Part shown: in pieces, positions 1-64,000 of the stretch | How positions within the stretch are numbered: the stretch's first letter is position 1 | Layout of the letters: the number at the start of each line of letters is the position of its first letter | Source of the DNA: Octopus sinensis | Lineage: Eukaryota | Length of the DNA: 64,000 nucleotides | Direction of reading: 5' to 3' | Assembly: GCF_006345805.1 (NCBI RefSeq) | Contig: NC_043026.1 | Coordinates: 9,796,001-9,860,000, forward strand | Translations under genes and position numbers: made by a program | The notes under the pieces: model-generated | Database searches by the model: none | Seen by the model: only the letters and a program-made list of their open reading frames with translations | What the model was told of the DNA's origin: nothing

Positions 1-63
1 GATAACTATCAACACACACATCTTAAGCTCACCCATTGCCATCTGAATTCTATTGTAGTCAAA

Positions 64-461
64 TCTTTATATATAAAAGAAAGGTTGTGTGTCTGTCTGT
101 CTCCTACGATTTAGATTCCTAACTCCTCCCACATTTTGCGGTGCAGTTTAACCAAAACTGGGTATCTTATAGTCGTGATTCATATCGAGCCCTTCTGGGT
201 ATTAGCGCGCATCTACGAGGAGTCTACGATAAAAAAAAAAATTTACCATCAATTTTTCCCATTTTTAATGCATTTTTGGCATATATAAGGGAAGTAACTC
301 TCTAAAAATTTATTATTAAATCTCAGAAGTAAAAAGCTACAGTAGCACCCGCTCCCTTTGTGGTTAGCCATATTGAGATGGCTTTTATACTTTACATCTC
401 TAAAAATGCTTATATAGTTATTTCCCTTACAAACCCGAGAAACGCCGGGCGATACTGCTAG
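64..461 (+). mobile_element. Non-autonomous Helitron-like element
   Basis: A|TC 5' end, 3' GC hairpin (acccgagaaacgccgggc) then CTAG|T; inserted between A63 and T462 with no TSD; 4 related copies in the window. Confidence 0.85.
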
Positions 462-762
462 TGATTAATGACCATATATCTGCATAACTCCTCAACCTTC
501 TCTACTTAACCTTCCTGTCACACCTATATCATGCAAACCAATATACCAGACTGTAGTAGACAATACATATACTAGAAGGAGATGTTTCTTTTGTGATTTC
601 TGTAATTCTTGCTAACACAACAACTGTGTTTGGTGGAGGAAGAGAATATTCAACATTTTACGAATTTGCCACATAAGCCATTCCAGGTTTTCCAAAGAAT
701 ATTGTTGCGTTAACATAATTTTTGTGAATTTGTGATTTATTTACAAATTTCACGACGTATTA

Positions 763-903
763 GTTGGCGTTAGGAAGGGCATCCAGCTGTAGAAACACTG
801 CCAGATCTGACTGGCCTGGTGCAGCCTTCGGGCTCGCCAGACCCCAGTTGAACCGTCCAACCCATGCTAGCATGGAAAGCGGACGTTAAACGATGATGAT
901 GAT
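763..903 (+). mobile_element. RTE-tailed non-autonomous retroposon (family C), 3' fragment
   Basis: ...ggaaagcggacgttaaacgatgatgatgat tail shared with copies at 6.4, 10.0, 55.1 and 55.4 kb. Confidence 0.75.
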
Positions 904-1254
904 TTAAGTGAACTACTATTCTCAAACAAGTGTTGATATATTAAACAAGAAGACAGTTGGAATCTTTTTTATTACATCTTTTTAATTTATAACCAGTTTA
1001 TATATATATAATAATGAGATAGGTTTTAAATATGAATATATTGACAGGAAATTGTATATTTTTTGTAGAACCAATTTAACTTCACAACAAATCAAATCAA
1101 AAATGAAACAAAAAACAAGATAAAAAAACTCATTACATACCAAACAAACTTAATTACCAGGCGGCTAATTGTCTCTACAATGCTTGAAATCATCTGATCC
1201 CATCCCTTGCTCGTTAATTAAATTTCAGTGTAAAACTGTGTGAATAAGGATATA

Positions 1255-1473
1255 TATATAGTAAAGTAAATAAGAGGGCTAGCAGCAGGCTGTTTCGCCT
1301 CATACCGAAGGAATTAGAAATGGCAGTCAAAGACTGTTTTTTCCATTTTCTGTAAGTGGAGATTCCAAAAAGTGGAATCTCCACTTACAGAAAATGTAAG
1401 ACTGCCATTTCTAATTCCTTCGGTATGAGGCGAAACAGCCTGCTGCTAGCCCTCTTATTTACTTTACTATATA
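1255..1473. repeat. Near-perfect foldback palindrome (possible MITE / long hairpin)
   Basis: 1261-1328 is the exact reverse complement of 1400-1467; inner 24-bp perfect stem 1344-1367/1373-1396 with a 5-nt loop; TATATA on both sides. Confidence 0.9.
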
Positions 1474-1592
1474 CTGAACCTTACAAAGTTCCTGACGATA
1501 AATTTGTCATATTTACATACCGAAATTTACCGGTAAATAATTGTTGGTTACATGAAAAACCACAGAAAAATTATTTACCATTTTTATTGCAT

Positions 1593-1599
1593 TATATAT

Positions 1600-1657
<58 letters not shown>

Positions 1658-1672
1658 GTATATATATATATA
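1593..1672. repeat. (TA)n microsatellite
   Basis: Direct inspection. Confidence 0.95.
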
Positions 1673-1867
1673 TCTTGCACGGATGAAGACAAGGTTTCAA
1701 ATATACATTTAGGAAATGTTGAACAGATGTAAAAGACAGCTACAATGACTAGCTTAGTTCTTAGTAAGGCTAAAACCAACAAAGCTATCACAACTTAAAA
1801 TGTTTGCTGTTATTGTTATGAATTTTCATATTGATACAATTAGACTTCAATATGAACAGATACAGGT

Positions 1868-1991
1868 TTAGTTTTCTTATAAACTTCAGAGAATGATTTA
1901 TCACAGATGTCACATTGATATGACTTGTCTCATGTATGGATACATGCGTTTAATTGAGTCACAAATTTGAGAGAATGGTTCATCACATACA
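1868..1991 (-). pseudogene. Two decayed C2H2 fingers beyond the ZNF-1 stop codon
   Basis: After TAT CTC TGA a shifted frame reads DVCDEPFSQ..., then SYQCDICDKSFSEVYK; a 2-bp deletion in TGT GAT would create the stop. Confidence 0.8.
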
Positions 1992-3329
1992 TCAGAGATA
2001 TGGCTTCTCTCCTGTGTGAATACGTTTGTGAGAAGTTAGGTTACTAATTACAGAGAAGGATTTACCACAGATGTCACAATGATGTGGCTTTTCTCCTGAA
2101 TGAATACGTTTGTGAGAAGTTAAGTTATGACTTTGAGAGAATGATTTACCACAGATATCACAATGATATGGTTTCTCTCCTGTATGAATATGTTTGTGTT
2201 TTGTTAAATTATTACTTTGAGAGAATGATTTACCACAGATATCACAGTGATATGGCTTCTCTCCCGAATGAATACGCTTGTGTTTAGTATAGTCACTACT
2301 TATGCGGAATGATTTACCACAGATATCACAATGAAATGGCTTCTCACCAGTATGAATACGTTTGTGCCTATTTAGCGCACGGCGTTTGAAGAATGATTTA
2401 CCACAGATATCACAGAGATATCTCTTTTCCACTGTGTGAATACTTTTGTGTTCAGCTAAGTGACTGCTTAAAGAGAATGATTTACCACACAAATCACAGT
2501 GAAATGATTTCATTCTTGAATGAATAAGTTTGTGTTTAGTCAAGTTGTAACTTTGAGAGAAAGACTTACCACAGATATCACAGTGATACGGCTTCTCTCC
2601 TGAATGAATACGCTTGTGCTTAGTTACTTTATAACTTTCAGAGAATGATTTACCACAAATATCACAGTGAAATGGCTTTTCTCCTGAATGAATACGTTTG
2701 TGCTTCGTGAAGTCACCACTACCAGAGAATGACTTACCACAAATATCACAGTGGTATGGTTTCTCTCCTGAATGAATACGTTTGTGTGTAGTTAAGTGAC
2801 TATTTGCAGAGAAGGATTTACCACAGACGTCACAGTGAAATGGCTTCTCTCCTGTGTGAGTATGTTTGTGAGTAGTTAAGTTACTACTTACAGAGAATGA
2901 TTTACCACAGATATCACAGTGATACGGCTTCTCTCCTGTATGAATACGTTTATGAGAAGTCACGTGATAACTTCGAGAGAATGATTTACCACAGATATCA
3001 CAGTGATACGGCTTCTCACCTGTATGACTACGTTTGTGGGTCGTTAACACATTTTGAGAGAATGATTTACCACAGATATCACACTGATATGGCTTCTCCC
3101 CCGTATGAACACGTACATGCCTAGTTAATTTAATACTTCCAGTGAATGATGTACCACATATATAACAGCAATATGGCTTTTCCCTTGTATGAATACATTT
3201 ATGAGTATTTAGGTTACCTTCTTGTGGGAATGACTTTTTACAGGTATCACAGTCATATGACAATTTACTTTTCTCTTTTATCATGCCTGCAGGGAAAATC
3301 ACATCCTTAAGTTTCTCACTTTCTTCCAT
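1992..3329 (-). CDS. C2H2 zinc-finger protein (ZNF-1), 445 aa, 15 tandem fingers, no KRAB/SCAN/ZAD recognisable
   Basis: CxxC-x12-HxxxH repeats with (T/S)GEKP linkers; N-terminus [25 protein letters not shown] paralogous to ZNF-2 and ZNF-3. Confidence 0.95.
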
Positions 3330-3740
3330 TATTTTTCTTCTTAAATCACAATGGACATATTTTATTCTTGCTTCTGTTCTTTAAGTTTATTCCTTACAAA
3401 TGCTTCCACTGTTGTAGTTCTGTTCCATGTTGCCTCATATAAATTTATGCAATTTTTGTTAGCACACTAATTCATGTTTTAGCACTCCAGTCAGAAATAT
3501 ACATCAATTTTGGTGATGATTTCAGTGCAGAACAAATAGCTCAAAGGAATTCTGCCAAAGATTTATAGAAACAGTGTTATATATCTCTTCTGTACAACAT
3601 TTTTCTTCAGTCTTCAAAAGATGACACATAAGGAGCATATATCTTTTGGTATCCCAAATGTCATCATATTCTAAAATAATAATAATAAAAAAAACAACCT
3701 TGTAAGTTATAGGGGTTACTTAAAAAATGCAGATTCAACT
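3330..3740 (-). promoter_or_regulatory. ZNF-1 5'UTR part of the coding exon and conserved intron 3' end (acceptor AG 3672-3671)
   Basis: agttgaatctg...cttac...ttattttAG|aatatgatgacatt...tcttttgaagact is conserved upstream of all three ZNF genes. Confidence 0.7.
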
Positions 3741-3751
3741 ACCAAAAATGG

Positions 3752-4419
3752 TTAAACTAAAGCATTACGCCATTCAAAGAAACAAAAAAAAAATGTGTGT
3801 AATAGGTGAAAAACAACTTCTCTTTATTAATTTTTTTTTTGCGAAATATGTACAAAAATACGGAGTTTATGATTCATGTGTGAGTGTGTGTTCTTGATAC
3901 TCGTTTAGAACAAGTAGTTTTACACCAATTACACTATTTTTTCTTAGTTTAAAGGCCGTGGACTGAAGATGTGAAATTTCCGAAGCCTCTCCCCCACCCC
4001 CTTTCGCGAGCGCGCATTTTTTTCATCATAGTCGTTTAGAGCAAGTTGTTTTACACCTATTACGCTGTTTTTGTTTTTGTTTTTGTGCCCGGGCCAGACG
4101 CTTTCGGAAATTCCCGATGTGAATTTTCCGAGGCCTCTCCCCCACTCCCCTTTCGCGAGTGCGCGTTTTTTTTTTGTCATATTCGTTTAGAGCAAGTTGT
4201 TTTACACATATTACACTATTTTTTTGTTGTTGTTTTGGTGCCCGGGTCAGCCCCTCAGACGCTTTCGGAAATTCCCGATGTGAATTTTCCGAGGCCTCTC
4301 CCCCACCCCCCATTCGCGTGCGCGAATTTTTTTTTTCATATTCGTTCAGAGCAAGTTGTTTTACACCTATTACACACATTTTTTTTTGTTTCTTTGAATG
4401 GCGTAACGCTTTAGTTTAA
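3752..4419. mobile_element. Foldback-type MITE with ~68-bp TIRs and internal ~150-bp tandem units
   Basis: ttaaactaaagc(a/g)ttacgccattcaaagaaac... inverted at both ends, TTAA at each end; internal unit also occurs alone at ~42400-42555. Confidence 0.8.
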
Positions 4420-4729
4420 TCCAAAAAATTTACAATTTTTTTTTTTTAAACTAATTCCCACATAAACGTAATTAACAGCATCTGAAACGTATAATCAGAA
4501 AATTTTATTTAAAATTATCCATTTTACAGGAGGTTATGAGGAAACAAACTGCTAGTGGTTTAGGAACAGTGATTCTATCTAGAGACAAACATTCGATAAA
4601 TTATAATAAAGCATTGGTTTCTGAATGTATTTCAGAATATTTCTCAAATTAAAACACACAACAAACTAACGCGGCAACGATGCAAAGTGCAGAAGGTAGT
4701 TTCCATAATTAGGAACAGCGAAATTGGCA

Positions 4730-5166
4730 GGCAATCTTTCGTCTCTAGTAGACCTTTCCGTCGATTTCCGTAAAAAAAATTTTTTTTTTTATTTTACATA
4801 TGGGCTTGCGGGAACTTTTGAAGTAATGAGAGCGAAAGAGACTAAGAGAAAGCGATTGTATGACTAGGGAAGTTCTTTTGAAGTTACCGTGCATGTGAAG
4901 CATTGATGTACATGTGTGTGTGTGTGTGTTTGATGGGGTGTGGGAGACAGACAGTATGTTGTGTAAGTGAAGTGCTTCTGTTAGTGTGTGTGAAGAGACA
5001 GAGTAATGTGTGAAAGAAAGAGATAACTGAAATTTTTTACTCGGTGTATGTGTATATGTATGTATATTACTTCAAAAGTTCCCGCAAGCCCATATGTAAA
5101 ACAAAAAAAAACAAAAAAAAATTTACGGAAATCGACGGAAAGGTCTACTAGGGACGAAAGATCGCC
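4730..5166. mobile_element. MITE with ~85-bp TIRs, GGC...GCC termini
   Basis: Same family as 5797-6214 and 47347-47769; no TSD visible for this copy. Confidence 0.85.
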
Positions 5167-5408
5167 AAGTATTTGGTTTCTGAATGTATTTCAGAATATT
5201 TCTCGAATTAAAACACACAACAACAAACTAATGCGGCAACGATGCAATGCAAAGTGTAGAAGGTAGTTTCCATAATTAGGAACGGCGAAATTTAGCACAA
5301 ACCAAGGATGTCTCTCGATCATAAAAGACAGAAGAAGGACAAAGAATCGGCGCGTCAAGAACCGAAACATCTACAGAATTAAGAGACTGAATATTTTCAT
5401 TGTAAAAT

Positions 5409-5580
5409 ACTTACGGAAATGTTTCGTAAAGGACAGTGTTGTTATATATGCGTGTATCTGGGAGTCGAAAAATGCATTATAACTATTATCAGTTAATTAA
5501 CAGAACCTCAAGCAAACGAGAGAAATTATTCCGCATTTAAGGTATAAGCGGAAGTACGTATGGTGCGCATGCGTATTTTT
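5409..5580 (-). promoter_or_regulatory. Putative ZNF-1 promoter and non-coding exon 1 (donor GTAAGT 5414-5409)
   Basis: NRF1-type TGCGCATGCG 5564-5573, ETS-type GCGGAAGT 5548-5555; homologous block in the matching position and orientation upstream of ZNF-2 and ZNF-3. Confidence 0.65.
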
Positions 5581-5611
5581 AATATATGTCTCGCACTTGT
5601 CTCTCGTTGCA

Positions 5612-5796
5612 TTCTTATCTCTTTACTGTCCACAAGGGGCGACACACAGTGGGGACGAACAAGGGCAGACAAGCGGATTAAGTCGATTATATCGACCCCC
5701 GAAAGGATGAAAGGCAAAGTCGACCTCGGCGGAATTTGAACTCAGAACGTAGCGTCAGACGAAATACTGCTAAGCATTTCGCCCGGCGTGCTAACG
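5612..5796 (-). mobile_element. tRNA-headed SINE family B, interrupted by a MITE
   Basis: gagttcaaattccgccgaggtcgactttgcc core; continues after 6214. Confidence 0.8.
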
Positions 5797-6214
5797 GGCA
5801 ATCTTTCGTCTCTAGTAGACCTTTCCGTCGATTTCCGTAAAAAATTTTTTTTTTTTTTTACATATGGGCTTGCGGGAACTTTTGAAGTAATGAGAGCGAA
5901 AGAGACTAAGAGAAAGCGATTGTATGACTAGGGAAGTTCTTTTGAAGTTACCGTGCATGTGAGCATTGATGTGCGTGTGTTTGATGGGGTGTGGGAGACA
6001 GACAGTATGTTGTGTAAGTGAAGTGCTTCTGTTAGTGTGTGTGAAGAGACAGAGAGAGTAATGTGTGAAAGAAAGAGATAACTGAAATTTTTTACTCGGT
6101 GTATGTGTATATGTATGTATATTACTTCAAAAGTTCCCGCAAGCCCATATGTAAAAAAAAAAAAAATTTTTTACGGAAATCGACGGAAAGGTCTACTAGA
6201 GACGAAAGATCGCC
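5797..6214. mobile_element. MITE with GGC termini and 8-bp TSD (Merlin- or P-like)
   Basis: TSD tgctaacg at 5789-5796 and 6215-6222; long TIRs. Confidence 0.9.
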
Positions 6215-6399
6215 TGCTAACGATTCCCTCGTTACATTGTATCTGAAAATCTGATCAGTTCTTCTATAACCTCGCTGGCAATTTTGAAGTCGCAAATAAA
6301 AAGTACAGATCTATATAAACACATTCCTACATAGATAATGCACACACGTGCGTATACATTTAGTCAATACAAACACTCACTAAAAGAACTCGTATAATT

Positions 6400-7500
6400 C
6401 ATCATCATCTTCGTTTAGCATCCGCTTTCCATGCTAGCATGGGTTGGACGGTTCAACTGGGGTCTGGGAAGCCAGAAGGCTGCACCAGGCCCAGTCTGAT
6501 CTGGCAATGTTTCTACGGCTGGATGCCCTTCCTAATGCCAACCACACCGTGAGTGTAGTGGGTGCTTTTTACGTGCCACCGACACAGGTGCCAGGCGAGG
6601 CTGGCGAACGACCACGATTGGTTGGTGCTTTTTACGTGCCACCGGCACGGGAGCCAGGCAGGGCTGGCAAACGGCCACAATCGGATGGTGCTTTTTACGT
6701 GCCACCGGCATGGGGGCCAGGCAAGGCTGGCAAACGGCCACGATCGGATGGTGCTTTTTACGTGCCACCGGCATGGGGGCCAGGCAAGGCTGGCAAACGG
6801 CCACGATCGGTTGGTGCTTTTTACGTGCCATCGGCATGGGGGCCAGGCAAGGCTGGCAAACGGCCACAATCGGATGGTGCTTTTTACGTGCCACCGGCAT
6901 GGGGGCCAGGCAAGGCTGGCAAACGGCCACGATCGGTTGGTGCTTTTTACGTGCCACCGGCACGGGAGCCAGGCAAGGCTGGCAAACGGCCACGATCGGA
7001 TGGTGCTTTTTACGTGCCACCGGCACGGGGGCCAGGCAAGGCTGGCAAACAGCCACGATCGGTTGGTGCTTTTTACGTGCCATCGGCATGGGGGCCAGGC
7101 AAGACTGGCAAATGGCCACGATCGGATGGTGCTTTTTACGTGCCACCGGCATGGGGGCCAGGCAAGGCTGGCAAACAGCCACGATCGGTTGGTGCTTTTT
7201 ACGTGCCATCGGCACGGGGGCCAGGCAAGGCTGGCAAACGGCCACGATCGGTTGGTGCTTTTTACGTGCCATCGGCATGGGGGCCAGGCAAGACTGGCAA
7301 ACGACCACGATCGGATGGTGCTTTTTACGTGCCACCGTGACGGGGGCCAGGCGAGGCTGGCAAACGGCCACAATCGGATGGTGATTTTTACGTGCCACCG
7401 GCACGAGGCCAGTCGGGGCGGCGCTGGCAACATTCGGATGGTTCTCTTACGTACCACCGGCACTGGTATGACAGCTGCAATTTCCATTGATGTTGATCAA
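6400..7500 (-). mobile_element. Family C RTE-tailed retroposon with expanded internal VNTR
   Basis: 13-bp TSD aactcgtataatt at 6387-6399 and 7501-7513; (ATG)n tail. Confidence 0.85.
6559..7420. repeat. 63-bp minisatellite, about 14 units
   Basis: ggtgctttttacgtgcc recurs every 63 bp (6561, 6624, ...). Confidence 0.95.
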
Positions 7501-7996
7501 AACTCGTATAATTAAACCTAGATAAATATTTATAGAACACACATCATATTTATGGACATAAAAAGACTAACATAAATGTATACATACACTCTCTCTTTCT
7601 CACACACGCACATTTATATTAATCTTCCCTGTGTGAATACAACTGAGAGACTAGATATCCTAGTTGACTGCAGAATGATAGATAAGGCAATTAAAGATAT
7701 AAAGACAAGGAAAGGCCTTTGTCCATCAGAAGTTACCGTGGAGACACTTAGAATATCTGATGGAGTAGGATAGTCCCATATGGTTAATGAAGTTATCCTC
7801 TGTATCACTTCACCTATATTTACCCACCACTGTATCTCAAGGGTACATCCTGACACAAACCCACCACCATCTCTCTCATTCTCCCCATCTGAATCTTTCT
7901 CTTCCTCCTTTTCCAACAGGTATACACTTGAGCCTTTTCTATAGCGAAACACCTGTCTCTATCCCTATTATTCTTTTAATCTGTAAGCTGTTTAAT

Positions 7997-8060
7997 ACTT
8001 ACAGAAACGTCTCATAAAGGGTAGTAAAGTTATAAGTGTATGGATTATATATATATATTA
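7997..8060 (-). other. Orphan copy of the ZNF exon-1/donor block
   Basis: ccctttatgagacgtttct|GTAAGTattaaac (donor 8002-7997) resembles the ZNF exon-1 ends; no ZNF intron homology continues downstream. Confidence 0.5.
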
Positions 8061-8099
8061 CTAGCAGAGCGATTCCCCAATTTTCTGCACATTTTCAAT

Positions 8100-9590
8100 G
8101 TTTATTTTACCTGTACATCTTCCACATACAAAAGCTAGTTTCCTTGTTAACCTTCCTCTGGATATTGCTGCACCTTTTGTGTGTCCAAAGCTTACACCTT
8201 ATGGAATTTCTACAGATAGAGCAGGACCATCCACCTGAAGGGATTTGTTATTTGCCTGTCTTCCTACTTTCTAAGACTTTGATTTTTGCTAGGTTAACTC
8301 TGAGCCCCCTCAATTCTAGACCTTGTTTCCATACCTGGAGTTAGAATCTCTGACCATATGAAAGGTTTTGAAGCTTCCAAATCCTTCTTTCCAGGTTGGT
8401 CTGCTTCTTAGCATCCTTCTGGCCTGAAGTCTAAAATCACTAATGACTAGTCTACGCTGGGTGTATATTCTTCACCAGAGACTCTTTGTATTTAAGAGCA
8501 ACTGTGCATCCTGCTGTCTGTTGAGAATGTAATCAATCTGGCTAGTACAATCAGGTGGAGGGCTGGCTTCCTGGTGTCCAAAGCTTACACCTTATGGAAT
8601 TTCTACAGATCGAGCAGGATCATCCACCTGAAGGGATTTGTTATTTGCCTGTCTTCCTACTTTCTAAGACTTTGATTTTTGCTAGGTTAACTCTGAGCCC
8701 CCTCAATTCTAGACCTTGTTTCCATACCTGGAGTTAGAATCTCTGACCATATCAAAGGTTTTGAAGCTTCCAAATCCTTCTTTTCCAGGTTGGTCTTCTT
8801 CTTAGCATCCTTCTCGCCTGAAGTCTAAAATCACTAATGACTAGTCTATGCTGGGTGTACATTCTTCACCAGAGACTCTTTGTATTTAAGAGCAACTGTG
8901 CATCCTGCTGTCTGTTGAGAATGTAATCAATCTGGCTAGCACAATCAGGTGGATGGCTGGCTTCCTGGTGTTGCTGATCAATAGGTTATTTGCATCACAG
9001 AAATCCAGTAGCCTTGTTCCTTCTTCATTTTGGGAACTATTTCCATGGCACCCCATATACACCATGGAAGATACCAGGCTGCTGTATAACATGCCCAATG
9101 AAATCCCCAGCCACAAAAATGTAATCATTGTCACTTGTCTTTGAGGCAGCCTGCTGAAGAAAATCATAAAAGTGTTTTTTCTGTTTGTTTGGTAGACCCG
9201 CATGTGGGGCATAAGCAGAGATAATTGTTGCTATATCAATCTGTAAGCCTAACCTGAGATTAAGCACTCTATTTGAACTCTCTGACTACCTCTATGACTT
9301 TATCCACCCATTTCTCAGTAAGGAGTATGCCCACACCACCTACCCAAACAATGTTACCTTCCCAGAAGATTTTATACCTAAGTGTCTCGCCTGTGAGGAA
9401 CTTGACTGAAGCTCTTCTCCACCTTACCTCTTGGATGCAGCATACATCAACACACCTCTGTTCAAGCATCTCAACAATCTTGCTAGACCTACCTTTCAAT
9501 GTGCCTACAATGACTGCCAACTCTGAAAACTGGGAAAGAGATATGGGACGTAACACAGGAAAGAGAGATGCTATTCAGCATCTGAAAAGG
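8100..9590 (-). mobile_element. RTE-clade LINE relic (APE endonuclease region) with internal ~400-bp tandem duplication
   Basis: GTLKGRSSKIVEMLEQRCVDVCCIQEVRW...GGVGILLTEKWVDKV, ISAYAPHAG...AGDF, NEEGTRLLDFC; frameshifted. Confidence 0.9.
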
Positions 9591-9769
9591 ATCCCATGAA
9601 TGTTTTGTAACAGACATGTCATGTCAGTTGTTCTCACTTTAACCTATCAATCATTCAAACATGTTAAAATTGTTGCCTCTATAAGGGGTGACTATAATGT
9701 AAACATTGTAACAAATGGTGTGTGTGTTAGATAATAAGGCATTAAGACAGCAGGACTTAATGGACAAAA

Positions 9770-10098
9770 TCAAAAGCAAACTCGATGAACATTAATGGAA
9801 TTTGTAGTTTTGCGGTGGCACATACGAAAACCATCCGAACGTGGCCGTAGCCAGTACCGCATTGACTGGCCTCCGTGCCGGTGGCACGTAAAAAACACCA
9901 TCCGAGCGTGGCCATTGCCAGCCTCGTCTGGCACCTGTGTCGGTGGCACATAAAATCACCCACTACACTCTCGGAGTGGTTGGTGTTAGGAAGGGCATCC
10001 AGCTGTAGAAACACTGCCAGATCTGACTGGCCTGGTGCAGCCTTCGGGCTTCCCAGACCCCAGTTGAACCGTCCAACCCATGCTAGCATGGAAAGCGG
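9770..10098 (+). mobile_element. Family C retroposon
   Basis: Same body and gatgatgat tail; unexpanded VNTR units. Confidence 0.8.
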
Positions 10099-10472
10099 AC
10101 GTTAAACGATGATGATGACTCTCCCCAGACATAACAAAATTATTTATACATTTCACAACTTCACTGTACTCCTGTTTATGAAAATGCCATAACATATTTA
10201 ATGAATGAAGTATTTACAATTTTAATAATGAATAAATATACAGTAAATTAGGGAAGTAATTATTCAACAAAGAACCAAATATAGAGTTGCCAGGGGGAAG
10301 AGTTGCAGTATAGAGGTCCCTATATAGAGGTCCCTATATTATGGGAAAGGTGATGGGCAATAATGTAAAATCATAAAAAAATGGAATTTTAAAAAATATA
10401 TTCTTTTCAGAGTTGTAATTTCCATTACAGAAAACACAGTGTTATTAAAAAGAAAAAGAAACATACACCAAA

Positions 10473-11723
10473 CTAATTTCCTTTCTCTTTTGTATGAATA
10501 CACTTGTGTGCAATTAATTTACTATTCTCAGTGAATGATTTAGCACAGATATCACAGTGATGTGGCTTCCTTGCATGAATACGCTTGTGGGAAGACAAGG
10601 AACTGGTGTTAGAGAATGATTTACCACAGACATCACAGTGATATGGTTTCTCTCCTGTATGAGTACGTTTGTGTTTAATTAAAGTATACCTTACAGTAAA
10701 CGATTTACTACAGACATCACAGTGATATGGCTTCTCTCCTGTATGAGTACGTTCGTGTATAGTTAAAGTACCACTTGTAGTGAATGATTTACCACATATA
10801 ACACAGTGATATGGTTTTTCTCCTGTGTGAATACGTCTGTGTTTAGTTAAGTGACTACTGTAAGAGAACAATTTATCACAGATATCACAGTGATATGGTT
10901 TCTCTCCTGTATGAATAAGTATGTGTTTAGTTAAAGTAGAACTTACAGTAAACGATTTACCACAGATATCACAGTGATATGGTTTCTCTCCTGTATGAGT
11001 ACGTTTATGTTTAATTAAAGTGGAACTTACAGTAAACAATTTACCACAGATATCACAGTGATAAGGTTTCTCTCCTGTATGAGTACGTTCGTGTGTAGTT
11101 AAAGTACCACTTTCAGTGAATGATTTACCACATATAACACAGTGAAATGGTTTCTCTCCTGTATGAATACGTTTGTGTGTAATTAATTTATTATTTTGAG
11201 AAAATGATTTACCGCAGATATCACAGTTATATGGTTTCTCCCCTGTATGAATACGTTTATGGGCAGTTAAATTACTACCGTCAGTGAACGATTTATCACA
11301 GATATCACAATGATATGGTTTCTCCCCTGTATGAATACGTTTATGGGCAGTTAAATTACTACCGTCAGTGAACGATTTATCACAGATATCACAGTGATAG
11401 GGTTTCTCCCCTGTATGAATACGTTTATGTGCAGTTAAATTACTACCGTCGGTGAATGATTTACCACAGATATCACAATGATATGGCTTTTCTCCTGTGT
11501 CAGTACGTTTCAGAGCAGTAAATTTACTACTTTTATAGAGTGATTTACTAGAGACATCAGAGTAATACAGATTCTCTTCTGAATGAATTTGTTTGTGTTT
11601 AGTTAGGTTTCTCTTTTGAGAGAAGGACTTTCTACAGACATCACAGTCATATGACAATTTTCTTTTCTCTTGTATTATGTCTTTAGGGGAAATCAATGCT
11701 TTACTTTTCTCATACTTCTCCAT
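10473..11723 (-). CDS. C2H2 zinc-finger protein (ZNF-2), 416 aa, 13 intact fingers plus 1 degenerate
   Basis: TGEKPY linkers; three consecutive near-identical fingers (TDGSNLTAH); shared N-terminal peptide. Confidence 0.95.
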   Translation of the reverse strand: MEKYEKSKALISPKDIIQEKRKLSYDCDVCRKSFSQKRNLTKHKQIHSEENLYYSDVSSKSLYKSSKFTALKRTDTGEKPYHCDICGKSFTDGSNLTAHKRIHTGEKPYHCDICDKSFTDGSNLTAHKRIHTGEKPYHCDICDKSFTDGSNLTAHKRIHTGEKPYNCDICGKSFSQNNKLITHKRIHTGEKPFHCVICGKSFTESGTLTTHERTHTGEKPYHCDICGKLFTVSSTLIKHKRTHTGEKPYHCDICGKSFTVSSTLTKHILIHTGEKPYHCDICDKLFSYSSHLTKHRRIHTGEKPYHCVICGKSFTTSGTLTIHERTHTGEKPYHCDVCSKSFTVRYTLIKHKRTHTGEKPYHCDVCGKSFSNTSSLSSHKRIHARKPHHCDICAKSFTENSKLIAHKCIHTKEKGN

Positions 11724-12095
11724 ATTTCCTTAAAATCACAGTTTATATAAACTTTCTTGCTTTTCTCCTTTTATTTTATTTCTCACAAATATTTATGCTG
11801 CTATATTCTGCTCCAGTGTTACTTTATCAAACAACTCCTTTGTAAATTTATCCAAGATTAATCAGCACACAAACTCATCTTGTAGACACTCTAGTACGGA
11901 AAATTTGATAATAATCTCAGGTCATAGCAAATATTCCACAGAATTCTATTCATATACCATTTTCCTTTAGTCTTCAAAAGATGATAAATACTGAGAATAG
12001 ATCTTCTGTTATTCCAATGTCATCCGATATTCTGAAATAATAAAGAAACAACAGTGTAAGATAAAGAAGCTGCTTTCAAAATACAGATTCAACTG
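11724..12095 (-). promoter_or_regulatory. ZNF-2 5'UTR and conserved acceptor (AG 12033-12032)
   Basis: cagttgaatctg...atcttacactgttgtttctttattatttcAG|aatatcggatgacattgg. Confidence 0.7.
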
Positions 12096-12259
12096 AGGAA
12101 AGTTTACAACATTTCTACAGAGATAGACTTTAGAAATAAGCATTTACCCAAACAACTGAACTTTTTAATGTATTAAAATTTACATCACAGAATCTTGTGT
12201 GTAGCTTACATATTTGTAAACCACAGCTACACCGTCACATTGTGTAATATTATTTCGAA

Positions 12260-12660
12260 GGAGTGGCCGTGTGGTAAGTAGCTTGTCTACCAACCACAAG
12301 GTTCCGGGTTCAGTCCCACTGCGTGACACCTTGGGCAAATGTCTTCTACTATAGCCTCGGGCCGACCAAAGCCTTGTGAGTGGATTTGGTAGACGGAAAC
12401 TGAAAGAAGCCCGTCGTATATATGTATATATATATATATGTATGCGTGTGTGTGTTTGTGTGTCTGTGTTTGTCCCCCTAGCATTGCTTGACAACCGATG
12501 CTGGTGTGTTTATGTCCCCGTTACTTAGCGATTCGGCAAAAGAGACCGATAGAATAAGTACTGGGCTTACAAAAGAATAAGTTCCGGGGTCGATTTGCTC
12601 GATTAAGGGCGGTGCTCCAGCATGGCCGCAGTCAAATGACTGAAACAAGTAAAAGAGTAA
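12260..12660 (+). mobile_element. tRNA-headed SINE family A
   Basis: ggagtggc(c/t)gtgtggtaag head, ggttc(c)gggttcagtccc B-box region, central (TA)/(GT) tract, (AAAAGAGT)n tail. Confidence 0.9.
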
Positions 12661-13159
12661 ACACAGAATAGTGGGCAATGACGTTCTTCTCTCCCCTGAA
12701 ATATCATTTGACGTTATTGTTTAGCCACAGGTTAGCTTCCAACTGGACAACAATATGATCAAAGACTTTCCTTTCATGTTTTTCTCTCTAGCATTGTATG
12801 AGAGGGTTCTGAAAATATCCTGGCTTTAGAAGTATTGTGAAAGGCCTGGTTGGAGACACAACATTCCGAGTTCTATTACAAGGGCCTTAGAAGAACAAAG
12901 GCTCCTTTCAGTTTCAGTGTACGGAATCCACTCACAAGACTTCGGTCAGAAGTAGAAGACTCTTGCCTAATTTGCCATGCACTGGGACTGAACCCAAGAC
13001 AAAGTAGCAAGTAGTGGGACTGAACTGGGAACCATGTGGTCGGGAAGCGAGTTTTGTACCTCACAGCCACGCCAGCGCCTAAGAATTGTATTTTTCACAA
13101 CAAATTCCTACATAATCGTTATCTGAAACATGTTTGTGAAAAATTTCATTTCTCTTTTT

Positions 13160-13550
13160 TTTTCTTTTTTGTTTTTGTTTCAGTCATTTGACTGCGGCCA
13201 TGCTGGAGCACCGCCTTTAGTCGAGCAAATCGACCCCGGGACTTATTCTTTGTAAGCCCAGTACTTATTCTATCGGTCTCTTTTGCCGAATCGCTAAGTG
13301 ACGGGGACGTAAACACACCAGCATCGGTTGTCAAGCAATGCTAGAGGGACAAACACAGACACACACACATACATATATATATATACATATACATGACAGG
13401 CTTCTTTCAGTTTCCGTCTACCAAATCCACTCACAAGGCATTGGTCGGCCCGAGGCTATAGTAGAAGACACTTGCCCAAGGTGCCACGCAGTGGGACTGA
13501 ACCCGGAACCATGTGGTTGGTAAGCAAGCTACTTACCACACAGCCACTCC
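13160..13550 (-). mobile_element. SINE family A
   Basis: Full-length match to the family. Confidence 0.9.
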
Positions 13551-13972
13551 TGCGCCTATATTAATAAATCTTTATTTTTCAGAAAGTTATGAGGAAATAA
13601 ATTGCTTGTGGGGTGGGCACATATCGGTGGCTATACCAAAAAGCAAATATTCCATAAATATAATAGAATATATTAGTTTGTGAACATTTCAGTGATTGGA
13701 GTGTGTTTGAGAATATTTCTCAAACTGAAAGCAACACAACAAACTAACGTGGCAACGGTGGAGTGTAGAAGGTAGCTTCTATAGCTTAAAATAGCAGCCA
13801 AATCTCGCACGAACCATCGATTGTAGTAGTTCACCCGAGCTCTGCAACAACGACCACGAGGCATTCGACGAAAGAATACCATAAAGTATTGGTTTCTCGA
13901 GTTAAAACGAAGGAATGCGGTTTCTCAATATTTCAGTGGCTGCAGTGTATTTGAGAATATTTTTCAAACTAA

Positions 13973-14828
13973 CATATGGTCAGAGATTCTAATTCCAGGT
14001 ATGGAAGCAAGGTCTAGAATTGAGGGGCCTTAGAGTTAACCTAGCAAAAATCCAAGTCTTAGAAAGTAGGAAGACAGACAAATAACAAATCCCTTCAGGT
14101 GGATGGTTCTGCTCGATCTGTAGAAATTCCATAAGGTGTAAGCTTTGGACACCAGGAAGCCAGCCATCCACCTGATTGTGCTAGCCAGATTGATTACATT
14201 CTCAACAGACAGCAGGATGCACAGTTGCTCTTAAATACAAAGAGTCTGTGGTGAAGAATGTACACCCAGCATAGACTAGTCATTAGTGATTTTAGACTTC
14301 AGGCGAGAAGGATGCTAAGAAGCAGACCAACCTGGAAAAGAAGGATTTGGAAGCTTCAAAACCTTTCATATGGTCAGAGATTCTAATTCCAGGTATGGAA
14401 GCAAGGTCTAGAATTGAGGGGCCTCGGAGTTAACCTAGCAAAAATCCAAGTCTTAGAAAGTAGGAAGACAGACAAATAACAAATCCCTTCAGGTGGATGG
14501 TCCTGCTCGATCTGTAGAAATTCCATAAGGTGTAAGCTTTGGACACACAAAAGGTGCAGCAATATCCAGAGGAAGGTTAACAAGGAAACTAGCTTTTGTA
14601 TGTGGAAGATGTACAGGTAAAATAAGCAGTGAAAATGTGCAGAAAATTGGGGAATCGCTCTGCTAGTAATATATATAATACATACACTTATAACTTTACT
14701 GCCCTTTATGAGACATTTCTGTAAGTATTAAACAGCTTTACAGATTAAAAGGATAATAGGGATAGAGACAGGTGTTTTGCTATAGAAAAGGCACAAGTGT
14801 ATGCCTGTTGGAAAGGAAGGAAGAGAAA
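13973..14828 (+). repeat. Inverted copy of ~7896-8752 inserted into the ZNF-2 intron
   Basis: Reverse-complement match including the RTE tandem-duplication junction; splits an intronic motif that is intact at 13700-13790. Confidence 0.85.
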
Positions 14829-15036
14829 TGGAGAGTGTAGAAGGTAGCATCTTCAGCTAGAAATAGCAGCCAAATCATAAACCGTTGTCGTGCACCTGAG
14901 CATTGTATACAACAATTACATAATTATATATTATATTTCATCCGTAAATGATAGGAGGGAGAGACACAAAGAATCGACACCCACTAAAATCGAACTTCTC
15001 CAGTATTAAAACATTAAATACGTCTACTACGTTAAT

Positions 15037-15230
15037 ACTTACGGAAATGTTTCATATTGTATAATGTTATTACAACTGTCCGTGTGATACTAGAGGAATG
15101 TACTATAAGTATGTCATCATCATCATTATCTAAAGTCCGTTGTCCATGGTTAGTATAAGAGTAGTGCTTAATTAAAAAGAAATTTGCGATGTTAAGCTTG
15201 AAACGAAAGTTTGTTGAATGCGCATGCGTA
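15037..15230 (-). promoter_or_regulatory. Putative ZNF-2 promoter and exon 1 (donor GTAAGT 15042-15037)
   Basis: gaaacatttcc|GTAAGT; TGCGCATGCG at 15219-15228. Confidence 0.6.
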
Positions 15231-15282
15231 TCTCGTATTTGAAATGTTCGTCACAGTTGGCGACGACCGTTACGGTCTCTGA

Positions 15283-15810
15283 GTTCAAATTCCGCCGAGG
15301 TCGACTTTGCCTTTCATCCTTTCGGGGTCGATAAATTAAGTACCAGTTACGCACTGAGGTCGATGTAATCGACTTAATCCCTTTGTCTATCCTTGTTTGT
15401 CCCCTCTGGGTTTAGTCCCTTGTGGGTAGTAAAGAAATAGGTATTTCGTCTGTCTTTACGTTCTGAGTTCAAATTCCGCCGAGGTCGACTTTGCCTTTCA
15501 TCCTTTCGGGGTCGATAAATTAAGTACCAGTTACGCACTGAGGTCGATGTAATCGACTTAATCCCTTTGTCTATCCTTGTTTGTCCCCTCTGTGTTTAGT
15601 CCCTTGTGGGTAGTAAAGAAATAGGTATTTCGTCTGTCTTTACGTTCTGAGTTCAAATTCCGCCGAGGTCGACTTTGCCTTTCATCCTTTCGGGGTCGAT
15701 AAATTAAGTACCAGTTGCGTACTGGGTCGATATAATCGACTTAATCCATTTGTTTGTCCTTGTTTGTCCCCTCTGTGTTTATCCCCTTGTGGGTAGTAAA
15801 GAAATAAGTA
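15283..15810 (+). mobile_element. SINE family B, head-to-tail trimer
   Basis: Three units joined at gaaataggtatttcgtctg. Confidence 0.9.
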
Positions 15811-16382
15811 TTTTTTCGACTAGAAACTGTTCAAACGTTTTACAGTGTTACTTTACAAGTAAAACATTTCACTTCACTTTTTTATTCCGGGGACAAGAAA
15901 AGGAGATAAAACAAAACAATTAGTTGGAGAGAATATTTAACAAATAAATAATTATGTTTTTAATAAATGACAATTCAAACTAATGTATAAGATGATGATG
16001 ATGATGGTTTTTGTGGTGGTGGGGATGTGAACACTTGCATTTTGGGGACCAATGTGTAAACAAAACACTTGAGTTGTTGAGTAAATGTAAATGAATGCTT
16101 TCTCAGTTGGAAACAACTGGGATTATTTCAAAATGGATTTTTAGATCTTAAGAGGGAGGAAGTGAAAATCAAATCCAAATAACAACAGGAGAGTCTTTGT
16201 GATAAGAGGCTTGCTTCCCAACTACATGGTTCCAGGTTCAGTCCCACCATGTAATCGACTTAATCCCTTTGTCTATCCTTGTTTGTCCCGTCTGTGTTTA
16301 GCCCCTTGTGGGTAATAAAGAAATAGGCAATATACAACCATCCCCACCCGCGTTATATTATGGTTGTCTTGGGTTAAGGCAG

Positions 16383-16795
16383 GGATCTTTTCGGTTTGAA
16401 CGGCAGTTTTTTCTAGCGGTGTCATATGGAATTGTCACCCATAATTATGACCCTAGTATAGATATATTGCATTTCAATCTGTTTTAAGGTTAGGGGTGGA
16501 GGAAGGGTATCTTTTTTTCTTCACAAATATAAATAAACCCAATCTGTTTCTTAAACGAGGGACATATTCATACGGCACAGAATGTTGTTTACCTCAGTAG
16601 ACGTCATTGATTGGTTGAAATTGCAGAAATTGAAGAAAAAAGCAACAACAAATATCTTACAAACTATAGAATTTTCTCAATAAAGCCAAGAGAAAAAGAT
16701 GTTTTGTAAACACATTCTACCAGTATACGAAGTTTAAAAGTGTTTAGTTACGTGGAAATTATTTTAAAAAACTGCCGTTCAAACCGAAAAGATCC
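16383..16795. mobile_element. MITE with perfect 30-bp TIRs
   Basis: GGATCTTTTCGGTTTGAACGGCAGTTTTTT at 16383-16412 and inverted at 16766-16795; no TSD seen. Confidence 0.85.
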
Positions 16796-17069
16796 AACAT
16801 GGATATATAATGTACATACTTTTAATGTGATTATGTGTATGTGTATATTTTATTCAGCTGGCCATGGTACCTATATATATATGTGTGTGAGTGTGTGTGT
16901 AATGCAAACACCCACTATTGTGTTCAAGAACCTTGTGAAGGGTGCCAGCAAGAGGGTCTCGAACTATTCTCTAATCAAGATATCTTCGACTCCACCGCCC
17001 CCTACTATTACGAAGCACTGGCGTCCAGTGAGTCTAAGCACTGTACCCCCTATATGCCGGGTCCTAAAT

Positions 17070-17150
17070 CAGATTTAGTGGGGCAGATGAGTCTAATAGA
17101 AGGCTTAGTGGAGAAGTTGGGTTTGTGGTCCTTCAAGATGGAGTATGGAG
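17070..17150 (-). mobile_element. Possible Penelope-like RT fragment
   Basis: Translates LKDHKPNFSTKPSIRLICPTKSDLG, resembling a motif I associate with invertebrate Penelope-like elements; short. Confidence 0.45.
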
Positions 17151-17170
17151 GGGATAGTTTAGGTGTATAT

Positions 17171-17311
17171 ACTCTTTTACTCTTTTACTTGTTTCAGTCA
17201 TTTGACTACGGCCATGCTGGAGCACCGCCTTTAATCGAGCAAATCGATCCCGGGACTTATTCTTTTGTAAGCCCAGTACTTATTCTATCGGTCTCTTTTG
17301 CCGAACCACTA
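17171..17311 (-). mobile_element. SINE family A 3' segment fused to the 7SL-derived sequence
   Basis: tagtggttcggcaaaagagacc...aaaagagtaaaagagt tail. Confidence 0.85.
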
Positions 17312-17546
17312 TATGGTTCAGTTCTATTTAGTATCTTTTGCCTGCTGCGTTTCCGCCCTGGGTCCTTAGACAACCTGGTCCTGATGAGCTCCCTCTCCAG
17401 CACCATATTGATGCCGAGCTTAGTGCGGACACCCGATTGCCATAGAAGACCAACTACCAGGACTCCCATCCTCAAACCGGCCAACCAACCAACCAAACAA
17501 CCAAGCCTCCGAGTAGCTGGATTACAGGAGCACGTCACAACTCCGT
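17306..17546 (-). ncRNA. 7SL: 7SL (SRP) RNA-derived sequence, probably a pseudogene (3'-truncated)
   Basis: Minus strand: ...cctgtaatccagctactcggaggct (Alu domain), atcgggtgtccgcactaagctcggcatcaatatggtg, helix-6 GGAG loop, accaggttgtctaagg, helix-8 cccagggcgGAAAcgcagcagg; (TTGG)n insertion and apparent loss of the ggggtgaaccgg segment. Confidence 0.9.
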
Positions 17547-17594
17547 TATTTATTCTTCTTCTTCTTTATATGATGGACTCTCCTGTCGTTAGAT

Positions 17595-18350
<756 letters not shown>

Positions 18351-18359
18351 TGCGCCTGA

Positions 18360-19309
18360 TTTATGAGGGTTCAGCAATTTCTCACTGAACAACCACACAG
18401 ATGATTCGTTTATAGTCATCAAATGTTTATGTAGGCACGAGCTCACTCGCTCCGGCAAATCGACATTACCTGTACAGGTGCGACTGGGTGCCACATGTCA
18501 GATGTCGAAGGGATCGCAGAACAACATGAAATGTTAGTTAGTTAATTTGGCTCAAAAGCAAATAGCAAGGCCATGTAGGGGGACATGGAGTTAAGTACAG
18601 GGTGGTGTTCATGTAAAGAGTTCAGGCCACTTGAGGTCCAGGGAGGCTTTGAACAAAGCGGTCGTCGGCATCTTCACCATCTCGTCTGGCAGCTTGTTCC
18701 ACGGATCCGCAACCCGGACGGAGAAAGCTCCTCTCCTTCGATTGAAATGAAATCGTCGCAGGTAGAGCTTTTTGGAATGACCCCGCAGCCGACGCTCTGG
18801 AGCAGGAGTGAAGAACAGCTCTTTTGAGAGGTTACACTTTCCGCTTATGATGCTGTGGGCGAGAATGAGATCACCACAGCGGTGGCGTTTTTCAAGAGAA
18901 TAAAGGTCGAGCGTCCTCAGCCTTTCTTCATAGGACAAATTTTTGAGACCATGAACCATGCGGGTAGCCAGCTTCTGGACTCTTTCGAGATGCTGTATGT
19001 CTTTGAGGAGATAAGGAGAAGAGGCTTGAATCCCATACTCAAATATGGGTCTCACCAGCGTGATATAGAGTGGTAGGAATATGGCTGCTGTGAGCATTCC
19101 GAATGACCGTCGAATCAAGAACAGAATTCCGCGTGCTTTGTTGGCAGCATGGACGCACTGGGCTGAAGGTGAAAAGGAGGAATCCACCAAGATACCCAGG
19201 TCCTTTGAAGTGCTTTGCTCAAGAACACAACGCAACGCCCTGTCTGGGAATCGAACCCACGGTGTCGCAATCATGAGTGCAACACCTTAACCACTGAGCC
19301 ATGCGCATA
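18360..19309 (-). mobile_element. tRNA-headed SINE (family E-like) split by a CR1 insertion
   Basis: Head tggctcagtgg...gggttcgattccc...cttgagcaaagcacttc at 19309-19207; continues atttcatgttg at 18532. Confidence 0.75.
18533..19206 (-). mobile_element. CR1-clade LINE, 5'-truncated 3' end
   Basis: KDLGILVD...LVRPIFEYG...LERVQKLATRM...YEERL...RGHSKKL...FSVRVADPWNKLP, short 3'UTR and (TAAC)n tail; about 200 codons without a stop. Confidence 0.93.
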
Positions 19310-19690
19310 TATACACACATACATACACACCGCTTGTGAGTGTATATATTGCAACAATATTTGTTAATTTGTAGAATGCAACATAAGCGATTTAGGTACA
19401 ATTCCTGGTGAACCCAATATTGATATTAGAAATATTGAATTTCTAAATGTCTCAGAGAGACATGAGCGGTGGTGGGGCGATAAAGGGGTTGCATACTGTC
19501 AACTTAACGTGACAGTCCCGTAAAGGGAATTACACCACCGCTATTTAGCCCTAGGAAGCATCGACGCTTCCTGTCGGCTTTGACACATTTCCTGTGTCCT
19601 TATATTTGCAAAGGGGAGGCAAGAACCCCCACCAGCTAGGATTAGCACCTGAATATTAATAATAATAATAACAACAACAACAACAACAAC

Positions 19691-20353
<663 letters not shown>

Positions 20354-20875
20354 AGCGTATATTACTTCTTTATACTCTTCTCGGGTTCATTTGTTCCGCT
20401 TACATTTTTCTTTCTGTGGTGGTTGTGGTGGTGAACTTGGAGGGCTCGAGTTGGGGGATTTCCCGTTCAAGTGACCATCCATGTCCGTATTCGGAGAAGA
20501 GTTTGTGCCAGTTGATGACTTTTCGATCCCAGGCTAGCTCTTCCCTGGGGGACGCGCTTCCAGATTAACCATAGGACAAGCGATTTGGTATACTGATTTA
20601 GTTTTCCTTTTAGTGATTGTCTTAACTGGTACATCACACGTATTGAGAAGAGCAGATTGTCTTAACTGGTGCATCACACGTATTGAGAAGAGCATTGTCG
20701 ATGTGAGAACTGTTGCTGCTCATGTATTTTAATTCAACTTAAAAATAAAAAAAAATGAACGAACTACTGAGTTTGGTTTAATGGCCTACCAATGTATACT
20801 ATGAGTTTCTTTGCCCTAGGAGTCGGGAAGACACTTGGCAAGAAATGGAAGCAAATTTGAAAGAAGAAGAAAAAA

Positions 20876-20912
<37 letters not shown>

Positions 20913-20943
20913 CAACAACAAAGTATAATATTTATGAAAATAT

Positions 20944-23900
20944 TTATGTATCATAATGAAAGAAAGCAAAAGATTGACGCCCTGGAATAATTCCAAAGAC
21001 CACAAAAGAATCACCTGAAATATCAAAACCAATTACTTTGTATACTTCATTATCATCACAGGTGAGGAGTAAATATTGTTCGATATCTTCAGACGTTTGT
21101 TGTTCCGTATGTCCGGGAATTTGGTAAATATTGTTATATTTATCTGTTATATAAACATGGTCACCGTGTGTGGTTAGATAAGGCCTGTACATATAATAAT
21201 ATAGATCTGTTGGTAGTTTTATACTCCTGACCAAGTGTTCCCTGTACCAACAGACAACATAGTAACCATCCTTCCTCCACCTTTCCTTCTCTATCTTCAT
21301 AACAACAATATCACGATCAGATGTCACTATTATATCCAGCATCTCTATCTCCTCTACCTCCACCCTCTCTCTGACCCCAGAACATACTTCACGATTGTAT
21401 TTACCTGTCCAATAATCGACATCAACAACGTCTACATAGTAGTTATACATCTTACGTTTCGTTCTGTCTTTAATATAATGACCACCACATACGAGTTGCT
21501 TGTCATTATTTCTATAAATCCTATTGTAGTATTTTACTGTACTGATGGTTCCCAAATGAGAGAGATCTCTGTTGAAGAACATTAACTGCTCACCAAAGGA
21601 GAGTATGAAGCAGTCATTTGTCCACCGACATATATCTTGTGGCTGTTGCCTTAACTGTTTATGTTGCAGTATGTCCCCTGTTCTAGTTGTGATTACTGTG
21701 ACAGTGTCTCTAAACACCAACACACTAACATTGCCATCTAACTTAATTAGTTTACTGTTATTGTCTCTCTTATAATCATAATTAACTGGTTCGTCCAATG
21801 TTGGAATTGAAATGGGAACCATTGCTGTCCTATATGGAAGTCTCCTCACTGATATTTCATCAATTCCTGACATACTTTCCGCTACGTAATTACCACATCT
21901 CACCTTTAATCTACCTTTACAAACTATTTCACCTGATTTACCTCTTCTTCCTTCTCCTCCGCTGTCTTTCAGTCTATCAATTAATTCGTTACTGAATATT
22001 TCATTGTTTCTCTGAGATGTAAAGGAAGGGAACTGAAGACCAGAATCAAACTTTAATAACGATATAGATTCTAGAATGCTCACTTGGTCCCCATCAATCT
22101 TTATGCAATGACATTCAATCAATTCATTATGCACACACCAGTAAATGTTTCCCACTTTCCTCCATATCATGCTGTAAGGCACTCCACTTTGCCAGACTTT
22201 ACGCTCCATCAAATCTTGTTGTTTCAACTGAAATATTTCTCGTCTGTTAGGGACTGTGACCATAATATCTCTTTCTCCCGAAAAACACACACCACCCACT
22301 AAAGTTCCAAGGTCTCTGTGACATAGCAGCTCCCCATGGCTATCAAATATTTTAACGTTGCCATTATTCGCTTTTTCACACACAACTGCCTCTCCACCAT
22401 CAGAGATATCAATATCTTTAACTTCAACAGGATACTCGTCTGTTTGTAACCGACAAACAGGAAAGCTTTCCCGATTATTGTTAAACAAGCCTTCAACATA
22501 CAATTTATTACTATGGCTTCCAACAAACCTTGGTCCTTTACAGTTTATGCTAGTGATATCAACTTCATCTATATAAATTCTGTTATTTAAAAATATACTG
22601 TTGTATTCACCATTCTGTGTCAAACACAGAATCTTATTATACCCCATATAGAAACCACCATATCTATCCCACCAGCCATAAATGTACAAATAACTGTCAT
22701 CAATTGTCATATTGTTGTAATCTTTAATGTACTCCATGTAGTGTCTAACCGAATGTAAACAGTGACCATTACGGTTGAAGAAAATGATGAATTTATCGTT
22801 GTAAACAATGATGATATCATTGGCAGTAACTGCAATATCACCGATGTCAAAAATATAATTACAGTCACCATGTCTGTCTCTTGTTAATAATGTTTCAATT
22901 ATGTCAATTTGTTTTACTTCCTTCACGGTTGAATGCCTTTCATCAATATCAACAACATACAGAGTACGTCCGTCTCTCCATCTGCTACACACCAGTAGAT
23001 TGTCCGACAAAGGAGCTATACATTTATATTCATTTATCGTCTGGTATGTTATCAATGACAATGGAAATTCCACTTTCAGTGTCAGCAGTTTGAGATTATC
23101 GTAAGTCGTAATAACCAGTGTGTTCGATTGCCATCGGGACATATTGACATAGTAGCCATTCAATTCGACAGAGTCCAGAAGTTGGCCATCAAATGTTAAT
23201 ATCTTAATGTTTTTATTGTTCCTGTCATATCCTGCAATCAGGTTATTTTCAGTAATAACCAAACGATCAATGCCTACTGGTTGTTCGTCTTCAAAATCTG
23301 GAAGGACAACGAGATCCCGCTGAGCTTTATCAGAAACTGTTAGATCTTGTAGATATATTCTAGAAGACAACATCTCAGCAACACAGATATTTCTAGAGAG
23401 TACATCTACAAGGTCGATGTACATGTTAAGTTGATTATTTGTAACGTGATCTCTGACCACCAAGTTATTGTCATTTATAGCAAACATACGGCTGCTGTCT
23501 ACCAGATAAACGAACATTTCATCACTACATCCACCACAAAGATTGAGTAGAGGTTTGGTGTTGGACAGTAAAACAGCAGGCACCATCTTGCTGCTGCTGC
23601 TGCTACTACTACTACTCCAACTATTACGTCGACAGCTATCAGCAACACCATCACTACCACTACAACCATGACCACCATCACCACCTATTCCAGTGTTGTA
23701 CAGAAATACTTTTTTCCTAGTGACAATTAGTAGCATTAGTGTTTCGTTTTCTATCGTTAAAGATTTTACTACAGAATGGATACCAACCCTATAAATTATT
23801 TCAGTTTGATTATAATTTTTAATGGCTAAAATATCTAAATGAGATGGTTTATCACAATAACAGACAATTTGGTCTTCACCCAACTTACACACCCGTACAT

Positions 23901-24090
23901 AAGGCTGTCTTAATAGTACAGTTCTAACTGTCTTTGAGAGATTTCCGATGACCCTTAATTGTTTCTGTAGGGGTAATGTGACCCCTATTCCAAAACAATC
24001 CCATCGACATATATCTGTAGCTGTAGACGGCAGAGGCAATGTGGACACAATGTCCCCTTCATTAGAAATGTACAACAAGCAATCATGCTT
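20944..24090 (-). CDS. C-terminal part (1048 aa) of a large multi-beta-propeller (NHL/TolB-like) protein
   Basis: 3.1-kb open frame in AT-rich DNA; blade motifs TDICRW..GVTLP, NIKILTFDGQLL, VKIFDSHGELL..VTVP, QPQDICRW; the frame is open upstream of the tracked start as KHDCLLYISNEG. Confidence 0.8.
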   Translation of the reverse strand, partial: KHDCLLYISNEGDIVSTLPLPSTATDICRWDCFGIGVTLPLQKQLRVIGNLSKTVRTVLLRQPYVRVCKLGEDQIVCYCDKPSHLDILAIKNYNQTEIIYRVGIHSVVKSLTIENETLMLLIVTRKKVFLYNTGIGGDGGHGCSGSDGVADSCRRNSWSSSSSSSSSKMVPAVLLSNTKPLLNLCGGCSDEMFVYLVDSSRMFAINDNNLVVRDHVTNNQLNMYIDLVDVLSRNICVAEMLSSRIYLQDLTVSDKAQRDLVVLPDFEDEQPVGIDRLVITENNLIAGYDRNNKNIKILTFDGQLLDSVELNGYYVNMSRWQSNTLVITTYDNLKLLTLKVEFPLSLITYQTINEYKCIAPLSDNLLVCSRWRDGRTLYVVDIDERHSTVKEVKQIDIIETLLTRDRHGDCNYIFDIGDIAVTANDIIIVYNDKFIIFFNRNGHCLHSVRHYMEYIKDYNNMTIDDSYLYIYGWWDRYGGFYMGYNKILCLTQNGEYNSIFLNNRIYIDEVDITSINCKGPRFVGSHSNKLYVEGLFNNNRESFPVCRLQTDEYPVEVKDIDISDGGEAVVCEKANNGNVKIFDSHGELLCHRDLGTLVGGVCFSGERDIMVTVPNRREIFQLKQQDLMERKVWQSGVPYSMIWRKVGNIYWCVHNELIECHCIKIDGDQVSILESISLLKFDSGLQFPSFTSQRNNEIFSNELIDRLKDSGGEGRRGKSGEIVCKGRLKVRCGNYVAESMSGIDEISVRRLPYRTAMVPISIPTLDEPVNYDYKRDNNSKLIKLDGNVSVLVFRDTVTVITTRTGDILQHKQLRQQPQDICRWTNDCFILSFGEQLMFFNRDLSHLGTISTVKYYNRIYRNNDKQLVCGGHYIKDRTKRKMYNYYVDVVDVDYWTGKYNREVCSGVRERVEVEEIEMLDIIVTSDRDIVVMKIEKERWRKDGYYVVCWYREHLVRSIKLPTDLYYYMYRPYLTTHGDHVYITDKYNNIYQIPGHTEQQTSEDIEQYLLLTCDDNEVYKVIGFDISGDSFVVFGIIPGRQSFAFFHYDT

Positions 24091-26279
24091 GTGTCGGACA
24101 CCACTAACTGTCCATTTGGCAGATTACATATTTTACCAATGAGGATTTTGTCATATTCATTTCCTTTTAGTCGTATATTTACATTTCTGATATAAGGATT
24201 CTTGATGGGTAAACAACAGCCAGACCAGTCATGATACCTGTAAAGAAGAACCCTGTGGAATTCAATGTCCAACACATAAATAGTTCCTTGGAAAACAGCA
24301 ATGTGAGAGTGAACAGTCAAAGGTAGTTTCCACTGCCATTTAATGTCTCCATATATATTGTAACATTTCACAACAGACTCTCTCTTGAACAGAACATAAT
24401 AATATACATTATCAGAGTAGATGTGATGAAGACAGCCATAGAACTGAAGGTATTTTTCAAAAAGTGCTTCACCTGATGTGGAATAAAATACCAGTTTATG
24501 TTTCTTTACGTCTACAATTACGAAATTAATTGGAGTTGCAGCAATGGTAACAGCATCATGTTCCAGTGAAATTCTGATTTTGATGTCAACCCTGTCCTCC
24601 TTAATCAACTGAATATGTACCTCTGTTTTGTTTTCATCAGTAATCAGAGCTAAATACTTATTTGACACAATATGACATATTTTAATGTAATCAGTGTGAA
24701 CCTGTATTAAAGGACCCTTGTTTAGTTCAGGACATGTGATATACTGAAGTCTTTTGATTTCACGATAAAAGACCAGAAATCTGTCTGAGTTCATTCTACA
24801 AAAGACTGAAGGAAAGAAGGGGAAATTTAAATAATTTGGGCCAATTTTTCCCCCCGTATCAGTGAATAATATAGCTTTGTTATTCCTGTAGGTAATTAAT
24901 ATAGAAGATGTTGACATAGGTAGAATATTTGTAATATTGCAGGGATCTTCAATATAAATATGGTTGTTTAACTTGGGGGTGTGCAACTGGCGGCTGTATG
25001 ACAGTTTGGGCCAAAAGTCTTTATTTGTTTTAACCACACGAAGAATACCAAAATAATCTGTTAAGAAAATGGCACCTGTGCCAACAGAAATATTCCTACA
25101 TTTCGTGCCTATTTCCCTCTGTGAAACACCACCTGTACCTGAAATCTTATAAATTATATGTCCCTGGAGGACATAAAAATGGTTTTGGTACACAGTGACA
25201 TTGGTTGGGAGATCCAGAGAATGAGTGTAGACCTCAAATATCTGCTGGCCATCCAAATTATAGCATACAACTCTATTAATATTAGCAAATGATATTAATA
25301 GTTGATACTGTACCCCTACAGTAATATCTGCAGGTATCTCTTTGACATCAAATTTATTTGTAATTACATTATCATCCCAATCAACAAGGTATATGGTCTT
25401 CATAAACATTTCCACACCTATGAACGTAGAATGTTGTAAATATGACACCATCATAAAACCTAATTGAAGAGTTTTAATTTTAAAACTCGAGGGATTGATA
25501 ATAAGAATAATTTTTCTAAAGGGTAGGGTGGCCAGAACAGTGTCTTCACTAATTCTGGTTAAATCAGTGACAGAAGATGGGCAACGAACATCATTTCTGC
25601 CACCATCTCTTGTTACATAACATATTGTCATATAATGGCGGGAATATGTTACAATTCCCCCTTGTATGATAATAATATTGGATGTTATGTTGCTTAAGTC
25701 TTCACCAGATTCGTCGATCTTTGCTTCTCTGCTTACAACCGGAGAAAGAGGTCGAAATTTGTTGATTATTTTTGGTGCCTCAGTGGTCTTGTATTTGTCT
25801 TGTAAAACATTTGTATTTATGTAGTGTTCAAGAAACAATTCGAGTTTTCCAAAATTAACAAAATCTTGACTGTAATCGTATTTGTTAATGTCTTTTAACA
25901 AAATATTTGTTCTTTGTGCAAAACACCGAATAAAGACATTTTCGTCCAATCCTACACTTTTTAAAAAGTTACATATCTTTTCCCGAGAATTTATCAACAT
26001 ATTCATTTTGTCTTCATATGCGTTGAATCTTGTATAATATATGTTTGTGTCCAAAACATCTCGTCTTTCAATTATTTCCCGCTTTTTAGGGTCTTCTTTG
26101 TGTCTTTTTTGTCTTTTTGTTGATTGACATGAAGGTCGTTTTTTTGGCATTTCTGTTCTCGAACATTCACCTGCATCATACCTACACTTTTTATTGTAGA
26201 CTCCATCGCTTTTTGTTGTTGTTACAGCTCTTTTCCGAGGTGTAAGTTTACTTGAAACATTTCTTGTATGATCTTCCAT
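23985..26279 (-). CDS. N-terminal part of the same protein: basic NLS-rich head, helical segment, two propeller modules; natural junction at about aa 730 (VSDT)
   Basis: 764-codon ORF; RVVCYNLDGQ, KLVFYSTSGE, VKCYNIYGDI, LPNGQLVVSD blade motifs; candidate acceptor ttcattatAG (26288-26287) 7 nt before the ATG. Confidence 0.8.
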   Translation of the reverse strand: MEDHTRNVSSKLTPRKRAVTTTKSDGVYNKKCRYDAGECSRTEMPKKRPSCQSTKRQKRHKEDPKKREIIERRDVLDTNIYYTRFNAYEDKMNMLINSREKICNFLKSVGLDENVFIRCFAQRTNILLKDINKYDYSQDFVNFGKLELFLEHYINTNVLQDKYKTTEAPKIINKFRPLSPVVSREAKIDESGEDLSNITSNIIIIQGGIVTYSRHYMTICYVTRDGGRNDVRCPSSVTDLTRISEDTVLATLPFRKIILIINPSSFKIKTLQLGFMMVSYLQHSTFIGVEMFMKTIYLVDWDDNVITNKFDVKEIPADITVGVQYQLLISFANINRVVCYNLDGQQIFEVYTHSLDLPTNVTVYQNHFYVLQGHIIYKISGTGGVSQREIGTKCRNISVGTGAIFLTDYFGILRVVKTNKDFWPKLSYSRQLHTPKLNNHIYIEDPCNITNILPMSTSSILITYRNNKAILFTDTGGKIGPNYLNFPFFPSVFCRMNSDRFLVFYREIKRLQYITCPELNKGPLIQVHTDYIKICHIVSNKYLALITDENKTEVHIQLIKEDRVDIKIRISLEHDAVTIAATPINFVIVDVKKHKLVFYSTSGEALFEKYLQFYGCLHHIYSDNVYYYVLFKRESVVKCYNIYGDIKWQWKLPLTVHSHIAVFQGTIYVLDIEFHRVLLYRYHDWSGCCLPIKNPYIRNVNIRLKGNEYDKILIGKICNLPNGQLVVSDTSMIACCTFLMKGTLCPHCLCRLQLQIYVDGIVLE

Positions 26280-26369
26280 AGTGAATCTATAATGAAATAT
26301 AAGTGAAACATTTAGCTTTGTGAAAAATGTTAAATTGTGAGGGAGACGAAGTTCACTTCATTAGTTTAA

Positions 26370-26952
26370 CCCCTTACCCGGCAGAAACGAATACATGCGT
26401 TTTGACCGAAATCGTTTTTTTTCTATCTCTGGCGAGTTAACTCGTCAAAAGATAGACTCGCCAAAATCGACAGCAAACGAGTTCCTTTGTCTATTATAAA
26501 CTCTTTTTTGACATATACGGGTATATTCGCTCACTTTATACGTCTGGCAGTGACGATTTCTGCCACCTTTCGCTTGAGTAAGGCATTGAAGACCGAGTAT
26601 GATTTAGTCACCTGGAGACAGTCGAAGGGTTGGAAGGCACATTTTATGAATAGAAGTATTCACTTTGTTTTTACGTTGTTTTTTTTTATACCTTTATATT
26701 ATAACCCCAACATGTCGATAACCAAATAAAATAACATGATTTTTTGTAAAAGTAATATGATTTATGAAAAAAACGGGTTAACTCGTTTCTGCCCAAAGCG
26801 GTAATTTAAAATCAATATTATTGAATTAAAATTCATAATAAATAAGGTTTGAAATATACCTCGAAATCACCATTCAAAACATAGTAAAGTAAAACAATTA
26901 AAAAATGTCTGAAAAAATACATTTATTTTCAAAATAATTGTTGGGTAAGGGG
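26370..26952. mobile_element. piggyBac-like MITE
   Basis: TTAA|CCCCTTACCC...GGGTAAGGGG|TTAA. Confidence 0.85.
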
Positions 26953-27094
26953 TTAAACACACAAGCAAAACATAGCCATATGTCTGTCAACATATTAGGT
27001 TATCAAATTAACACTTGAAGAAATCCTTGTTGGAATAAAGGTTAGAAATAAACATCTTTTTGCAATCTATTGTACAAATACGTTTATATTAGTA

Positions 27095-27392
27095 AGTATT
27101 GAGCGAAAACTCCTTAAGCTCCACGAGGCTCCGGCAGGGGATGGTGGTGATCCCTGCTGTACTCTTTCACCACAACTTTCTCTCACTCTTACTTCCTGTT
27201 TCTGTTGTACCTGTATTTCAAAGGGCCGGCCTTGTCACTCTCTGTGTCACGCTGAATATCCCCGAGAACTACGTTAAGGGTACACGTGTCTGTGGAGTGC
27301 TCAGCCACTTACACGTTAATTTCACGAGCAGGCTGTTCCGTTGATTCGGATCAACCGGAACCCTCGTCGTCGTAACCGACGGAGTGCTTCCA
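27095..27392 (+). mobile_element. SINE family D, 5'-truncated
   Basis: Matches 29779-30152 and 38078-38430. Confidence 0.8.
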
Positions 27393-27789
27393 ACCAACCA
27401 TATTAGTAAGTTTCGGTAATTCATTTAGACAGAAAATATTAGTAATACTACACAGGAAATGATATTTGTTTTTAACATTAGAAACTAACAGTTATGTCGG
27501 ACACTAAGTTGCAGAGAAAGTTAAAGGATGTAACCGATATATGGAGGCACATGGCCTTGTGGTTAGAGCAGTGGACTTGTGGCCGAGGGATCGCGGGTTT
27601 CAAATCTCAGACCAGGCGATGAGTGTGTTTATGAGCGAAACATCTAAGCTCCACATGGTTCCAATGGAAGGTAATGGCGAACCTCTGCTGACTCTTTCGT
27701 CACAACTTGCCTTCAGTCTTTCCTCCTGCATCTAGCAGCTCACAGGCGATGGACTGGAGAATCTTAAAAATCCCACTGAATTCACTTTA

Positions 27790-27975
27790 TTTAAAAAATA
27801 ATTTTTGTAACTATTTAAAAAATAATTTTTGTAACTATTTAAAAAATAATTTTTGTAACTATTTAAAAAATAATTTTTGTAACTATTTAAAAAATAATTT
27901 TTGTAACTATTTAAAAATAATTTTTGTAACTATTTAAAAAATAATTTTTGTAACTATTTAAAAAATAATTTTTTT
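27790..27975. repeat. 24-bp AT-rich minisatellite, about 7.5 units
   Basis: tttaaaaaataatttttgtaacta repeated; adjoins an inverted-repeat element (27977-28300) related to the 16383 MITE. Confidence 0.9.
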
Positions 27976-28523
27976 TTAACTAAACACTTTCAAACTTCGG
28001 ACACTGGTAGAATGTGTCATATAAAACATTTTTTACTCTTAGTGTTGTTGAGAAAAGCTTATATTTACGAAGTTATTTCACGTTAGATTTCTGAGAGGCA
28101 GTAAATGATATGAAGTCGAAAGAAAGAATATCATTGGTTAAAATTCAAATTATTAAACAACGTTAAACTTAGAAATTACAATTCCGTTTTCATTTTGGTT
28201 TACAATTATGTTTTCTTTTGACACATTCTACCAGTATACGAAGTTTCAAATTGTTTAGTTAACTAGGAAAATCTGGCTTTCAAAATGAAAAGATCCCTGA
28301 CGTTACCTCGAAATAATTTAATTTTTTAAGAAATTCTCATAATTTACTTCAAGAAAGAAACAAATCTAACTGCCAGAACAATCAGATTGATGTTGAATAA
28401 TGAGTAAAGAATGATGTAAAATGTTTCATTGTTTAACTGAAAGTTGGGGTTTATTATTGGGATTAGATTAAGTATATGAAGAAAACAAAGTTTATATGGC
28501 AGTCGATTGCCATTTATATTTTA

Positions 28524-28905
28524 CTAGCAGTATCGCCCGGCGTTGCTCGGGTTTGTAAGGGAAATAACTATAAAGCATTTTTAGAGAGTTATAGCAAAAA
28601 ATAGCAAAAAAATGGGAAAAAAATGATGGTAAATTTTTTTGAGAGTTTAAAAGGTCGAGTTGCGTCCCCTAGACAGTCTGTGGTTTGTGTTTCTGATTCT
28701 CGACCCCATGTCGAATTTATCGATTTTTTTCAGAACTGGGGGAACTTTTCAAAATTTTCGCTGCGTTAGTTTTGAATTATGACATTGGGCTATGTGTGTG
28801 TCAAGTTTCATCAGAATCGGTTGAAAGCCGTGGTCAGGGTGAGGGTACAACCTAACAGACACACAGACACGCAGACAGACAAACTGCCGTTTATATAGAG
28901 AGAGA
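28524..28905 (-). mobile_element. Non-autonomous Helitron-like element, variant 2
   Basis: TC 5' end and hairpin-CTAG 3' end; interior differs from the other copies. Confidence 0.8.
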
Positions 28906-29060
28906 TATCCATAAAATAGATTTACAAGTATTGAATTTCTCTTGAAACATAAAAATCGCAGTGTATCCATTAGATATACTCCATGTTTTTCTATTTTTAA
29001 ATTTCGAAAAATAATTTTCATATACGGTTTAAAGGCTCTAAGCAGTGATGTATATAAGCA

Positions 29061-29331
29061 CAATCTTGTTAGCAGTTGAAATTTGCTTGAGACATATTCG
29101 AACACACAAGAAAGCCTTTCACTGTGTGTTGTCAAGGTGAAAATTTCTCACTGTTGACAAATGGGTATAAATAGACCGATTCGGCTCGCAGCACTCGCCT
29201 GGCAGTCTGATCAAGTAGCGCTGCGAGTTGATTCAACAGCGAGAGATTTTTCACCGTAACAACACCCAGAGAAAGGCTTTATTGCGGGGTTTGAAAATGC
29301 GTCAAGCAGATTTCAACTAGTAACAAGTTTG
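29061..29331. repeat. Degenerate ~270-bp palindrome
   Basis: Arms about 100 bp, roughly 80% complementary, with inner stem ctcgcagc/gctgcgag. Confidence 0.75.
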
Positions 29332-29370
29332 TAATTTTCACATAGTTTAAAAATATAAATAATGCGATAG

Positions 29371-29508
29371 ACCCCAGGACTTATTCTTTGTAAGCCTAGT
29401 ACTTATTCTATCAGTCTCTTTTGCCGAACCGCTAGGTTACGGGGTCATAAACATCAGTTGTCAAGCGATGTTGGGGGACAAACACAGACACACAAACATA
29501 CACACACA

Positions 29509-29551
<43 letters not shown>

Positions 29552-29708
29552 CGACGGGATTCTTTCAGTTTCCGCCTACCAGATCCACTCGCAAGGCTTT
29601 GGTCGGCCCGAGGCTATAGTAGAAGACATTTGCCCAAGGTGCCATGCAGTGGGACTGAATCAGGAACCATGTGGTTGGTAAGCAAGCTACTTACCACACA
29701 GCCACTCC
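29371..29708 (-). mobile_element. SINE family A
   Basis: Family match. Confidence 0.85.
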
Positions 29709-29778
29709 TACGCCTATAGGCTATGAATAATTCTTATCATTCAAACATGTTGTAAATATGCTAGTAGTTGTTGTTTGT

Positions 29779-30152
29779 GGAGGCGCAATGGCCCAGTGGT
29801 TAGGGCAGCGGACTCGCGGTCATAGGATCGCGGTTTCGATTCCTAGACCGGGCGTTGTGAGTGTTTATTGAGTGAAAACACCTAAAGTTCCATGAGGCTC
29901 CGGCAGGGGATGGTGGTGATCCCTGCAGTACACAACTTTCTCTCACTCTTACTTCCTGTTTCTGTTGTACCTGTATTTCAAAGGGCCGGCCTTGCCACTC
30001 TCTGTGTCACGCTGAATATCCCCGAGAACTACGTTAAGGGTACACGTGTCTGTGGAGTGCTCAGTCACCTACACGTTAATTTCACGAGCAGGCTGTTCCG
30101 TTGATTCGGATCAACCGGAACCCTCATCGTCGTAACCGACGGAGTGCTTCCT
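29779..30152 (+). mobile_element. SINE family D, full length
   Basis: tRNA-like head tggcccagtggttagggc...ggtttcgattcc. Confidence 0.85.
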
Positions 30153-30242
30153 TTTTTAGTAGTTGTTGTTTAGTAATCTATTTACCAATCAGTTTCACAA
30201 ACAGATATAATTAGAATTTGACCAGACTTAGAATGAAGTACT

Positions 30243-30660
30243 GGCGGCGAACTGGCAGAAACGTTAGCACGCCGGGCGAAATGCTTAGCGGTATTTCGTC
30301 TGCCGCTACGTTGTGAGTTCAAATTCCGCCGAGGTCGACTTTGCCTTTCATCCTTTCGGGGTCGATAAATTAAGTACCAGTTACGCACTGGGGGTCGATC
30401 TAATCGACTTAATCCCTTTGTCTGTCCTTGTTTGTCCCCTCTATGTTTAGCCCCTTGTGGGTAATAAAGAAATGGGTATTTCGTCTGCCGTTACGTTGTG
30501 AGTTCAAATTCCGCCGAGGTCGACTTTGCCTTTCATCCTTTCGGGGGTCGATAAATTAAGTACCAGTTACGCACTGGGGATCGATATAATCGACTTAATC
30601 CCTTTGTCTGTCCTTATTTGTCCCCTCTATGTTTAGCCCCTTGTGGGCAATAAAGAAATA
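30243..30660 (+). mobile_element. SINE family B dimer
   Basis: Junction gaaatgggtatttcgtctg. Confidence 0.88.
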
Positions 30661-30957
30661 TATTTTGACCCGTGCTTCGCTCGGGTTTTGGTGTCGGTGT
30701 TGTTTTGTCCCCTTTTCCCTTTCTTCTTTTGTTCGTCTTCTTTGCCTGGTTCTTTTTATTGCCCTCTTCTTTTTCTTTTTCTTATTTTTAAATATTTTTT
30801 CTTCGTCTTTATCTTCTTTAAAACTCAATTTTCCCCATATTCCTCACCATGGCAACTAAACTGTAGCCCCGAGCGACTTGCAACCCTCCTCACATCATTA
30901 CCCACCCCATTTCACCCCCAGTGTAAATTTTGGCGTCAATCCGACCCCATCTACCTA

Positions 30958-31215
30958 TTTCTTTACTACCCACAAGGGGCTAAACACAGAGAGGACAAAC
31001 AAAGTCAGACAAACGGATTAAGTCGATTATATCGACCCCAGTGCGTAACTGGTACTTATTTAATCGACTCCGAAAGGATGAAAGGCAAAGTCGACCTCGG
31101 CGGAATTTGAACTCAGAATGTAGGGGCAGACGAAATATCTATTTCTTTATTACCCACAAGGGGCTAAACACAGAGGGGACAAACAAGGACTGACATAAGT
31201 ATTAAGTCGATTACA
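30958..31215 (-). mobile_element. SINE family B, partial dimer
   Basis: Family match. Confidence 0.8.
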
Positions 31216-31564
31216 GCTCGCCACCTTACATAATTCGGCCGGTTCAAGGTACCGTCAACTCGACCAGTCGCCCGGGACACCATGTGCTAGGGGGAGCCAA
31301 GGAAAGTGTAACAAAGACTAGAAAATTTCCATGACGGTCGGCTTGAACGCGCCAAAGTTCAGCAACCCTAGGGCCGGCCATAATTTACTTCAAGAAAGAA
31401 ACAAATCTTACTGCCAGAACAATCAGATTGATGTTGAATAATGAGTAAAGAATGATGTAAAATGTTTCATTGTTTAACTGAAAGCTGGGGTTTATTATTG
31501 GGATTAGATTAAGTATATGAAGAAAACAAAGTTTATATGGCAGTCGAATGCCATTTATATTTTA

Positions 31565-31850
31565 CTAGCAGTATCGCCCGGCGTTGCTCGGGTTTGTAAG
31601 GGAAATAATTATATAAGCATTTTTAGAGAGTTATAGCCAAAAAATAGCAAAAAAATGCATTAAAAATGGAAAAAAAATGATGGTAATTTTTTTTTTAAAT
31701 CGTATACGTGCGCTAATACCCAGAAGGGCTCGATATGAATCATGACTATAAGATACCCGGTTTTGGTTAAACTGCAACGCAAAATGTGGGAGTAGTTAGG
31801 AATCTAAATCGTAGGAGACAGACACACATCCTCTCTTTTATATATAAAGA
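31565..31850 (-). mobile_element. Non-autonomous Helitron-like element, variant 1
   Basis: TC 5' end, hairpin-CTAG 3' end. Confidence 0.85.
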
Positions 31851-32169
31851 TATCCATAAAATAGATTTACAAGTATTGAATTTCTCTTGAAACATAAAAA
31901 TCGCAGTGTATCCATTAGATATACTCCACGTTTTTCTATTTTTAAATTTCGAAAAATAATTTTCATATATGAAATGAAGTGTTTTGCTCAAGAACACAAC
32001 GCGTCGCCCGGTCCAGGAATCGAAACCACAATCTTACGATCATGATGCTGACACCCTAACCACTAATCCACGCGCCTCCACAAACGAAAGAATGATTTAT
32101 ACTAAAGCTGTAAAGGAAATGCTTTACCTGTTTTGTAACACTACTAAATGTTTTAACAGTTTTCTAGGC

Positions 32170-32842
32170 CAGTGCTTTTCGACCTTTTTACTGGAGCGGA
32201 ACCCCAAGGAAACATTCCACTGGCTTGAGGAACCCCTGTGCAATAATTTAATAGTCTTATGCACACATATCTGCACAGGGGAATTAAAAATTACTGCCGA
32301 TTTTAGCAGTTTTGTAACTTCTTGCGGAACCCCTGGACTGTACTGGCGGAACCCTAAGGTTCCTCGGAACCCTGGTTGAAAACCACTGAGTTAGACACTA
32401 GTTAGACCAGTGCTTTTCAATCTTTTTGCTGGAGCAGAACCCCAAGGAAACATTCCACTGGCTCGAGGAACCCCTGTGCAATAATTTAATAGTCTTATGC
32501 ACACATATCTGCACAGGAGAATTAAGAATTACAGCCGATTTTAGCAGTTTTGTAACTTCTTGCGGAACCCCTGGACTGTACTGACGGAACCCTGGTTGAA
32601 AACCACTGAGTTAGACACAGTCAGTTAGACACTAGTTAGACCAGTGCTTTTCAATCTTTTTGCTGGAGCGGAACCCCAAGGAAACATTCCACTGGCTCGA
32701 GGAACCCCTGTGCAATAATTTAATAGTCTTATGCACACATATCTGCACAGGAGAATTAAAAATTACTGCCGATTTTAGCAGTTTTGTAACTTCTTGCGGA
32801 ACCCCTGGACTGTACTGACGGAACCCTGGTTTAAAACCTCTG
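32170..32842 (+). mobile_element. Three tandem hAT-type MITEs (~200-220 bp each)
   Basis: CAGTG...CA(C/G)TG-type termini; 8-bp TSD ttctaggc flanks the whole trimer (32162-32169, 32843-32850). Confidence 0.85.
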
Positions 32843-33995
32843 TTCTAGGCAATAAAATATTCTCTGAATATAAAAACAGATTTCAATAAAACAGTACATT
32901 TATATTCGAAATAGTTCCAACGGATCTTTAACAAGATAAATGTGTCAGAAAATTGGCTGTAAATTAAAATAAGAACCAGAGTAAAAATTTACCAGATTCG
33001 ATGAATGAGTTTCAATTTCAGCCTCAAGTCTTCCGGCGTAAATGTCTTTCTTGCTCTGTACGAAGAAACCGGCCAAAATGTGGCAGCTTTTGATGCGATA
33101 TTATTAAATATACCAGGAAAAGTTTGTAGATACGTGGGCGTTACCTTTTCATGTGGGCGTTAACTTCTCATGTGGGCGTTACCTTTTCACGCGTGTGTGT
33201 ATGTTTGATAACATTTGTGCGTACCTATTTTGTACTGTGCATGCGTTGTAGTTTGTGTAAATGAAATTTCTCCCCCCCACCACCATCACCCATTCACTTC
33301 TGCATTCTTTCTCTCTCTCTCTCTCCCTCTCTCTCTCTGTAGACGTCATCTCCAACATTAACCAAACCAAAACATGTTACATACATACATATACGTATAC
33401 CCATATGTTAATGTGTGTATGCGAGTGTGTGTGTGACAAATTATAATTGCTTAAGTACACCAGAATCTTAATTATGTATCTCTCTCTATCTCACTCTATC
33501 TATCTATCTATCTTGAGCATAATCCTATGAACCCAGAAATTGAAAACAGAGGGTTACCCACTTGCAAACAAATGTGGTAACATATAACAATATTGACCAC
33601 GGTTACCGTGGTCTTTTTCGTGGGCTTTTCTTCCCACGGATAAACCTTACTTGCTTTCCCCTTTACACCATATATCATAACACTGTGATACACGATCCCT
33701 ATTGATCGTTCCTTTTTTTTTCTTTTTTCCTCTTCCCCTTTTTTTCCCCTTTTTTTCCCCTTTTTCATTTCTCTTTCTTTTGTTCCTTTTCCCTTTCTTT
33801 TTTTTTTCTTTTATTCTTTTTATTTTTTATTCTATTTTTTTTTCATTAAAAAAAATTTTTTTTTCTTTTCTTCCCTTTTACGATCCCTCTTGATCGAAAA
33901 CCTACGCCCCCCCTTTTTTTTCATCCCCCAAAAGAAAAGCTCTACCTTGTAACTTGTCCCATCTGTGTGCAGCCCTGTGTGGCCAATAAAGAAAC

Positions 33996-34395
<400 letters not shown>

Positions 34396-34586
34396 ATCCA
34401 AACAAGAAAACACAAAGAGAAAACACAACAACGCGAGGACGTGGAACAAATATAGTATTATTGGGAAGGAAGGAAAGAAGGAGGGTTTAACGTTTCGAGC
34501 GGAGCTCTTCGTCGGAAACATAGGAGAAGGAAAGATCCAGAGAAAGGAAGACAGAGGAAAAAAATCGCCAGCGGTGCACACGCGGT

Positions 34587-34635
<49 letters not shown>

Positions 34636-35169
34636 TTTTATTTGTTTCAGTCATTCGACTGTGTCCATGCTGGGGCACCTTGGGCAAGTGTCTTCTGCTA
34701 TACGACATTTCTCGTAAAACGGGGGCAGATGACCCAATTTTTTAATGGGGTGAAATAACTAAAAAGTACCAACCCTTAATCCAAAGAGTGGGAAACAGGG
34801 TGTAATTAAACTGAAACAAAAGTTTTTAAGTGTATGGGTTTTTTTTGTCACGAATGTAGAATACTAAACCAAAGGAAACATATATTGTTATAGAAATCTA
34901 ATAGACTTCAACTGGGTGTGTCAAAATGTTAATTTCTGCGCCAGTGAACAATAGCAAAGCAAAGAAAATATATATTTGTAAAGAAATGTAATAGACTTCA
35001 TGCATCAATGAATAATATAAAAGCAAAGAAGATACTTTTGTGTAGAAGGGTTAGAGTGTTCAACAAGATGTAAGAAAACTGGATAAGTACAAATAATAGC
35101 TCACACACTCACGCACTCACTCACACCCCCACCCAGACACCTACTCATCGTTACACATATACATACTCT

Positions 35170-35382
35170 CTCTCTTTTACTCTTTTACTTGTTTCAGTCA
35201 TTTGACTGCGGCCATGCTGGAGCACCGCCTTTAATCGAGCAACTCGACCCCAGGACTTATTCTTTTGTAAGCCCAGTACTTATTCTATCGGTCTCTTTTG
35301 CCGAACCGCTAAGTAACGGGGACATAAACACACCAGCATCGGTTGTCAAGCAATGCTAGGGGGACACACACAAATACACACA

Positions 35383-35461
<79 letters not shown>

Positions 35462-35620
35462 TACGACGGGTTTCTTTCAGTTTCCGTCTACCAAATCCAC
35501 TCACAAGGCTTTGGTCGGCCCGAGGCTATAGTAGAAGACACTTGCCCAAGATGCAACGCAGTGGGACTGAACCCAGAACCATGTGGTTGGTAAGTAAGCT
35601 ACTTACCACACAGCCACTCC
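35170..35620 (-). mobile_element. SINE family A
   Basis: Family match. Confidence 0.88.
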
Positions 35621-36023
35621 TGCGCCTATATGAATAACTTACGCACATATACAGAGTTATTCAAAAAAAATGAACCGATTTCATTGTGCAATATTTTAAT
35701 AAGGAAAAGCAATAAAAAAACTCCAGTTAAGTCACAAGTATTTACTCACAATCAACTTTTATTTCCAGTTTTACAAGTGTTCAATATGGCCACCACCTGC
35801 AGCATGGGCAACATCAATGCAATAAGAGAATTCCTCCAGATGTGTATCTGCATATCATGATGCACTGAGTACTTCTTTGGCCATCTGGTTGAATGCTTTA
35901 ACAAAGTTTTTCCAATTTCCTTCTTTGTCAATATCTTCTGGAATCACCTCAAGCAAAGCAAATCTATTCTTTAGTTTCATAATGAACTTGCTTGTGTGCA
36001 TAATTTTTGACTTCCCCTTGTAC

Positions 36024-37148
36024 TTAAATTTTAACACCATCTCTATTGAAGTAGTCGTCTTGCGCAGCAATACACCGGTTCCAACGTTCGAGTCACTTTC
36101 GGAATCTGGTCTAGAAGTCGTTTTCGGCAACCGAGTCGAGGACCTTCCGCGGTTCGCACTTGCTCACGACAAGGGTGTCAAAACGGCGACCTTTGAGCTG
36201 TATTTTGATCTTGGGAAAGAGATGGAAGCGCAGGTGCTAAATCTGGCATATTGAGTGGGTGCGGAAGCGATACCATGTTGTTTTTTGGCGAGAAAAATCT
36301 CGAGTGAAGAGAGTTTAGTGACAAGGTGCATTGTGGTCGTGACGAATCCAATTCTGCGCGTTCCGCAAATCCGGTCGCCTTCGCCGAGTGTCCGACCCCA
36401 AACGCTTCAAAACATCGCAGTAGAACTTTCGATTGGCGGTCTGGTCCTGGGGTGCCAATTCTTGATGCACAATACCCCACTCGTGCTACGAAACTTCTGT
36501 GGGGTTTTTTTATATAGGTGCAGGAGTGGCTGTGTGGTAAGTAGCTTGCTTACCAACCACATGGTTCCGAGTTCAGTCCCACTGCGTGGCACCTTGGGCA
36601 AGTGTCTTCTACTATAGCCTCGGGCCGACCAAAGCCTTGTGAGTGGATTTGGTAGACGGAAACTGAAAGAAGCCCGTCGTATATATATATATGTGTGTCT
36701 ATATGTTTGTGTGTCTGTGTTTGTCCCCCTAGCATTGCTTGACAACCGATGCTGGTGTGTTTATGTCCCCGTCACTTAGCGGTTCGGCAAAAGAGACCGA
36801 TAGAATAAGTACTAGGCTTACAAAGAATAAGTCCCGGGGTCGAGTTGCTCGACTAAAGGTGGTGCTCTAGCATGGCCGCAGTCAAATGACTGAAACAAAC
36901 AAAAGAGCAAAAGAGTGAGAGTATACTACATTTCCGAGTGTGATGCTCATGGTAAGAGTTCCAGATCACTCCTTTTCTTCTAGGAATGTTCTTCCGCTTT
37001 TGAAGCGCCCGTGCTACCCGAACCATTGCGAACGAACCATTGCCTCGTTGCCATAAGCTTGCCGAAACATACTCAACGTCTCTGTTGCAGATTTCCGAAG
37101 TTTAATGCAAAATTTCACATTGGCTTTTTGCTCTAACTCTTTGTCCAT
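36024..37148 (-). mobile_element. Degenerate mariner transposase, internally deleted, with a SINE insertion
   Basis: MDKELEQKANVKFCIKLRKSATETLSM...; GIVHQE...FYCDVLKRL...HDHNAPCH...PDLAP...RWNRCIAAQDDYF. Confidence 0.88.
36523..36915 (+). mobile_element. SINE family A nested in the mariner relic
   Basis: Family match. Confidence 0.9.
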
Positions 37149-37149
37149 G

Positions 37150-37370
37150 ACAAAATCGCAGACTTCACATGTTATCACAAAATCACAGACTTCACATGTT
37201 ATCACAAAATCGCAGACTTCACATGTTATCACAAAATCGCAGACTTCACGTTATCACAAAATCGCAGACTTCACATGTTATCACGAAATCGCAGACTTCA
37301 CATGTTATTACAAAATCGCAGACTTCACGTTATCACAAAATCGCAGACTTCACATGTTATCACAAAAGCA
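37150..37370. repeat. 27-bp minisatellite, 8 units
   Basis: caaaatcgcagacttcacatgttatca; directly upstream of the mariner ATG. Confidence 0.92.
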
Positions 37371-37425
37371 CAAATTTCATAGCTTACGAAGTAAACACAA
37401 CTGTGTCACTTGGTACACTGTCTCA

Positions 37426-37975
37426 TCATATATATGTGGAAAATCGGTGTTTGTTTGTTTGTTTGTTTGTGGCGTTGTTAGTTAACTACTCCTACACCGT
37501 TTTATCGATTTTGATGAAACTTGACATGTGAATAGAACTCATGTCTGGAAACCTCGTGGCATACTCAGATTGTTGAAAAAATCGATAATACGGCACCTGA
37601 AATGGACCTTTATATCTACCTCATATAACTAATCTTTTTAAACACCCAAGGAAAATAACCCATATTACCTGTACAATATTCTTTTTAAACACTCAAAGGA
37701 AATAACCCATTTCGTTGTTTATGTTCGATTACTTTGAATATTGATTTTTTGTGTGTCCTACGGCACCTGGAATGGACCTTTATATCTACCTCATATAACT
37801 AATCTTTTTAAATACCCAAGGGAAATAACCCATAGCACCTGTACAATATTCTTTTTAAACACTCAAAGGAAATAACCCATTTCGTTGTTTATGTTCGATT
37901 ACTTTGAATATTGATTTTTGTGTGTCCTATTTTTAATTTTTGCCGACAATATCACTTTTATACCTTATTTGACAC
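37426..37975 (+). mobile_element. Probable Helitron-like element with internal ~170-bp tandem duplication
   Basis: TC-atatatat start, (GTTT)n, gattttgatgaaactt motif; no clear CTAG end. Confidence 0.45.
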
Positions 37976-37984
37976 GCCCAGCTC

Positions 37985-38026
<42 letters not shown>

Positions 38027-38077
38027 TGCGCGTGTGTGTGTGTGTGTATGTGTGTGTGAGTGTGAGTGTGTAATGGA

Positions 38078-38430
38078 CGTGCAATGGCCCAGTGGTTAGG
38101 GCAGCGGACTCGCGGTCGTAGGGTCGCAGTTTCGATTCCCAGACCGAGTGTTGTGAGTGTTTATTGAGCTCCACGAAGCTCCAGTAGGAGGTGGTGGTGA
38201 ACCCTGCTGTACTCTTTCACCACAACTTACTCTCACTCTTTCTTCCTGTTTCTGTTGTACCTGTATTTCAAAGGGCCAGCCTTGTCACACACCGTGTCAC
38301 GCTGAATCTTCCCGAGATTCAGTCCACGTGTCTGTGGTGCGCTCAGCCACTTGCACGTTAATTGCACGAGCAGGCTGTTCCGTTGATCGGATCAACTAGA
38401 ACCCTCGTCGTCGCAACCGACGGAGTGCCA
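38078..38430 (+). mobile_element. SINE family D
   Basis: Family match. Confidence 0.8.
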
Positions 38431-38707
38431 CGGCGACGATATATACAACCATTATATAGCTATCTAAAGTATTCAGTACAATCTTAATGTTGAAATATAA
38501 TTCTAATTTTTCTAGAAAATTTAGGATCCATTTAAGGATACGACCTTTGTGTGTCTATTTCTCTCTCTTCCTCTCAATTTTTTCCTTTCTCACTCCTTTT
38601 GTCTCTCCCCCTCTCTCTCTCTTTCCCGATCTTTCTCTCCCGTTCTCGTCTCTCTCTCTCTCACAATGTTTCCCTCCCGCTCTTGTTTTTTTCTCTCTCT
38701 CTCTGTT

Positions 38708-38738
<31 letters not shown>

Positions 38739-39129
38739 GCTGACTGACACACAGTGATGTAGTTGCCATTTGTTAAGTGCACCCAAATATCCCATATTAT
38801 TTAATATAAACACAGTAATTAACCCGTTGGTTACTGCAAATTAGCTATAATTATTTTTCAAAAATCAGAAATCGTGGGAATATTGTTGAAGCATGGAACA
38901 AACTACCGGCATCAGTTGTTAGTTGTCGGAGCACTGCATCCTTCAAAACTTCCATGCTTCCTGAGATTCGCCAACACTACACCTAATTTTCTCCCCTCCA
39001 TACACACGCAAGCATGTATCTGACTCATACACTGTTCGCTTTCCAGACATTTTTACATTACTGCATATGCTTTTTATGCACTTTTGACAAGTTGTGGTGC
39101 ACCTGAGCACTATTTACTATTTTTTTTAC

Positions 39130-39520
39130 TATTTTACTTGTTTCAGTCATTTGACTGCGGCCATGCTGGAGCACCGCCTTTAGTCGACCAAATCGACCCC
39201 GGGACTTATTCTTTGTAAGCCCAGTACTTATTCTATCGGTCTCTTTTGCCGAACCGCTAAGTGACGGGGACGTAAACACACCAGCATCGGTTGTCAAGCA
39301 ATGCTAGGGGGACAAACACAGACACACAAACACACACACACACATATATATATATACATATATACGACAGGCTTCTTTCAGTTTCCGTCTTCCAAATCCA
39401 CTCACAAGGCATTGGTCGACCCGGGGCTATAGCAGAAGACACTTGCCCAAGATGCCACGCAGTGGGACTGAACCCGGAACCGTGTGGTTGGTTAGCAAGC
39501 TACTTACCACACAGCCACTC
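39130..39520 (-). mobile_element. SINE family A
   Basis: Family match. Confidence 0.88.
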
Positions 39521-40214
39521 CTACGCACTGTATACAATAATTTCATTATTATTTTATTAAAAGGAGTAGGCTTGTTTTGAAAAGGCATATGAACACAGGC
39601 CTCGTGGTTCGGATAAATGATGTTCAACTTTCAATGTGAGTGTTAGAGTTAGGCAAGATTGTGTATTGCAACCCCTCCTTTTCACTCTGTAACGACTAGT
39701 GTGAATATCTTCTCTGGACCTTTTGGGGGTGCGAGAAGCAATCACTTTCCGTTGCTTTAATAATCCAGATCTCTACCAGTCAGAAACAACAAAACGCAGA
39801 CGTAAAAAATAGATATACTTATTGTTTTATACCGGTGAGAAATCAGTGGTATATCTGATATCCTTGGTTCTGGGCGCGCAAGGCTGAAAGTTAATCGCTT
39901 GTAAGATTTACAATGTTCAGCCGCTAAAAACAGAACGGGTTAAAGATGGCCGCGGAATAATGAAGATGATGTTGTCTGCAACAATTTGGTTAAAGCCTTC
40001 GGCCGACTGCTATCAAGAGGGACAGCGAGAAAATATACGTCCGTTGCCTTCGGTCGCTTTGTCTCAAGTCAATGACTGCTGCTGGACGCTAGTGGTCAAC
40101 GTCCTACGATCCCCCTGCCTCAGCTAACTGCCACGTAGGCAAAAGGGTCCTACTTCCGGTGGTGAAAGCACCAACCCCGCACGCGCGAAACAGGAATGGA
40201 CGGTGCGCGCGCGC

Positions 40215-40515
40215 GCCGCTGTATAGCGTCACTACAACTCCTTTTACGAACTGGATCGACATGCACAGCTGTTGTGGAAATGGTATGACAATCGATGGGT
40301 GTTGGCTGATATTTCCAGAGAGCATGGTGCTGATTGGCTCCTCAGAAGATGATCGGGTTCGCTGCCAAGTGCTGCAACGTAGGGATGATAATTAGTCTTG
40401 CAAAGACTTTGACGTTGGTCTTCTCAAGAAAGTCTTCCCAGGAAACTCTTCATTGCTGTAGAACATCACTGACACAAGCGGAGAAGTTTAAGTACCTCGG
40501 GGATGAAATAATGGT
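40215..40515 (+). mobile_element. Degenerate LINE reverse-transcriptase fragment
   Basis: LIFPESMVLIGSSEDD (eroded LFADD) ...GMIISLAKT...EKFKYLG. Confidence 0.65.
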
Positions 40516-40656
40516 GGGAAGCAGGAGCGGCTGTGTGGTAAAGTAGCTTGCTTACCAACTACATGGTTCCGGGTTCAATGCCACTGCGAAGCACCTTGGG
40601 CACGTGTCTTCTACTATATATATATATATACAAGGTTTTGGTCGGCCCAAGGCTAT

Positions 40657-40803
40657 AGACCCCAGGACTTATTCTTTGTAAGCCTAGTACTTATTCAATC
40701 GGCCTCTTTTGCCGAACCGCTAAGTGACGGGGACGTAAACACACCAGCATCGGTTCTCAAGCGATGTTGGGGGACAAACACAGACACACAAACATATACA
40801 TAC

Positions 40804-40861
<58 letters not shown>

Positions 40862-41005
40862 GACGGGCTTCTTTCAGTTTCCGTCTACTAAATCCACTCA
40901 CAATGCTTCGGTCGGCTCGAGGCTATAGTAGAAGACACTTGCCCGAGGTGTCATGCAGTGGGACTGAACCAAGAACCATGCGGCTGGTAAGCAAGCCACT
41001 CCTGC
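40657..41005 (-). mobile_element. SINE family A
   Basis: Family match. Confidence 0.85.
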
Positions 41006-41424
41006 GCCTAATGTACTTGTTTTCTTCACACAAAGGGAAAATGTGTGTATACTGAGTTACCGTAGAAATGTTGCCATACCTCAAAACCAGCAGAGCGTGA
41101 AATTCCAACGACTGAAACCCCTAGCTTTGTTTTGAATCTAAACATTATTTTGACCTTCCTTCATGCCCCTCCCTTCCTGCGGACTAGATGCCTTATTCAT
41201 TATTCATTATTCATTTATTTATTTTATTTATACGTGTCAGGGGTGTGGAAACTTTTTAGTGCGGCGAGCAAAATTTTCCAAAGGAAAAGGTCCGCAGGCG
41301 GATCACAGCTTCTAACTCTTATATCTGAGTAAATCTTGTAATCTTATAAAAGAGTAAATAATTTCTATAATGGTTTTTAAAAAAAAAAACCAACAATTAT
41401 TTACTGGTAGAATTCGGTATGTAA

Positions 41425-41765
41425 ATATATGGCTCAGTGGTTAGAGCGTCGAGCTTACGATCGTGAGGTTGTGAGTTCGAATCCCGGACCGGGCTGCGTG
41501 TTGTGTTCTTGAGCAAGACACTTTATTTCACGTTGCTCCAGTTCACTCAGCTGTAGAAATGAGTTGCGACGTCATAGGTGGCAAGCTGTATCGGCCCCTT
41601 TGCCTTTCCCTTGGATAAAATGGTGGCGTGGAGAGGGGAGGCCGGTATGCATGGGCGACTGCTGGCCTTCCATAAACAACCTTGCCCAGATTTGTACCTT
41701 GAAGGGTAACTTTCTAGGTGCAAACCCATGGTCAGTGTCATGACCGAAGTGGGTCACAACAACAA
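41425..41765 (+). mobile_element. tRNA-headed SINE family E
   Basis: A-box tggctcagtgg, B-box gagttcgaatc, (CAA)n tail. Confidence 0.8.
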
Positions 41766-41818
41766 CAAAATATAGCCGATTAACGGTAGGAACTTCTGTA
41801 AGTTCAGTATATATTGTA

Positions 41819-42313
41819 CTAGCAGTATCGCCCGGCGTTGCTCGGGTTTGTAAGGGAAATAACCATATAAGCATTTTTAGAGAGTTATAGCCAAAATATA
41901 GCAAAAAATGCATTAAAAGTGGAAAAAAAATGATGGTAAATTTTTTTTTAAATCGTTGACTCATCGTAGACATTTTTAGAGAGTTACTTCCCTTATATAA
42001 TAGCGAAAAAATGCATTAAAATGGAAAAAAATGATGGTAATTTTTTTTTAAATCGTTGACTCATCGTAGACATTTTAGAGAGTTACTTCCCTTATATAAT
42101 AGCGAAAAAATGCATTAAAATGGAAAAAAATGATGGTAATTTTTTTTTAAATCATAGACTCATCGTAGACGCGCGCTAATACCCAGAAAGGCTCGATATG
42201 AATCACGACTATAAGATACCCGGTTTTGGTTAAACTGCACCGCAAAATGTGGGAGTAGTTAGGAATCTAAATCGTAGGAGACAGACACAACTTCACTTTC
42301 ATATATATAAAGA
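41819..42313 (-). mobile_element. Non-autonomous Helitron-like element with about 3 internal ~100-bp units
   Basis: A|TC...hairpin-CTAG|T. Confidence 0.88.
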
Positions 42314-43134
42314 TTAGGATATAATGGCGTTTGAATCTCACCCACCCAGACATGCAAGATCAACTTAACCTTACAAATAACACTGCTGGCAAATCCCTTT
42401 TTGTTTTGGTGCCCGGGTCAGCCCCTCAGACGCTTTCGGAAATTCCCGATGTGAATTTTCCGAGGCCTCTCCCCCACCCCCCTTTCGCGAGTGCGCATTT
42501 TTTTGTCATATTTGTTTAGAGCAAGTTGTTTTACACATATTACACTATTTTTTTTTTGTTATTGAGTGAGAGAGCAGTTCATGCCATCGAGGTGACATCG
42601 GGGTACAAATATATGAAGCCCAGTATACACATCATGACTACCCGTCTGATAAAGGTACACCAGGCACATGCATCACAACTATATGTGCGCGACATGGTGA
42701 TCTCATATCAAGATAAACAGCACATGACCTTGCAGGTGGAGCCCAGTTAGAATTTTCTTCAGGTTGAGTAGCCCATCCCGCTCAAAAGGTCCCTGAATAA
42801 GGGTTGTTTAAGGATGTTGAAAGAACCACCCATGTTTCCAGAGGTGAATTATTCAAACCCCAAAGAATCCCTCTCAACACATGGCTATGATGCTCCCCCA
42901 CTACTTCTGCTCGTGATCAGAGATGCACATATCGTCAGCCACTAAGGGACATAGTCAATAGGTTATGGTCAAACAACTGACAAGCAAATCTGTGGTATTG
43001 AGCAGAATATTTGCTGTAGCCCATCTTTTATACCAAGACAAAACAATGTACATGATAACACTTCCAATCAGTTAAGATCAGAAGCCATGAGAGCCACTGC
43101 CTGGTACTGCATCAGAGCATTTATTATTATTATT

Positions 43135-43660
43135 ATTCAGTAGTTTTATTTTTATAGCGTGCTTTCACTTCACTACCGAGCGCAGCTCTGTGTGCCTTGG
43201 GTATGTGCTGTGATTTGTTGTGATACTCTGATGGTTATTGTATGGAAAGTGTTCTGCGTAGGATGTGTGCAGTGCCTAGTAGTGCAATTTTCTGTATGTT
43301 ATATGTGTTTGTAAGTCCTGGTGTTTTTTTTATGTATTTGTCTGAATATTTTTTTATCATGCCTAATGCACCTACTATGATAGGAATTGTTTCTGTTTTC
43401 AGGTTCCACATTCTAGTTACCTCTATTTCCAGGTCTTTGTATTTTGAGAGTTTCTCCATTTCTTTTAGAGACACGTTGTCATCAGCCGGTATTGATACAT
43501 CAATTAGAAAGCATTTTTTTTCTTCATGATCTCTGACAACTATATCTGGTCTGTTGGCCTTAATTTCTCTGTCTGTGTGTATCGGCATATCCCAGAGTAT
43601 GGTTGCTTTCTCGTTTTCTGTGACCTTTTCTGGTGTGTGCCTATACCATCTTTTTTCTGT
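43135..43660 (-). mobile_element. R4/Dong-like retrotransposon 3' end (restriction-like endonuclease)
   Basis: WYRHTPEKVTENEKATILWDMPIHTDREIKANRPDIVV...IDVSIP...KYKDL...GTAHILRRTL; (AAT)n on both sides. Confidence 0.9.
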
Positions 43661-43662
43661 TG

Positions 43663-43700
<38 letters not shown>

Positions 43701-43874
43701 CATTATTATTATTACAACAAAATATGAAAGCAGAGTGTGAAAACCAAGACGTTAAGGAGACAATGAGACTGATTTGAAAGGTGTGGTGGGAACATTCGAT
43801 AATTATCAATCCAGATCAGGTTCCTTCTTCTTGAAAGGGGATCTCAACTAGAATTAAGGATGCATATCGACGTG

Positions 43875-44635
43875 ATTGTTGTTGTTGTGGTGATGGTAGT
43901 GGAATGTGTGTGCGTGTAAATGGACGTGTGTTATATTGTTGGTGTTATTGTTGCTGCCATGTCGTTATGGTGGTGGTGGTGGTGGTGGAGATTGTGGTAG
44001 TGGCTGTAGTGGTGGTGCTTGTCCTGCTTTTGGGGATCGTTGTGGCGGCGGTGGTGGTTGTCGTGGTGATTGTTGTGGTAGTTGTGGTTGAGGTGGTGAT
44101 TGTGCTGGTGATGGGAGTGGTTGTTGTGGTAGTGGTAGTGGTGGTAGGTGATTGTGTTGGTAGTGATTGCGGTAGTGGTGGTTGTGCCGATGGTGGAGGT
44201 GGTCGTTGTAGCGGTGGGAGTGTCAGTGGTGGTGGTGGTAGGGGTGATTGTGGTAGGGGTGGTTGTGCCGATGGTGGGGGTGGTCGTTGTGGCGGTGGGA
44301 GTGTCAGTGGTGGTGGTGGTGGTAGTGGTGGTGGTGGTGGTAGTGGTGATTGTGGTAGTGGTGGTTGTGCCGATAGTGGGGTGGTCGTTGTGGCGGTGGG
44401 AGTGTCAGTGGCGGTGGTAGTGGTGGTGGTGATAGTGGTGATTGTGGTAGTGGTGGTTGTGCCGATGATTGGGTGGTCGTTGTGGCGGTGGTAGTGGTGG
44501 TGGTGGTATTGGCTGTTCTGATGGTGATTGTGCTGGTAATGGGGTTGGTTGTTGTGGTAGTGGTGGTGATGATTGTCCAGGTGGTGGTGGTGGTGGTGGG
44601 TAGTGAATGTGCTGCTCGTGCAGGTGGTGGGTGTT
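43875..44635. repeat. (GGT/GTT/AGT) low-complexity tract with internal repeats
   Basis: Direct inspection. Confidence 0.9.
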
Positions 44636-44844
44636 TTCTTATTGGATAAAATTGATTAAAATTTAAATCTTTGTAACAGTTTCCATATTTTTATTTTCTT
44701 GAATAAAAGTGTCTTCTGTTATAGCCCCGGGCCGACCAATGCCTTGTGAGTGGATTCACATGTACATCGCGAGCTCCTCTTTCTTTTATTTATAACTATC
44801 CTAGAAACTGAGTTCGTGAGGAGAGCTACGAGTTCCAATATATT

Positions 44845-45410
44845 TCTTTACTACCCACATGGGGCTAAGCATAGAGGGAACAAAGTCGATTACATCGACC
44901 CCAGTGCGAAACTGGTACTTTATTTATCGACCCCGAAAGGATGAAAGGCAAAGTCAACCTCGGCGGAATTTGACCTCAGAACGTAACGGCAGACGAAATA
45001 CCTATTTCTTTACTACCCACAAGGGGCTAAACACAGAGAGGACAAACAAACGGATTAAGTCGATTACATCGACCCCAGTGCGTAACTGGTACTTATTTAA
45101 TCGACCCCGAAAGGATGAAAGGCAAAGTCGACCTTGGCGGAATTTGAACTCAGAACGTAACGGCAGACGAAATACCTATTTCTTTACTACCCACAAGGGG
45201 CTAAACACAGAAGGGACAAACAAGGACAGACAAACGGATCAAGTCGATTACATCGACCCCAGTGCGTAACTGGTACTTATTTAATCGACCCCGAAAGGAT
45301 GAAAGGCAAAGTCGACCTCGGCGGAATTTGAACTCAGAACGTAACGGCAGACGAAATACCGCTAGGCATTGCGCCCGACGTGCTAACATTTCTCCCACCT
45401 CGCCGCCTTC
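44845..45410 (-). mobile_element. SINE family B head-to-tail multimer (3 units)
   Basis: Junctions gaaataggtatttcgtctg. Confidence 0.9.
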
Positions 45411-45469
45411 ACTGCGAGTTCCAGTAGTTGTGACACATGAGTTATCCGCCTTAAATATTTCAGAGAAAA

Positions 45470-45646
45470 ACAAACGCATGCGCATTGGACATACTTCCTA
45501 CTTCATGCTGATATCCGGTTAAATGTCCTGCGCATAAATTTCTTTTAATCAGCTGATTATTATAATTTATAATTATAACGCATTTTTCAACTGCCAGACA
45601 CACACATATATAACAACACTGTCCTCTATGAAATGTTTCTGTAAGT
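45470..45646 (+). promoter_or_regulatory. Putative ZNF-3 promoter and exon 1 (donor GTAAGT 45641-45646)
   Basis: CGCATGCGCA 45475-45484; exon segment strongly similar to the ZNF-1 block at 5415-5500. Confidence 0.65.
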
Positions 45647-45748
45647 ATTAAACAATGAAAATATTCATTGTTTTTAATTCTGTAGACGTTCGGTCATTAG
45701 CGCCTCGACTCTTTGTCTTTTCTGTTTTATGAATGAGAGATGTACTTG

Positions 45749-46610
45749 ATTTGTGCGAGGATTTGGCTGCTATTTCTAGCTGTAGAAGAGAGCCGTCTAT
45801 GATTTGTGCGAGGTTTGGCTGCCATTTCTAGCTGTAGGAGAGAGCCGTCTATGATTTGTGCGAGGTTTGGCTGCCATTTCTAGCTGTAGGAGAGAGCCGT
45901 CTATGATTTGTGCGAGGTTTGGCTGCCATTTCTAGCTGTAGGAGAGCCGTCTATGATTTGTGCGAGTTTGGCTGCCATTTCTAGCTGTAGGAGAGCCGTC
46001 TATGATTTGTGCGAGGTTTGGCTGCCATTTCTAGCTGTAGGAGAGAGCCGTCTATGATTTGTGCGAGGTTTGGCTGCCATTTCTAGCTGTAGGAGAGAGC
46101 CGTCTATGATTTGTGCGAGGTTTGGCTGCCATTTCTAGCTGTAGGAGAGAGCCGTCTATGATTTGTGCGAGGTTTGGCTGCCATTTCTAGCTGTAGGAGA
46201 GAGCCGTCTATGATTTGTGCGAGGTTTGGCTGCCATTTCTAGCTGTAGGAGAGAGCCGTCTATGATTTGTGCGAGGTTTGGCTGCCATTTCTAGCTGTAG
46301 AGAGAGAGCCGTCTATGATTTGTGCGAGGTTTGGCTGCCATTTCTAGCTGTAGGAGAGAGCCGTCTATGATTTGTGCGAGGTTTGGCTGCCATTTCTAGC
46401 TGTAGGAGAGAGCCGTCTATGATTTGTGCGAGGTTTGGCTGCCATTTCTAGCTGTAGGAGAGAGCCGTCTATGATTTGTGTGAGGTTTGGCTGCCATTTC
46501 TAGCTGTAGGAGAGAGCCGTCTATGATTTGTGTGAGGTTTGGCTGCCATTTCTAGCTGTAGGAGAGAGCCGTCTATGATTTATGTGAGGTTTGGCTGCCA
46601 TTTCTAGCCA
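45749..46610. repeat. 52-bp minisatellite, about 16.5 units, in the ZNF-3 intron
   Basis: tgatttgtgcgaggtttggctgccatttctagctgtaggagagagccgtcta. Confidence 0.95.
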
Positions 46611-46782
46611 TGGAAGCTACCTTCTACACCCTCCATCGTTATCACTTTAGATTGTTGTTTTAGTTTGAGAAATATTCTGAAATGTCCAGAAATCGATACG
46701 TTTTATTGAAATCACATGGATGGAAATCAATGTCGTTAGTTTTTTATTTCATTATTCAGTTGACATTTTGTTATTCATCAAT

Positions 46783-47176
46783 ACTCTTTACTCTTTTACT
46801 CTTTTACTTGTTTCAGTCATTTGACTGCGGCCATGCTGGAGCACCGTCTTTAATCGAGCAACTCGACCCCGGGACTTATTCTTTTGTAAGCCCAGTACTT
46901 ATTCTATCGGTCTCTTTTGCCGAACCGCTAAGTAATGGGAACATAAACACACCAGCATCGGTTGTCAAGCAATGCTAGGGGGACAAACACAGACACACAA
47001 ACACACACACGCATATGTATATATATACATATATACGACGGGCTTCTTTCAGTTTCCGTCTACCAAATCCACTCACAAGGCTTTGGTCGGCCCGAGGCTA
47101 CAGTAGAAGACACTTGCCCAAGGTGCCATGCAGTGGGACTGAACCCAGAACCAACCATGTGGTTGGTAAGCAAGCT
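46783..47176 (-). mobile_element. SINE family A
   Basis: Family match. Confidence 0.88.
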
Positions 47177-47346
47177 ACTTACCACACAGCCACTCCTGTT
47201 TATTTTTGCTTGATTTGTCATAAAAATTCTAGGCCCTGCGAGTATCCATGTGATCATATCACTTACTAGAAACAGTAGCAGATTTCCTTTAAATTTCACC
47301 CTCCAGTCATGAATATTGAAGGCTATACTGGATAATAAAGTCATAC

Positions 47347-47769
47347 GGCAATCTTTCGTCTCTAGTAGACCTTTCCGTCGATTTCCGTTAAAAAAATTTT
47401 TTTTTTCTACATATGGGCTTGCGGGAACTTTTGAAGTAATGAGAGCGAAAGAGACTAAGAGAAAACGATTGTATGACGAGGGAAGTTCTTTTGAAGTTGC
47501 TGTGTATGTGAAGCATTGATGTACATGTGTGTGTGTGTGTTTGATGGGGTGTGGGGGACAGACAGTATGTTGTGTAAGTGAAGTGCTTCTGTTAGTATGT
47601 GTGAAGAGACAGAGTAATGTGTGAAAGAGAGAGATAACTGAAATTTTTTACTCGGTGTATGTGTATATGTATGTATATTACTTCAAAAGTTCCAGCAAGC
47701 CCGTATGTAAAAAAAAAAAAAAATTTTACGGAAATCGACGGAAAGGTCTACTAGAGACGAAAGATCGCC
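47347..47769. mobile_element. MITE with GGC termini, 8-bp TSD
   Basis: agtcatac / tgtcatac flanks (7 of 8 match). Confidence 0.88.
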
Positions 47770-48509
47770 TGTCATACATATATAATGCTTAAGAAAAAGA
47801 CAGGATGTTCATGGATGGAGTGTCTTTCATCATATGTCAGTCAGAGCTGACCTGGACTGGACAAAGACTAATGTTAGTGTCCACAGTTCGATAGTTTTAT
47901 TTTAAAACTGTTACACAATGTGAGGGTGTCGATGTAGTTTACAAATATGTCAGCTTCACACAAGATTCTGTGATAGTTAAGTTCATCTTCATCTTTTAAT
48001 GTCCATTGTCCATGCTGGCGTGGGTTGGATGGTTTGACTAGAGCTCGGAAACTGGGGAGCCACAGCAGGCTCCGGTCAGTTTTGCGAAAGTTTCTACAGC
48101 TGGAGCCTTTCCTGGTGCCAACCTCTTCATAGAGTGTGTAGGGTGCTTTCATGTCGCACCACACAATCATTTTAACGTGGTGCCACTTTTACATAGCACT
48201 GCACTACCACTTTTATGAGGAACAGCCACGGGTGCTTTTCACCAGCAGGGGGATGAGTCCTAACGCTTCTGCTGCAGAGTGCGGATCTTCTAGAGTGCAG
48301 CAAGGTGCCAGGCGTCTCGGTCTTTGTCGTATCACCTGGAAAGTTCAGCATCCTAAGTTCGTTTACCAGCACTTCATACCATGTCTTCTAGGATGTCCTA
48401 CTTTCACATGTCCCATCTACTTTGAGAGATTGACACTTCTTTATGGAGCTGTTGACATACAGCTCAGTTCTTAGGTTAAATGTTTAATTCTACAGTTTAT
48501 CTCAATAGA

Positions 48510-49018
48510 AATGAATCTGTATGTTTTAAGTAGCCTCTACATCTTACACTGTTGTTTCTCTATAATTTCAGAACATCAGATGACATTGACATAACAGAAG
48601 AAACATCCTCAATATCTACCATGTTTTAACCCTTTAGTGTTTAAACCGGCCAAATCCGGCCCAATATATTCTACATGTTTTATATTCAAATAGGCGATAT
48701 CTAGCTTCTCACACCTACCCTACAATGCCATTCTAAAAAAAAACAATCACATCATTGAAACCTCAAAGATATAAGATAATGCATGATTAATTCAAAACAA
48801 TTTGAGTGAAAAAGTATTACATTTAACAGAGTATTCTGAACACTAAAGGGTTAAAGACTAAAAGTAAATATTATACAAGACAGATGTATAGCATTGTTTC
48901 TACAAATCTGTGGAAGAGTTCGTGTGAAAAATTTGCTAGACAAAGGCAGCAGTGGAAGTAATTAAGTATAAAAACAAAAGCAAGAAAAATATATCAACTG
49001 TGATTTGAGAGGAAAATA
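48510..49018 (+). promoter_or_regulatory. ZNF-3 conserved acceptor (AG 48570-48571) and 5'UTR
   Basis: tgaatctg...atcttacactgttgtttctctataatttcAG|aacatcagatgacattg. Confidence 0.7.
48630..48850. mobile_element. piggyBac-like MITE inside the predicted ZNF-3 5'UTR
   Basis: TTAA|CCCTTTAGTG...CACTAAAGGG|TTAA. Confidence 0.92.
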
Positions 49019-50515
49019 ATGGAAAAGAGTGAGAAAATTATAGACCTGACTTCCCCTGAACACATGATAAAAGAGAGGAGATCGTATGACTGTGATATCT
49101 GTACAAAGTCCTTCCTTCGCAAAAGTGGCCTAATTGTGCACAAACGTATTCATGCAGGGGAGAAATCATATCATTGTGATATCTGTGGTAAATCGTTCTC
49201 TAGTAGTAATTTAACTGCACACAAACGTACCCATACAGAAAAGAAACTACATCATTGTGATATTTGTAGTAAATCATTCTCTAACAGTAGTCACTTAACT
49301 GCACATAAACGTGTTCATACAGGAGAGAAGCCATATCATTGTGATATTTGTGGTAAATCATTCTCTATAAGTAGTCATGTTACTGCTCACAAACGTACTC
49401 ATACAGGGGAGAAACCATATCACTGTGATGTCTGTGGTAAATCATTCTCTGGAAACACTGCCCTAACAAAACACAATCGTATTCATACAGGAGAGAGACC
49501 ATTTCACTGTGATGTCTGTGATAAATCATTCTCTCAAAGTATTCACTTAACTACACATAAACGTATTCACACAGGGGAGAAACCGTATCATTGTGATATT
49601 TGTGGTAAATCATTCATTGCAAATAATTACTTAACTAGGCACCAACGTATTCACACAGGAGAGAAACCATATGACTGTGATATCTGTGGTAAATCATTCT
49701 CTTATAGTTCTGGCTTAACTAAACACAAAAGTATTCATACAGGGGAGAAGCTATATCACTGTGATGTCTGTGGTAGATCATTCTCTCAAAGATCTCACTT
49801 AACTAGACACAAACATATTCACACGGGAGAGAAGCCATATCATTGTGATATCTGTGGAAAATCATTCACTGAAAATAGTTACTTAGTTATACACAAACGT
49901 GTTCATACTGGAGAGAGACCATATCACTGTGATATCTGTGGTAAATCTTTCTCTGAAAATTCTGCCTTAACTAATCACAAACGTATTCATACGGGAGAAG
50001 AACCTTATCATTGTGATATCTGTGGGAAATCATTCTCTCGAAGTAGTAACATAGCTAGACACAAACGTATTCATACAGGAGACAGGCCATATGAATGTGA
50101 TTACTGTGGTAGATCATTCAATGAAAATCGTGATTTAACTAGACACAAACATATTCATTCGAGAGAGAACTCATATAACTGTGATGTCTGTGGTAAATCA
50201 TTCTGTAACCGTAATGCCTTGACTTCACACAAGCGTGCTCATGCAAAGGAAATGCCATATCCCTGTGATATCTGTAGTAAATCATTTTTTGAAAGGGGTC
50301 ACTTAATTGCACACAAGCGTGTTCATACAGGAGAGAAGCCAAATTGTGATATCTGTGGTAAATCATTGACTCATAATTATCAGTTAAGTAGACACAGACG
50401 TATTCATACAGGAGAGAAACCATATCACTGTGATGTCTGTGGTAAATCATTCTCTCAAAATAGTGACTTAATGAAACACAAATATATTCATACAGAAGAG
50501 AAAGGAGAAGGATAG
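49019..50515 (+). CDS. C2H2 zinc-finger protein (ZNF-3), 498 aa, 17 fingers
   Basis: Tandem C2H2 fingers with TGEKP linkers; shared N-terminal peptide. Confidence 0.95.
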
Positions 50516-50540
50516 TTTCTGTAGTTTGTTGTTTGCTATA

Positions 50541-51404
50541 CAAGGTATCGAAAAGTAACTAAACACATTCTGTAGGACAAGCTCATTGTAGTTCAGGCTT
50601 CGGCCACTAGAAGCCACTTCGTGCGACCCTCAGGCACCAGCCTACCAACTGGCATCATCTGGTCATGTCATATTGCTGCATGCTGCGTCCTTTGTCGTGC
50701 TTCTCCCCATGAATCGAATTTTGCAATGGCTGAAATGAAGGAACAGTATGCTTCCATGAAATTCTGTTTTCTGCTGGAGAGAACAGTGGCCAAAACATGT
50801 CATGCTGCAAAGAGGTTACAAGGAAGCTGCCATGAGCAAAACACAAGTTTATGAATGGTTTTCACGCTTTAGGAATGGTCACTTGTCACTTGAAGACCAG
50901 CCTCGTTCAGGGTAACTGTCAACCTCCTGAACAAATGAAAATTCATGGACTAAACTTGGAGGATCGTCACCGAACAATTGACGAGCTTGTTGATCTAACT
51001 GGTGTATCCTGGAGCTCCTGCCAAAGAATTTTGAGTGAGGAATTGCGAATGAAAAGAGTTGCAGCAAAATTTGTGCCTCGCTTGCTCACGGAAGATCAAA
51101 AGCAGTCACGACTGAATGCATGTCATGGACTGTCAGAACAGCTGGAAGTCAGGTTAGGCCTTTTTCCAAAGGTCATCACTGGTGACGAAAGCTGGTGCTA
51201 CGAATGTGGGGTGAGGAAAAAACAATGGAGGCATTAAAAAGTATCACTTTACAAGAATTCCTGCTCTGCTTCATTTAGTGGAAAAAGTGCCTGGACGAAT
51301 GCATTGCTTCTAATGAAGAATACTTTGAAGGCAATGAAAGTGTAAACATGTAACGCTAATTGAATAAAATTACAAAATTCTGGTTTCTTTTGAGTACTTC
51401 ATCT
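50541..51404 (+). mobile_element. Internally deleted mariner element
   Basis: EQYASMKFCFLL...VYEWFSRF...RILSEELRMKRVAAKFVPRLLTEDQK...VITGDESWCY, jumps to C-terminal CIASNEEYFEG; degenerate TIRs. Confidence 0.88.
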
Positions 51405-51639
51405 TATATTTTTAATTTCTTTGTGCTTTTTTCAATGGAAATCATAACTCTAAAATATTTCCCAAAATTTAAGAATTTTTTATTTTGTTTTTTTTTTTGC
51501 AATTTTCACCTCCCCCTCCTTCCATGACCCTCATGCATTTCCTTTCCATGTGTTGTAGGACCTCTGCACCAAAACTCTTCCTCCTCCTGACAAGCTTACT
51601 CATGATTTGTTATTAAATATTAATATAATTTGTTTTGAA

Positions 51640-52187
51640 GGCGGTGAGCTGGCAGAAACGTTAGCACGTCGGGCGAAATGCGTAGCCGTATTTCGTCTGT
51701 CGTTACGTTCTGAGTTCGAATTCCGCCGAGGTCGACTTTGCCTTTCATCCTTTCGGGGTCGATAAATTAAGTACCAGTTACACACTGGGGTCGATATAAT
51801 CGACTTAATCCGTTTGTATGTCCTTGTTTGTCCCTTCTGTGTTTAGCCCCTTGTGGGTAGTAAAGAAATAGGTATTGTAGAGATTGTTATTGTGTTTTCC
51901 CCTTGTGGGTAGTAAAGAAAAAGGTTACTCCTGATTTGTTATTAAATATTAATATAATTTGTTTTGAAGGCGGTGAGCTGGCAGAAACGTTAGCACGTCG
52001 GGCGAAATGCGTAGCCGTATTTCGTCTGTCGTTACGTTCCGAGTTCAAATCCCGCCGAGGTCGACTTTGCCTTTCATCTTCTCGGGGTCGATAAATTAAG
52101 TACCAGTTACGCACTGGGGTCGATATAATCGACTTAAAATCCCTTTGTCTGTCCTTGTTTAGCCCCTCGTGGGTAGTAAAGAAATAA
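51640..52187 (+). mobile_element. Two SINE family B copies (tandem duplication including 5' flank)
   Basis: About 18-bp direct repeat aatataatttgttttgaa flanks the second copy (TSD-like). Confidence 0.85.
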
Positions 52188-52371
52188 ATATAATTTGTTT
52201 TGAAAAATAACTCAACACTTAGATCTGCTCCCTCTCTGTCTGTCTGTCTGTCTCTCTCTGCTAATTATTAACACTATCATTCTCCCTCCTTTTCTCTTTA
52301 TATGTACAGGCTGACCCAGAAGTCACTGATGGGTTTCAATTTTTAATAACTCCCTTAACTTTTCAAATAAA

Positions 52372-52770
52372 CTCTCTTTACTCTTTACTCTTTACTTGTT
52401 TCAGTCATTTGACTGCGGCCATGCTGGAGCACCGCCTTTAGTCGAGCAAATCGACCCCGGGACTTATTCTTTGTAAGCCCAGTACTTATTCTATCGGTCT
52501 CTTTTGCCGAACCGCTAAGTGACGGGATCGTAAACACACCAGCATCGGTTGTCAAGCAATGCTAGGGGGACAAACACAGACACACACACATATATATATA
52601 TATACATATATACGACAGGCTTCTTTCAGTTTCCGTCTACCAAATCCACTCACAAGGCATTGGTCGGCCCGGGGCTATAGCAGAAGACACTTACCCAAGA
52701 TGCCACGCAGTGGGACTGAACCCGCAACCATGTGGTTGGTTAGCAAGCTACTTACCACACAGCCACTCCT
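52372..52770 (-). mobile_element. SINE family A
   Basis: Family match. Confidence 0.88.
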
Positions 52771-53315
52771 GCGCATGAAATTTTCATACAATATAAAGGA
52801 CATCGCCCCCAGTGTTTCACTGGTTCTTAATTTATCAACTTCAGCAGAATTTGAACTCGGATCATAGCAATAGGCAAAATACTGCTAAGCATTTCGCCCG
52901 GGTTGCTAACGATTCAGCCAGTTTGCCACCTTAATGATAATAAGAAGAATGGCTTCAAATTTTGTCGCAAGAACAGGATCAGGGACGAGTCGATTGCATC
53001 AACCCCAGTGTTCGGCTGCTACTTATTTTATTGACCCTGAAAGGACGAAAGACAAAGTTGACCTCATTGGAATTTGAACTTAGAACGGAGCAATGCGCAA
53101 AATACTGCTATGGGTGTGTGTGACGTTTTGAGCATGGCTCTTTGTCAGGAAGGCACATGTGTGGTTACATAAATTTAGTTTCAGAGTTCAAATCCTGATC
53201 AGTACGAAGTATACACATTCAGGAATAAGTGATCTATTGATTAATTTGTAATTAAATTGATTAAACTGCATGGAAAAAAAAATGTAAAAATTGAAACTTT
53301 TTTTTTTGTCTTTAA

Positions 53316-53534
53316 CCCTTTAGTGTTTAAACTGGCCATATCTGTCCCAGATATTCTACATGTTTTATATTCAAACTGGCAATATCTGGCCTCTCACACC
53401 TACCCGACAATGTCATTCTAAATATAAATAATCACATCATTGAAACCTCAAAGCTATAAGATAATGCATGATTAATTCAAAACATTTCAGTGGAAAAGTA
53501 TTACATTTAACAGAGTAATCTGAACACTAAAGGG
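53316..53534. mobile_element. piggyBac-like MITE
   Basis: TTAA|CCCTTTAGTG...CACTAAAGGG|TTAA. Confidence 0.92.
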
Positions 53535-53803
53535 TTAAAGATGAAATTAATTGTTTGGAAATTGTGTTAAGGTAATTAAATACCTGTGAGTATATGTTTA
53601 TATCTAGTCATTAGTGTGTGTGTGTGTGAATATCTGTTCTTATCTATATGTGTGTGTGTGTGTGTGTGTGCATGCTGGTGTGTGTCTGTGTATATATGTG
53701 TTTGTCTACGTATGTGTATATCTACATGTGCTTTATATGTTGTGTGTTTGTGTGTGTGTATTGCCAATGCTGTTTCAATACAATCCAGCCATGTCTCACA
53801 CCA

Positions 53804-53923
53804 TTAAAGTTTAGCACCATACCGTGGTGCCACACCAGCTCCTCTGATCATAGCCACAACATCTTTTGCACAACCGACGAAAGTTGTCAGACCACAGCCA
53901 CCATGACCATAGTTGTTAATGAC
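53804..53923 (-). CDS. DAO/DDO: D-amino-acid/D-aspartate oxidase family gene, last coding exon
   Basis: ttctctccatttAG|VINNYGHGGCGLTTFVGCAKDVVAMIRGAGVAPRYGAKL*; NYGHGG FAD-site motif and C-terminal PTS1-type AKL. Confidence 0.93.
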   Translation of the reverse strand, partial: VINNYGHGGCGLTTFVGCAKDVVAMIRGAGVAPRYGAKL

Positions 53924-53952
53924 CTAAATGGAGAGAAAAGAACAACATGTAT

Positions 53953-54748
53953 ATACATATATATAAAAGTGAAGTTGTGTGAGTGTCTGTCTCCTACGAT
54001 TTAGATTCCTAACTACTCCCACATTTTGCGGTGCAGTTTAACCAAAACCGAGTATCTTATAGTCGTGATTCATATCGAGCCCTTCTGGGTATTAGCGCGC
54101 GTCTACAATGAGTCTACGATTTAAAAAAAAATTTACCATCATTTTTTTCCATTTTAATGCATTTTTTCGCTTTTATATAAGGGAAGTAACTCTCTAAAAA
54201 TGTCTACGATGAGTCAACGATTTAAAAAAAAATTTACTATCATTTTTTTCCATTTTAATGCATTTTTTCGCTATTATATAAGGGAAGTAACTCTCTAAAA
54301 ATGTCTACGATGAGTCTACGATTTAAAAAAAAATTTACCATCATTTTTTTCCATTTTAATGCATTTTTTCGCTATTATATAAGGGAAGTAACTCTCTAAA
54401 AATGACTACGATGAGTCTACAATTTAAAAAAAAATTTACCATCATTTTTTTCCATTTTAATGCATTTTTTCGCTATTATATAGGGAAGTAACTCTCTAAA
54501 AATGACTACGATTTAAAAAAAAATTTACCATCATTTTTTTCCATTTTAATGCATTTTTTCGCTATTATATAAGGGAAGTAACTCTCTAAAAATGTCTACG
54601 ATGAGTCAACGATTTAAAAAAAATTTACCATCATTTTTTTTTTTCCATTTTAATGCATTTTTTTGCTATTTTTTGGCTATAACTCTCTAAAAATGCTTAT
54701 ATAGTTATTTCCCTTACAAACCCGAGCAACGCCGGGCGATACTGCTAG
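53953..54748 (+). mobile_element. Non-autonomous Helitron-like element with 6 internal ~100-bp tandem units
   Basis: Hairpin-CTAG|T end at 54748; lies about 30 bp from the last DAO acceptor. Confidence 0.88.
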
Positions 54749-55019
54749 TATGTATATAAATAATGCTTTCTACTATAGAAACAAGGCCTTAAATTTGGAG
54801 AGAGGGCTTAGTTGATTATATCGACTCCAGTGCTTGATCAGTACTTATTTTATTGATCCAGAAAGGATGAAATGCAAAGTGGACCTCAGCAGAACTTGAA
54901 TTTAGAACATAAAGATGGACGAAATATTGCTAAACATTTCGCCCGGCGTGCTAACGATTCTGTCAGCTCACAGCCTTAACGACATGTATAATAACAACAA
55001 TATATAATGTATAATAACA

Positions 55020-55915
55020 ACTACACTCACGGAGTGGTTGGCATTAGGAAGGGCATCCAGCTGTAGAAACACTGCCAGATAAGACTGGAGCCTGGTGCAG
55101 CCTTCTGGCTTCCCAGATCCCCGGTCGAACCGTCCAACCCATGCTAGCATGGAGAACGGACGTTAAACGATGATGATGATGATGATGATGATATGTACTT
55201 CAGCTATGTAACCACACGTGGGCCTTTTTTGGGGACTACTGTTTCTTACCAAACCTTTCCTCTTTCCTCTTCTTGACAAAGAGCCATGCTCAAAACGTCA
55301 CACACACCCTCTGTTTCCATCTTAAACTGGGAGTCAACCTTTTACATTCACTGAGTATTTTGAATAAACTCAAAATAGCCTTATATGTTAATTGGTGTGT
55401 CATCATCATCATCATCATCATCGTTTAACGTCCGTTCTCCATGCTAGCATGGGCTGGACGGTTCGACCGGGGATCTGGGAAGCCAGGAGGCTGCACCAGG
55501 CTCCGGTCTTATCTGGCAAAGTTTCTACAGCTGGATGCCCTTCCTAACACCAACCACTCTGAGAGTGTAGTGGGTGCTTTTTACGTGCCACCTACACTGG
55601 TGCCAGGCGAGGCTGAAGAGCAATTATATTTTCATGCTTTGAAATTCATCATCATCATCATCGTTTAGCATCCGCTTTCCATGCTAGCATGGGTTGGACG
55701 GTTCAACTGGGGTCTGGGAAGCCAGAAGGCTGCACCAGGCCCAGTCTGATCTGGCAGTGTTTCTACAGCTGGATGCCCTTCCTAGCGCCAACCATTCCGT
55801 GAGTGTAGTGGGTGCCTTTTACGTGCCACCGGCACAGGTGTCAGACGGGGCTGGCAAACGGCCACAGTCGGATGGTGCTTTTTACACGGGGGGCCAGGCG
55901 AGGCTGGCAACGGCC
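55020..55915. mobile_element. Cluster of three family C retroposon copies (55020-55192 +, 55399-55615 -, 55646-55915 -)
   Basis: Family match, (ATG)n tails. Confidence 0.8.
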
Positions 55916-56016
55916 GGTATTTTTTAAACCCACTCGATATGTACAATGGACACAAATGGGAACAAAAAGAAATGAAAAGCCATCATTTTGGAAAATGAAG
56001 AGTGGAATTGTATTAC

Positions 56017-56054
<38 letters not shown>

Positions 56055-56225
56055 GTAGTAGTAGTAGTAGTAGTGATTTATTGATTTGTTATTGATGGAG
56101 ATGTTCCTAATATAGTCTTCTTTGTGGCTGTCTTCTAGATAAAGCTGGTTATGAAATAGGGATTCAGTGAAGGAATAGAAGTGAGAGTAAAAGAAAGAGG
56201 CAGTAGTAGAGATAGGAGAACTCAC

Positions 56226-56324
56226 CTGTATAGTCCGACCATTAAATGTGACAGTTTCCTGGTCCAGACGGGTTTCTTTCCTAAATGGTCTCAGTCCAAC
56301 TCTTGTCTCCAAAATTTCCACATT
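56226..56324 (-). CDS. DAO/DDO: DAO/DDO-family gene, penultimate exon (99 bp)
   Basis: ctctcAG|NVEILETRVGLRPFRKETRLDQETVTFNGRTIQ|GTGAGT; GLRP motif. Confidence 0.92.
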
Positions 56325-56514
56325 CTGAGAGACAGAAAAAAAAAAGTGATTTACGACAATACAATCTTTGCTATCAAATATTTTTATAGGTTAATAACGA
56401 GTAACAGAATTAGGTGTGGAGAAGATAGATTGTTGACCATTCTAATGCTCTACACTCAAGACTACGATACTCTACCATGGTTCCTGCGGAATCCGCTTTG
56501 TTGCCAAGGTTTAG

Positions 56515-56740
56515 GCAGTGAGCTGGCAGAATCGTTAACACGCCGGGCAAAATAGTTTTATTTCGTCTGCTGTTACATTCTGAGTTCAAATTCCGCCGAG
56601 GTCGACTTTATCTTTCATCCTTCCGAGGTCGATAAATTAAGTACCAGTTACGCACTGGGGTCGATGTAATCGACTTAATCCTTTGTCTGTCCTTGTTTGT
56701 CCCCTCTGTGTTTAGACCCTTTGTGGGCAATAACGAAATA
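56515..56740 (+). mobile_element. SINE family B
   Basis: Family match. Confidence 0.85.
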
Positions 56741-57404
56741 AGGTTTATGTTGAGTCTGGGATAATTGGCTCTCTTCCATCCACCAAACTCAGAGGATAAG
56801 GAACAATCATTGTTTTTTTTTTCCCTCTTTCTCTTCCTGCACATCATCACCCATGTATGAATGCTATGGTCAAATCCCATGTCATGTAACAGAAACTGTC
56901 TCAAGTATTCTGACCAAGCAAATACTATTATCAGACATTTTATGAGCGGAATATTTACTGCAGCCGATCTTTTATACCAAGACAAAACAATGTACATAGT
57001 TTCTTACAAACTACCATTCCTCATCTTTGTATTTTTAAAATGTAGAGTTCACAATGTGAAAGGATTGTCTGCTGTTGGACAATTAATTAGTTTCTGAGTT
57101 AGGGACGAAGAGCTCAATCGGAAGTGTTAGAAATCACTTCTGCTTGTGGCACAAATCTATGGCACACAAATCTATGGCACACAAACCTACTTTTTTTTAA
57201 TCAAAATTTTTTTTTTCACACAGATACATAGTGCTGGTGCCACATGAAAAGCACTCTTCACACTCTGTAAAGTGGTTGGCATTTAGGAATGGTATCTAAC
57301 TGTAGAATCCATGCCAAAGTAGACACTGATAGTATTACACAGAACTCTGGTTCATTGGATCCTTTCAAACCATCCAAACAAAGCTAGCATGGAAAACGGA
57401 CATT

Positions 57405-57566
57405 ATATGATGATGGTGGTGGTGGTGGTGGTGGTGGTGGTGGTGATGGTGATGATGATGATGATGATGCAGATGATGATGATGATGATGATGCTGATGC
57501 TGCTGCTGCTGCTGATGATGATGATTATGATGACGATGGTGATGATGATGATGATGATGACGATGG

Positions 57567-57598
<32 letters not shown>

Positions 57599-57640
57599 GT
57601 GACGATGATGATGGTGATGATGATGATGATGATGATGGTG
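57405..57640. repeat. (ATG/GTG)n trinucleotide tract (expanded family C tail)
   Basis: Follows catggaaaacggacatt. Confidence 0.9.
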
Positions 57641-57734
57641 GCCATTATTAGTTTCCTAGGGTTTCAGTGATTCAAAAGGTTGCGAGTTTTGAATAGATTG
57701 AAGCATGAAAATGGAGAAAAGAGCCTAAATTTAC

Positions 57735-57852
57735 CTTCAAACTTGGCACAACTTGAGCACAGCTGTCCAATATGTGTCTTTGGTCTTCTTCATTCGGAGT
57801 AGTGTCCCAGTTGCCTTCTTGTGACGTTCCTCCCAAAACAACATAGTTCTTC
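57735..57852 (-). CDS. DAO/DDO: DAO/DDO-family exon (118 bp, phase 2 to 0)
   Basis: aaAG|G KNYVVLGGTSQEGNWDTTPNEEDQRHILDSCAQVVPSLK|GTAAAT. Confidence 0.9.
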
Positions 57853-57856
57853 CTTT

Positions 57857-57933
57857 GTATATACATTATATATATATATATATATACATTATATATATAT
57901 ATACATTATATATATATATATACATTATATATA

Positions 57934-57979
<46 letters not shown>

Positions 57980-58013
57980 TATATATATATACATACATAC
58001 ATTATATATATAC

Positions 58014-58097
<84 letters not shown>
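57857..58097. repeat. (TA)n-rich microsatellite abutting the exon acceptor
   Basis: Direct inspection. Confidence 0.95.
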
Positions 58098-58099
<2 letters not shown>

Positions 58100-58383
58100 A
58101 AATGAGAAAATGGAGAAACATACCTAAATCAATCATCAACCATCAGATAATACCCAATCAATACTTTATTGAACCATTACACAACAGCAATGACATTATA
58201 CATAATATATTACAAATATAACTAGACATAGAAATAGAAATAGAAAATACAATTACATTGTAGCTGACAGCTGTTTCAACCGTGAAGACAGGTATGTCCC
58301 ATTTAACCTATTAGCCATATAAAGCAGGTATAAATGGGACATTAACAAGAATGTCTCATGGCCTCTCACGGCCTTTAATGTAA

Positions 58384-58435
<52 letters not shown>

Positions 58436-58905
58436 ACAGCAAAAATTTAAATTCAAATGAATATGGTACTTAATTTAGATGCAACAGAATTTTGTATGGT
58501 GTTATCCATATAAATCCATGGGGTGATTATAATCAAAATAAGCAACAAGAATAACTCCGGTAATATGCATATATATATAACGGGCTTCTTTCAGTTTCCA
58601 TCTACCGAATCCACTCACAAGGCTGTAGAAGACACTTGCCTAAGGTGCCACACAGTAGGACTGAACCAGGAACCATGTGGTTGGTAAGCAAGGTACTTAG
58701 CACACAGCCACTCCCACATCTATGTGTAAATTCTTTAAATTCTTCCAGTAAAAAGGGGTTGTGTTATGACTTAGAAACAAAACTCAATTACTGGAAGTTA
58801 GATGCAACAATAATATTGAGTTATAAGATGCAAATTAGAGAATAGTTATTCTCATGGTGAGAGTCACAACATCCCCTGTGAAAATAGACTTGACCAAATA
58901 GGCGC

Positions 58906-59310
58906 AGGAGTGGCTGTGTGGTAAGTAGCTTGCTAACCAACCACATGGTTCCGGGTTCAGTCCCACTGCGTGGCATCTTGGGCAAGTGTCTTCTGCTATA
59001 GCCCCGGGTCGACCAATGCCTTGTGAGTGGATTTGGTAGACGGAAACTGAAAGAAGCCTGTCGTATATATGTATATATATATATAAGTGTGTGTGTATAT
59101 GTTTGTGTGTCTGTGTTTGTCCCCCTAGCATTGTTTGACAACCGATGCTGGTGTGTTTACGTCCCCGTCACTTAGTGGTTCGGCAAAAGAGACCGATAGA
59201 ATAAGTACTGGGCTTACAAAGAATAAGTCCCGGGGTCGATTTGCTCGACTAAAGGCGGTGCTCCAGCATGGCCGCAGTCATATGACTGAAACAAGCAAAA
59301 GAGTAAAAGA
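58906..59310 (+). mobile_element. SINE family A
   Basis: Family match. Confidence 0.9.
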
Positions 59311-59646
59311 AATGACTATAAATGGTAACAGTCTGAGTGAGAGACTAACAGAGTAGGGGTTAATCGCAGGAAGTTATAAGGGGTCCTTTTGGTAGTTTGT
59401 CAGAATATCGTTTGCTGGTTTGTGTATAGTTCGTGGAGAATTTGTTGGATTGCTATGTTATTGCTTCATTATATGTTATTGTTACGGCACAAGTATTGTC
59501 ATTAATAGTGACAATACTTACATAATTAACGAAGAATTACTATGTTACAATATTTATCCATTTTCATAGCTATGCTTACACATGAACATGCAGAGGTGGT
59601 CATTTTCTTTACCTGAAAACTCTAAATTTTCCAGGCTTTTATTTAA

Positions 59647-59865
59647 CCCTTTAGTGTTCAGATTATTCTATCAAACATAATGCTTATTGATTCCCATTGA
59701 TTTGAATTAATCATGCATTATCTCATGTCTTCAAGATCTTGATGGTGTAATTACTTAATGTCGAATAACATTGTAGGGTAGGTGTGAGAGCCTGGATCTG
59801 GTCAGTTTGAACATAAAACAGATTAGCTATTTTGACCGGATATGGCCGGTTTAAATACTAAAGGG
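59647..59865. mobile_element. piggyBac-like MITE (opposite orientation to the 48630 copy)
   Basis: TTAA|CCCTTTAGT...ACTAAAGGG|TTAA. Confidence 0.9.
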
Positions 59866-59899
59866 TTAAACACATGTGTGATCGTTACCAACATCGAGC

Positions 59900-60700
59900 A
59901 TGATCGTTACCAACGTTGCTTCACTGGCACGTGTAAAAAGATTCAAGCGAAGTCGTTGCCAGTACCGCCTGACTGGCACCTGCGCCGATGGCACGTAAAA
60001 AGCACCCACTACACTCTCGGAAGGGCATCCAGCTGTACAAACTCTGCCAGGTCAAGGCTGGAGCCTGGTGCAGCCATCTGGTTCACCAGCCCTCAGTCAA
60101 AATCGTCCAACCCATGCCAGCATGGGCCAGTCAGGCAGTACTGGCATTGGCCACACTCAAATGGTGCTTTTTATGTGCCACCTGCACAGGAGCCAATTCA
60201 GCAGCACTGGCAACGATCTCATTCGGATGTTTTTTCATGTGCCAGTAAGGCAACATAGGTAACGATCACGCTTGAATGGTGCTTTTCTACATGCCATCAG
60301 CATGGAGGCCAGCTTGTTGCTCTGGCAACGATCACGCTTGAATGGTGCTTTTCTACATGCCATCAGCATGGAGGCCAGCTTGTTGCTCTGGCAACGATCA
60401 CGCTTGAATGGTGCTTTTCTACATGCCATCAGCATGGAGGCCAGCTTGTTGCTCTGGCAACGATCACGCTTGAATGGTGCTTTTCTACATGCCATCAGCA
60501 TGGAGGCCAGCTTGTTGCTCTGGCAACGATCATGCTCGGATGGTATTCTTAGTGCTCTACTAGCATGGATGCCAGTCATCAAATTTGATTTCGATTTCGA
60601 TTTCACTTGCCTCAACAGGTCTTCGCAAGCAGAGTTTAGTGTCCAATGAGGGAAAGGTACGCATGAAGTGGGCTGGTTACACCCCTGGCATGGACCATAA
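59900..60700. mobile_element. Two family C pieces, one with a 66-bp x4 VNTR (60261-60524)
   Basis: aacgatcacgcttgaatggtgcttttctacatgcc recurs at 60261, 60327, 60393 and 60459. Confidence 0.8.
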
Positions 60701-60792
60701 AACCAAAGGCAGTCATGGGTAGTCCAGAATCAAAACGGTTAATAGATGTTCAAATATGGTCCCTTTGATTTTGAAAGAAATAGGCCCATCTG

Positions 60793-61330
60793 CTGAGACC
60801 ATTTAGGGAAGAAACCCGTCTAACGATTCTGCCAGCTCGCTGCCTAAACCTTGGCAACAAAGCGGATTCCGCAGGAACCATGGTAGAGTATCATAGTCTT
60901 GAGAGTAGAGCATTAGAATGGTCAACAATCTATCTTCTCCACACCTAATTCCATTACTCGTTATTAACCTATAAAAATATTTGATAGCAAAGATTGTATT
61001 TTCGTAAATCATTTTTTTTTTCTCTGTCTCTCAGAATGTGGAAATTTTGGAGACAAAAGTTGGACTGAGACCATTTAGGGACCAGGAAACTGTCACATTT
61101 AATGGTCGGACTATACAGGAAACTGTCACATTTAATGGTCGGACTATACAGGTGAGTTCCCCTATCTCTACTACTGCCTCTTTCTTTTACTCTCACTCCT
61201 ATTCCTTCACTGAATCCCTATTTCATAACCAGCTTTATCTAGAAGACAGCCACAAAGAAGACTATATTAGGAACATCTCCATCAATAACAAATCAATAAA
61301 TCACTACTACTACTACTAATAATAATAATA
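60793..61330 (+). pseudogene. Inverted, rearranged duplicate of the DAO penultimate exon with flanking intron (pseudo-exon 61035-61151)
   Basis: Reverse-complement match to ~56030-56536; 15-bp deletion, 33-bp tandem duplication, both splice sites retained. Confidence 0.92.
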
Positions 61331-61418
61331 ATGTTGCTTTATAATTATACTTAAATGTATAAAGAGAGAGAGAGAGAAAAGAAAAGAATAAGAGAAAAAA
61401 TATAACAAATTAACTTAC

Positions 61419-61489
61419 GAAGGAAAAATATATACTGGTTTATCTACCCCAGAAGCGACGTAGAAGTGTTTTATCCATGGTGCATTTAC
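61419..61489 (-). CDS. DAO/DDO: DAO/DDO-family exon (71 bp, phase 0 to 2)
   Basis: tttacAG|VNAPWIKHFYVASGVDKPVYIFP-TC|GTAAGT; TC plus the next exon's G gives Ser, so phases agree. Confidence 0.9.
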
Positions 61490-61956
61490 CTGTAAATAAT
61501 AATAATAACAACAACAACAATGACGACAACGATGACAATGATAATAATAATAATGGGTTTGCTTCCTAGCTACACGGTTTCGGGTTCAGTCCCACTGCGC
61601 GGCACTTTGGGTAGGTGTCTTCCACTATAGCCCCGAGCCGACAGGAGCTTTGTGATTGAATTCGGTAGGTGGAAGTTACTGCCGTGTGTGTATGTGTGCG
61701 TATAGCTGCTCAGTGCCTCTCCGAAAGAGAGAGAGGGTTTCAGATTTTGCCACAAGGGCAGCAATTTTGCGGGGAGGGGATAAGTCGATTACAATGACCC
61801 CCAGTGTTTAACTGGTACTTATTTTATTGAGCCCCTAAAGCATGAAAGGTAAAGTCAAAGGTGGAATTTGAACTCAGAATGTGGCGACGGATGAAATACC
61901 ACTAAACATTTTGTCTGGCGCATTAATGATTCTGCCAGTTCACCACCTTCATAATG

Positions 61957-61989
<33 letters not shown>

Positions 61990-61991
<2 letters not shown>

Positions 61992-62195
61992 CTTGACCAG
62001 CAGAATGTCATAAAAGAATTAGACCCGGTGGAGAGCTACAAGTACCTAGGGGTAATTGAAGGGAACGGAATAAGGCATTCAGTGATGAAGGAAAGTATCA
62101 GGAGAGAATGTTGTCGAAGAGTAAGAGCAATACTCAAGACAGAGCTGAATGCAAGAAACAGGATCGAAGCGATCAATGCTTTAGCCATACCAGTT
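61990..62195 (+). mobile_element. R4/Dong-like RT fragment
   Basis: IKELDPVESYKYLGV...RRVRAILKTELNARNRIEAINALAIPV, preceded by (AAT)n. Confidence 0.8.
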
Positions 62196-62346
62196 GAGGT
62201 CGACTTTGCCTTTCATCCTTTCGGGGTCAATAAATTAAGTACCAGTTACGCACTGGAGTCGATGTAATCGACTTAATTCCCTTGTCTGTCCTTGTTTGTC
62301 CCCTCTATGTTTAGCCCCTTGTGGGCAATAAAGAAACACATATATG

Positions 62347-62384
<38 letters not shown>

Positions 62385-62930
62385 GACAATGGATATACGC
62401 TATGCATTTTTATGTAGGTGGCGAGCTGGCAGAACCGTTAGAACGCCGGGTGAAATGCGTAGCCGTATTTCGTCTGCCGTTACGTTCTGAGTTCAAGTTC
62501 CGCCGAGGTCGACTTTGCCTTTCATCCTTTCGGGGTCGATAAATTAAGTACCAGTTACGCACTGGGGTCGATGTAATCGACTTAATTCCCTTGTCTGTCC
62601 TTGTTTGTCCCCTCTATGTTTAGCCCCTTGTGGGTAATAAAGAAACACATATATATACATGTATATATATATATATATATACACAGACAATGGATATACG
62701 CTATGCATTTTTATGTAGGCTGCGAGCTATGTAGGCGGCGAGCTGGCAGAACCGTTAGAACCATTGCGTTCTGAGTTCAAGTTCCGCCGAGGTCGACTTT
62801 GCCTTTCATCCTTTCGGGGTCAATAAATTAAGTACCAGTTATGCACTGGGGTCGATGGAATCAACTTAATCACTTTGTCTGTCCTTGTTTGTCCTCTCTG
62901 TGTTTAGCCCCTTGTGGGTAGTAAAGAAAT
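62195..62930 (+). mobile_element. Three SINE family B copies in a ~300-bp tandem triplication
   Basis: Each unit is followed by (TA)n-acacagacaatggatatacgctatgc. Confidence 0.85.
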
Positions 62931-63004
62931 ATATATATATATACACAGACAATGGATATACGCTATGCATTTTTTTAATAAGATGTTTATGTATAATTAT
63001 TTAC

Positions 63005-63106
63005 CCTAATGACTTGACCTCGAATCGGAGTCATCTGTCGATCATTAATCAAATGGTAATTCCCCAGACCACAGCAGTTAACTACGATATCAAAGTCAGC
63101 CATCAC
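63005..63106 (-). CDS. DAO/DDO: DAO/DDO-family exon (102 bp), most upstream exon in the window
   Basis: ttctttcAG|VMADFDIVVNCCGLGNYHLINDRQMTPIRGQVIR|GTAAAT; VVNC.GLG and P.RGQ motifs. Confidence 0.92.
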
Positions 63107-63538
63107 CTGAAAGAAAAATATTGCTGACAAGAGAAGCTGCATACAAATATATCTCTTTCAATACAAACCAAAGATTAAAAAAAAAGGGTCAGGATCTTTT
63201 CGATTTTTAAACAAATTAGATATTTATACTCTCCCTTAAACGTTCTTAAATGTTGCGGTTTTTTTTTTTTAAACGTTTTTCTAAATAGCTTACTGTAAAT
63301 CCTCGAGTATAGTCCGCCCTTGAGTATAATACGCAAGGGATTTTAGGGGGCTCTACCTCTGAAAAACCTAAAGCTTGTGTATAATACGCACCCCTTCTCT
63401 AACTTGAGTCAAGGAGGTCGATATAACGTCCTTGGTTTGTATCTCTCTATCTATTTTTCTATCTATCTATCTATCTGTCTATCTATTTCTCTATCTATCT
63501 ATCTATTTCTCTATCTATCTATCTACCTTCTACCTCTC

Positions 63539-63588
<50 letters not shown>

Positions 63589-63927
63589 GTGTGTGTGTGT
63601 GTGTGCATACATGCATATATATGTATGTATACATTCGTATATGTAAGTATATCGTATGTTGTGTATATATATATATATATATATATTTGTATTTAAGTGC
63701 TATCTGAGTATATTCCACTGATGAAGGCAGAGCATTTCTTGTGCAAAGCCAGAGATCCTGGATCTGGAATTATCCAGTAGTTTTTTTCTAGTTTATTTTG
63801 TCTTTTTGTCTTCTCTCCTGATGCTGTATGAACATTTAGTGTGGTTTTAGAGTCAAGTTTTGACTGCTATTTCCAGCGTGGAGGTATCTCTTAGATACCC
63901 TAAATTATAATTATAATTATATGTATA

Positions 63928-63970
<43 letters not shown>

Positions 63971-64000
63971 ATATATATATAGGATAGAGAGTCGAGCTTA

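What the first reader, a model, noticed from the sequence alone, without database searches (positions are those of the whole stretch)
17171..17546. 7SL (SRP) RNA fused to a SINE 3' tail: a candidate Alu-like chimera in a mollusc
Seen: about 240 nt of 7SL on the minus strand (Alu-domain 5' part, helix-6 GGAG loop, helix-8 GCG-GAAA-CGC with a compensatory change relative to the human sequence as I recall it). It runs directly into the last ~140 nt of SINE family A, including its (AAAAGAGT)n tail, joined at a TAGTGG microhomology (17311-17306) found in both parents. Established: Alu/B1 arose from 7SL, 7SL-derived SINEs are rare outside Euarchontoglires, and RT template switching yields chimeras such as U6-L1. 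Inference: a 7SL head plus a LINE-recognised tail is the blueprint of a new SINE. Alternative: a decayed genomic 7SL gene hit by a truncated SINE; a TATAAA lies about 20-25 nt upstream and I see no TSD.
Basis: partly seen in the sequence, partly recalled or inferred. Interest (0 to 1): 0.7.

Follow-up and report, generated by a model that had tools for sequence, protein, structure and literature searches.

The report
Dead 7SL–SINE fusion in octopus
An octopus genome window holds one decayed copy of the first two thirds of the signal-recognition-particle RNA (7SL) joined to the tail end of a common octopus SINE. It looks like a one-off by-product of retrotransposition, not a demonstrated new Alu-like element.

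Summary
On the minus strand, 17545-17334 is 7SL RNA from about nt 5 to 217 (Rfam Metazoa_SRP 67.8 bits, E 1e-16, just under the cut-off of 70). 17311-17169 is the last 143 nt of the tRNA-type SINE 'family A' with its authentic (AAAAGAGT)n-TAT end, 96.5% identical to consensus. The window is Octopus sinensis.

Three refinements:
- The two parts do not abut. 22 nt (17333-17312) match neither parent.
- The 7SL part stops exactly at GGCAAAAGA, a 9-mer that SINE A also carries internally and that resembles its tail unit.
- SINE A breaks repeatedly at the same TTAGCGG position in other loci.

The 7SL part cannot work as SRP RNA:
- it has a 12-nt deletion in helix 8;
- it has a 12-nt (TTGG)n expansion;
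- it lacks the 3' 80 nt;
- it has no T-run terminator.

I found no second copy in 217 kb of octopus DNA, but I could not search whole genomes.

My preferred reading is a single-copy chimeric retrocopy made when the reverse transcriptase switched from SINE RNA to 7SL RNA (0.45). The main rival is an older 7SL copy truncated by a SINE insertion or deletion (0.35). A real 7SL-headed SINE family is unlikely (about 0.07). Interest is modest.

The parts
17593..18357 (-). Full-length SINE family A copy in the same orientation, ending 47 nt upstream of the 7SL part. It has a tRNA-like head, a strongly expanded (TA)n/(TG)n core and an (AAAAGAGT)n-TAT tail. It is context, not demonstrably part of the chimera.
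   Evidence: head 97.7%, tail 97.1% to consensus
17546..17592 (-). A-rich unique spacer between the upstream SINE tail and the 7SL part. It contains TATAAA at 17570-17565.
   Evidence: no other copy in 217 kb. Chance of TATAAA in a 15-nt span is about 1%. No detectable homology to the flank of the O. bimaculoides 7SL locus P0001.
17334..17545 (-). 7SL (SRP RNA)-derived segment, about nt 5-217 of a roughly 299-nt RNA: the Alu-domain 5' part, helix 5 5' strand, helix 6 and the helix 8 tetraloop. The first 4 canonical nt are not recognisable (UAAC instead of GCUG).
17481..17503 (-). (TTGG/TTTGG)n tract holding a 12-nt expansion relative to the octopus 7SL copies P0001 and P0002 (extra TKQP codons in the antisense reading).
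17377..17404 (-). Helix 6 hairpin with its GGAG loop (17392-17389). Its antisense translation is identical to that of O. bimaculoides P0001.
17362..17363 (-). Site of a 12-nt deletion in the 5' strand of helix 8 (GGGACGAACCGG in real genes; PERP/PNRP codons in P0001/P0002). This region forms the SRP54-binding internal loops.
17346..17356 (-). Helix 8 tip, GCG-GAAA-CGC, matching the Rfam consensus.
17334..17342 (-). GGCAAAAGA, the last bases of the 7SL homology. The same 9-mer occurs inside SINE A at 17302-17294 and resembles the tail unit AAAAGAGT. It is the likely annealing site for the switch.
   Evidence: direct repeat 11/12, spacing 40
17312..17333 (-). 22 nt of unassigned junction sequence (TACTAAATAGAACTGAACCATA). 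Its GAACCA (17319-17314) forms a 6-bp inverted repeat with the first SINE bases TGGTTC (17308-17303).
   Evidence: (no significant match to 7SL, to SINE A on either strand, or within 2 kb)
17169..17311 (-). 3' module of SINE family A, 5'-truncated at the recurrent TTAGCGG break point, with the authentic tail TAAAAGAGTAAAAGAGTAT (17187-17169).
   Evidence: 96.5% identity; structured, z = -2.7; same break point in L006 and L008

Best explanation
This is a single-copy, non-functional chimeric retrocopy in Octopus sinensis.

Inferred sequence of events:
1. A LINE reverse transcriptase was copying a SINE family A RNA from its (AAAAGAGU)n tail.
2. It reached the position where this SINE recurrently breaks (TTAGCGG).
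3. After a short messy stretch (22 nt of filler with a snap-back inverted repeat) it continued on 7SL RNA.
4. It entered 7SL at the internal GGCAAAAGA motif, which mimics the SINE's own internal and tail motif, and copied 7SL almost to its 5' end.

What is shown: the two parents, their extents, the motif at the 7SL end, the recurrent SINE break point, and the damage to the 7SL part.

What is inferred: that a single reverse-transcription event made the fusion.

The product lacks the 3' third of 7SL and has since acquired, or was made with, a 12-nt deletion in helix 8 and a 12-nt microsatellite expansion. It is neither an SRP RNA gene nor, on present evidence, a propagating SINE.
For: - Parents and order. 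7SL nt about 5-217 is followed by a 5'-truncated SINE A with its authentic 3' terminus, in the same orientation.
- The 7SL copy starts within 4 nt of the RNA's 5' end, as expected when a cDNA runs to the end of its template.
- 7SL homology stops exactly at GGCAAAAGA. SINE A also carries this 9-mer, and it resembles the tail unit. A random break would fall there about 1-3% of the time.
- This SINE family shows switching or slippage at the same motifs elsewhere. L008:9402-9046 holds three tandem 3' modules joined tail-AAAAGAG|ACCGATAG. 5'-truncated modules starting at the same TTAGCGG occur in L006:7891 (fused to another SINE's tail) and L008:9402.
- Similar apparent age of both halves. The SINE part is 3.5% from consensus. 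The 7SL part has only about 3 codon changes of 66 that are private relative to two octopus 7SL copies.
- Adjacency by chance is unlikely. SINE A occurs about once per 7.5 kb and only about 10% of copies are truncated.
- 7SL/LINE chimeras at a few loci are documented in mammals (bioRxiv 10.1101/2025.02.02.635956). Template switching is the proposed origin of the hagfish 7SL SINE (PMC7245038).
Against: - No target-site duplication flanks the chimera. However, only 2 of 10 full SINE A copies show a clear one.
- 22 nt at the junction are unexplained.
- The switch would be onto an internal site of 7SL, not onto its 3' end as in the classic U6/L1 chimeras.
- TATAAA lies 19 nt upstream of the first 7SL-like base, with about 1-2% chance expectation. 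That would fit a promoter-bearing genomic 7SL copy.
- The two 12-nt indels in the 7SL part have no counterpart in the SINE part.
- No orthologous empty site or bona fide O. sinensis 7SL gene could be retrieved.
Confidence: 0.45

Rival explanations
1. Two-step origin. A genomic 7SL gene copy or older 7SL pseudogene already lay here. A 5'-truncated SINE A insertion with target-site deletion, or a later deletion repaired by end joining with filler, removed 7SL nt 218-299 and whatever followed.
For: - TATAAA lies at a promoter-like distance.
- No TSD.
- 22 nt of filler plus direct and inverted repeats at the junction are typical of end-joining repair.
- The two 12-nt indels are confined to the 7SL part.
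- Truncated or rearranged SINE A insertions exist elsewhere, for example 34700-34631.
- At least two 7SL loci exist in O. bimaculoides, so 7SL copies are not rare.
Against: - The first 4 nt of canonical 7SL are not conserved although the next 210 are. That is odd for a DNA-level gene copy.
- The upstream flank shows no homology to the one octopus 7SL flank available.
- The 7SL break coincides with the GGCAAAAGA motif, which a random deletion would hit rarely.
- The 7SL part is no more diverged than the SINE part.
- No remnant of the 7SL 3' end lies downstream of the tail.
Confidence: 0.35
2. It is one member, or the founder, of an amplified 7SL-headed SINE family in octopus that is mobilised through the SINE A/LINE tail.
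For: - Head-plus-tail architecture.
- The regions equivalent to the 7SL internal promoter (nt 6-15 and 76-86) are present (positions from PMC7245038).
- A TATA-like element lies upstream.
- There is a precedent in the hagfish SINE1-1_EBu (PMC7245038).
Against: - It is the only copy in 64 kb, and none occurs in 153 kb more of O. sinensis, O. vulgaris and O. bimaculoides DNA. SINE A has 29 copies in the same 217 kb.
- No ORF crossing the junction exists in two protein libraries. This evidence is weak.
- It lacks the 3' Alu-domain strand and keeps the S domain.
- The 7SL part alone folds no better than shuffles.
- No TSD.
Confidence: 0.07
3. Two independent neighbouring insertions: a partial 7SL retrocopy primed internally at AAAAGA, and a truncated SINE A module. 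The 22 nt between them would be original genomic DNA.
For: - There is a weak TSD-like match for the 7SL part alone: AAGAATAAATAAC upstream against AAGATACTAAATAGAAC downstream. I saw this by eye.
- Stand-alone truncated modules exist (L008:9402).
Against: - The chance that a SINE A 5' end lies within 25 nt downstream in the same orientation is about 0.2% or less (density).
- The TSD-like match needs two indels and is A/T-rich.
- The inverted repeat spans the filler/SINE boundary.
Confidence: 0.08

Closest known systems
Chimeric retrocopies of small RNAs with LINE/SINE 3' ends (U6/L1 type; 7SL/L1 at a few mammalian loci)
   Same: The 5' partner is a small Pol III RNA copied to about its 5' end. 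The 3' partner is a 5'-truncated retroelement with its own tail. Both lie in the same orientation, and each locus is a single copy.
   Different: - The host is a cephalopod.
- The donor is a SINE with an (AAAAGAGT)n tail, not poly(A) L1.
- Only 7SL nt 5-217 is present, so entry was internal at a tail-like motif.
- There are 22 nt of filler.
- No TSD was found.
SINE1-1_EBu of hagfish (Kojima 2020, PMC7245038)
   Same: A 7SL-derived head is joined to the body and tail of an older tRNA-type SINE served by a non-L1 LINE. The proposed origin is chimera formation or template switching.
   Different: SINE1-1_EBu is a multi-copy family with a uniform structure. It keeps both the 5' and 3' Alu-domain parts and has lost the S domain. 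The octopus locus is single, keeps helices 6 and 8, and lacks the 3' Alu-domain strand.
Alu / B1 (SINE1 of Euarchontoglires)
   Same: It has a 7SL-derived 5' region including the UGUAAU and helix 3/4 part.
   Different: - Alu and B1 retain 7SL 1-63, 76-83 and 267-299 and use poly(A) with L1.
- Here nt 218-299 are absent.
- The S domain is present.
- The tail is a specific LINE-type repeat.
- No amplification is seen.
P7SL_MD / P7SL_Cpo (full-length 7SL retrocopies of marsupials and guinea pig)
   Same: They are 7SL sequences with the S domain retained, and their status as SINE or retrocopy is uncertain.
   Different: Those are full-length 7SL plus poly(A) in thousands of copies. This one is 3'-truncated, fused to a SINE module, and a single copy so far.
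5'-truncated LINE/SINE insertions with target-site deletion and junction filler
   Same: It shows a truncated element, no TSD, extra bases at the 5' junction and short direct and inverted repeats at the junction.
   Different: That model needs a pre-existing 7SL copy, which is not shown here. It also does not explain why 7SL ends at the tail-like GGCAAAAGA.

Membership tests
Functional metazoan SRP (7SL) RNA gene | Reaches the Rfam Metazoa_SRP gathering score with a full-length alignment | tested here: not met
   67.8 bits against a cut-off of 70. Model positions after about 217 are force-aligned to filler and SINE with many non-canonical pairs. Real genes score 267-274 bits.
Functional metazoan SRP (7SL) RNA gene | Intact helix 8 internal loops and the 3' strand of helix 5 / Alu domain | tested here: not met
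   There is a 12-nt deletion at 17363|17362, and nt 218-299 are absent. The 7SL part alone folds at z = +0.39.
Functional metazoan SRP (7SL) RNA gene | Pol III T-run terminator after the 3' end | tested here: not met
   There is no TTTT on the minus strand anywhere in 17700-17100. L001 and L002 end in T-runs.
Functional metazoan SRP (7SL) RNA gene | Upstream promoter shared with other 7SL genes of the species | tested here: inconclusive
   TATAAA lies at 17570-17565. There is no homology to the back-translated flank of O. bimaculoides P0001. No O. sinensis 7SL gene DNA was obtainable.
SINE1 (7SL-derived SINE family) | Many dispersed copies with the same chimeric structure and different flanks | tested here: not met
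   There is one copy in 217 kb sampled, and none crossing the junction in the protein libraries. Power is low: only a family above roughly 50,000 copies would be excluded. A whole-genome search was not possible.
SINE1 (7SL-derived SINE family) | Head keeps both halves of the Alu domain and lacks the S domain (PMC7245038) | tested here: not met
   The 5' half and the S-domain helices 6 and 8 are present. The 3' half is absent.
SINE1 (7SL-derived SINE family) | Tail shared with a partner LINE or an active SINE | tested here: met
   143 nt are 96.5% identical to the SINE A 3' module, with an authentic ...AAAAGAGTAT terminus as in 5 or more other copies.
SINE1 (7SL-derived SINE family) | Transcribed by Pol III and retrotransposition-competent | not testable with these tools
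   No expression data are available. The sequences equivalent to the 7SL A-box and B-box regions are present (17543-17534; 17467-17457).
Template-switch chimeric retrocopy | 5' partner begins at the 5' end of its RNA; 3' partner is a 5'-truncated retroelement ending in its tail; same orientation | tested here: met
   7SL homology starts at nt 5 (G17544). The SINE module runs from the TTAGCGG position to the tail. Both lie on the minus strand.
Template-switch chimeric retrocopy | One TSD flanking the whole chimera | tested here: not met
   The best flank match is only the tail itself. The feature is weakly diagnostic here, because 8 of 10 ordinary SINE A copies also lack a clear TSD.
Template-switch chimeric retrocopy | Clean or microhomology junction between the two templates | tested here: inconclusive
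   22 nt are unassigned. There is a GGCAAAAGA direct repeat and a 6-bp inverted repeat at the junction.
Template-switch chimeric retrocopy | Absent as a unit from the orthologous site of a related species | not testable with these tools
   Only paralogous loci (77-79% identity) of O. vulgaris could be fetched.

The most novel reading that the evidence does not exclude
The locus is a member or the progenitor of a 7SL-headed SINE in octopods. That would be the first SINE1-type element in an invertebrate. It would have arisen because octopus 7SL RNA carries an internal GGCAAAAGA motif that mimics the tail and internal motif recognised or used by the SINE A/LINE reverse transcriptase.
Probability: 0.07. 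Interest if true: 0.75.

Novelty: new member of a known kind. Interest (0 to 1): 0.3.

Why it matters
If it is a one-step product, this locus is a caught-in-the-act example, outside vertebrates, of the first step proposed for the birth of 7SL-derived SINEs: a LINE or SINE reverse transcriptase hopping onto 7SL RNA.

It also suggests a concrete reason for the hop. A 9-nt motif in 7SL is identical to one inside the SINE and resembles its tail repeat.

As a single decayed copy it has no evident function. It mainly adds a data point on how stringent-type LINE machinery captures cellular RNAs in cephalopods. If the junction proved to be multi-copy, it would be a third independent origin of SINE1 and the first in an invertebrate.

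Tried and rejected
- The Rfam gathering scan of the window found nothing. The hit appears only with the E-value threshold.
- I searched the protein collection with the two ORFs that cross the junction, hoping for spurious ORFs from other copies. An exhaustive phmmer search followed. These returned only real 7SL genes and plain SINE A copies, with none crossing the junction. The negative is weak because octopus non-coding DNA is barely represented and clusters collapse at 50% identity.
- DNA for the two octopus 7SL ORFs P0001 and P0002 was not on record. I used degenerate back-translation instead.
- The junction pattern in metagenome contigs gave 0 hits. A SINE A control pattern also gave 0 hits, so that collection holds no octopus DNA and the negative means nothing.
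- An exact look-up of the 277-aa ORF spanning the chimera, and of other window ORFs, found nothing on record.
- I sought the O. vulgaris orthologous locus through neighbouring genes. Only paralogues at 77-79% identity were reachable.
- I tried to assign the 22-24 nt junction filler to the 7SL 3' part, to SINE A on either strand, to a related SINE family, or to sequence within 2 kb. All shuffle tests gave p > 0.25.
- I considered and dropped the idea that the filler is a decayed 7SL helix-5 3' strand. The rest of the 7SL part is too well conserved for that.
- A TSD search for the chimera, the upstream SINE and the composite found nothing.
- A relative-age test of the two halves was inconclusive. 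Both are only a few percent from their references.
- ARAGORN finds no tRNA in the window. Rfam gives only low-complexity noise on a full SINE A copy, so the tRNA origin of the SINE head rests on my reading of its A-box-like and B-box-like motifs.

Full report
**Source of the window**

A 764-aa ORF of the window (23985-26279, minus) is listed as the window's own protein. It sits on a 15,106,159-bp contig that also carries annotated Octopus sinensis proteins. That contig is CM016888.1 of GCA_006345805.1. The window therefore comes from O. sinensis, in a region with C2H2 zinc-finger genes.

**The 7SL part**

- The default Rfam scan finds nothing. At the E-value threshold, Metazoa_SRP matches 17545-17255 (minus) with 67.8 bits and E 1.2e-16, just under the gathering score of 70.
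- I obtained comparators by searching the protein collection with the spurious ORFs that cross the region. The antisense ORF hit conceptual proteins that are antisense translations of 7SL genes.
  - P0001 is O. bimaculoides A0A0L8IFK9.
  - P0002 is a UniParc entry of unnamed source. I think it is also from an octopus, because of its G-rich low-complexity tail.
- Two further hits gave DNA, L001 and L002, which are invertebrates of unknown identity. They carry full 7SL genes scoring 267 and 274 bits.
- Aligned to these, the window is near-identical from G17544 (7SL nt 5) to GGCAAAAGA at 17342-17334 (about nt 217). Conservation then collapses.
- Within that stretch the UGUAAU motif, the helix-6 GGAG hairpin (17404-17377) and the helix-8 GCG-GAAA-CGC tip (17356-17346) are all present.
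- Relative to both octopus copies, the window has a 12-nt deletion in the helix-8 5' strand (at 17363|17362). It also has a 12-nt expansion of a TTGG-type tract (within 17503-17481).
- Otherwise at least 9 nucleotide differences in 198 aligned sites separate it from P0001. Only about 3 codons of 66 differ from both octopus copies.
- The first four canonical bases (GCUG) read UAAC. P0002 is canonical there and P0001 is not.
- There is no T-run on this strand between 17700 and 17100.
- The 7SL part alone folds no better than shuffles, z = +0.39.
- This sequence cannot be a working SRP RNA gene.

**The SINE part**

- BLAST of the region against the window finds ten further copies of the 3' portion. 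Every alignment starts at 17311.
- The family is about 400-470 nt long. It has a tRNA-like head, a (TA)n/(TG)n core and a 3' module that ends in (AAAAGAGT)n-TAT.
- 17311-17169 is 96.5% identical to the consensus of that module, within the 96-99% range of ordinary copies.
- The module is structured, z = -2.7.
- A full-length copy (18357-17593) lies 47 nt upstream of the 7SL part in the same orientation.

**The junction**

- The two parts do not abut. 17333-17312 (TACTAAATAGAACTGAACCATA) shows no significant similarity to any of the following:
  - the 3' third of real 7SL;
  - SINE A on either strand;
  - a related SINE family;
  - anything within 2 kb.
- TAGTGG (17311-17306) is simply the first SINE hexamer. 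The consensus is TAGCGG, and one other copy has TAGTGG.
- Real 7SL does contain UAGUGG about 15 nt beyond GGCAAAAG.
- The 7SL part ends exactly with GGCAAAAGA. That 9-mer recurs 40 nt downstream inside the SINE module (11 of 12 with the next three bases) and resembles the tail unit.
- A 6-bp inverted repeat, GAACCA/TGGTTC, bridges the filler/SINE boundary.

**Behaviour of this SINE family elsewhere**

I fetched 153 kb more octopus DNA around paralogues of a window gene, from O. vulgaris, O. sinensis and O. bimaculoides. Together with the window this makes 217 kb, holding 29 SINE A 3' modules at 88% identity or more.

- Three modules begin at the same TTAGCGG position:
  - the window copy;
  - L006:7891, which is fused directly to the tail of a full copy;
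  - L008:9402.
- L008:9402-9046 is an array of three modules joined tail-AAAAGAG|ACCGATAG, that is, at the internal GGCAAAAGAG motif.
- Breaks at TTAGCGG and joins at AAAAGAG are therefore recurrent in this family. That fits reverse-transcriptase stalling and template switching, or slippage, at these positions.

**Is it a family?**

- No second 7SL-like sequence occurs in the window or in the other 153 kb (blastn, word size 7; Rfam gathering scan on 116 kb).
- No protein-library entry crosses the junction.
- The metagenome collection holds no octopus DNA at all, as a control pattern showed.
- These negatives exclude only a very abundant family, above roughly 50,000 copies. That figure assumes a genome of about 2.7 Gb, which I recall and did not check.
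- A genome-wide search remains the decisive test, and I could not run it.

**Mechanism**

- Chance adjacency of two independent insertions is unlikely, given one SINE A per about 7.5 kb and about 10% truncated copies.
- Two linked models remain.
- In the one-step model, the reverse transcriptase copied the SINE RNA to its usual break point and moved to 7SL RNA at the tail-like GGCAAAAGA. This explains:
  - the orientation;
  - the authentic SINE terminus;
  - the near-complete 7SL 5' end;
  - the position of the 7SL break;
  - the similar apparent age of both halves.
- The one-step model does not explain the 22-nt filler, the missing TSD or the upstream TATAAA.
- In the two-step model, a 7SL gene copy or pseudogene lost its 3' end to a truncated SINE insertion with target-site deletion, or to a later deletion repaired by end joining. 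This explains the filler, the junction repeats, the missing TSD and possibly the TATAAA, which has about 1-2% chance expectation.
- The two-step model does not explain the non-conserved first 4 nt, the unrelated upstream flank or the break at GGCAAAAGA.
- TSDs are clear in only 2 of 10 ordinary SINE A copies, so their absence carries little weight.
- I put the one-step chimera at 0.45, the two-step origin at 0.35, independent insertions at 0.08 and a real family at 0.07.

**Comparison with what is known**

- Single-locus chimeras of small RNAs, including a few with 7SL, joined to LINE-1 3' ends are documented in mammals (bioRxiv 10.1101/2025.02.02.635956).
- 'Well-defined' 7SL SINEs are known from Euarchontoglires and, independently, from hagfish. 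There SINE1-1_EBu is thought to have arisen by chimera formation between 7SL and a tRNA-type SINE (PMC7245038).
- All of those families keep both halves of the Alu domain and have lost the S domain. The octopus locus shows the opposite pattern.
- It is therefore best filed as a new example, from a cephalopod and with a non-poly(A) tail, of a known kind of chimeric pseudogene. It is not a member of SINE1.

**Verdict**

- The proto-SINE reading is possible but unsupported.
- Interest is modest (0.3).
- The locus becomes more interesting only if the junction turns out to be multi-copy, or if the GGCAAAAGA entry point recurs in other octopus 7SL retrocopies.

Noticed in passing
window 34631-34700 (minus strand): This is another rearranged SINE A. 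An inverted piece of the SINE head (AGAAGACACTTGCCCAAGGTGCC, the reverse complement of the head) is fused to the last roughly 45 nt of the 3' module and tail. The layout resembles 'twin priming' inversions of L1.
   Followed up: partly
L008:9046-9402 and L006:7755-8090 (minus strands): There are tandem arrays of SINE A 3' modules. L008 holds three units joined tail-AAAAGAG|ACCGATAG. L006 holds a full SINE A followed directly by a module that starts at TTAGCAG. Three modules in 217 kb start at this same 5' break point.
   Followed up: partly
L004:5620-5720: A related SINE family (about 72-75% identical to family A) carries a 37-nt internal duplication that starts at the same TAGTGGTTC position. 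Families A and B also differ by a roughly 45-nt indel that ends at that position.
   Followed up: no
window 17850-18190: The (TA)n/(TG)n core of the full-length SINE A copy upstream of the chimera is expanded to about 340 nt. Other copies have about 25-70 nt. It yields spurious miRNA-like Rfam hits.
   Followed up: no
window 6561-7412: This is a 63-bp minisatellite with 13.5 copies at 92% match. It is open in several frames on both strands, which creates five overlapping ORFs of 224-324 aa that are almost certainly not genes.
   Followed up: partly
window 20944-26279 (minus strand): Two long overlapping ORFs (1044 and 764 aa) have no Pfam domain. They belong to an octopus-restricted multi-copy family. 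Paralogues at 51-66% protein identity occur in O. sinensis, O. vulgaris and O. bimaculoides, many on the same chromosome.
   Followed up: partly
window 1992-3329, 10473-11723, 49019-50515: Three intronless-looking C2H2 zinc-finger ORFs (445, 416 and 498 aa) fit the known expansion of this family in octopus.
   Followed up: partly
window, e.g. 15401-15601, 30436, 51832-52164, 56701, 62300-62893 (minus) and 5654, 31178, 45215 (plus): A second abundant repeat contains ...GACAAACAAGGACAGACAAAGGGATTAAGTCGATTACATCGACCCCAGTGCGTAACTGGTACTTAATTTATCGACCCCGAAAGGATGAAA..., with at least 14 copies in 64 kb. It is unrelated to SINE family A.
   Followed up: no
proteins P0038, P0039, P0040: These library 'proteins' are made of 3-4 tandem antisense translations of 7SL genes with a period of about 120 aa. 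They show that some organisms, of unknown identity, carry tandem arrays of 7SL genes.
   Followed up: no

What the first reader, a model, noticed from the sequence alone, without database searches (positions are those of the whole stretch)
20944..26279. Intronless ~1778-aa protein made of about six tandem NHL-like beta-propellers behind an NLS-rich head, inside a ZNF cluster
Seen: 5.3 kb of coding DNA in one exon, free of TEs in a TE-saturated region. The N-terminus is basic (PRKR, PKKRP, KRQKRHKEDPKKR), followed by a ~90-aa helical segment. A module-opening motif then recurs about six times at ~250-300-aa spacing: VTDLTRI..VLATLP; PSVFCRM..FLVF; ATDICRW..GVTLP; YVNMSRW..LVIT; VGGVCFS..MVTVP; PQDICRW..ILSF. 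Established: similar blades form the C-terminal NHL/TolB-like propeller of molluscan TRIM/B-box-like proteins, normally one per protein, and NHL propellers can bind RNA. No RING or B-box is visible. Inference: a lineage-specific nuclear multivalent scaffold or sensor built by propeller concatenation. I cannot name an orthologue.
Basis: partly seen in the sequence, partly recalled or inferred. Interest (0 to 1): 0.78.

Follow-up and report, generated by a model that had tools for sequence, protein, structure and literature searches.

The report
Broken octopus six-propeller gene copy
This stretch of Octopus sinensis DNA holds one recently broken copy of an octopus-only gene family whose giant proteins string together six ring-shaped "propeller" domains of the NHL/TRIM type; the architecture is unusual and undescribed, but this copy looks like a dying member.

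Summary
The window is Octopus sinensis chromosome CM016888.1. The interval 20944-26279 (minus strand) is not one ORF but two (764 aa and about 1047 aa), separated by a 1-nt deletion near 24091. The frame-corrected protein is 1778 aa.

What I confirmed:
- The region is free of repeats and sits between C2H2 zinc-finger genes.
- The protein has a basic N-terminus, then a helical segment, then six mutually homologous modules of about 220-290 aa (profile-profile probability 84-97%, in register).
- Each module equals one whole C-terminal propeller of molluscan RING/B-box proteins. Those proteins link weakly to bona fide NHL domains.
- The protein has no RING or B-box and no Pfam hit.
- AlphaFold models (pLDDT about 55) are all-beta, with about 24 strands per module, and match only propeller proteins.

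The gene belongs to a family of more than 40 members found only in Octopus species and Argonauta. All are annotated as "uncharacterized", their coding sequence is intronless, and they evolve at dN/dS of about 0.3-0.45.

The syntenic O. vulgaris orthologue is 99.1% identical. It is intact at the deletion site but carries its own premature stop. This copy is therefore a very young pseudogene, or the deletion is an assembly error.

Function (a multivalent intracellular binding scaffold or sensor) and nuclear localisation remain inference. I rate it a new variant of a known kind, of moderate interest.

The parts
20944..26279 (-). Whole coding region of the six-propeller family member (1778 codons after frame correction; stop codon at 20944-20946)
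   Evidence: ORFs; fused protein; full-length 49-69% identity to more than 40 Octopus proteins; coordinates verified
24090..24092 (-). Frameshift site: one C is missing (window GAC A-C AAG, O. vulgaris GAC ACC AAG). It lies in the first blade of module 3
23985..24089 (-). Out-of-frame tail of ORF1 (34 codons plus stop). Public databases hold this truncated 764-aa product as a protein
25698..26279 (-). Head, residues 1-194: a basic, poorly conserved N-terminus with NLS-like clusters, then predicted helices at 64-156
   Evidence: no similarity to any module or to B-box/coiled-coil regions
24945..25697 (-). Module 1 (residues 195-445), propeller-like, about 23 beta-strands in the model
   Evidence: 84% to the single-propeller profile
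24153..24944 (-). Module 2 (residues 446-709), propeller-like, about 23 beta-strands in the model
   Evidence: 93% to M4, 89% to M3
23284..24152 (-). Module 3 (residues 710-999). It contains the frameshift and a Gly/Ser-rich low-complexity insert (23566-23691) that varies in length between species
   Evidence: 94.8% to the single-propeller profile
22429..23283 (-). Module 4 (residues 1000-1284), the best-modelled propeller. Codon W1204 (22669-22671) is TGA in the O. vulgaris orthologue
   Evidence: 97.7% over 191 columns
21775..22428 (-). Module 5 (residues 1285-1502), the shortest and most diverged. The structure model is not confident here
   Evidence: 86% to M4; 78%
20947..21774 (-). Module 6 (residues 1503-1778), confidently modelled as beta-sheet (pLDDT up to 93)
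   Evidence: 97% to M4, 96% to M3
26280..26369 (-). Conserved upstream stretch with a polypyrimidine tract and a TAG acceptor (AG at 26288-26287) 7 nt before the ATG. This implies a 5'-UTR intron
   Evidence: in O. vulgaris models an upstream exon is spliced at this point

Best explanation
The interval is one copy of a multigene family restricted to octopods. The family encodes soluble proteins of about 200 kDa. Each has a basic, disordered N-terminus, a helical segment of about 90 residues, and six directly abutting homologous modules of about 220-290 residues. Each module is equivalent to the entire six-bladed NHL-like beta-propeller that occurs once, at the C-terminus, in molluscan RING/B-box/coiled-coil (TRIM-like) proteins.

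The family most likely arose from such a propeller that lost the E3-ligase half and was duplicated internally six times. It then spread by DNA-level duplication, mostly on one small ZNF-rich chromosome. It now evolves by birth and death under moderate constraint.

The window's copy kept an open frame under purifying selection for a long time (terminal-branch dS 0.34, dN/dS 0.27). It now carries a 1-nt deletion that truncates it after two propellers. Its syntenic O. vulgaris orthologue carries a different, independent stop codon. This locus is therefore most likely a very young pseudogene.

Mechanism for the intact family members is inferred, not shown. They are intracellular, non-enzymatic, multivalent binding platforms. 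Each propeller face offers a ligand site for protein or RNA, as in TRIM-NHL proteins. The helical segment may mediate oligomerisation. Family turnover and local clusters of amino-acid replacements suggest that the ligands change quickly, as in immune, viral or TE recognition.
For: Shown here:
- Two ORFs and a 1-nt deletion.
- The window is O. sinensis CM016888.1.
- 41 homologue clusters, all Octopus.
- An exhaustive search of 1.84 billion representatives finds only Octopus and Argonauta members plus five weak molluscan or NHL hits.
- Six in-register homologous modules.
- Modules match a profile of single-propeller RING/B-box and NHL proteins at up to 97.7%.
- Those relatives carry RING, B-box or NHL Pfam domains, and P0063 hits the TRIM3 NHL structure.
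- The top PDB sequence hits of the family profile are the Brat and TRIM71 NHL domains, though not significantly.
- AlphaFold models are all-beta with short regular strands, and Foldseek returns only multi-propeller proteins at E about 1e-14.
- No TM segment or signal peptide.
- The CDS is intronless in P0003, P0042, P0008, P0009 and P0069.
- A splice acceptor is conserved upstream.
- dN/dS is 0.32-0.34 against paralogues, 0.27 on the terminal branch, and equal before and after the frameshift.
- The syntenic orthologue is 99.07% identical and has a TGG-to-TGA change at codon 1208.
- Many fragmentary family members exist in O. vulgaris.
- Young paralogues show pN/pS 0.45 over most of the gene but 4.4 in part of M6.
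Against: - Structure models are only moderately confident (mean pLDDT 55-57). M5 and half of M3 are not resolved, so six complete propellers is an extrapolation from homology.
- No Pfam NHL hit reaches threshold in any family member.
- Foldseek's best hits are WD40-type propellers, not NHL.
- The deletion could be a long-read assembly error (CC to C). It is the only 1-nt indel in 6.5 kb of orthologous alignment.
- Orthologue dN/dS is 0.40 (p = 0.002 for below 1), so constraint acted until very recently. That fits either a very young pseudogene or a still-functional gene.
- No expression, localisation or ligand data were available.
- The excess of replacements in M6 was picked post hoc from one gene pair.
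Confidence: 0.72

Rival explanations
1. The gene is intact and functional in O. sinensis. On this view the 1-nt deletion is a consensus error of the PacBio-based assembly, and the locus encodes the full 1778-aa protein.
For: The missing base lies in a CC dinucleotide. It is the sole lesion in 5.3 kb. dN/dS is equal before and after the site. The window copy keeps the family-consensus residue at 16 of 25 polarisable differences from its orthologue. Orthologue dN/dS is 0.40.
Against: The orthologue in the sister species has an independent nonsense mutation in a HiFi-era assembly. Fragmented copies are common in the family. No other 1-nt indel occurs in 6.5 kb of orthologous alignment, so the local error rate looks low.
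Confidence: 0.3
2. The ORF belongs to a transposable element or an endogenous virus rather than to a host gene family.
For: It is multi-copy and intronless in a TE-rich region. Some public models fuse it to a DUF4371 (transposase-related) domain.
Against: No TE or viral domain appears in Pfam. No terminal repeats are specific to the gene; the flanking repeats are high-copy SINE-like elements found all over the window. Paralogue DNA homology stops about 90 nt upstream and about 66 nt downstream of the CDS and includes a conserved splice acceptor. Copies are 30-50% diverged under purifying selection. The locus is syntenic between two species. The viral structure library gives only generic WD40/RCC1 hits.
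Confidence: 0.03
3. The modules are propellers of another class (WD40-like, seven-bladed), and the NHL/TRIM link is spurious.
For: Foldseek top hits are WD40-type tandem propellers, DDB1 and IFT-A. Weak Pfam hits include WDR90, ANAPC4 and CFAP43 propellers.
Against: Foldseek on multi-domain, low-confidence models favours any multi-propeller target (TM 0.15-0.25). All sequence evidence points to the six-bladed clan: NHL, DUF4934, Mala_s_1 and SGL hits, plus Brat, TRIM71 and TRIM3. Module length of about 250 aa with about 24 strands fits six blades.
Confidence: 0.07
4. Family members are ubiquitin-ligase substrate adaptors that work with a separate RING partner. This would be a split TRIM, rather than a stand-alone scaffold or sensor.
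For: The propeller derives from RING/B-box proteins. Multi-propeller DDB1 is such an adaptor (structural resemblance only).
Against: No RING, B-box or detectable coiled-coil homology is present. No partner is encoded nearby in the window. There is nothing to test this with here.
Confidence: 0.1

Closest known systems
Molluscan RING / B-box / coiled-coil proteins with a C-terminal NHL-like propeller (for example Batillaria attramentaria BaRGS_006208 and BaRGS_004694, Potamilus streckersoni CHS0354_012137)
   Same: Their single C-terminal propeller aligns in register with individual modules. Both share the two-blade opening '...LPNGxLVVsDxxNxCLLyis..G.i...L.LPs.P.DIC.w....vaVtLP....l.vi'.
   Different: [quoted passage not shown] Here there are six propellers in a row, with no RING or B-box, and a head unrelated to their N-terminal half (hhalign 0.3% or less).
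Canonical TRIM-NHL proteins with solved NHL domains (Brat, TRIM71/LIN-41, TRIM2/3, Thin, Mei-P26)
   Same: They are the top-ranked sequence hits of the family profile in the PDB and significant or near-significant hits for the single-propeller relative P0063. They have a six-bladed propeller of about 280 aa that binds RNA or protein on one face (established knowledge).
   Different: The direct match is not significant (E 0.17-0.57). Pfam NHL is below threshold (best 18.5 bits against 20, in paralogue P0048; no hit in the window protein). The copy number per chain is different, and there is no E3 module.
Multi-propeller scaffolds such as DDB1/CPSF160 (three propellers), LRP5/6 (four six-bladed YWTD propellers), EML/WDR90/IFT-A tandem propellers
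   Same: These are the best structural matches to the two models. The shared principle is several propellers in one chain acting as a docking platform.
   Different: There is no sequence relationship. They differ in blade type or number. LRP propellers are extracellular and separated by EGF domains. The TM-scores here are only 0.15-0.25.

Membership tests
NHL-repeat beta-propeller (Pfam PF01436, six-bladed propeller clan) | Pfam NHL repeat match at or above the gathering score (20 bits) | tested here: not met
   No NHL hit at E<=1 in the window protein or in 17 members. Paralogue P0048 scores 18.5 bits.
NHL-repeat beta-propeller (Pfam PF01436, six-bladed propeller clan) | Detectable homology to proteins that do pass the NHL threshold | tested here: met
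   P0063 (NHL 22.1 bits; TRIM3 NHL E 0.0037) and P0100 (NHL precomputed) are library-wide hits of the family profiles. A profile that includes them matches M4 at 97.7%, M3 at 94.8% and M1 at 84%.
NHL-repeat beta-propeller (Pfam PF01436, six-bladed propeller clan) | Six four-stranded blades in about 250-290 residues | tested here: inconclusive
   DSSP of the AlphaFold models gives about 23-24 short strands in each of M1 and M2, 20 in M4 and about 27 in M6. Mean pLDDT is 55-57, and M5 and part of M3 are unresolved.
NHL-repeat beta-propeller (Pfam PF01436, six-bladed propeller clan) | Significant sequence match to a solved NHL domain | tested here: inconclusive
   Brat and TRIM71 NHL domains are the top four PDB hits, but at E 0.17-0.57.
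TRIM / tripartite-motif proteins | N-terminal RING finger | tested here: not met
   No RING family hit in Pfam for the window protein or 17 members.
TRIM / tripartite-motif proteins | B-box zinc finger | tested here: not met
   No B-box hit. The head has too few Cys/His (5 Cys in 194 aa).
TRIM / tripartite-motif proteins | Coiled coil preceding the C-terminal domain | tested here: inconclusive
   Helices are predicted at 64-156 with low confidence. There is no profile similarity to the B-box/coiled-coil parts of P0065, P0067 or P0096.
WD40-repeat propellers | WD40 repeat profile matches | tested here: not met
   Only scattered sub-threshold hits to WD40-type propeller families in 1-3 of 17 members. 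The Foldseek resemblance is at the level of the fold class.
Transposable-element or viral ORF | TE or viral catalytic or structural domains, terminal repeats, recent non-syntenic copies | tested here: not met
Processed (retroposed) gene copy | Loss of intron sequence at the 5' end, poly(A) tract, homology limited to mRNA | tested here: not met
   About 90 nt of conserved intronic sequence with the acceptor is retained in four paralogues. There is no poly(A) after the 3' end, only a (TTA/TTG)n microsatellite.
Pseudogene (this copy) | Disabling lesion confirmed against an intact orthologue or relatives | tested here: met
   A 1-nt deletion relative to the O. vulgaris orthologue and all paralogues. 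The orthologue has its own stop. Whether the deletion is real or an assembly error is not testable with these tools.

The most novel reading that the evidence does not exclude
Octopods have evolved a private class of intracellular receptors: giant proteins with six NHL-like propellers, descended from TRIM-like immune proteins but freed of the ligase. They are kept as a rapidly turning-over tandem array beside the ZNF clusters. Individual propellers (M4, M6) diversify under positive selection to recognise changing viral, TE or other non-self ligands. This would be an invertebrate analogue of the TRIM5/NLR-type arms-race families, built on a new multivalent architecture.
Probability: 0.15. Interest if true: 0.75.

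Novelty: new variant of a known kind. Interest (0 to 1): 0.45.

Why it matters
Cephalopod genomes are known for lineage-specific expansions such as protocadherins, C2H2 zinc fingers and GPCRs. This family of more than 40 genes, each encoding about 200 kDa, has no name, no Pfam domain and no paper that I could find.

Six NHL-type propellers fused head to tail, without a RING or B-box, is an architecture I could not find described. It shows how a single recognition domain of TRIM-like proteins can be turned into a multivalent platform. The family also offers a tractable case of birth-and-death evolution with independent recent losses in sister species.

For genome annotation there is a practical point. 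The public models at this locus (a 764-aa protein in O. sinensis; 305-aa and 439-aa fragments in O. vulgaris) are pieces of one broken 1778-codon gene. The specific copy in this window is probably non-functional, which limits its own importance.

Tried and rejected
- BLASTP self-comparison found no internal repeats. The repeats only appear with family profiles and correct module boundaries; my first boundaries gave weaker, partly out-of-register scores.
- Pfam on the window ORFs and on 17 members gave no family at threshold.
- A homologue search with the Potamilus propeller alone returned only itself, so that search was wasted.
- Foldseek against PDB and viral libraries gave only generic multi-propeller hits with low TM. 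It cannot tell NHL from WD40 on these models.
- Head against the B-box/coiled-coil regions of TRIM-like relatives showed no similarity.
- A search for gene-specific LTRs or TIRs found only high-copy SINE-like elements and microsatellites.
- The Logan contigs carrying P0063 share no DNA with octopus loci, so their organism remains unknown.
- Literature searches by topic and by LOC identifiers found no paper on the family.
- Exact look-ups of ORF2-derived products were not in the collection.
- I expected the 'conserved' paralogue P0042 to be strongly constrained, but its vulgaris-bimaculoides dN/dS is 0.39, like the rest of the family.


Full report
**1. What is in the sequence**

On the minus strand, the ORF listing gives two ORFs, not one: 26279..23985 (764 aa, ATG start) and 24078..20944 (1044 aa). 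They are in different frames and overlap by 94 nt. Reading the second frame upstream to 24123 shows that the break lies in '...NGQLVVSDT | (K)HDCLLYISNEGD...'. Only two bases (AG, 24089-24088) remain between the last in-frame codon of part 1 and the first of part 2.

The window has no ambiguous bases. An exact look-up places it on Octopus sinensis chromosome CM016888.1 at about 9.82 Mb. ORF1, with its out-of-frame tail, is deposited in NCBI and UniRef as a 764-aa protein.

**2. Surroundings**

- Three ORFs are C2H2 zinc-finger arrays: 1992-3329(-), 10473-11723(-) and 49019-50515(+).
- By comparison with itself and with the flanks of other octopus loci, 44-56% of the window outside the gene is repeated DNA. 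Inside 20944-26279 the figure is 0%.
- The flanking direct repeats are copies of high-copy SINE-like elements that occur all over the window, not gene-specific termini.
- Seven nucleotides upstream of the ATG there is a polypyrimidine tract plus TAG (AG at 26288-26287). It is conserved almost base for base in paralogues P0001, P0003 and P0007.
- In O. vulgaris models a short upstream exon is spliced at this point. The CDS itself is a single exon in P0003, P0042, P0008, P0009 and P0069.
- DNA homology between paralogous loci ends about 90 nt upstream and about 66 nt downstream of the CDS.

**3. The family**

- A word-indexed search found 41 clusters, all from O. vulgaris, O. sinensis or O. bimaculoides. 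All are 'uncharacterized', mostly 1650-1900 aa, 49-69% identical over the full length, and many sit on one 29-Mb O. vulgaris chromosome.
- An exhaustive HMM search of 1.84 billion representatives, using a profile of the first 1158 positions, found only 31 proteins. Those were further Octopus members and fragments, two Argonauta hians proteins, and five weak outsiders.
- Two divergent paralogue lineages (P0042/68/69 and P0048/72) lie on other chromosomes and have 1:1 orthologues in three species at 92-99% identity.
- I found no paper on the family. Octopus-specific C2H2 expansions are documented (PMC12513265).

**4. Architecture**

BLASTP self-comparison shows nothing. Profile-profile comparison then gives in-register matches linking all six modules:

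| Module pair | hhalign probability |
|---|---|
| M4-M6 | 97% (181 columns) |
| M3-M6 | 96% |
| M2-M4 | 93% |
| M2-M3 | 89% |
| M4-M5 | 86% |
| M1-M2 | 84% |
| Head vs any module | 0.1% or less |

AlphaFold2 with the 17-sequence alignment gave moderate models (pLDDT 56.5 and 55.1).
- Helices are predicted at residues 64-156, followed by uninterrupted short beta-strands from 183 to 681, about 23-24 per module.
- Confident beta regions lie at 999-1229 and 1479-1778.
- Regions 864-993 and 1231-1480 are unresolved.

Foldseek returns only multi-propeller proteins at E about 1e-14 but TM 0.15-0.25: EML-like, IFT-A, UTPs, BamB, LRP6, DDB1 and CPSF160. The viral library gives generic WD40/RCC1 hits. 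The protein has no hydrophobic segment or signal peptide.

**5. Relation to NHL/TRIM**

- Pfam finds no NHL, RING or B-box in the window protein or in 17 members. There are only sub-threshold hits to six-bladed families (DUF4934 in 8 of 17, Mala_s_1) and a few WD40-type propellers. Paralogue P0048 scores 18.5 bits on NHL against a threshold of 20.
- The only non-family hits of the exhaustive search are as follows:
  - a 282-aa single-propeller protein, P0063 (NHL 22.1 bits; TRIM3 NHL structure E 0.0037);
  - P0064 (NHL 17 bits);
  - a Potamilus RING/B-box/propeller protein;
  - a Batillaria RING/B-box/coiled-coil/propeller protein.
- A second profile search added four more Batillaria proteins (B-box, SGL) and an NHL-positive protein.
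- The alignments show the shared two-blade opening.
- A profile of these single propellers matches M4 at 97.7% over 191 columns, M3 at 94.8%, M1 at 84.4%, M5 at 78.3%, M6 at 68.5% and M2 at 19.7%, all in register, and the head at 0.1%.
- The family profile's top four PDB sequence hits are the Brat and TRIM71 NHL domains, but at E 0.17-0.57.

I conclude that each module corresponds to one whole TRIM-like C-terminal propeller. The NHL relationship is real but remote, and the protein is neither a Pfam-level NHL protein nor a TRIM.

**6. State of this copy**

The last profile search turned up a 305-aa O. vulgaris protein 98% identical to part of the window protein. Its locus (L010, OX597841.1:3.14 Mb) is collinear with the window over more than 20 kb, including the neighbouring ZNF gene. 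It is 98.9% identical across 27395-20877.

In the CDS alignment (99.07% identity) the orthologue differs as follows:
- It has GAC ACC AAG where the window has GAC A-C AAG.
- It has three in-frame indels in the Gly/Ser low-complexity insert.
- It has its own premature stop, TGG to TGA at its codon 1208 (window W1204).

The two sister species therefore carry different single disabling lesions.

There are 18-19 synonymous and 29-30 non-synonymous differences (dN 0.0069, dS 0.0173, ratio 0.40, p = 0.002 for below 1). The 1.1 kb of upstream non-coding DNA differs by 0.63%. Polarised by the family consensus, 16 replacements are derived in O. vulgaris, 9 in the window copy and 5 are ambiguous.

Against paralogues, dN/dS is 0.32-0.34, and 0.27 on the window's terminal branch (dS 0.34). 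It is uniform across modules and equal before and after the frameshift. The frame was therefore maintained for a time several-fold longer than the vulgaris-bimaculoides split (dS 0.10), and the lesion is very recent or artefactual. Fragmented members are common in O. vulgaris.

**7. Family dynamics**

- The 'conserved' paralogue P0042/P0069 evolves at dN/dS 0.39.
- The young paralogues P0008/P0009 differ at pN/pS 0.85 overall. This breaks down to 0.45 over most of the gene, 1.7 in part of M4 (not significant) and 4.4 in part of M6 (p about 0.01, chosen post hoc). Their dS is mosaic at 0.01-0.13, which suggests gene conversion.
- NLS-like motifs in the head are present in the window copy but are not conserved family-wide.

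**8. Interpretation**

- Shown: a frameshifted member of an octopod-restricted family with a head plus six homologous propeller-like modules. The modules are remotely related to the TRIM-like/NHL propeller. The gene is not a TE, and it was under purifying selection until recently.
- Inferred:
  - origin by loss of the RING/B-box half and six-fold internal duplication;
  - function of intact members as intracellular multivalent binding scaffolds or sensors;
  - possible diversifying selection on M4 and M6;
  - nuclear localisation, which rests only on non-conserved basic motifs.
- The main open point for this locus is whether the single-base deletion is real.

**9. Verdict**

The structural interpretation is supported as remote homology. 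The functional interpretation is untested. The locus itself is most likely a dying copy. I rate the novelty as a new variant of a known kind, and the interest as moderate (0.45).

Noticed in passing
L001 21440-21697 and 21881-22138 (O. vulgaris P0001 locus): Two extra tandem copies of the last ~91 codons of the family gene lie just downstream of its stop codon (66-67% aa identity to the gene's own C-terminus).
   Followed up: no
window 6561-7412: GC-rich 63-bp satellite, 13.5 copies, 92% matches. It generates five overlapping ORFs of 224-324 aa on both strands; the one scanned has no Pfam match.
   Followed up: partly
window 45747-46608: 52-bp satellite, 16.6 copies, 98% matches. Next to it is a strongly GC-skewed (TGG)n-like stretch at 43968-44599 that carries a 196-aa ORF with no Pfam hit.
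   Followed up: no
window 15278-15813, 30290-30659, 44883-45360 (and many single copies): A ~184-bp unit (TCTGAGTTCAAATTCCGCCGAGGTCGAC...) in short tandem arrays, 90-96% similar to copies near other family loci. It is SINE-like; ARAGORN calls no tRNA anywhere in the window.
   Followed up: partly
window 13175-13559, 36514-36920, 39125-39526, 46795-47198, 52384-52774, 58898-59307 and others: A ~400-bp high-copy interspersed element in both orientations. Copies at 17.7-18.4 kb and 29.4-29.7 kb, which adjoin (CA)n(TA)n microsatellites, bracket the gene and could be mistaken for LTRs.
   Followed up: partly
window 1992-3329(-), 10473-11723(-), 49019-50515(+): Three C2H2 zinc-finger ORFs with 12-17 fingers each (84-bp periodicity). 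The 10.5-11.7 kb gene is syntenic in O. vulgaris (L010 20028-20916).
   Followed up: partly
L011 / L012 (O. vulgaris P0008 and P0009): These young paralogues have mosaic synonymous divergence (0.01-0.13 along the gene), suggesting gene conversion. Amino-acid replacements cluster in parts of modules 4 and 6 (pN/pS 1.7 and 4.4).
   Followed up: partly
L010 10001-10918 and 11324-12643; window 23985-26279: Public annotations split this one broken gene into separate 'proteins': 305 aa and 439 aa in O. vulgaris, and 764 aa in O. sinensis. Other public models fuse family members to ZNF arrays (P0006, P0054) or to a DUF4371 domain (P0016).
   Followed up: partly
window 23566-23691: A Gly/Ser-rich low-complexity insert inside module 3 differs by three in-frame indels (3, 6 and 3 nt) between O. 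sinensis and O. vulgaris, and varies in length across the family.
   Followed up: partly
L006-L009 (Logan runs SRR8281674, SRR8281695, ERR12921340/41): The closest single-propeller relative (P0063, 282 aa, NHL-positive) occurs only in read-assembly contigs from an unidentified organism (35% GC). It shares no DNA with the octopus loci.
   Followed up: partly

What the first reader, a model, noticed from the sequence alone, without database searches (positions are those of the whole stretch)
56030..61330. Intronic antisense copy of a DAO exon with both splice sites: a built-in ~500-bp pre-mRNA duplex
Seen: 60822-61330 is a high-identity inverted copy of ~56030-56536 (exon 56226-56324 plus flanking intron). 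It lies about 90 nt downstream of the 61418 donor in the same pre-mRNA and would loop out about 4.3 kb containing the 118-bp exon. Established: exon-complementary intronic sequences direct ADAR recoding, and inverted repeats alter splicing and circRNA formation; coleoids recode extensively. Inference: a gene-specific editing or splicing switch created by duplication.
Basis: partly seen in the sequence, partly recalled or inferred. Interest (0 to 1): 0.7.

Follow-up and report, generated by a model that had tools for sequence, protein, structure and literature searches.

The report
Inverted exon copy inside octopus gene
An octopus D-amino-acid/D-aspartate-oxidase gene carries, in one of its introns, a young backwards copy of one of its own exons that could fold the unspliced RNA into a ~480-bp double strand; the same layout causes exon skipping in two human disease genes, but nothing here shows it is a regulated switch.

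Summary
Window 60821-61332 is an inverted copy of 56045-56537: 97-98% identical in ungapped blocks, 93% with indels. The source holds the 99-bp penultimate exon of a minus-strand DAO/DDO-family gene, both its splice sites, and 213 and 181 nt of flanking intron. The copy starts 86 nt downstream of the 61418 donor. Pairing would close a 4,283-nt loop holding the 118-nt exon.

New here: the orthologous Octopus vulgaris locus has a clean empty site and one copy of the exon, so the copy is a lineage-specific insertion. The arms differ by 2.6%, against 16-17% to O. vulgaris, and each arm has its own derived substitutions. That makes it real and young, not an assembly artefact. The copy is a patchwork (extra 29-bp exon fragment, 15-bp deletion, 33-bp tandem duplication, 1-5-nt microhomologies), which fits replication template switching.

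The predicted duplex is very stable (-858 kcal/mol). No RNA data could be reached, so editing and splicing effects are inferred. Human CHM and MANBA inverted exon duplications cause exon skipping. The 4.3-kb spacing argues for a weak editing effect. Verdict: a real, unusual, probably non-adaptive structural variant of a known kind; the "switch" reading is unsupported.

The parts
56045..56537 (-). Source arm: last 213 nt of intron B/C (56325-56537), exon C (56226-56324) and first 181 nt of intron C/D (56045-56225)
   Evidence: Its 56511-56537 end lies 26-27 bp inside a SINE. Its other end lies in an (AGT)n(ATT)n microsatellite.
56226..56324 (-). Exon C, 99 bp, phase 0-0. It encodes NVEILETRVGLRPFRKETRLDQETVTFNGRTIQ, including the GLRP arginine that aligns with the substrate-carboxylate-binding Arg of DAAO/DDO.
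   Evidence: Same length as O. vulgaris exon L004:15862-15960.
60821..61332 (+). Inverted copy. It is exon-sense on the + strand and therefore antisense in the minus-strand pre-mRNA. It lies in intron A/B.
   Evidence: Absent from the O. vulgaris orthologous intron.
61035..61151 (+). Copy of exon C, 117 bp (99 - 15 + 33), flanked by copies of the acceptor and donor sequences
61083..61148 (+). Perfect 33-bp tandem duplication inside the exon copy, with 4-nt junction microhomology (CAGG)
   Evidence: (family D18)
60793..60821 (+). Extra 29-bp exon-C fragment (= reverse complement of 56266-56294, 28/29). It contains the 15 bp missing from the main copy. Its first 5 nt (CTGAG) are shared with the ancestral intron, as junction microhomology.
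56538..60820 (-). 4,283-nt loop between the arms. It contains exon B, SINE copies, a 66-bp minisatellite (60192-60587), and (ATG)n and (TA)n microsatellites.
57735..57852 (-). Exon B, 118 bp (not a multiple of 3). It has a weak acceptor (43% pyrimidines at -25..-3, preceded by (TA)n) and a good donor (AAG|gtaaat).
   Evidence: The acceptor is equally AT-rich in O. vulgaris.
61419..61489 (-). Exon A, 71 bp (VNAPWIKHF...). Its donor GT is at 61418-61417, 86 nt upstream of the copy.
63005..63106 (-). Exon Z, 102 bp (VMADFDIVVNCCGLGN...RGQVIR)
53804..53923 (-). Last coding exon (VINNYGHGG...), ending in AKL-stop, a peroxisomal PTS1-like tail
56511..56741 (.). SINE that supplies the last 26-27 bp of the source arm. 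It is absent at this site in O. vulgaris, so it was inserted before the duplication.
   Evidence: (D11, D15-17)

Best explanation
This is a real, lineage-specific, evolutionarily young intragenic inverted duplication in a DAO/DDO-family (PF01266) gene of an octopod.

Origin. About 0.5 kb (exon C with both splice sites and flanking intron) was copied in reverse orientation. It was inserted 86 nt into the intron two exons upstream, replacing ~19 nt of that intron. The most likely cause is a replication accident with serial template switching (FoSTeS/MMBIR-like).

RNA consequence. In the primary transcript the copy is antisense to exon C. If intron A/B is still present when exon C is transcribed, the two arms can zip into a ~480-bp dsRNA. 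That duplex buries the acceptor, the donor and most of exon C, and loops out 4.3 kb containing the weak-acceptor exon B.

Expected consequences, in decreasing order of likelihood (all inferred):
(i) ADAR hyper-editing of both arms in a minority of transcripts.
(ii) Partial skipping of exon C (in frame, removing the substrate-binding GLRP arginine), or of exon B or exons B+C (frameshift).
(iii) Some back-splicing of exon B.

Overall it is a tolerated by-product that at most lowers functional output. It is not an evolved switch.

Shown: the structure, its derived status, its age relative to the split from O. vulgaris, and its pairing potential. Inferred: the mutational mechanism and every RNA-level consequence.
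For: Structure.

Gene identity: Pfam PF01266, E 2.3e-23. Best PDB match is human D-aspartate oxidase 6rkf at 2e-37, then DAAO at 5e-34.

Empty site. The orthologous, colinear O. vulgaris locus is L004. It reads ...AATTATAAAATAATATAGAGTTCACCTG-CTCAG-CAGATGAGC... The window reads ...AATTATAAAGCAAC-[copy]-CTCAG-CAGATGGGC.... Exon C is single-copy in the 29.5-kb L004.

Real divergence. The arms differ at 11/429 sites (2.6%), against 16-17% to O. vulgaris. Clean substitutions are mostly transitions. Derived changes are present in both arms: six in the source in the polarised table, plus two more inferred from the 29-bp fragment and a SINE relative, and three in the copy.

Patchwork with short microhomologies: 5 nt CTGAG, 1 nt, about 2 nt and 4 nt CAGG.

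Pairing. Cofold of the arms gives -857.8 kcal/mol, against -135.4 and -99.7 for each arm alone. In the MFE of the 5,551-nt pre-mRNA segment there are 477 arm-arm pairs. Of exon C, 85/99 nt are paired, as are 20/20 acceptor and 10/10 donor positions.

Precedents. A 1,752-bp inverted duplication of CHM exon 12 gives a predicted hairpin and observed exon skipping, with microhomology attributed to FoSTeS/MMBIR (PMC8756506). A MANBA inverted duplication gives exon skipping (PMC6549551). Loop-out skipping is favoured for exons with a weak 3' and a strong 5' splice site (PMC13019027). Exon B is of that type.

Background. Metazoan A-to-I editing mainly targets dsRNA formed by young repeats (PMC9989829).
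Against: - No RNA evidence of any kind was obtainable, so every effect on editing or splicing is a prediction.
- In human data, editing of inverted Alu pairs decays as exp(-d/800 bp) and is weaker when the partners are in different gene segments (PMC4066801). At 4,283 nt that rule predicts almost no editing.
- Removing intron A/B before exon C is transcribed would abolish cis pairing.
- Persistence for ~15% of the time since the O. vulgaris split means the variant is not strongly deleterious. That fits either rare duplex formation or a weakly constrained gene (dN/dS 0.65 against O. vulgaris).
- Junction microhomologies of 1-5 nt are compatible with end-joining as well as template switching.
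- Only one outgroup was available, and fixation in the species is unknown.
Confidence: 0.6

Rival explanations
1. Evolved cis-regulatory element. The antisense exon copy is maintained by selection. It acts as an editing-site complementary sequence that directs ADAR recoding of exon C. Alternatively, it acts as a structure-dependent (for example temperature-dependent) switch for inclusion of exons B and C.
For: - The duplex potential is very high and covers the exon and both splice sites.
- 28 of the exon's 34 adenosines lie in the paired part, and 24 of the 34 would recode if edited.
- Coleoids edit heavily.
- 6 of the 8 transition differences give G.U wobbles rather than mismatches in the transcript (derived; not significant).
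- Both indels in the exon copy are multiples of 3 (chance about 1/9).
Against: - Absent from the O. vulgaris orthologue.
- Young, with neutral-looking divergence in both arms.
- The two large indels interrupt the duplex exactly within the exon.
- The 4.3-kb spacing and the location in different introns are unfavourable.
- Squid ADAR2 edits some mature, intron-free messages, and known ECS elements are short and conserved.
- Long, nearly perfect inverted duplicates are generally selected against, even in pre-mRNA (PMC7006430).
- No DAO/DDO entry was found in the editing supplements that could be searched. That search is weak evidence, because it covered other species and only partial files.
Confidence: 0.1
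2. Functionally inert relic. The duplication is real, but the duplex essentially never forms in vivo because intron A/B is spliced out and degraded, or coated by proteins, before exon C emerges. There would then be no measurable RNA phenotype.
For: - The distance rule for inverted repeats, exp(-4283/800), gives about 0.005.
- The arms lie in different introns.
- The variant has persisted, and the gene's exons and splice sites are intact.
Against: - The arms are longer and far better matched than typical Alu pairs.
- Exon B's weak acceptor should slow removal of intron A/B (inference).
- The CHM and MANBA cases show that such hairpins do act in vivo.
Confidence: 0.18
3. Hairpin-RNA (endo-siRNA) source. 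Dicer processes the intronic hairpin into small RNAs antisense to exon C, and these silence the DAO mRNA in trans. This would be analogous to Drosophila hpRNA loci, which derive from inverted duplications of their target genes.
For: A long, near-perfect hairpin that contains sequence of its own target. hpRNA precedent: PMC10317233 (abstract only).
Against: The 4.3-kb loop is unlike compact hpRNA loci. No small-RNA data are available. The endo-siRNA pathway in cephalopod somatic tissue was not examined here.
Confidence: 0.06
4. Assembly artefact: a chimeric or misjoined read placed a second, inverted exon-C segment in the intron.
For: One arm end lies in a SINE and the other in a microsatellite. 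The reads themselves cannot be inspected.
Against: - 2.6% divergence, dominated by transitions, with derived changes in both arms relative to O. vulgaris.
- The SINE homology stops after 26-27 bp and joins unique sequence, rather than continuing through the repeat.
- A clean empty site with 5-nt microhomology in the orthologue.
- A 512-bp insert needs two independent misjoins.
Confidence: 0.04

Closest known systems
Human CHM (choroideremia) intragenic inverted duplication of exon 12 (PMC8756506)
   Same: An exon plus flanking intron is duplicated in inverted orientation into a neighbouring intron of the same gene. There is microhomology at the breakpoints, attributed to FoSTeS/MMBIR. The predicted pre-mRNA hairpin includes the wild-type exon and its splice sites.
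   Different: - The CHM copy is 1,752 bp, lies downstream of the exon and close to it, and is a recent pathogenic allele with documented exon skipping.
- The octopus copy is 0.5 kb, lies upstream and 4.3 kb away, is internally rearranged, and is old enough to have diverged 2.6%.
- The octopus copy has no RNA phenotype measured.
Human MANBA 13.1-kb intragenic inverted duplication (PMC6549551)
   Same: Inverted intragenic duplication with microhomology. A short stretch of the target site is lost at the insertion point (67 nt there, ~19 nt here). Exon skipping is attributed to a pre-mRNA hairpin.
   Different: The MANBA duplication is much larger, spans several exons, was mediated by Alu elements and causes disease.
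Inverted-repeat (IRAlu-type) pairs flanking exons: loop-out exon skipping and circRNA formation (PMC13019027; mouse Sry from memory)
   Same: The 201-nt pair 60821-61021 / 56337-56537 lies in the two introns that flank exon B. Exon B has a weak 3' and a strong 5' splice site, the class reported as most prone to loop-out skipping.
   Different: The repeat is not a transposon pair. It is a copy of gene sequence, and one arm runs on through a coding exon.
ADAR editing-site complementary sequences (GluA2 Q/R and R/G, Drosophila Syt1 and others; PMC5705066, PMC3479170)
   Same: Intronic sequence complementary to an exon within the same pre-mRNA.
   Different: Known ECS duplexes are short and imperfect, conserved across species, and direct site-selective editing. 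This one is ~480 bp and near-perfect (a hyper-editing type of substrate), lineage-specific and unconserved.
Drosophila hpRNA loci (PMC10317233)
   Same: A hairpin born from inverted duplication of part of a protein-coding gene.
   Different: hpRNAs are separate transcription units with short loops and demonstrated siRNAs. This element sits inside an intron of its own parent gene, and no small-RNA evidence exists.

Membership tests
DAO/DDO-family FAD oxidase gene (host gene) | Match to Pfam PF01266 and to solved DAAO/DDO structures over the C-terminal half, including the GLRP arginine and the YGHGG motif | tested here: met
   PF01266 E 2.3e-23. 6rkf (human DDO) 2e-37 and DAAO 5e-34. Motifs seen. 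Whether the substrate is D-Asp or neutral D-amino acids is unresolved.
Intragenic inverted exon duplication forming a pre-mRNA hairpin (CHM/MANBA type) | A second, inverted copy of an exon plus flanking intron lies within the same transcription unit | tested here: met
Intragenic inverted exon duplication forming a pre-mRNA hairpin (CHM/MANBA type) | Derived insertion: an allele or orthologue without the copy exists | tested here: met
   Empty site in O. vulgaris L004, about 4727-4747, and single-copy exon C in the 29.5-kb locus
Intragenic inverted exon duplication forming a pre-mRNA hairpin (CHM/MANBA type) | [quoted passage not shown] | not testable with these tools
   No transcript data for this species could be reached.
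FoSTeS/MMBIR-type complex rearrangement | Several templated segments taken from nearby sequence, including inverted ones, joined at short microhomologies | tested here: met
   Four joins: 5 nt (CTGAG), 1 nt, about 2 nt and 4 nt (CAGG). The 29-bp fragment, the 15-bp deletion and the 33-bp duplication are all drawn from the same 0.5 kb. Compatible with this mechanism but not unique to it.
ADAR editing-site complementary sequence (ECS) | Intronic sequence complementary to the exon in the same pre-mRNA | tested here: met
ADAR editing-site complementary sequence (ECS) | Conservation of the complementary element across species | tested here: not met
   Absent in O. vulgaris
ADAR editing-site complementary sequence (ECS) | A-to-I editing observed at exon sites that depend on the element | not testable with these tools
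   No RNA reads available. The searchable editing supplements contain no DAO/DDO entry.
Inverted repeats flanking an exon (circRNA / loop-out skipping) | Reverse-complementary sequences in both flanking introns of the exon | tested here: met
   60821-61021 (intron A/B) and 56337-56537 (intron B/C) flank exon B (pair I2).
Inverted repeats flanking an exon (circRNA / loop-out skipping) | Back-splice or skipping junction reads | not testable with these tools
   No RNA data
hpRNA / endo-siRNA locus | 20-23-nt small RNAs phased along the hairpin arms | not testable with these tools
   No small-RNA data

The most novel reading that the evidence does not exclude
The inverted exon copy is fixed in this octopod and has been co-opted as a long-range, duplex-stability-dependent (for example temperature-dependent) element. 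When the 480-bp helix forms, ADAR hyper-edits the substrate-binding segment of the oxidase, or exons B and C are skipped. This would tune D-amino-acid/D-aspartate oxidase output in an ectotherm that uses D-aspartate as a neuroactive compound. It would be an editing or splicing regulator born in one step by exon duplication, rather than by gradual evolution of an ECS.
Probability: 0.08. Interest if true: 0.7.

Novelty: new member of a known kind. Interest (0 to 1): 0.35.

Why it matters
Inverted intragenic exon duplications are known almost only as rare human disease alleles. Long, nearly perfect inverted duplicates are depleted from metazoan pre-mRNAs. Here one has survived long enough in a wild-type octopod genome to diverge 2.6%, in a clade with exceptionally active ADARs.

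It is therefore a natural experiment, with a ready-made 'empty' control in O. vulgaris. It could show how far apart the two arms of a dsRNA can lie and still be edited or disturb splicing. It could also show whether a one-step duplication can seed an editing-complementary sequence.

If RNA data show nothing, it is simply a well-documented neutral structural variant.

Tried and rejected
- Exact-product look-ups of window ORFs, to find other assemblies of the locus: P0001, two ORFs spanning the arms, a ZNF ORF and a transposase-like ORF. All came back empty.
- A metagenome scan with an 18-nt exon-C pattern gave three hits. All were chance matches with no DAO coding context.
- TE-mediated capture of the fragment. 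TE homology near the copy ends at about 60555, and 60556-60792 is unique in the window. There is no target-site duplication and no poly(A). RT template switching onto the pre-mRNA is not formally excluded.
- My first reading of 56405/56406 as independent CpG decay in both arms was wrong. The O. vulgaris outgroup shows that both changes are in the source arm.
- My first estimate of 'CTG' microhomology at the left junction was replaced by 5 nt (CTGAG/CTCAG) once the ancestral intron sequence was available.
- Tests for selection on pairing were not significant: 6 wobble against 2 mismatch transitions, and 8 derived changes in the source against 3 in the copy.
- A search for DAO/DDO editing sites in the supplements of PMC8382921 and PMC9989829 found nothing. 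Liscovitch-Brauer 2017 is not held.
- A + strand gene using the exon copy: no other DAO exon exists on the + strand of the window.

Full report
**Observation.** The inverted repeat is real.
- The repeat finder reports three collinear inverted blocks: 56045-56261/61116-61332 (217 nt, 98%), 56280-56345/61014-61079 (66 nt, 97%) and 56337-56537/60821-61021 (201 nt, 97%).
- blastn joins them into one alignment, 60821-61332 vs 56537-56045, 93% over 512 columns, E = 0.
- Self-BLAST finds 209 inverted pairs at E < 1e-20 in the window. The 40 longest I examined are C2H2 zinc-finger gene arrays and one 859-bp repeat pair. A search of the copy region against the window finds no other copy of the DAO exon.

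**Host gene.** The gene runs on the minus strand.
- Exons read from the sequence are Z 63106-63005 (102 bp), A 61489-61419 (71 bp, donor GT at 61418-61417), B 57852-57735 (118 bp), C 56324-56226 (99 bp, phase 0-0) and the last exon 53923-53804, ending AKL-stop.
- The 169-residue product matches Pfam PF01266 (E 2.3e-23).
- In the PDB it matches human D-aspartate oxidase 6rkf (2e-37) slightly better than D-amino-acid oxidases (5e-34). It is a DAO/DDO-family gene whose substrate class I leave open.
- Exon C encodes the GLRP arginine. This aligns with the substrate-carboxylate-binding Arg of DAAO/DDO (alignment; the residue's role is from memory).

**Anatomy of the copy.**
- The source arm consists of 213 nt of intron B/C, exon C and 181 nt of intron C/D.
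- One end of the arm lies 26-27 bp inside a SINE (56511-56741). The other end lies in an (AGT)n(ATT)n microsatellite.
- The copy is exon-sense on the + strand, so it is antisense in the pre-mRNA. It starts 86 nt after the exon-A donor and leaves a 4,283-nt loop (56538-60820) that contains exon B.
- The copy is not a plain duplicate. Its exon (61035-61151) lacks 15 bp and has a perfect 33-bp tandem duplication.
- A separate 29-bp exon fragment (60793-60821) contains the missing 15 bp and abuts the far end of the copy.

**Cross-species test.**
- The 90% cluster of the O. bimaculoides fragment P0001 also holds O. vulgaris CAI9728950.1 (P0039).
- The locus encoding P0039 was retrieved as L004 (OX597823.1:36,004,594-36,034,049).
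- L004 is colinear with the window through exons and unique intron stretches, and exon lengths are identical. I therefore treat it as the orthologue.
- Window 61530-61338 aligns to L004 4539-4727. Window 60797-60691 aligns to L004 4747-4853. The ~540 bp that hold the copy correspond to only ~20 bp in O. vulgaris.
- At nucleotide level, O. vulgaris reads ...AATTATAAAATAATATAGAGTTCACCTG-CTCAG-CAGATGAGC... The window reads ...AATTATAAAGCAAC-[copy]-CTCAG-CAGATGGGC....
- Both window arms hit the same single O. vulgaris segment, L004 15690-16123. That segment has no second copy anywhere in the 29.5-kb locus.
- The SINE at 56511-56741 is also absent at this site in O. vulgaris.
- The order of events in the window's lineage is therefore SINE insertion, then inverted duplication.

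**Age and authenticity.**
- In the three-way alignment the arms differ at 11 of 429 sites (2.6%). Each arm differs from O. vulgaris at 16-17% of sites.
- Assuming equal rates and no gene conversion, the duplication happened in roughly the last 15% of the time since the split.
- Clean differences are mostly transitions (8:2).
- Polarised with the outgroup, both arms carry derived changes. The source arm is derived at 56465, 56406, 56405, 56337, 56302 and 56179, and also at 56279 and 56519 as judged from the 29-bp fragment and a SINE relative. The copy is derived at 60904, 61001 and 61160.
- Independent substitutions in both arms, plus an empty site in a relative, argue strongly against an assembly artefact.
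- Two of the source-arm changes are nonsynonymous changes in the working exon (K to R at 56302, E to K at 56279).
- dN/dS against O. vulgaris over 169 codons is 0.65 (dS 0.156). The gene is intact but evolves fast.

**Origin.**
- Junction microhomologies are 5 nt (CTGAG, shared between the ancestral intron and the exon), 1 nt, about 2 nt at the 15-bp deletion and 4 nt (CAGG) at the 33-bp duplication. About 19 nt of ancestral intron were lost at the target.
- The result is a nearby, inverted, multi-segment templated patchwork. This is what replication-based template switching (FoSTeS/MMBIR) produces, and it is the mechanism proposed for the two human precedents. This step is inference.
- TE-mediated capture finds no support. 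TE homology ends at about 60555, and there is no target-site duplication or poly(A).

**What it can do.**
- The two arms cofold at -857.8 kcal/mol, against -135.4 and -99.7 when folded alone.
- In the MFE structure of the 5,551-nt pre-mRNA segment there are 477 arm-arm pairs. 85 of 99 exon-C nucleotides are paired, as are all 20 acceptor-proximal and all 10 donor-proximal positions.
- Exon C has 34 adenosines. 28 are in paired positions, and 24 would recode if edited.
- Exon B, inside the loop, has a weak acceptor (43% pyrimidines, after a (TA)n tract) and a good donor. This is the class reported as most prone to loop-out skipping between inverted Alu pairs (PMC13019027).
- Skipping exon C would remove 33 residues in frame, including the GLRP arginine. 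Skipping exon B, or B+C, shifts the frame.

**What argues for a small effect.**
- In human data, editing of inverted Alu pairs decays exponentially with a ~800-bp length scale and is weaker when the partners sit in different gene segments (PMC4066801). Here the gap is 4,283 nt and the arms lie in different introns.
- Squid ADAR2 edits some mature, intron-free messages (PMC7192619). Neural recoding in squid concentrates in coding sequence, whereas ubiquitous editing hits intronic and UTR repeats (PMC9068888).
- Long (>300 bp), nearly perfect (>96%) inverted duplicates are depleted even from pre-mRNAs across Metazoa (PMC7006430). Such structures are usually a liability, not a tool.
- The variant has nevertheless persisted, so it cannot be strongly harmful.

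**Comparison with known systems.**
- The closest match is the human CHM allele. It has a 1,752-bp inverted duplication of exon 12 with flanks in the adjacent intron, microhomology at both breakpoints, a predicted hairpin with the wild-type exon and observed exon-12 skipping (PMC8756506). The MANBA case is similar on a larger scale (PMC6549551).
- The octopus element shares the architecture and the probable origin. It differs in being upstream, 4.3 kb away, internally rearranged and evolutionarily retained.
- It fails the conservation criterion of a classical ECS (absent in O. vulgaris).
- It meets the structural criterion of an inverted-repeat-flanked exon, for exon B.
- Its status as an hpRNA source is untestable here.

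**Verdict.** The 'editing or splicing switch' part has no support and some evidence against it, but it is untested because no RNA data were reachable. I rate it a new member of a known kind and of moderate interest. Its main value is as a natural experiment with a built-in empty-site control.

Noticed in passing
window 20944-24078 and 23985-26279 (minus strand): Two very long adjacent ORFs (1,044 and 764 aa) overlap by ~94 nt. Neither has a Pfam match at E <= 0.01. They may be an orphan single-exon gene with a frameshift, or a TE-borne protein.
   Followed up: partly
window 7896-8752 and 13974-14828: A second long inverted repeat (859 bp, 95.6% identical, 5.2 kb apart) brackets the C2H2 zinc-finger ORF at 10473-11723. 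Its nature was not determined (TE pair or another inverted duplication).
   Followed up: no
window 1992-3329 (-), 10473-11723 (-), 49019-50515 (+): Three single-exon C2H2 zinc-finger ORFs (416-498 aa, up to 17 fingers) are ~76% identical to one another at DNA level. This is the kind of ZNF cluster known from octopus genomes.
   Followed up: partly
window 57853-58100: The acceptor of exon B is immediately preceded by a long (TA)n-rich microsatellite, so the polypyrimidine tract is poor (43% Y). The O. vulgaris orthologue is equally AT-rich there, so the weak acceptor is ancestral.
   Followed up: yes
L004 1-7287 and 10001-19456 (O. vulgaris OX597823.1): The O. vulgaris annotation splits this DAO-family gene into two models (227 aa and 106 aa). 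The second starts at an internal Met in exon B, and the break falls exactly at the exon A/exon B intron with the weak acceptor.
   Followed up: no
window 56302 and 56279 (exon C): Since the duplication the working exon has gained two nonsynonymous changes (K to R, E to K) and no synonymous ones. The copy and the 29-bp fragment keep the O. vulgaris / O. bimaculoides states. dN/dS against O. vulgaris is 0.65 over 169 codons.
   Followed up: partly
window 6444-7515 and 60192-60587: The same 66-bp minisatellite, attached to a SINE-like unit, occurs at two places in the window. One of them is inside the loop between the arms.
   Followed up: partly
window 61035-61151: Both indels in the exon copy (-15 and +33 bp) are multiples of three, so the copy still reads as an open 39-codon exon on the + strand. 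No other DAO exon exists on that strand. This is probably coincidence (about 1/9).
   Followed up: partly
window 61881-62267 (+), 18609-19274 (-), 43235-43588 (-), 50851-51237 (+): ORFs that look by eye like fragments of reverse transcriptase or transposase (for example a YLG motif at 61881-62267, inside intron Z/A). None reached Pfam significance.
   Followed up: partly
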